DNA of 20,000 nucleotides from an uncultured virus (IMG/VR IMGVR_UViG_3300044611_000703) (Duplodnaviria > Heunggongvirae > Uroviricota > Caudoviricetes), in IMG/VR virus record IMGVR_UViG_3300044611_000703, positions 57,201 through 77,200 of that record; one strand, given 5' to 3'. The notes below the pieces were generated by a model that was not told the DNA's origin, made no database searches, and was given only the letters and a program-made list of their open reading frames with translations. The position numbers were made by a program, and so were the translations under genes. Below are positions 1 through 20,000 of the stretch, in pieces. Numbering within the stretch: the stretch's first letter is position 1; every line of letters begins with the position of its first letter.

Positions 1-482
1 TTAGGTATTTTGTTTAAAACTTTGTCGTGAGTAAAATATCCCGGATGAATTGTGTTTGTTATTCCGGCATCAACCCAAAACATATATTCGGAATTAAACT
101 TATCTAATAGTTTGGCGTCGTGAAGTAAAAACACTTTAGACATCACTAAAGGATTATACATTTCTAATTTGGCTTGAGTTGAATCAGATAACCACCCAAC
201 CTGATTAAACCATTCGGGGTTAGTTCTAATTGATTGTATTTTAGTGTAAAATTCATTATCTTTAAACCAAGATAACTCTCTATGAATAAATTGAGTGTTT
301 TCAACACGTCTATATTTAAAAACAAATTTTTCTAATTCTTTATCACCAAAAATAATCATATTCTCATTAACATGTAACAATTGTTCAAATTTTTCTAAAT
401 AATATTGGAATGAACGAGACCACCCTTCTTGAAGGTCACCTCTCCCTATATTCCATAAACCGGTCACTAATGTTACACTCAT
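1..482 (-). CDS. HtrL/YibB (WlaTC-like) family glycosyltransferase, 3' end runs off window
   Basis: Not in the ORF track. Manual translation from ATG at 482 is open to the window edge: MSVTLVTGLWNIGRGDLQEGWSRSFQYYLEKFEQLL...YNPLVMSKVFLLHDAKLLDKFNSEYMFWVDAG. The TLVTxLxxIGR, RSFxxYL, YNxxxMSKxxLL and FWxDAG motifs are characteristic of HtrL_YibB. Confidence 0.8.
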   Translation of the reverse strand, partial: MSVTLVTGLWNIGRGDLQEGWSRSFQYYLEKFEQLLHVNENMIIFGDKELEKFVFKYRRVENTQFIHRELSWFKDNEFYTKIQSIRTNPEWFNQVGWLSDSTQAKLEMYNPLVMSKVFLLHDAKLLDKFNSEYMFWVDAGITNTIHPGYFTHDKVLNKIP

Positions 483-483
483 A

Positions 484-1473
484 TTATAATAAATTTAAAT
501 CAATTTTATTTAAAAATAATTCTATATTATTTTCAGGTTGACAGTTTTTAACAAACCATTCTCGGGCATTTTTAGATATAAAATCTAAATACTCTTGGTT
601 ATTTTTAACTTTCTCCCAAGTGTATATTAAATTTTTTTGAAAATCTTCGTATGACAAATATTTTGGGTTTCCGTTATCCGTATAATCACAATAGTGATAA
701 CAATTAATGTAATGGTAGTTTGGTATTAATGGTTCAGGATAATTTATTTGTAAATAAGGTCTAATAACAGGAACACCAATACCAAAACATTCTATGTCTC
801 TATTACAAGATTCTGTTCCACCCGGTAAACTTAAACTAACCGAATAATTCGCCATGTCTTTTAAGTAATCAACATAATTTAAATTTTGATTGTTTTGGTT
901 TTTATCAATAATTAAAATATCGTCTCGATTAATATTTTCGGTCATTTGTTTTCTAAAATCCCACATCCACCCCCTAAAATAAAGTTTTTGTTCTCTATTA
1001 TTTTTAGTGTTATAGATTGATTCCATTTCATCGTAACAACAATCAAAATAAGGGTTATAAAAAAAAGTGTTAAAAACACTTTGTATATCATCCGGGAATT
1101 CTAAATCAGGATTTAACGATGATATTTTTTTATAGTTAAAATAATCTAAAAAATTAAATCCACCAGCATAAAAAAATTGTTTCATTTTTTTTGGTTCCCA
1201 ACCAAGATGCCTCATAAAATGATATTTCCAATTATCGAATAATGATATTAAAATATAATTATTATTTTCAGGATTAATAATCGATAAACTCATACAACTA
1301 AAAATACTCCCTTGACCATATTTCTCATAAGATTGGTCGACTTCCACATCAAAAGTGTGTTCCGGATATTTTAATTTTATTGAATTTATAAATTTTTTAA
1401 ATAAACTAGTCACATAAAACTCGTGACCCCCCATTTTAAGGTCTCTTAACTGATGCCTAATAATAAATCTCAT
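484..1473 (-). CDS. Putative GT-B glycosyltransferase (GT47/GT90-like C-terminal motif)
   Basis: 329 aa. C-terminal YVDYLKDMANYSVSLSLPGGTESCNRDIECFGIGVPVIRP...PLIPNYHYI...ISKNAREWF resembles the exostosin/CAP10-like GT-B signature. Tightly packed with its neighbours (1-3 nt gaps). Confidence 0.6.
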   Translation of the reverse strand: MRFIIRHQLRDLKMGGHEFYVTSLFKKFINSIKLKYPEHTFDVEVDQSYEKYGQGSIFSCMSLSIINPENNNYILISLFDNWKYHFMRHLGWEPKKMKQFFYAGGFNFLDYFNYKKISSLNPDLEFPDDIQSVFNTFFYNPYFDCCYDEMESIYNTKNNREQKLYFRGWMWDFRKQMTENINRDDILIIDKNQNNQNLNYVDYLKDMANYSVSLSLPGGTESCNRDIECFGIGVPVIRPYLQINYPEPLIPNYHYINCYHYCDYTDNGNPKYLSYEDFQKNLIYTWEKVKNNQEYLDFISKNAREWFVKNCQPENNIELFLNKIDLNLL

Positions 1474-1476
1474 ATA

Positions 1477-2724
1477 TTACAAGTTACCGGTTAATCTATC
1501 ACACCAACCTTTTGATTTACTATAAGGCCACACCACCCAATATTTTGGTTTAGAGGTTGTTTGAAAATCTCTCCAAATTTTACAGTATCCGTCAGGGTCT
1601 TTCATCATATTATTTATTTCATTAATATCCGCATCTTTACGATAAAGAGTTTCATCTTTCTCATCGTGGAAAGCAACAACCCAAAAATCATAATCTTTTT
1701 CCGGAACTTGTTTAAATGAGATATCTATACAATGTTTAAATACTCTTGCAAAACTTGCCAACCATTCTTCTTCAGTTTCATAAACGGTAGGATTTGGTGG
1801 ATACTTTTTATCTAATGTATATTGTTGGACAGCTCTATTTGAAAATTTAAGACCAGAATAAATCTCATAATCTTTTAAAGTTCTTTCAGTTCCAAATCCG
1901 TACTTACTAAAATCCAAAGTAACTTCCTCACCATCCATTCCAAAAAGTTGTCTATTCTTTTTGTGAGACAATTCATTCTTTTTACCCCACTCTTTGTCAT
2001 CATCCCATTGTTTGGTTCTACCCTTACGAGTATACTCATGCCAAATAACAGTTTTGTGTGGGTGGAATAAATCATATCCGTGAGTAAATGCTCTAACGGC
2101 AATAGATATTTCTTCCCCGTGAAAATAAAATTCAGGGTCGTGTTGAACCTCAACACTGAACTCTCCAAGAGTGAAAGCCATATGTGCAGAATAAAAACGA
2201 GAAGTAATTGGTTGTTTAAGTTTTTCCCAACCAGGAATTGTTTCAGGTAAGAAGAATACCGCACCTTCAGGGATAAACCTATCGAAAGACATTCTCCACG
2301 GTTCTTTAACTCTACCTGCCGGGTCATTATCCGGGTCGAATGAAGAAACATACCCCGTCAATAAAGGTTTCTTAAATCCTTTCTTCTGAAGTTGTTTAAC
2401 CATTTTGATTAAGGTATCATCCCAATCCTTTTCAAATCTCATATGAGAATCTATTTGAAGAGTATATTCCTCACCATCATATAATTGTTGTACTTGATTT
2501 CTTGCCCAACAAACACCTTTAGCGTCAGAATATAAAACATCCTTAACTCTAAATCTTTTATCTCCACTAAATTTTTCTAAATTATCAAACCCGTCTTCAG
2601 GGTGATATTGACGACATATACCTATTCTTAAGTTTTTAGGTCTTTTAGCATTTTCCAACATACTATCTAATGTTGGGATAAGTTGGGGGTCACGATAGGA
2701 AGCTATCTGTACAAATATTTTCAT
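1477..2724 (-). CDS. GT60-family (Gnt1/GlcNAc-transferase, PF11397-like) polypeptide N-acetylglucosaminyltransferase
   Basis: 415 aa. IFVQIASYRDPQL, GICRQ, AKGVCWARNQVQQLYDGEEYTLQIDSHMRFEKDWD, FxGEEISIAVRAFTHGYDLFHP and WHEY match the Skp1-hydroxyproline/mucin GlcNAc-transferase family, including the DSH motif. Confidence 0.85.
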   Translation of the reverse strand: MKIFVQIASYRDPQLIPTLDSMLENAKRPKNLRIGICRQYHPEDGFDNLEKFSGDKRFRVKDVLYSDAKGVCWARNQVQQLYDGEEYTLQIDSHMRFEKDWDDTLIKMVKQLQKKGFKKPLLTGYVSSFDPDNDPAGRVKEPWRMSFDRFIPEGAVFFLPETIPGWEKLKQPITSRFYSAHMAFTLGEFSVEVQHDPEFYFHGEEISIAVRAFTHGYDLFHPHKTVIWHEYTRKGRTKQWDDDKEWGKKNELSHKKNRQLFGMDGEEVTLDFSKYGFGTERTLKDYEIYSGLKFSNRAVQQYTLDKKYPPNPTVYETEEEWLASFARVFKHCIDISFKQVPEKDYDFWVVAFHDEKDETLYRKDADINEINNMMKDPDGYCKIWRDFQTTSKPKYWVVWPYSKSKGWCDRLTGNL

Positions 2725-2744
2725 TTATCTCTTGTTTTTACACA

Positions 2745-2754
2745 AAAGATAATA
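2745..2754 (-). promoter_or_regulatory. Candidate promoter element TATTATCTTT, 20 nt upstream of the GT60 operon
   Basis: Plus-strand aaagataata at 2745-2754. An identical 10-mer lies 21 nt upstream of the 3789 operon. Resembles the Bacteroidota -7 element TAnnTTTG. Confidence 0.4.
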
Positions 2755-2789
2755 GTTCAAAATAAAAGATAAATATTAATGGTTAATTA

Positions 2790-3680
2790 TTACGGACAAC
2801 TACCAAAAACTGTCACCCAATTAGTACAATTACTATAATTTGTTATATCAACAATGGTAACCGTAGGAGCTCCACTAATCGCAACACCTGTTACCACTTC
2901 ATAAGGTTCACCATTTGTTGCGGTATATACCCCTGGTAATGATGCGAATATTGGATTATATGCAACGTATTGTGTTGTCAAATCACAACAACCGTATAAC
3001 TCTAAAACTAATCCCGCAGATGTAGGTGTTGGAGTTGGGGTTGTTGTTGATGTTGCCGTTGGAGTATGTGTTGGTGTTGGTGTCGGTGTTGTTGTCGATG
3101 TTGCTGTTGGAGTGTGAGTTGGGGTCGGTGTTGGGGTTGGCGTAGATGTCGATGTCAGGTTTGGTGTTGTTGTTGGTGTTGTTGTAGGGGTAGGGGTTAA
3201 TGCCGAATCAGGACACGTATTGTTAACACACAAATTACCTATATTCACATTAATACCAACATCCGCTGATGGTAATCTACCACAATAATATAATGTAGTT
3301 CCCGATTGTATTTCACCTTTTAATATTGTGTCATCACATTGAGTAAAATAAAAATATAATGTATTCGATGTTGTATTTTCAAATGTAAGACAATTACAAA
3401 CCACAATTTTTGTAGGTGTTGGAGTTGGGGTTATTGTAGGTGTTGGAGTTGGGGTTGTTGGACAACTTTGTAAAATTAATTCTTGACAACCAATTGAATC
3501 CACAACTTTAACTATAACTTGTTGAGCACCTTCTAATTGAGTAGGTATTTGTAATTCTAATGTTGGGGGGACAACAACAACACCGGTTGCAACCACATAA
3601 CAATAAGTTAAGGTAATATCACATATTGAGATATTAAATGGTGAATGTCCTGATAAACTTGTTATTTCAACTACTTGCAT
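2790..3680 (-). CDS. Mucin-like Pro/Thr-repeat, Cys-rich protein (putative virion structural/decoration protein)
   Basis: 296 aa. Small Cys-containing beta-rich domains are separated by PTPTPT tracts, one containing a duplicated 16-aa unit (TPTPTPTHTPTATSTT). No obvious signal peptide. Confidence 0.75.
   Translation of the reverse strand: MQVVEITSLSGHSPFNISICDITLTYCYVVATGVVVVPPTLELQIPTQLEGAQQVIVKVVDSIGCQELILQSCPTTPTPTPTITPTPTPTKIVVCNCLTFENTTSNTLYFYFTQCDDTILKGEIQSGTTLYYCGRLPSADVGINVNIGNLCVNNTCPDSALTPTPTTTPTTTPNLTSTSTPTPTPTPTHTPTATSTTTPTPTPTHTPTATSTTTPTPTPTSAGLVLELYGCCDLTTQYVAYNPIFASLPGVYTATNGEPYEVVTGVAISGAPTVTIVDITNYSNCTNWVTVFGSCP
3020..3200 (-). repeat. Pro/Thr low-complexity coding repeat
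   Basis: Translates to TPTPTTTPTTTPNLTSTSTPTPTPTPTHTPTATSTTTPTPTPTHTPTATSTTTPTPTPT. A shorter tract lies at ~3410-3460. Confidence 0.9.
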
Positions 3681-3683
3681 TAC

Positions 3684-3691
3684 TATAAATA
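3684..3691. promoter_or_regulatory. TATAAATA (+) / TATTTATA (-) motif in divergent intergenic region; candidate phage late-type promoter
   Basis: Exact T4 late-promoter octamer on the + strand. On the - strand it reads TATTTATA-GTA-ATG directly before the Pro/Thr gene. The AT-rich background lowers significance. Confidence 0.3.
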
Positions 3692-3757
3692 TAGTTAGAA
3701 TTATTTTACGATAAATAATTAAATTATCTAAAATTATATGGAAATTTATACATATTT

Positions 3758-3767
3758 TATTATCTTT
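3758..3767 (+). promoter_or_regulatory. Candidate promoter element TATTATCTTT, 21 nt upstream of the long + strand operon
   Basis: Same 10-mer and near-identical spacing as at 2745-2754. Confidence 0.4.
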
Positions 3768-3788
3768 AGGGTAAAAAAATAAAACAAT

Positions 3789-4349
3789 ATGAATATTGAT
3801 AATAGACGAGAATATTTAAAAACGGCCTATAGAATGTTTGGTTTAAAAGATGATGAAGGTGGTGTTAATAGGACTCAAGGTTTGTTCATGATGTGTGAAG
3901 ATATTATGAAAGATAATTTTGTTGTTGCTGAAATTGGTTCGTATGCCGGTGTTAGTAGTGAAGTTTTAGCATTACATTGTGAAAAAATATACTGCATCGA
4001 TACTTGGGAAGATTGGAATAATGATGGTATTATTTTCCAAGCTATGGAATTGTTTGATAATATGAAATCATTTTATTCTCACATTAATAAAATACATATG
4101 AGGGGTGATGAGGCCTCTAAAATGTTTCCTGATGAACATTTTGACCTTGTTTATATTGATGCGTCTCATTGGTATGATGATGTAATAAACGATATTAATA
4201 CGTGGTTACCAAAAATTAAAAAAGGTGGTTATTTATCCGGTCATGATTATTTAGAGAATATTGATGTTTTATATGCAGTAAATGACTATTTTGGTAAAAC
4301 ACATTCAATTACGAGATACCCTGATTCAAGTTGGGTAATTAAAAAATAA
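3789..4349 (+). CDS. Class I SAM-dependent methyltransferase (Methyltransf_24-like)
   Basis: VAEIGSYAGVS motif I, YCIDTW, DLVYIDASHWYDDVINDINTWLPKIKKGGYLSGHDY. Confidence 0.85.
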   Translation: MNIDNRREYLKTAYRMFGLKDDEGGVNRTQGLFMMCEDIMKDNFVVAEIGSYAGVSSEVLALHCEKIYCIDTWEDWNNDGIIFQAMELFDNMKSFYSHINKIHMRGDEASKMFPDEHFDLVYIDASHWYDDVINDINTWLPKIKKGGYLSGHDYLENIDVLYAVNDYFGKTHSITRYPDSSWVIKK

Positions 4350-4353
4350 TTTT

Positions 4354-5091
4354 ATGAATATATTAATTCACGGCTCAATGATGGGACCTGGTGGTATTGC
4401 ACATCATATTAAAGAATTTAGTAAAAATCTAAACAAATACCATAATGTTAAGATAAGAAACTTCAATTTAGATACTAATACTTGGAATGGTTTTTATAGT
4501 GGTCCTGATATGTATAAAAACACTAAAGGTTTAGAGGATATTCACCATCAATTATTACATCAACAAAGTTTATGGGTAGATGGTGAGTTAAAAGAATTTC
4601 CACTATTAGGATATGACGAATCATTTGTTCCCGATTTTCACCTTATAATGGCCGAAGCGTATCATCATTATTATTATCAAGATTACGATAAACCAGTTAT
4701 TGCTTACTTCCCTTGGGAAACTACAGAAATGTTAGAAGGTTTTATTGAAAAACTTAAAAAAGTTGATTATATATGGGTTCCAAGTAAATGGCAATTAGAG
4801 GTTTTTGTTAATAATGGAATAGATAGAAATAAAATAACTGTTGTTAATGAGGGTGTTGACCCATCCAAATTTTTTCCCGTTAAAAATAAAAAAAATAAAA
4901 AACTAACAATACTACATATTGGTACTTGGGAATATCGTAAATCATCTTACGAATTAATAAAGTCAATTACTAATGTAATTGGTGATGACCCCTCAGTTGA
5001 ATTTAAATTAGCAATACATGACAAATATCGAGAACAGGAATCACAAGATGAATTGTTTACAAAATATCACATTTTTGGATACATTAAGTGA
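4354..5091 (+). CDS. GT4-family glycosyltransferase, N-terminal part (continues by frameshift into 5018..7447)
   Basis: GPGGIAHH, PWETT, DYIWVPSKWQ, VVNEGVDPSKFFP, ILHIGTWEYRKS. The EGWNLPL donor-binding motif is missing here but appears in the +1 frame just downstream. Confidence 0.8.
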   Translation: MNILIHGSMMGPGGIAHHIKEFSKNLNKYHNVKIRNFNLDTNTWNGFYSGPDMYKNTKGLEDIHHQLLHQQSLWVDGELKEFPLLGYDESFVPDFHLIMAEAYHHYYYQDYDKPVIAYFPWETTEMLEGFIEKLKKVDYIWVPSKWQLEVFVNNGIDRNKITVVNEGVDPSKFFPVKNKKNKKLTILHIGTWEYRKSSYELIKSITNVIGDDPSVEFKLAIHDKYREQESQDELFTKYHIFGYIK

Positions 5092-7447
5092 AGAGGATTA
5101 TATTAATGAAATTAGAAATGCAAATTTATATGTTTCTTGTTCACGCGGTGAGGGTTGGAATCTTCCGTTAATTCAATCATTATCTTCAGGTGTGCCATCC
5201 ATTTACAGTAAATCAACAGGTCAATTAGAATATACTGAAAACTCAATAGGTATTGGTATTGAGATTGTAGGAGAAGAAGACGCTCAAAGAAAATTAATAA
5301 TAAACAACCAAGAATATTTTTGGGAGTTACTACATGACTATTACCCTGGTAAATTATCAGAACCAAATTATACTCAATTTGAGTATGAAGTTATGAAATT
5401 TTATACACAATATAAATTAAATAAACTCTCAGAATATAACAATAAATCATTATTAGATTCACAATATATTCAGAAAAATTTTAATTGGGACTATGTTACT
5501 GAGAAAGCAAATAAAATTTTAGAAAGTTATAATACTAAAAAAAAATCAATTACAATGTCAAACATATATTATTTAATTCACAGTAGTAGTTTTGGAGATA
5601 CGTTAGCGTCAACACCAACTTTACGATATCTTTCTCAATCACATAATGAAAAAATCAATGTTGTGACACATAGTAAAGTTGTATTTAGAGGAAACCCTTA
5701 TGTTGATAATTTACTTTCATTTGACGAATACAATTTAATTGATACATCAAACTCAAGAATATATGAAAGTTTTACGTTTCCCGGAACTTTTGATAAGAAT
5801 GGTATTGAGAAAAAATTCTCACATATTGATACTCGTCAATTACACGCTAATGATTTAGGATTCCAACTTTTACCAGAACAATTGAGTTATGATTTTTATC
5901 CAACATCATTAGAATTAGATATTGACTTACCTAAAGAGTATGTTGTATTACACGTAACAACAAATTGGGCGAACAGAACTTGGAATGATAAAAATTGGAC
6001 AGAATTAATTGATTGGCTTCGTGAAAACAAAATTTATACTGTTTTAATAGGGTCAGGTTATAGAGAAAAATTACATCATTCGTTAGGTGATACATTAGAA
6101 AAATACTGTCCTGTTTTTGAAAATCTTTATGGTTTAGATTTAACCAATCAAGGGACGATGAGTGATATGTGGTGGGTAATTAATAACTCTAAATGTATTG
6201 TAACAATGGATTCCGGGCCTTTACATTTAGCAGGATGTACGAATACCCATATATTACAATTAGGTAGCGCGATACATCCATCATTTAGAGCACCATATAG
6301 ATATGGGACTCAAGAATATAACTACACATATGTTGGAGGAACTTGTAATATATTTTGTAATTCAAATTTATCGTATAATGTTAAAGAGTGGGGACACATT
6401 AATGCCGTTCCACCAATGCCAGGGTGTTTAGAGAAGAAATCAACTTTTGAGTGTCATCCATCTGTTGACCGGGTTAAAGAAAACATTAGTAAAGTTTTGA
6501 ACTCGGAAAATGTTAATAAATTTGACACCATTGTTGAATTGTTTAAAAAAGACGATTTAAATAAAATACACTTTAATTATAAAGTTGACACGGAACTCCC
6601 AATAAAAATGGAGGTGATTGATGTTAACACAGGTTTAAAAAGAGACAACTTTTTTGATGTTGCGAAAAGAAACTATAACGGAATAAATTGGTGGGCACCA
6701 AGTCCGGGTCGTTTAAACGGTTTAGGTAATATTATTATAAACCTATATTTAGATGGTGAATTTTTTGGTTATAAGAAAATGATTATCAATGGGGATAACA
6801 AACTAACAATAGGTGATAAAGAATATAAATTTGAAAATTTAGAAGATAACAATTATTCAACTTATTGGGAGATATTCATAAATAAAGATTATGAATATGA
6901 TGACGAATTTAATGTTCAAAAAAATGATGTTGTTTTAGACATTGGTGGTAATTATGGATTTTTCTCTCTTTACTCACTGGATAAAGGAGCTAAAAAAACA
7001 TATTGTGTTGAACCATTAAAAAAACCATTTAATCATATTTTAGAATTATCTAAAGAATTTCCAATAACACCAATTAATAAAGCAGTTAGTGTTGAAGATG
7101 GTGAAATTACAATGACATTATGTGATGATGTTTCCGCAAGAAATTGTGTGTCAACTTATAATGATTTACTTAATAACACCGGTGATGAAATTATTGTTGA
7201 ATCCATTAATATTAATACCCTTATCAATGAAATTGATGACACAATTAATTATTGCAAAATAGATTGTGAAGGTTCTGAATACGATATTTTTAAAACAATA
7301 ACGTCTAAAAATTTAAAAAAAATAAAACGATATTGTATTGAGACACATAGTGAAGAAATATTAGAGTTAGTGGTTAGTGTTTTATTAAAAAACAATTTTG
7401 ATGTTAAAATTAAAGATAATATGATTTTTGCTAAAAATTTAAATTAG
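5018..7447 (+). CDS. Multidomain protein: GT4 C-terminus + GT9-like glycosyltransferase with 4-Cys motif + FkbM-like methyltransferase
   Basis: SCSRGEGWNLPLIQS (GT4). From in-frame ATG 5555: SSSFGDTLASTP...DSGPLHLAG...CNIFC...CLEKKSTFECH (GT9-like). C-terminal VVLDIGGNYGFFS...YCKIDCEGSEY (FkbM). The start at 5018 is probably not a real start. Confidence 0.8.
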   Translation: MTNIENRNHKMNCLQNITFLDTLSEEDYINEIRNANLYVSCSRGEGWNLPLIQSLSSGVPSIYSKSTGQLEYTENSIGIGIEIVGEEDAQRKLIINNQEYFWELLHDYYPGKLSEPNYTQFEYEVMKFYTQYKLNKLSEYNNKSLLDSQYIQKNFNWDYVTEKANKILESYNTKKKSITMSNIYYLIHSSSFGDTLASTPTLRYLSQSHNEKINVVTHSKVVFRGNPYVDNLLSFDEYNLIDTSNSRIYESFTFPGTFDKNGIEKKFSHIDTRQLHANDLGFQLLPEQLSYDFYPTSLELDIDLPKEYVVLHVTTNWANRTWNDKNWTELIDWLRENKIYTVLIGSGYREKLHHSLGDTLEKYCPVFENLYGLDLTNQGTMSDMWWVINNSKCIVTMDSGPLHLAGCTNTHILQLGSAIHPSFRAPYRYGTQEYNYTYVGGTCNIFCNSNLSYNVKEWGHINAVPPMPGCLEKKSTFECHPSVDRVKENISKVLNSENVNKFDTIVELFKKDDLNKIHFNYKVDTELPIKMEVIDVNTGLKRDNFFDVAKRNYNGINWWAPSPGRLNGLGNIIINLYLDGEFFGYKKMIINGDNKLTIGDKEYKFENLEDNNYSTYWEIFINKDYEYDDEFNVQKNDVVLDIGGNYGFFSLYSLDKGAKKTYCVEPLKKPFNHILELSKEFPITPINKAVSVEDGEITMTLCDDVSARNCVSTYNDLLNNTGDEIIVESININTLINEIDDTINYCKIDCEGSEYDIFKTITSKNLKKIKRYCIETHSEEILELVVSVLLKNNFDVKIKDNMIFAKNLN

Positions 7448-7449
7448 TT

Positions 7450-8601
7450 ATGTTAAAATTTGGAATATACACCACCTTTTATAATTGTGAAAGATTTGTT
7501 GATAGAATATTTAATTCTATCGAACAAATAGATTATGATAATTTTGAATGGCACATTACTGACGATTTTTCAAGTGACAACACTAAAGACATAGTCTTAA
7601 ACCGATTAGAAAATAGTATTTTAAAACATAAAATAAAATATTATGAACAATCTGAAAAAAAACAAATGTATTGGAATCCTCAAGAATTTTTTGATAAAAC
7701 TTTTGATTGGATTGTTTTAGTCGATGCTGATGATGATTTTGATAAAAACTTTTTAAATGTTTATAACTCATTTTTAGAAAACAACAATGATGTGTCTTTA
7801 GTGTCGTCAGATTACTTTAAATTATATGAAGATAGTGGTTCATTACATTCAATCTCATATATCTTAAATAATGATATAATCTCTAACAAAATTAATAATT
7901 ATCACCCATCATGTGATTATCTAAATAATATAAGTTATAGTTGTTTTGGTCATTTAAGGGCGTTTAAAAATATCATAGATAAGTTTGAATTAACAGATGT
8001 GTTGGCGGGTGCTGAAGATAGTTACCACGTATTTTGGTCAAATTCATTTGGGAAATATCTGCATATACCAAGACCTTTATATAAGTGGTATTTACGAGAA
8101 GATTCCGAATCCCACAGAAAAATTGTCCCACATAATTTTAACGCAAATTTTGATATTGCATTAAATAAATTAAATTTAAGTGACGGTGGTATTGATAGTA
8201 GATTTAATGAATTGTATATTGAAACCTCTACTTTAGGGTCCTACCCTATTGGAGAATTACAAAATAAAAACGTATCATTATGGTCTAGAAATATATCTAA
8301 AGGTCAACAGGAAGTTTTACAGAAATTATATTATGATGTTACACTAACATTTAATAATCCTGAATCGGATATCCACTTATTTTCACTTAATAATCTTAAC
8401 GAAAATGTTTTAGAAAAAATACTTCAAAAAATTAAAGGTGGTAAAGTTTTATTTTATTATCAAAACCAAAATTATCATTTATCTAATGAAGATAAAGATG
8501 AAGAATTAGAAAAACAATTAAACAAATATACACCAGTTATAAGTCGTTACTATGGATTTAGTTGGTGGACATATATCAGACATTTTATAATCAAAAATTA
8601 A
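7450..8601 (+). CDS. GT2-family (GT-A) glycosyltransferase with C-terminal extension
   Basis: IYTTFYNCERFV...EWHITDDFSSDNT, VLVDADD (DxD), AEDSY. Confidence 0.85.
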   Translation: MLKFGIYTTFYNCERFVDRIFNSIEQIDYDNFEWHITDDFSSDNTKDIVLNRLENSILKHKIKYYEQSEKKQMYWNPQEFFDKTFDWIVLVDADDDFDKNFLNVYNSFLENNNDVSLVSSDYFKLYEDSGSLHSISYILNNDIISNKINNYHPSCDYLNNISYSCFGHLRAFKNIIDKFELTDVLAGAEDSYHVFWSNSFGKYLHIPRPLYKWYLREDSESHRKIVPHNFNANFDIALNKLNLSDGGIDSRFNELYIETSTLGSYPIGELQNKNVSLWSRNISKGQQEVLQKLYYDVTLTFNNPESDIHLFSLNNLNENVLEKILQKIKGGKVLFYYQNQNYHLSNEDKDEELEKQLNKYTPVISRYYGFSWWTYIRHFIIKN

Positions 8602-8602
8602 T

Positions 8603-9289
8603 ATGAGTAAAATATGTATTTTAACATCGTACACTGACCACATTAGATGGGAAAACTATGGAAAATGTGATTATGGAGATTTATCTTCAATAAATCATCA
8701 TGAATATTCCAATAAACACGGATACTCATATATTAAGGAAATAGTTAAAAACGATGATTATTCTGATTGGCACCCAACTTGGATAAAGATAGACGTACTT
8801 AAAAAGTATTTACCATTATTTGATTATGTTGTGTGGATAGATGCTGACGCAGTATTTGTTAATCAAAATATTAAAATTGAAGATATGATAACTGATGATG
8901 TTGATTTAGTTATCCCTAAACTTGAGGTAGACAGAGTTAGTGGTAATATGTGGACCCACACAACAACCGGATTTATGATATGGAAAAATAGTGAATGGTC
9001 AAACAATATTTTAAACACTTTATGGGACTCCCCAAAACAATTTAAATTTGAATTTTTTCATGAACAATCAAGATTAGATGAATTAATTTATGATAATTTT
9101 AAAATTAATGGTGGTGAAAACATTTTAAATAAAAATACTGTTGATATTGAATATCCTTTATTATTAGGTAATATTAGGGTATTACCATTTTCTTATCATA
9201 GATATTGGGAAGACGGTATAATAAATTATGTGTATCACGCGGGTGGTGACACACCAAGTAAATTAAATAGAATTAAAAAAGTATTATAA
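8603..9289 (+). CDS. GT34-like (GMA12/MNN10 family) glycosyltransferase
   Basis: YSNKHGYSY, WIKIDVL, DYVVWIDADAVF, TGFMIWKNSEWS, EQSRL, VYHAGG. Confidence 0.75.
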   Translation: MSKICILTSYTDHIRWENYGKCDYGDLSSINHHEYSNKHGYSYIKEIVKNDDYSDWHPTWIKIDVLKKYLPLFDYVVWIDADAVFVNQNIKIEDMITDDVDLVIPKLEVDRVSGNMWTHTTTGFMIWKNSEWSNNILNTLWDSPKQFKFEFFHEQSRLDELIYDNFKINGGENILNKNTVDIEYPLLLGNIRVLPFSYHRYWEDGIINYVYHAGGDTPSKLNRIKKVL

Positions 9290-9291
9290 TA

Positions 9292-10182
9292 ATGTTTGAA
9301 CTTAAATATATTGAAAAAAGTGAGGAAGCACCAAATGGAAAAGTTTTGGGTAAAGTTTACGAAGAGGTCTCTTGGTTATATAATGAAAATGAACTTCCTT
9401 TTATATTTGAAGTTTCAGGTGGTGGTAAAATTATTTGGTCAACGAATCTTTATCCCAATATGTGGGCATCTTGGGATACAGTTAATAACGATAATTTTGT
9501 TGTGGTAATTAAAAATAAACATGATGAAATTATATCCGAATTTAAATACGATGTTTGGGTTAATCGAAATGCCACTGAACAATTTTTTGAGACGTGGATT
9601 AAAAAAAATCCAAATACAAAAGGTATTGCAATAGGCACTCATGATGGTACATCCGGAGAATGGGTTAAACACGTAAAAAATAACTCAACTTACGCAGTTT
9701 TAGTTGAGGCATCCAAAAAACAATTTGATGAATTAACACAAAATTATTCAAATTTTAATAATGTTTCATTTAGAAACAATGTTATAACCGGTAATGGTGG
9801 TAATGTTAACTTTTATGAATTCGGAGATGGTTATACAAACACATTAAGTGAAACTCATTGTAAAAAACACGTATTTGATAATGAAGAAATTGTTGTTGTT
9901 AATGTGGATTCAATAAGTATTAATGATTTAATTATACAAGAAAATTTACAAGATACTTTAGATTGGTTACATTTAGACACTGAAGCTATTGATGACGAAA
10001 TTATAATGTCATTAGATTTTAGTAAAGTCGTCAAACCAAAATTAATCGTTTTTGAAACTATAAATTTTTGTGAAGAAAGAACAGGTAGTAGTGAAAGGAT
10101 TGATAAACTTTTTGATTGGTTAAAAATGAATGGTTATAAAGTCAAATACGATTTTTGGAATTCATTCTCCTTTTTAGAATAA
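9292..10182 (+). CDS. FkbM-like methyltransferase with N-terminal accessory domain
   Basis: IAIGTHDGTSGE, VLVEAS, LDWLHLDTEAIDDEII...KPKLIVFE, preceded by a ~90-aa beta-rich N-terminal domain. Confidence 0.7.
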   Translation: MFELKYIEKSEEAPNGKVLGKVYEEVSWLYNENELPFIFEVSGGGKIIWSTNLYPNMWASWDTVNNDNFVVVIKNKHDEIISEFKYDVWVNRNATEQFFETWIKKNPNTKGIAIGTHDGTSGEWVKHVKNNSTYAVLVEASKKQFDELTQNYSNFNNVSFRNNVITGNGGNVNFYEFGDGYTNTLSETHCKKHVFDNEEIVVVNVDSISINDLIIQENLQDTLDWLHLDTEAIDDEIIMSLDFSKVVKPKLIVFETINFCEERTGSSERIDKLFDWLKMNGYKVKYDFWNSFSFLE

Positions 10183-10183
10183 A

Positions 10184-11152
10184 ATGAAAACATTATTAAT
10201 AATTACACCACATATGTCAACAGGTGGATGCCCTCAAGTGGTATCTAAAAAAGTTGAACTACTTAAAGATGTTTATAACGTAATAGTTGTAGAATGGGAA
10301 TGTGTTGCGTGGAATTATATTGTTCAAAGAAATAATGTTATAAACATGATTGGGGATAAATTTATAACATTGAATGAAGATAAAGAAACGGAATTGTTTG
10401 AACTAATTGATAACCATGATTCACCACACATTATGATTGAAGAATTTTCAGAAACATTTATGTCAACTGAAATTATGGAACGGTTATATGATAAAAATAG
10501 GACTTATAAAATATTTGAAACCACACATAGTTCCCACTCTATGCCTGATTGGAAAAGGTTTTTACCTGATAAATTCATTTTTGTATCGCCTTACTCATTG
10601 AAAGTTTTTGAAGAATTGGGTGTACCAATGGATTTAATTGAATATCCTATAGAGATTAAACAACCAAATAAAATCGATAACATTATTAAATTAGGATTAG
10701 ACCCAAATTATAAACACATAATCAATATTGGTTTATTCACTTGGGGTAAAAATCAAGGGTATGCCTTTGAAATCGCGAGAATGTTAGAAAGATACGAAAT
10801 AACGTTTCATTTTATTGGTAATCAAGCCAGCAACTTTAAAGATTATTGGGAACCAATAATAGAGGATAAACCTAATAATTGTATTATTTGGGGGGAAAGA
10901 AATGATGTTGATTTATTTATCCAATCTTGCGACGTACATTTATTTACATCAAGATTAGAACTTAATCCAATATCAATTAAAGAAAGTTTAGAGTATGAAA
11001 AACCAACATTAATGTTTAATTTAGAAACTTATTTGGATAAATACGATAACACTAAAAATATACATTTTTTAACGGGAGATTTATTTAATGATTGTAACAC
11101 TCTACTTCGTGTATTAAACTTAACAGAATTAGAACAACCTAAAATAAATTAA
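10184..11152 (+). CDS. GT4-family glycosyltransferase
   Basis: TPHMSTGGCPQ, FIFVSPY, INIGLFTWGKNQ, WGERNDV, DVHLFTSRLELNPISIKES. Confidence 0.8.
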   Translation: MKTLLIITPHMSTGGCPQVVSKKVELLKDVYNVIVVEWECVAWNYIVQRNNVINMIGDKFITLNEDKETELFELIDNHDSPHIMIEEFSETFMSTEIMERLYDKNRTYKIFETTHSSHSMPDWKRFLPDKFIFVSPYSLKVFEELGVPMDLIEYPIEIKQPNKIDNIIKLGLDPNYKHIINIGLFTWGKNQGYAFEIARMLERYEITFHFIGNQASNFKDYWEPIIEDKPNNCIIWGERNDVDLFIQSCDVHLFTSRLELNPISIKESLEYEKPTLMFNLETYLDKYDNTKNIHFLTGDLFNDCNTLLRVLNLTELEQPKIN

Positions 11153-11194
11153 TTTAAAATTACACAATTTAAAAATATCAACTAAAATTACAAC

Positions 11195-11839
11195 ATGGAA
11201 GAAAAATTTAAAAACATAGACGAACAAAGATTGTGGAATGACGAAAAAATGTGGGAGAATGATGGACATGAATGGTCAAAATCTTTTGGCACCACAGAAA
11301 ATCTTTGGAATAATTATATCTTTGATGATATTAAAGAATTTAGAGGTAAAAAAATATTAGAGATTGCTCCCGGTTATGGTAGAATAACTCAATTTCTTTC
11401 AATTTTGGCATCCAAACTAATTGTTATTGATTTAAATGAAAATTGTATAAATAAAACAAGAGAAAAATTAGGACACCATGTGTCAGAATATTTTGTTAAC
11501 AATGGGAATGATTTAACACAAATTAGTGATGATAGTCAAGATTTAGTATTTTCATACGATTCTTTTGTTCACATACACAAAAACGTTATTGATGATTATC
11601 TAAAAGAAATATATCGAGTTTTAAAACCCGGTGGTAAATCATATATTCACCATTCATGGTTATATTTAGGTAATGATTATTCATTTAAAAATATTGCCGG
11701 TAGAGCAGATATGAACCCTGATTTATTTAAATCTTTGGTTGAAAAACATAATATGAAAATTGTTGAACAAAAAACCATAAAATTTAATCCATTAAGTAAT
11801 TGGGATGGTACGGATAGTATAACTATATTTACAAAATAA
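11195..11839 (+). CDS. Class I SAM-dependent methyltransferase (Methyltransf_11/25-like)
   Basis: ILEIAPGYGRIT, VIDLNE, DLVFSYDSFVHI, EIYRVLKPGG. Confidence 0.85.
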   Translation: MEEKFKNIDEQRLWNDEKMWENDGHEWSKSFGTTENLWNNYIFDDIKEFRGKKILEIAPGYGRITQFLSILASKLIVIDLNENCINKTREKLGHHVSEYFVNNGNDLTQISDDSQDLVFSYDSFVHIHKNVIDDYLKEIYRVLKPGGKSYIHHSWLYLGNDYSFKNIAGRADMNPDLFKSLVEKHNMKIVEQKTIKFNPLSNWDGTDSITIFTK

Positions 11840-11843
11840 TATA

Positions 11844-13016
11844 ATGATGAACATAATTAAAATTAATGATAGTGAGTTTGATGTTACCTCACCAACAAAC
11901 AACGAGTTTACAAAACAATATATTGAATCTTTTGGTGATGAAATAAATGTCAGTGTTGAGTGGTCTCATGTTAATGGATTTTATTTAAATTTAAAATCTA
12001 ACACTAATGAAGAGTTTGATGTTGAAATATTTGACAATAATGACGTTTTATTATATAAAAGTAAATTAAGTAACAATATGTTCTGTCGAACATATAGACA
12101 ATATTTTAATGGTATTAAATATAGAATTTCTAAAGGTTCTTTTATTATTAAAGAAGAGACAATTTCATTTAAAGGTAAAAAAGTTTTTATAACGTTTGAA
12201 TCCTCTTCATTAGGTGACACCATCTCTTGGATTCCTTATTGTGATGAGTTTAGAAAGAAACATGATTGTGAAGTGGTTGTTTCAACATTTTTAAATCATT
12301 TATTTGAAAAATCATATCCAAATTTACAATTCGTTAAACCTGGTCAAGTTGTTAATAATATTCACGCAATGTTTAAAGTAGGGTGGTTTTATAATGATTC
12401 ATTAGAACCCGTAAATCCGGCAACAATCCCATTACAAAAAACCATAACTAATATATTAGGTTTGGAACATAAAGAAATTAAAACACACATTGATTTTGAA
12501 CCTATTGAACGACCTTATAAAGAAAAATATATTACAATAGCTACTAATTCAACTGCTGGGTGTAAATTATGGAATAACCCATCAGGTTGGTCCGAATTAG
12601 TTAAATATCTAATAGATAAAGGATATAAAGTCATTAATGTTTCAAAAAATGGTGACACCTATAAAGGTGTTGAGAATCTTAAAGATGATTCATTAGGAAA
12701 TACAATGAATGTTATTCACCATAGTGATTTCTTTATTGGACTGTCAAGTGGACTATCTTGGTTATCATGGGCGTTAAATAAAAATGTTGTGATGATATCA
12801 AACTTTACTTTACCGGACCATGAGTTTATTATTAATTGTACCAGAATTATCAACAAAAACTCATGTAATGGATGTTGGAACAATCCCGAATACACATTTG
12901 ATAAAGGAGATTGGAATTGGTGTCCAATAAATAAAGGAACTAAAAAACAATTTGAATGTCATAAATCAATAACCTCTAAAATGGTTATTGACCAAATACA
13001 AGATTTAATAAAATGA
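11844..13016 (+). CDS. AAH/TibC-family (autotransporter strand-loop-strand) O-heptosyltransferase homolog
   Basis: N-terminal beta domain, then VFITFESSSLGDTISWIPY, KLWNNPSGW, FFIGLSSGLSWLSWA, VMISNFTLPDHEF, and the iron-finger-type CNGCWN...WCP...QFECHKSIT. Confidence 0.85.
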   Translation: MMNIIKINDSEFDVTSPTNNEFTKQYIESFGDEINVSVEWSHVNGFYLNLKSNTNEEFDVEIFDNNDVLLYKSKLSNNMFCRTYRQYFNGIKYRISKGSFIIKEETISFKGKKVFITFESSSLGDTISWIPYCDEFRKKHDCEVVVSTFLNHLFEKSYPNLQFVKPGQVVNNIHAMFKVGWFYNDSLEPVNPATIPLQKTITNILGLEHKEIKTHIDFEPIERPYKEKYITIATNSTAGCKLWNNPSGWSELVKYLIDKGYKVINVSKNGDTYKGVENLKDDSLGNTMNVIHHSDFFIGLSSGLSWLSWALNKNVVMISNFTLPDHEFIINCTRIINKNSCNGCWNNPEYTFDKGDWNWCPINKGTKKQFECHKSITSKMVIDQIQDLIK

Positions 13017-13690
13017 AATTAAACGATTTTGATTGGGGATGGATGGAGCAAACCGAAGAAGGTCTCTCTCATAAAGAACTTATAACCAGAGAAACATTTA
13101 TCGATAAAATATATGAAAAATTTTTTGAGGTATCTGAAGGGGATATTGTATTAGATTTTGGTGCCAGTGTTGGCCCATTTACGTATAGTATTTTATCTAA
13201 AAAACCAAAACATGTATATTGTCTTGAACCAAGTGAACATGAATTTCCTACATTAGTTAAGAATACGATTGGTTATCCGGTAACACCTATATTAAAAGGT
13301 GTTTCCAATACGAATACATATACCGATTGTGATTACATATATGGTGGGACAAAACAAATGGAAGGGATTACATTTAAAAAACTTTGCGAATTATATAATT
13401 TAGAAACCATAGATTTTTTAAAGACCGATTGTGAGGGTGGTGAATATGATATATTCAATGATGAAAATTTTGAATTTATTAAAAACAATGTTAAAAAAAT
13501 TGTTGGAGAATGGCATTTAGGTGGACCTATTTTAAACGAAAAATTTAAAAAATTTAGAGACACTTACCTACAATATTTTGTAAATTTTGAGGTCTACTCA
13601 ATTGATGGTGTTAATATTAAATGGAATTTAATGTCTGATAATTTTTTAAAACATTACACAGAAATAATAATATACATAGATAACATTTAA
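13013..13690 (+). CDS. FkbM-family methyltransferase
   Basis: IVLDFGASVGPFT, YCLEPS, IDFLKTDCEGGEY, IVGEWH. 4-nt overlap with the upstream gene. Confidence 0.85.
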   Translation: MKLNDFDWGWMEQTEEGLSHKELITRETFIDKIYEKFFEVSEGDIVLDFGASVGPFTYSILSKKPKHVYCLEPSEHEFPTLVKNTIGYPVTPILKGVSNTNTYTDCDYIYGGTKQMEGITFKKLCELYNLETIDFLKTDCEGGEYDIFNDENFEFIKNNVKKIVGEWHLGGPILNEKFKKFRDTYLQYFVNFEVYSIDGVNIKWNLMSDNFLKHYTEIIIYIDNI

Positions 13691-13694
13691 TAAA

Positions 13695-14513
13695 ATGAAG
13701 AAAATATTTTTTAACTCATCTCTACCAAGAAGTGGAAGCACACTAATACAGAATTTGTTAGCACAAAACCCTGAAATTTATTCAACACCAACATCAGGTT
13801 TGGTAGATTTTGTAATTGCCTGTAAAAATAACTATAATCATTCACAAGCATTTCAAGCACAAGACCAAGATGAAATGACCAAAGCATTTGTTGATTTTTG
13901 TAAAGATGGAATGCAAGGTTATTTTAAACGATTAACTGATAAACCAATCGTTATGGATAAAAGTAGAGAGTGGGGAATTAACTATGGTTTAATAGAAATG
14001 TTACAAGATGAACCAAAAATAATTTGTATGGTTAGAGACATCAGAGCCATCTATTCTTCTATGGAAAAAAATTTCCGTAAAAATCCTCATAGAGAAAATG
14101 GTATTCAAAATCCGGCTCAATTAGTTGGAACAACTTTAAATAAACGTGTTGATATTTGGGCTAGTGGTATTCCTGTTGGTGTTGCAATTGATAGATTACA
14201 AGATATCATTCAACAAAACATTGATAATAAAATGTTATTTATTCGTTATGAAGATTTAATGGATAATCCGGTAGACGAAATGACAAGGATATATGAATAT
14301 TTGGGAATTCCATATTATGAAGGACACGACTTTGAGAATATATCTCAATTAACTCATGAAGATGATAGAGTACATGGGATATTTGGTGACCATCAATTAA
14401 GACCTAAATTTGAAAGAAAACCGGATGATTATATGGAAGTGTTGGGGTATGAGATATCAATGAACATTAAAAATCATTATAAATGGTTTTATGATTATTT
14501 TGGATATGTATAA
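13695..14513 (+). CDS. PAPS-dependent sulfotransferase (Sulfotransfer_3-like)
   Basis: 5'-PSB loop SLPRSGSTL, DKSR, 3'-PB motif KIICMVRDIRAIYSS, FIRYEDLMDNP. Confidence 0.9.
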   Translation: MKKIFFNSSLPRSGSTLIQNLLAQNPEIYSTPTSGLVDFVIACKNNYNHSQAFQAQDQDEMTKAFVDFCKDGMQGYFKRLTDKPIVMDKSREWGINYGLIEMLQDEPKIICMVRDIRAIYSSMEKNFRKNPHRENGIQNPAQLVGTTLNKRVDIWASGIPVGVAIDRLQDIIQQNIDNKMLFIRYEDLMDNPVDEMTRIYEYLGIPYYEGHDFENISQLTHEDDRVHGIFGDHQLRPKFERKPDDYMEVLGYEISMNIKNHYKWFYDYFGYV

Positions 14514-14525
14514 AAAATTTTAATT

Positions 14526-14984
14526 ATGATATATTGGTTTACAGGTCAACCCGGAGCAGGTAAGACCACATTAGCAAAACAACTTAAAGATTATCTACAC
14601 CCAAGTAATACAATACTTGTTGATGGTGATGATATTAGAGATGTCTTTCAAAATAAAGATTACTCTGAAGTAGGAAGAAGAAAAAATATTGAGAAAGCAC
14701 AAGACATTTCATTATTTTTAGATTCAAAAGGATTTGATGTGATAGTTTCATTAGTATCACCTTATAAAGACCAACGTGATGAATTTAAAAACAAACATAA
14801 TGTTTTAGAGTTTTATGTTCATACCGAAGATATTAGAGGTAGAGAAGATTATCATGTTTCCAATTATGAACCACCAACAGAAAACTTTGTGGATGTAAAC
14901 ACAACAAATGTTGCCGAACAAAAATCGTTAGGTAACATTATTAATAAAATTAATGAATTTAAAACAAATGGAAAATTGGAGTAA
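14526..14984 (+). CDS. cysC: Adenylyl-sulfate (APS) kinase
   Basis: WFTGQPGAGKTT P-loop, LVDGDDIR, YSEVGRRKNI, VIVSLVSPY, YEPP. Short (152 aa), with a reduced lid region. Confidence 0.9.
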   Translation: MIYWFTGQPGAGKTTLAKQLKDYLHPSNTILVDGDDIRDVFQNKDYSEVGRRKNIEKAQDISLFLDSKGFDVIVSLVSPYKDQRDEFKNKHNVLEFYVHTEDIRGREDYHVSNYEPPTENFVDVNTTNVAEQKSLGNIINKINEFKTNGKLE

Positions 14985-15363
14985 AAAAATACATGTAGGT
15001 TCATCATTACCATCAAAGGATGGTCAATTCGCAATGTTTGTTGGTAGATGGCAACCATTACATTTGGGTCACCAAGAATTGTTTAAAAGAGCAATGGATG
15101 AAGGTAAGAATGTTTTAATCTGTATTAGAGATATACAACCGGACGAGAAAAATCCGTTTACTGCAGAACAAGTTAGAGAGAACATCTCAAACTTTTATTC
15201 AGAAGAAGAAAGAGTTAAAGTTATGGTTATTCCTGATATTTGTTCAATTGAGTTTGGTAGAGGCGTTGGATATGATATTATTGAACATATTCCACCACAA
15301 GAAATTCACGATATATCTGCAACAAAGATTAGAGAACAAATGAAAAAAGAAGGTAAGTTATGA
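14968..15363 (+). CDS. Small HxGH (cytidylyltransferase-like) nucleotidyltransferase; candidate minimal sulfate adenylyltransferase
   Basis: FVGRWQPLHLGH, NPFT, ISATKIR motifs. Likely start is ATG 14968 (track gives 14953). Overlaps the cysC stop. Confidence 0.75.
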   Translation: MENWSKKIHVGSSLPSKDGQFAMFVGRWQPLHLGHQELFKRAMDEGKNVLICIRDIQPDEKNPFTAEQVRENISNFYSEEERVKVMVIPDICSIEFGRGVGYDIIEHIPPQEIHDISATKIREQMKKEGKL

Positions 15364-15593
15364 TTGATGTTAAATTAAGATATAATACACTTTGTGATGA
15401 TAATCACTTGTTTTGGAGAATATTAATTGATGGTGTTGAAAACGTTGCATCAAATGTAATTTTTGAAATACCTCCCCATACAACAAGAGATATTGTCTAT
15501 GACCCATCAAGAAACACAGATGTGGATAAACACCACCTTAGCTGCACCGCAAATGAGGTGATTTGGAAAGGTGATGTAGTAATTGTTAGATAA
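15360..15593 (+). CDS. Hypothetical protein (77 aa)
   Basis: Overlaps both neighbours (translational coupling). No family recognised. Confidence 0.65.
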   Translation: MIDVKLRYNTLCDDNHLFWRILIDGVENVASNVIFEIPPHTTRDIVYDPSRNTDVDKHHLSCTANEVIWKGDVVIVR

Positions 15594-15811
15594 TGAAAGT
15601 AGAAGTTAAAAGACACGTAGGTAAAGCCATAAGTTATAGAATGTTAGGGACATTACAAACCTGTATAATCTCTTACCTATTTACAGGTAATTTTTTAGTT
15701 TCAGGTAGTATTGGATTGACAGAATTATGTATAAAACCATTAATATATTTTCTACACGAAAGAGTGTGGTATAAATGGATAAAATTTGGATTAAAAGAAA
15801 ATAAAGAATAA
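15593..15811 (+). CDS. DUF2061-family small membrane protein
   Basis: KRHVGKAISYRMLGT...GLTELCIKPLIYFLHERVW matches the DUF2061 pattern KAxSxRxxGT...YxxHERxW. Two hydrophobic segments. Confidence 0.85.
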   Translation: MKVEVKRHVGKAISYRMLGTLQTCIISYLFTGNFLVSGSIGLTELCIKPLIYFLHERVWYKWIKFGLKENKE

Positions 15812-15812
15812 T

Positions 15813-16688
15813 ATGAATGTAATTTTTCAAATAGATGGGGGACTTGGTAAGAATATCATGGCGACCGCAGTATTAAAAGCTATAAAAAAACAATATAGTA
15901 AAGCAAATATAATTGTTGTTAGTAGTTATCCGGATGTTTTCATCGGTAATCCAAATGTTAATAAAGTATTAACTCATGAAACAATGAGTGGAATATATGA
16001 AAAATATATTATGGGTAAAGAATCTAAAGTATTTGTTACAGACCCATACACAACATCAAGTTATATCACCGAAGAAAAACATCTTATTCAGTTATGGTGT
16101 GAAATGTATGGTTTAAATTATGATGGAGAAAAACCGGAGTTGTTTATTACTAAAGCCGAAAGACAATATTTTGAATCGTTCTATAAATTAGACAAACCAA
16201 TTATGGTTATTCAACCACACGGGGGAGCGTTTAATCAACCTTTAAAATATAGTTGGACAAGAGATATTCCCCAACCAATAATGCAAGACATTATTAATCA
16301 TTATGCTAAAGATTATGCTATATTACACGTTAAAAGAGAAGACCAAATAATCTATGAAAATACATTTCAAGCATTAGATTCTTTCAGAAGTATCGCGGTG
16401 TTATTAAGTATGTCAACAAAAAGATTATTAATTGATAGTAGTGTAATGCACATCGCCACGGCTTTAAACTTACCATCTGTCGTTACTTGGGTTGGGACTA
16501 ACCCTAAAGTATTTGGTTTTGATATCCATAATAATATTATTGCAAATGAACCAACAAAAAAACCTGATTTGAATCATCCTCATTATTCTAAATATCTATT
16601 ATTCCAAGACATAAGTAGTATACCTTATAATGACTTATACGAAGTATTTGACATTCAGAAAATAGTTGACGCTATTGACCAACAATAA
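15813..16688 (+). CDS. GT9-like (heptosyltransferase-like) glycosyltransferase
   Basis: IDGGLGKNIMATAVLKAIKKQY, YPDVFIGNPNV, LLIDSSVMHIATALNLPSVVTW. Confidence 0.75.
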   Translation: MNVIFQIDGGLGKNIMATAVLKAIKKQYSKANIIVVSSYPDVFIGNPNVNKVLTHETMSGIYEKYIMGKESKVFVTDPYTTSSYITEEKHLIQLWCEMYGLNYDGEKPELFITKAERQYFESFYKLDKPIMVIQPHGGAFNQPLKYSWTRDIPQPIMQDIINHYAKDYAILHVKREDQIIYENTFQALDSFRSIAVLLSMSTKRLLIDSSVMHIATALNLPSVVTWVGTNPKVFGFDIHNNIIANEPTKKPDLNHPHYSKYLLFQDISSIPYNDLYEVFDIQKIVDAIDQQ

Positions 16689-16724
16689 AAAAAACCCCCA
16701 CGTTAAGTGAGGGTTTTTATTTTT
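16687..16724. terminator. Bidirectional intrinsic terminator between convergent genes
   Basis: AAAAACCCCCAC-gttaa-GTGAGGGTTTTT hairpin (12-bp stem, one mismatch) with an A-tract on the left and a T-tract on the right, between stops at 16688 (+) and 16723 (-). Confidence 0.8.
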
Positions 16725-19700
16725 AAATATTTTTTAATCCGGGTTTTAATCTCTCAGTACCTTTCCAATATTTTTTAGCGTGAGCATCTTTTCTTGTACC
16801 AATGACTAATACATTATATTCCATATCTAAATTTGCGGTTATAAGTATTTTAGTTAATTCTTCATTAATTTCACCATAACCAATTCCAAATCCATTTATA
16901 GGTGATATCCAAACTTGAGTATCTTCATTTAAAAATTTATAATAATCAGGTAAAATTATTTCACCAATTCCATCAATAATAGTAACTTTAAATCTGTAAA
17001 TGTTATCACCAGCAGTTGGACTTTCAACAAATGAGTGAATTAATTGTGTTGTTTTAGTTTTTGATGGGTCAGGATGATTAATTACAAAAGAACCTCCCGA
17101 CTTATTTACTTGACCTGCTGAACAAAGATTATTTACAAAAGTATAATCACTTAGATTACCAGTTATATTAGAACCAATAATGTGTGTATTACTATAAGGG
17201 CCACTAATAGTATTATAGGCTCCACCTAAAATACTGTTGCAATTATCCGTATTTTTACCGGACATAGTATTACAAAAACCACCAACTATTACCGAACATG
17301 AGGTGTCGGCAATAGTATTAGTAGAACCACCACCAATAAAATTACAATTTACGTTAGAATTATAGCATGAATTAGCTATTTTATTTTTATAACCCCCAAC
17401 TACTATATTATTTTTTAGACAGTTATATGAGTTTGACCCTGTAGTATATATAGCATTTCCAGCACCACCAAAAATTATATTATTACACAACACAGTTGCG
17501 GTACCACAATATGAGGAACAAATTGTATTTGATTGTCCACCAACAATTGTTGAGTGTGGTGCACTACAAATTCGATTGGATGACCCACCGACTATAATTC
17601 CGTAATTAGAGTTATAATTTATTCCTCTGATGTAATTACTTTGGCCACCACCAATAAAACTTCTATTCGAACCATAAGTTCCTCCAATACAATTAGAAAA
17701 ACCACCAACAATTGATGAGTAATTTGTTATAATACAATTTTTGTAACCACCTCCAATTGTTGAAGCTGTACCATTGTTGTAATTTTGACAACCACCACCA
17801 ATAAATGATTTATAACCAACTGATTGATTTTGAACACCACCACCTATTGTTGACCATGCTTGCACAGCACTATTACATTGACCACCTGCAACGGTTGTAA
17901 GGCTACCGGAGGTGGCATTCTGACTACCACCACCAATAAATGAATTTTGTCCATCACCAGTGTTTTTACAACCACCACCTATTGTTGAAAAATTACCCGA
18001 CGCGGTATTTTCACTACCACCCCCAATAGATGAGTAATTACATGAGGTATTCTTAGTACCTCCGGCAACTACTCCTGCAAAGGAACACACTATATTTTTA
18101 TATCCACCACCGATTATTGAGTGTCGTGAACCACCACAAATACAATTTTTGTAACCACCACCGATTGTTGCGTGAGTAGTCGTATTTTTACCACCACCTA
18201 ATAATATAGTATTCGTTGAACCTCCACCAATAGTCGAATGAGAAGCACAATTAGCGTTAGCAAAACCACCTCCAATTACGTTATAACCACAATTAATAAA
18301 ATTACTACGACCACCACCTATGGCAGCAGCAGCACCCCAAGCTTTATTATCACATCCACCGGCAACTGTAGATAAACCATAAGTTGCAGTAGTGTTAGAA
18401 AGACCACCACCAACTGTTGAATGACAACCTGATGAGACATTATTTTGACCACCACCAATTGTTGAACAATTTCCAATCGCACTATTCGATTTACCACCAG
18501 CAATTATTGAATAATTACCTCCCGAAGTATTATATCTTCCACTTAAAGAACCACTATAAATATTGGAAGCGATATTCCCAACACCACATCTAACAGATGC
18601 TGATGGTACACCTCCTGCGATAATAACCGCTGGCGAACCACCAGCACTTGTTCCACTTGAACCTGACGTTCCCGATGTTCCCGGTGCACCTGACGCTCCT
18701 GAAGACCCTGAAGTTCCACTTGTTCCTGATGCTCCTGAAGAACCTGATGTTCCTGATGTACCCGGCGCACCTGATGCTCCTGAAGAACCTGATGTTCCAC
18801 TTGTTCCTGACGCTCCTGAAGAACCTGATGTTCCTGATGTACCCGGCGCACCTGATGCTCCTGAAGAACCTGATGTTCCACTTGTTCCTGATGCTCCTGA
18901 AGAACCTGATGTTCCACTTGTTCCTGATGCTCCTGAAGACCCTGATGTTCCTGAAGTTCCTGACGCACCACTTACACCTGAAGAACCACTTGTTCCACTT
19001 GAACCTGAAGTTCCTGAAGTCCCACTATTACCTGAAGAACCTGATGTTCCTGATGAACCACTTGTTCCCGAAGTTCCACTATTACCTGAAGAACCTGAAG
19101 TTCCTGAAGTCCCACTATTACCTGAAGAACCTGATGTTCCTGATGAACCACTTGTTCCCGAAGTTCCACTATTACCTGACGAACCTGAAGTTCCTGAAGT
19201 TCCACTATTACCTGACGAACCTGATGTTCCTGATGAACCACTTGTTCCCGAAGTTCCACTATTACCTGAAGAACCGCTAGTTCCCGATGTTCCACTATTA
19301 CCTGATGAACCGCTAGTACCGCTTGAACCTGATGTTCCTGAAGAACCACTTGTTCCACTTGAACCTGAAGTTCCTGAAGTTCCGCTATTACCTGAAGAAC
19401 CGCTAGTTCCACTTGAACCTGATGAACCACTTGTTCCACTAGACCCTGATGTTCCTGAAGTTCCACTATTACCTGAAGAACCTGAAGTTCCTGAAGTTCC
19501 GCTATTACCTGAAGAACCGCTAGTTCCACTAGACCCTGATGAACCACTTGTACCGCTAGAACCTGATGAACCACTTGTTCCGCTAGAACCTGAAGTACCT
19601 GACGTTCCACTATTACCTGACGAACCACTTGTACCGCTAGAACCTGAAGTTCCTGATGAACCGCTTGTACCACTTGAACCTGAAGTTCCTGAAGTTCCGC

Positions 19701-20000
19701 TATTACCTGAAGAACCGCTAGTTCCACTTGAACCTGATGAACCACTTGTCCCTGATGAACCGGATGTCCCTGAAGTTCCACTATTACCTGATGAACCACT
19801 TGTACCGCTAGAACCTGAAGTACCTGACGTTCCACTATTACCTGATGAACCACTTGTACCGCTAGAACCTGAAGTACCTGACGTTCCACTATTACCTGAA
19901 GAACCACTTGTCCCTGATGAACCGGATGTCCCTGAAGTTCCACTATTACCTGATGAACCACTTGTACCGCTAGAACCTGATGAACCACTTGTTCCACTAG
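16723..20000 (-). CDS. Large fibre-like protein: Gly-X-Ser collagen-like tract + STIGGGxxN beta-helix-like repeats + C-terminal chaperone-like domain (5' end outside window)
   Basis: The frame of track ORF 16723..18090 has no stop from 18090 to 20000 (checked codon by codon), so GTG 18090 is internal. At least 1091 aa lie in the window. Confidence 0.9.
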   Translation of the reverse strand, partial: SGTSGSSGSSGTSGSSGNSGTSGTSGSSGTSGSSGNSGTSGTSGSSGTSGSSGNSGTSGTSGSSGTSGSSGNSGTSGTSGSSGTSGSSGSSGTSGSSGNSGTSGTSGSSGTSGSSGTSGSSGTSGSSGNSGTSGTSGSSGTSGSSGSSGTSGSSGSSGTSGSSGNSGTSGTSGSSGNSGTSGTSGSSGTSGSSGSSGTSGSSGNSGTSGTSGSSGTSGSSGTSGSSGTSGSSGNSGTSGTSGSSGNSGTSGTSGSSGTSGSSGNSGTSGTSGSSGNSGTSGTSGSSGTSGSSGNSGTSGTSGSSGNSGTSGTSGSSGTSGSSGNSGTSGTSGSSGTSGSSGVSGASGTSGTSGSSGASGTSGTSGSSGASGTSGTSGSSGASGAPGTSGTSGSSGASGTSGTSGSSGASGAPGTSGTSGSSGASGTSGTSGSSGASGAPGTSGTSGSSGTSAGGSPAVIIAGGVPSASVRCGVGNIASNIYSGSLSGRYNTSGGNYSIIAGGKSNSAIGNCSTIGGGQNNVSSGCHSTVGGGLSNTTATYGLSTVAGGCDNKAWGAAAAIGGGRSNFINCGYNVIGGGFANANCASHSTIGGGSTNTILLGGGKNTTTHATIGGGYKNCICGGSRHSIIGGGYKNIVCSFAGVVAGGTKNTSCNYSSIGGGSENTASGNFSTIGGGCKNTGDGQNSFIGGGSQNATSGSLTTVAGGQCNSAVQAWSTIGGGVQNQSVGYKSFIGGGCQNYNNGTASTIGGGYKNCIITNYSSIVGGFSNCIGGTYGSNRSFIGGGQSNYIRGINYNSNYGIIVGGSSNRICSAPHSTIVGGQSNTICSSYCGTATVLCNNIIFGGAGNAIYTTGSNSYNCLKNNIVVGGYKNKIANSCYNSNVNCNFIGGGSTNTIADTSCSVIVGGFCNTMSGKNTDNCNSILGGAYNTISGPYSNTHIIGSNITGNLSDYTFVNNLCSAGQVNKSGGSFVINHPDPSKTKTTQLIHSFVESPTAGDNIYRFKVTIIDGIGEIILPDYYKFLNEDTQVWISPINGFGIGYGEINEELTKILITANLDMEYNVLVIGTRKDAHAKKYWKGTERLKPGLKNI
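17200..18560 (-). repeat. About 28 degenerate ~15-aa repeats, consensus S(T/F/I)IGGGxxNxxxGxx
   Basis: Translation: SIIAGGKSN, STIGGGQNN, STVGGGLSN ... SFIGGGCQN, STIGGGYKN ... NSILGGAYN. Confidence 0.9.
18646..20000 (-). repeat. 9-bp-unit coding tandem repeat, 150 Gly-X-Y triplets (GTS/GSS/GNS/GAS, 3x GAP, 1x GVS), with 81-, 90- and 54-bp higher-order duplications
   Basis: Gly codons keep a 9-nt register from 18652 to 19993. A 90-bp unit occurs x3 at 19001-19270, an 81-bp period around 18721-18900, and a 54-bp period at 19801/19855. Confidence 0.95.

Follow-up and report, generated by a model that had tools for sequence, protein, structure and literature searches.

A small HxGH nucleotidyltransferase encoded beside an APS kinase in a phage genome is a candidate minimal ATP sulfurylase

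Analyzing a 20,000-nucleotide stretch of an uncultured phage genome (the window), we found that the open reading frame at 14968..15363 (+) encodes a 131-aa nucleotidyltransferase with an HxGH signature that, judging from sequence and gene context, is probably a third and minimal ATP sulfurylase, its APS feeding PAPS synthesis and glycan sulfation by the phage. Textbook ATP sulfurylases are of two kinds, Sat and CysDN. The initial annotation had proposed a stripped-down sulfurylase, noting that this ORF overlaps cysC, contains GRWQPLHLGH and ISATKIR, and lies in a window with neither sat nor cysDN. The overlap and both motifs are present in the sequence, and a domain search of the window gave no Sat over the cut-off and no PAPS_reduct/CysD. 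The overlap with the stop of the upstream kinase ORF is 17 nt, or 32 nt if an alternative ATG at 14953 is used (136 aa). The ORF is a real gene; chance is ruled out because 7997/8000 scored candidates in a homology search with the protein fall at E<=1e-3, 281 viral stretches are related to the locus, and 35 columns are invariant in an alignment of 27 phage homologs. A distant-mode search of the phage collection with positions 13600-16700 returned no matches, and the RNA-library contigs on the operon are short ones for which DNA carry-over is possible, hence no proof of expression. In the literature searched, we found no description of this family and nothing relevant on phage PAPS synthesis or on ATP sulfurylases resembling cytidylyltransferases or NMNAT, including in the term-matched passages of PMC6286981.

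By sequence and predicted fold, the protein is a HIGH-signature nucleotidyltransferase. It scores 33.7 bits against PF01467 (CTP_transf_like; gathering threshold 21), and it combines an HxGH motif after strand 1 with a C-terminal SxTxxR. The ATP-binding signature GRWQPLHLGH (residues 26-35, 15043..15072, +) is invariant in the 27 phage homologs; across 60 diverse homologs, H32 is conserved in 100% and G26, R27, Q29, G34, and H35 in at least 90%. The second nucleotidyltransferase signature, ISATKIR (residues 116-122, 15313..15333, +), aligns with ISGTxxR of Sat and SGTEVR of NMNAT, and H32-L-G-H35 and S117-A-T-K-I-R122 are both conserved among the homologs. Between them lies a family-specific GRxVGY loop (GRGVGY here, residues 97-102, 15256..15273, +), in which G97 is invariant and R98, V100, G101, and Y102 are conserved in at least 90% of the same 60 sequences. 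The AlphaFold2 model (pLDDT 94.4) is a single domain with a predicted Rossmann-like alpha/beta fold that matches PPAT, NMNAT, Sat, TagD, and class I tRNA synthetases. Both sequence and model place the protein nearer to archaeal NMNAT and PPAT than to Sat, with structural Z scores of 10.2 for PPAT, 10.0 for NMNAT, and 7.7 for Sat 1v47.

Directly upstream of the HxGH gene is a 152-aa APS-kinase-like P-loop kinase (14526..14984, +; PF01583 2.3e-16), preceded by a sulfotransferase that is the presumed PAPS user (13695..14513, +; PF13469 3.2e-19, PF00685 4e-15) and has a homolog in 44/80 related loci. Of these 80 related IMG/VR loci, 78 have an APS kinase on the same strand no more than 1 kb upstream of the HxGH gene, and the sequence of the remaining two ends at a contig edge. 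In the phage kinase, the P-loop, DGD, R..N, and SPY motifs are retained, whereas the ~25-residue lid of canonical APS kinases is missing; this leaves the activity of the kinase uncertain, which counts against the sulfurylase reading. A complex prediction from the phage kinase and HxGH homolog alignments scored 0.00, which is no answer and evidence neither way. Beyond the window, the whole 77.2-kb virus record contains no PAPS_reduct/CysD and no Sat over the cut-off, its sole PF01747 signal being the sub-threshold one of the HxGH ORF itself; in 20 related phage records, six of them at least 90% complete, both PAPS_reduct and Sat over the cut-off were found in 0/20.

Downstream, a 77-aa ORF of no known family (15360..15593, +; homolog in 15/80 related loci) separates the HxGH gene from a small membrane protein of 72 aa with a DUF2061 domain (15593..15811, +; PF09834 6.6e-19). 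The latter is a conserved partner, located on the same strand no more than 1 kb further downstream in 67/80 loci, and the HxGH domain is fused to DUF2061 in two proteins, P0142 and P0263. A search for longer DUF2061 forms gave two proteins, neither with an extra domain, and the literature mentioning the family, in the parts available, gives no function for it.

The link with cysC, first noticed as a single overlap, also holds for homologs as gene fusion. Among 55 longer homologs, drawn from the best 150 of 2563 matches, an APS-kinase domain is present in 32 (PF01583, best 9.5e-69), with the kinase first in 23 and the HxGH domain first in nine, and the phage protein family phrog_10255 spans both phage genes. 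The fused homologs share their two-step logic, in both domain orders, with bifunctional PAPS synthases (metazoan PAPSS1/2, 1x6v; Aquifex Sat-APSK, 2gks). However, the sulfurylase module of those enzymes belongs to a different family, the HxGH family is far smaller, and this phage encodes the two halves in distinct genes that overlap.

Cellular genomes show the same association. In a sample of 401 genomes of an archaea-like phylum, of unstated completeness and with statistics that ignore shared ancestry, the HxGH family occurs in 13 genomes, all of them within the 48 that encode APS kinase (Fisher p = 2e-13). Among these APS-kinase genomes, Sat or a CysD-like protein is found in 4/13 with the HxGH family versus 27/35 without it (p = 0.0055), and Sat alone in 0/13 versus 17/35 (p = 0.0016). 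Neither Sat nor CysD was detected in 9/13 carriers; one carrier without either, G197, has a contig of 1,000,545 bases for a 1.0-Mb genome. These patterns suggest that in most carriers the family takes the place of Sat or CysDN, yet CysD-like genes coexist with it in 4/13, which counts against the sulfurylase reading. We also considered phylum-wide mutual exclusion with Sat and rejected it: with Sat in 23/401 genomes and the family in 13/401, zero overlap is about what chance would give, and the comparison was therefore conditioned on APS-kinase genomes.

Gene order in these genomes places the HxGH domain where CysDN would be. Three of them (L122, L124, L125) have an operon of a cysQ-like gene, an HxGH::APSK-like fusion, and an APS kinase, and a fourth (L123) has the same order with the second kinase found separately, while the sister genomes L132 and L133 have a cysQ-like gene, cysD, a cysN::APSK-like fusion, and an APS kinase (followed by a sulfotransferase). 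The mirrored operons indicate that the HxGH domain sits in the CysDN position, flanked by the cysQ-like gene and APS kinase, in agreement with the initial annotation, which had it at the place expected of sat or cysDN. The resemblance to CysN::CysC of the NodQ type goes further, since both CysN and the HxGH domain are fused to a degenerate APSK-like domain that is followed by an intact APS kinase. In the HxGH fusions, the DGD motif of the kinase domain is lost in exactly the four genomes with a second, intact APS kinase and kept in the four without one; the same kind of degeneration is seen in the domain fused to CysN in L132. On the other hand, the fold of CysDN is unrelated, and the HxGH family comes without a GTPase, so its reaction would lack the GTP coupling of CysDN. 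Moreover, cysD and cysN lie directly beside an HxGH-APSK fusion in L085, where the domain thus does not replace them.

This coexistence in L085 and the CysD-like genes of the 4/13 carriers would also fit another role in the PAPS pathway, in which the HxGH protein is, for example, a regulatory or scaffold domain that binds APS or PAPS, or else transfers adenylyl groups using APS or pAp. HxGH is often joined to an APSK-like domain that is degenerate and probably regulatory, which points the same way, and there is a precedent: sulfurylase/kinase proteins with inactive partner domains are known, such as 3cr8, which is among the structural matches of the HxGH model. We regard such a role as unlikely, since HxGH and SxTxxR are almost invariant across the family, which argues for catalysis, and since it would leave the 9/13 carriers that have APS kinase and no detected Sat or CysD with a pathway missing its first step.

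The closest relatives by sequence are archaeal/NadM-type NMNATs (1f9a, 1ej2/1m8j, 2qjt; TIGR01527, NF002243), which give the best hit in a PDB profile search (E 1.5e-7), share GRxQPxHxGH, SxTxxR, and the Rossmann-like core, and resemble the model in fold (Foldseek E 3.4e-4, Z 9.3-10.0); the ESM Atlas cluster is labeled "putative NMNAT". If such automatic labels were right, the protein would be an NMN (or NaMN) adenylyltransferase making NAD during infection, which we consider very unlikely. Far from aligning at full length, the NMNAT profile match covers residues 22-94 only, in the N-terminal half, plus a non-significant SxT stretch, leaving the GRxVGY loop outside, and the Foldseek alignment has ~80 columns. 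The helices after strand 4 of NMNAT, which form the NMN pocket, are absent from the HxGH protein, which has the GRxVGY loop there instead and is ~40 residues shorter in that half. Scores against the NCBIfam NMNAT models are far under the cut-offs (NF002243 37.6 versus 127; TIGR01527 31.6 versus 181.2). The genomic partners and fusions are sulfur-activation genes rather than NAD genes, with NAPRTase/NAMPT, as a sign of NAD salvage, in 0/10 phage records, and three archaeal carriers (G245, G250, G311) already possess a separate NMNAT-type gene. PPAT (CoaD, 4nah) is the top structural match, and PPAT with dephospho-CoA kinase offers an analogous chemistry, adenylyl transfer followed by 3'-phosphorylation by a P-loop kinase; however, its sequence similarity is marginal (E 0.2-0.8), and no CoA-pathway context was seen.

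Sat (PF01747; T. thermophilus 1v47, yeast 1j70, Aquifex 2gks) belongs to the same HIGH superfamily, catalyzes the reaction proposed for the HxGH protein, and is likewise paired or fused with APS kinase in PAPS synthases. Aligning the family with ten archaeal Sat catalytic domains by hhalign gave 118 columns spanning the whole domain (E 5.9e-5, probability 65%), with HxGH on HRAH and ISAT on ISGT; the pairing of GR..GVG with GRDHAGVG of Sat is gapped and, at this modest probability, suggestive only. The match to PF01747 is below the cut-off (E 3.4e-4, 20.5 bits, threshold 24.3, profile positions 29-91), and the PDB profile search with the protein had no Sat at E<=1. The Sat signature is QxRNxxHxxH, present as FQTRNxxHRAH in the archaeal alignment, in contrast to GRWQPLHLGH here. 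In Sat, a PUA-like N-terminal domain precedes a catalytic domain of ~200 aa, whereas the HxGH protein is a single domain of ~110-130 aa, and the fold matches to Sat are weaker (Z 7.7 to 5.1). Size, motif, sub-threshold score, and weaker fold match thus argue for a separate lineage and not a truncated Sat. Of the original proposal, then, a minimal and non-canonical ATP sulfurylase is the part that gains support, from the cysC ties, the absence of sat and cysD, and the CysDN slot, while the protein is no cut-down Sat: its nearest characterized relatives by sequence and fold are NMNAT and PPAT, a resemblance to NMNAT that the initial annotation had already pointed out in the motif. That these relatives are not Sat, and that PF01747 stays below its cut-off, weighs against the sulfurylase reading.

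The gene is part of a glycan island that includes three GT9-like genes; glycosyl- and methyltransferases surround the locus, and a Ser/Thr/Gly-rich fibre is adjacent. This setting, together with a TagD-like size and fold matches to TagD (Z 6.7) and HldC (Z 5.9), could suggest a sugar- or polyol-phosphate nucleotidyltransferase making the donor for the neighboring GT9 and other glycosyltransferases. Some archaeal and SAR11 members also lie in clusters for glycans or nucleotide sugars, with no APS kinase next to the gene in L126 and L129 and no visible sulfotransferase in L086, and these count against the sulfurylase reading. Even so, a sugar-nucleotide role seems quite improbable: the fold matches fall short of those to NMNAT and PPAT, fusion to a sugar kinase was found in none of the longer homologs scanned, as against 32/55 with APS kinase, all 13 archaeal carriers encode APS kinase, and the domain takes the CysDN operon position. 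Overall, the genomic context does not favor either the NMNAT or the sugar-nucleotide alternative.

From fold, motifs, synteny, fusions, and phyletic pattern, we infer a sulfurylase reaction and assign residues to substrates as follows. The HxGH enzyme would convert ATP and sulfate to APS and PPi, with HxGH and SATKIR holding ATP, as throughout the superfamily, and R54, R98, and the GRxVGY loop binding sulfate in a far smaller pocket than the one NMNAT has for NMN. The lid-less upstream kinase would then phosphorylate APS to PAPS, which the sulfotransferase would use to sulfate a glycan made by the surrounding glycosyl- and methyltransferases, possibly on the adjacent fibre. Taking the evidence together, we lean slightly toward a broader reading, in which the family is an independently evolved third class of ATP sulfurylase, of NMNAT-like origin, the smallest known at ~110-130 residues, and without a GTPase partner, which with the lid-less kinase and DUF2061 would make up a minimal PAPS synthase in phages, possibly tethered to the membrane, and also provide PAPS in archaea and possibly SAR11-type bacteria.

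If the sulfurylase assignment is correct, phages such as this one, which comes from a lake, would carry a full PAPS supply and sulfate their own fibre glycans regardless of host sulfur metabolism, and glycan sulfation of the virion or host surface would become testable. The HxGH module would likewise feed PAPS in archaea, and possibly SAR11-type bacteria, in which no known sulfate-activating enzyme is seen. Many genomes and phages now appear to have APS kinase but no APS source, and with a third kind of sulfurylase, about one third as large as a Sat catalytic domain, the genome-based reading of sulfate-assimilation and sulfation capacity would change. Enzymatic sulfation, too, would gain a very compact catalyst for regenerating PAPS. 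A genome-contig search with one fused protein, P0163, found two related loci only. Across the related phage loci, the median identity is 76% for the HxGH protein versus 50% for the kinase.

We propose that the 131-amino-acid HxGH protein encoded at 14968-15363 on the plus strand (136 amino acids from an ATG at 14953) probably represents a minimal kind of ATP sulfurylase, a new family descended from NMNAT-like enzymes, which in the phage would act with a trimmed APS kinase and feed the sulfotransferase of a glycan-decoration island. The initial annotation had read it as a stripped-down enzyme supplying APS, and the features on which it drew hold. There is a 17-nt overlap with the preceding cysC ORF (14526-14984, plus strand; PF01583, 2.3e-16), the motifs GRWQPLHLGH and ISATKIR are encoded at 15043-15072 and 15313-15333, respectively, and neither Sat over threshold nor CysD (PAPS_reduct) occurs in the window or, with the check extended, in the whole 77-kb record.

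The protein scores 33.7 bits against Pfam CTP_transf_like (cut-off 21) and 20.5 bits against Pfam ATP-sulfurylase, below the cut-off of 24.3, while NMNAT models top the NCBIfam ranking, yet at 37.6 against a cut-off of 127. A PDB profile search with 27 aligned phage homologs, which share 35 invariant columns (including GRWQPLH..H, R54, N62-P63, IPDI, FGR.VGY, PP, and SATK.R), gave convincing scores only for NadM/archaeal NMNATs (1.5e-7), over residues 22-94 only, and returned no Sat chain at E ≤ 1. With an AlphaFold2 model built from 60 diverse homologs (pLDDT 94.4, pTM 0.85), Foldseek placed archaeal NMNAT and PPAT on top over ~80 columns, and a structural search against representatives gave Z scores of 10.2 for PPAT, 10.0 for NMNAT, 9.3-9.0 for NadM, 7.7 for Thermus thermophilus ATP sulfurylase (rank 9), and 5.1-5.8 for other Sat structures. 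These profile scores, the model, and the fold searches together predict a HIGH-signature nucleotidyltransferase fold, and the lineage is closer to NMNAT and PPAT than to Sat. That the protein is simply an NMNAT, as the ESM Atlas label of the phage cluster (“putative NMNAT”) has it, we consider very unlikely. In contrast to NMNAT, its segment past strand 4 is much shorter and bears a family-specific GRxVGY loop, and no NAPRTase/NAMPT was found in 10 phage records. As for Sat, an hhalign comparison of the 60-homolog profile with the catalytic domains of ten archaeal-type Sat enzymes, which belong to the phylum of the 401 genomes sampled below (probability 65%, E = 5.9e-5, 118 columns), paired HxGH with HRAH, G..R..GVG with GRDHAGVG, and ISATKIR with ISGTxxR. 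Since gaps surround the GR loop in this alignment, the Sat-like placement is suggestive only. The GRD loop of Sat touches the sulfate of APS.

The association with cysC on which the initial annotation had staked its reading recurs among homologs, as both synteny and fusion. Related viral stretches numbered 281, and in 78 of the best 80, which are mutually related and not independent, the phage APS kinase has a same-strand homolog no more than 1 kb upstream of HxGH; the other two have less than 520 bases of upstream sequence. DUF2061 follows within 1 kb downstream in 67 of these 80 loci, and a homolog of the window sulfotransferase is present in 44. The HxGH protein has the highest median identity across the phage loci (76%, versus 50% for APS kinase and 49% for DUF2061). 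The putative phage APS kinase matches solved APS kinases over residues 3-93 (~4e-10) and retains the P-loop, DGD, and SPY, together with the Arg and Asn of DRxxNI. However, all phage copies (that of the window and its homologs in L005-L067) lack the ~25-residue lid of canonical APS kinases (KGLYxKAxxGEIxxFTG). Among 20 of the largest related phage records, six with a completeness of 90% or more, none encodes PAPS_reduct/CysD or Sat over the cut-off, and the sub-threshold PF01747 matches are the HxGH genes only.

Searching 1.84 billion representative proteins with the phage profile gave 2563 matches at E ≤ 1e-3 (800 at E ≤ 1e-10), and Pfam was run on 55 proteins clearly longer than the domain, chosen from the best 150. 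An APS kinase domain is present in 32 of these 55 (best 9.5e-69, across the whole profile), where it precedes HxGH in 23 and follows it in 9; source databases call such fusions merely “adenylyl-sulfate kinase.” Similarly, phrog_10255 matches the phage kinase at positions 3-92 and the HxGH protein at 134-229. Other partners among the longer homologs are DUF2061 in two proteins (P0142 and P0263), a methyltransferase in one, and a few odd domains. A 432-amino-acid metagenomic protein, P0232, joins HxGH to a region that weakly matches DHHA1 (E = 7.4e-5; 23.6 bits against a cut-off of 25.9). The DHH/DHHA1 enzymes include pAp phosphatases, and this fusion would be a further link to the PAPS cycle.

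One fused protein, P0163, leads to two cellular genomes that bear on other readings. The Pelagibacteraceae single-cell genome L086 has a 259-amino-acid fusion of a weakly APS kinase-like P-loop kinase with HxGH (7995-8774) in a nucleotide-sugar cluster of NTP_transferase, two CTP_transf_3, epimerase, and radical SAM-SPASM genes, with no sulfotransferase seen in the 12.7 kb covered. This is the setting a sugar- or polyol-phosphate nucleotidyltransferase would occupy; given the fusions to APS kinase described above, we regard that identity as unlikely. In L085, labeled an Acidobacteriota MAG, the HxGH-APS kinase fusion is divergent to cysD and cysN and also adjoins an ABC-2 exporter and sulfotransferase-glycosyltransferase fusions. 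This coexistence with a canonical sulfurylase counts against HxGH as a simple replacement. Some other role in the PAPS pathway would fit both this locus and the kinase partnership, and we hold it to be unlikely in light of the gene distribution that follows.

We surveyed 401 small genomes of the phylum to which L085 belongs; the loci examined in them carry the archaeal hallmarks AglB/STT3 and archaellin. Full-length HxGH matches (E ≤ 2e-31) occur in 13 genomes, APS kinase in 48, Sat over the cut-off in 23, and CysD-like genes (E ≤ 1e-30, every one below the curated cut-off) in 45; a further class in 58 genomes matches only the first half of the HxGH profile, in ORFs mostly of ~165-230 amino acids, and was read as NMNAT-type. 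All 13 carriers fall among the 48 APS kinase genomes (Fisher p = 2e-13), of which 31 encode Sat or something CysD-like (4 of them a CysD-like gene together with HxGH), 9 encode HxGH only, and the remaining 8 lack all three. Sat or CysD-like genes are rarer in carriers (4/13 versus 27/35 non-carriers, p = 0.0055), as is Sat alone (0/13 versus 17/35, p = 0.0016). All three p values ignore shared phylogeny, and the genomes are of unreported completeness. The counts take in flagged unpublished genomes (G381 as “none,” G264 and G417 as CysD-like, G265 and G381 as NMNAT-type), and the picture is unchanged when these are left out. One carrier, G197 (a 1,000,545-base contig of a 1.0-Mb genome), encodes the fusion, a sulfotransferase, GT2, and an ABC transporter, and neither Sat nor CysD was found in it.

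The order cysQ-like (Inositol_P), HxGH fused to an APS kinase-like domain, and standalone APS kinase recurs in L122, L124, and L125, and also in L123, where the second kinase is known from a genome-wide APS kinase search; AglB, flippase, glycosyltransferases, and sulfotransferases are found near these archaeal operons. Two sister genomes without the HxGH family (L132 and L133) have cysQ-like, cysD, cysN fused to an APS kinase-like domain, and standalone APS kinase; in L132 a sulfotransferase gene comes next. Thus, the HxGH domain occupies the exact slot of CysD and the CysN GTPase. Five further genomes, by profile matches only, have a 600-630-amino-acid ORF with a partial APS kinase match adjoining a standalone APS kinase, and the contig concerned also carries a CysD-like gene. 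Moreover, the fused kinase-like domain has lost DGD in the four genomes with a second, intact APS kinase (LDSKILR, LDGSILR, IDSKLLR, and LDGGILR) and keeps LDGDxxR in the four genomes without one; the CysN-fused domain of L132 is likewise degenerate (INAGTMR). A degenerate kinase domain beside an intact kinase suggests that the indispensable, conserved component of the fusion is HxGH, and the step lacking an enzyme would be sulfate adenylylation. Fungal ATP sulfurylase has a regulatory APS kinase-like domain, which the degenerate domains of the CysN and HxGH fusions (L132, L133, and L122-L125) resemble. Our literature searches, whose coverage left out most subscription journals, found no paper on such an enzyme.

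The window is the final 20 kb of a 77.2-kb record (G+C ~29-31%; CheckV completeness estimate 23%). PHROGs matches elsewhere on the record to tail sheath, tail tube, baseplate wedge and hub, UvsX-like recombinase, ribonucleotide reductase, DnaB-like helicase, and DNA polymerase indicate a large myovirus-type phage. Glycosyl- and methyltransferases crowd an island at 3789-16688 (Pfam). Within it, on the plus strand, an ORF with a Glyco_transf_4 N-domain (4354-5091) overlaps by 74 nt an 809-amino-acid ORF (5018-7447) with a Glycos_transf_1 C-domain first and then GT9 and FkbM methyltransferase domains; the pair may represent one GT4-family gene, either split or frameshifted, that is joined to a triple fusion. 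The sulfotransferase (13695-14513) precedes the APS kinase, and the HxGH gene is followed by a 77-amino-acid ORF (15360-15593) without a family in Pfam, NCBIfam, or PHROGs, the small membrane protein DUF2061 (15593-15811), all on the plus strand, and a GT9-like gene. Homologs of the 77-amino-acid ORF occur in 15 of the best 80 loci, mostly between HxGH and DUF2061, and two weak matches (27-28% identity) lie upstream of HxGH. We speculate that DUF2061 tethers the HxGH module to the membrane.

Near-identical DNA to 13600-16700 is present in many lake-water metagenome runs over several years; among the runs listed, 18/24 contain half or more of the sampled words, and 7 of those 18 are flagged as a possible source. 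Metatranscriptome-labeled contigs, which do not in themselves demonstrate transcripts and in which DNA carry-over is possible, cover 13600-14114 and 14446-14623 (0 differences) and 15163-15317 (7 differences) in library X19, and 15332-15428 (0 differences) in X22. Beyond the island, a minus-strand ORF of more than 1091 amino acids, open at the window end (16723-19998), has ~600 residues of G-[ST]-S-G-[STN]-S-G repeats, then Gly-rich “IGGG..N” repeats and, at the C terminus, a domain without a Pfam match, and is probably a fiber. Its place directly beside the GT9-like and sulfation genes makes this putative fiber a candidate target of both glycosylation and sulfation.
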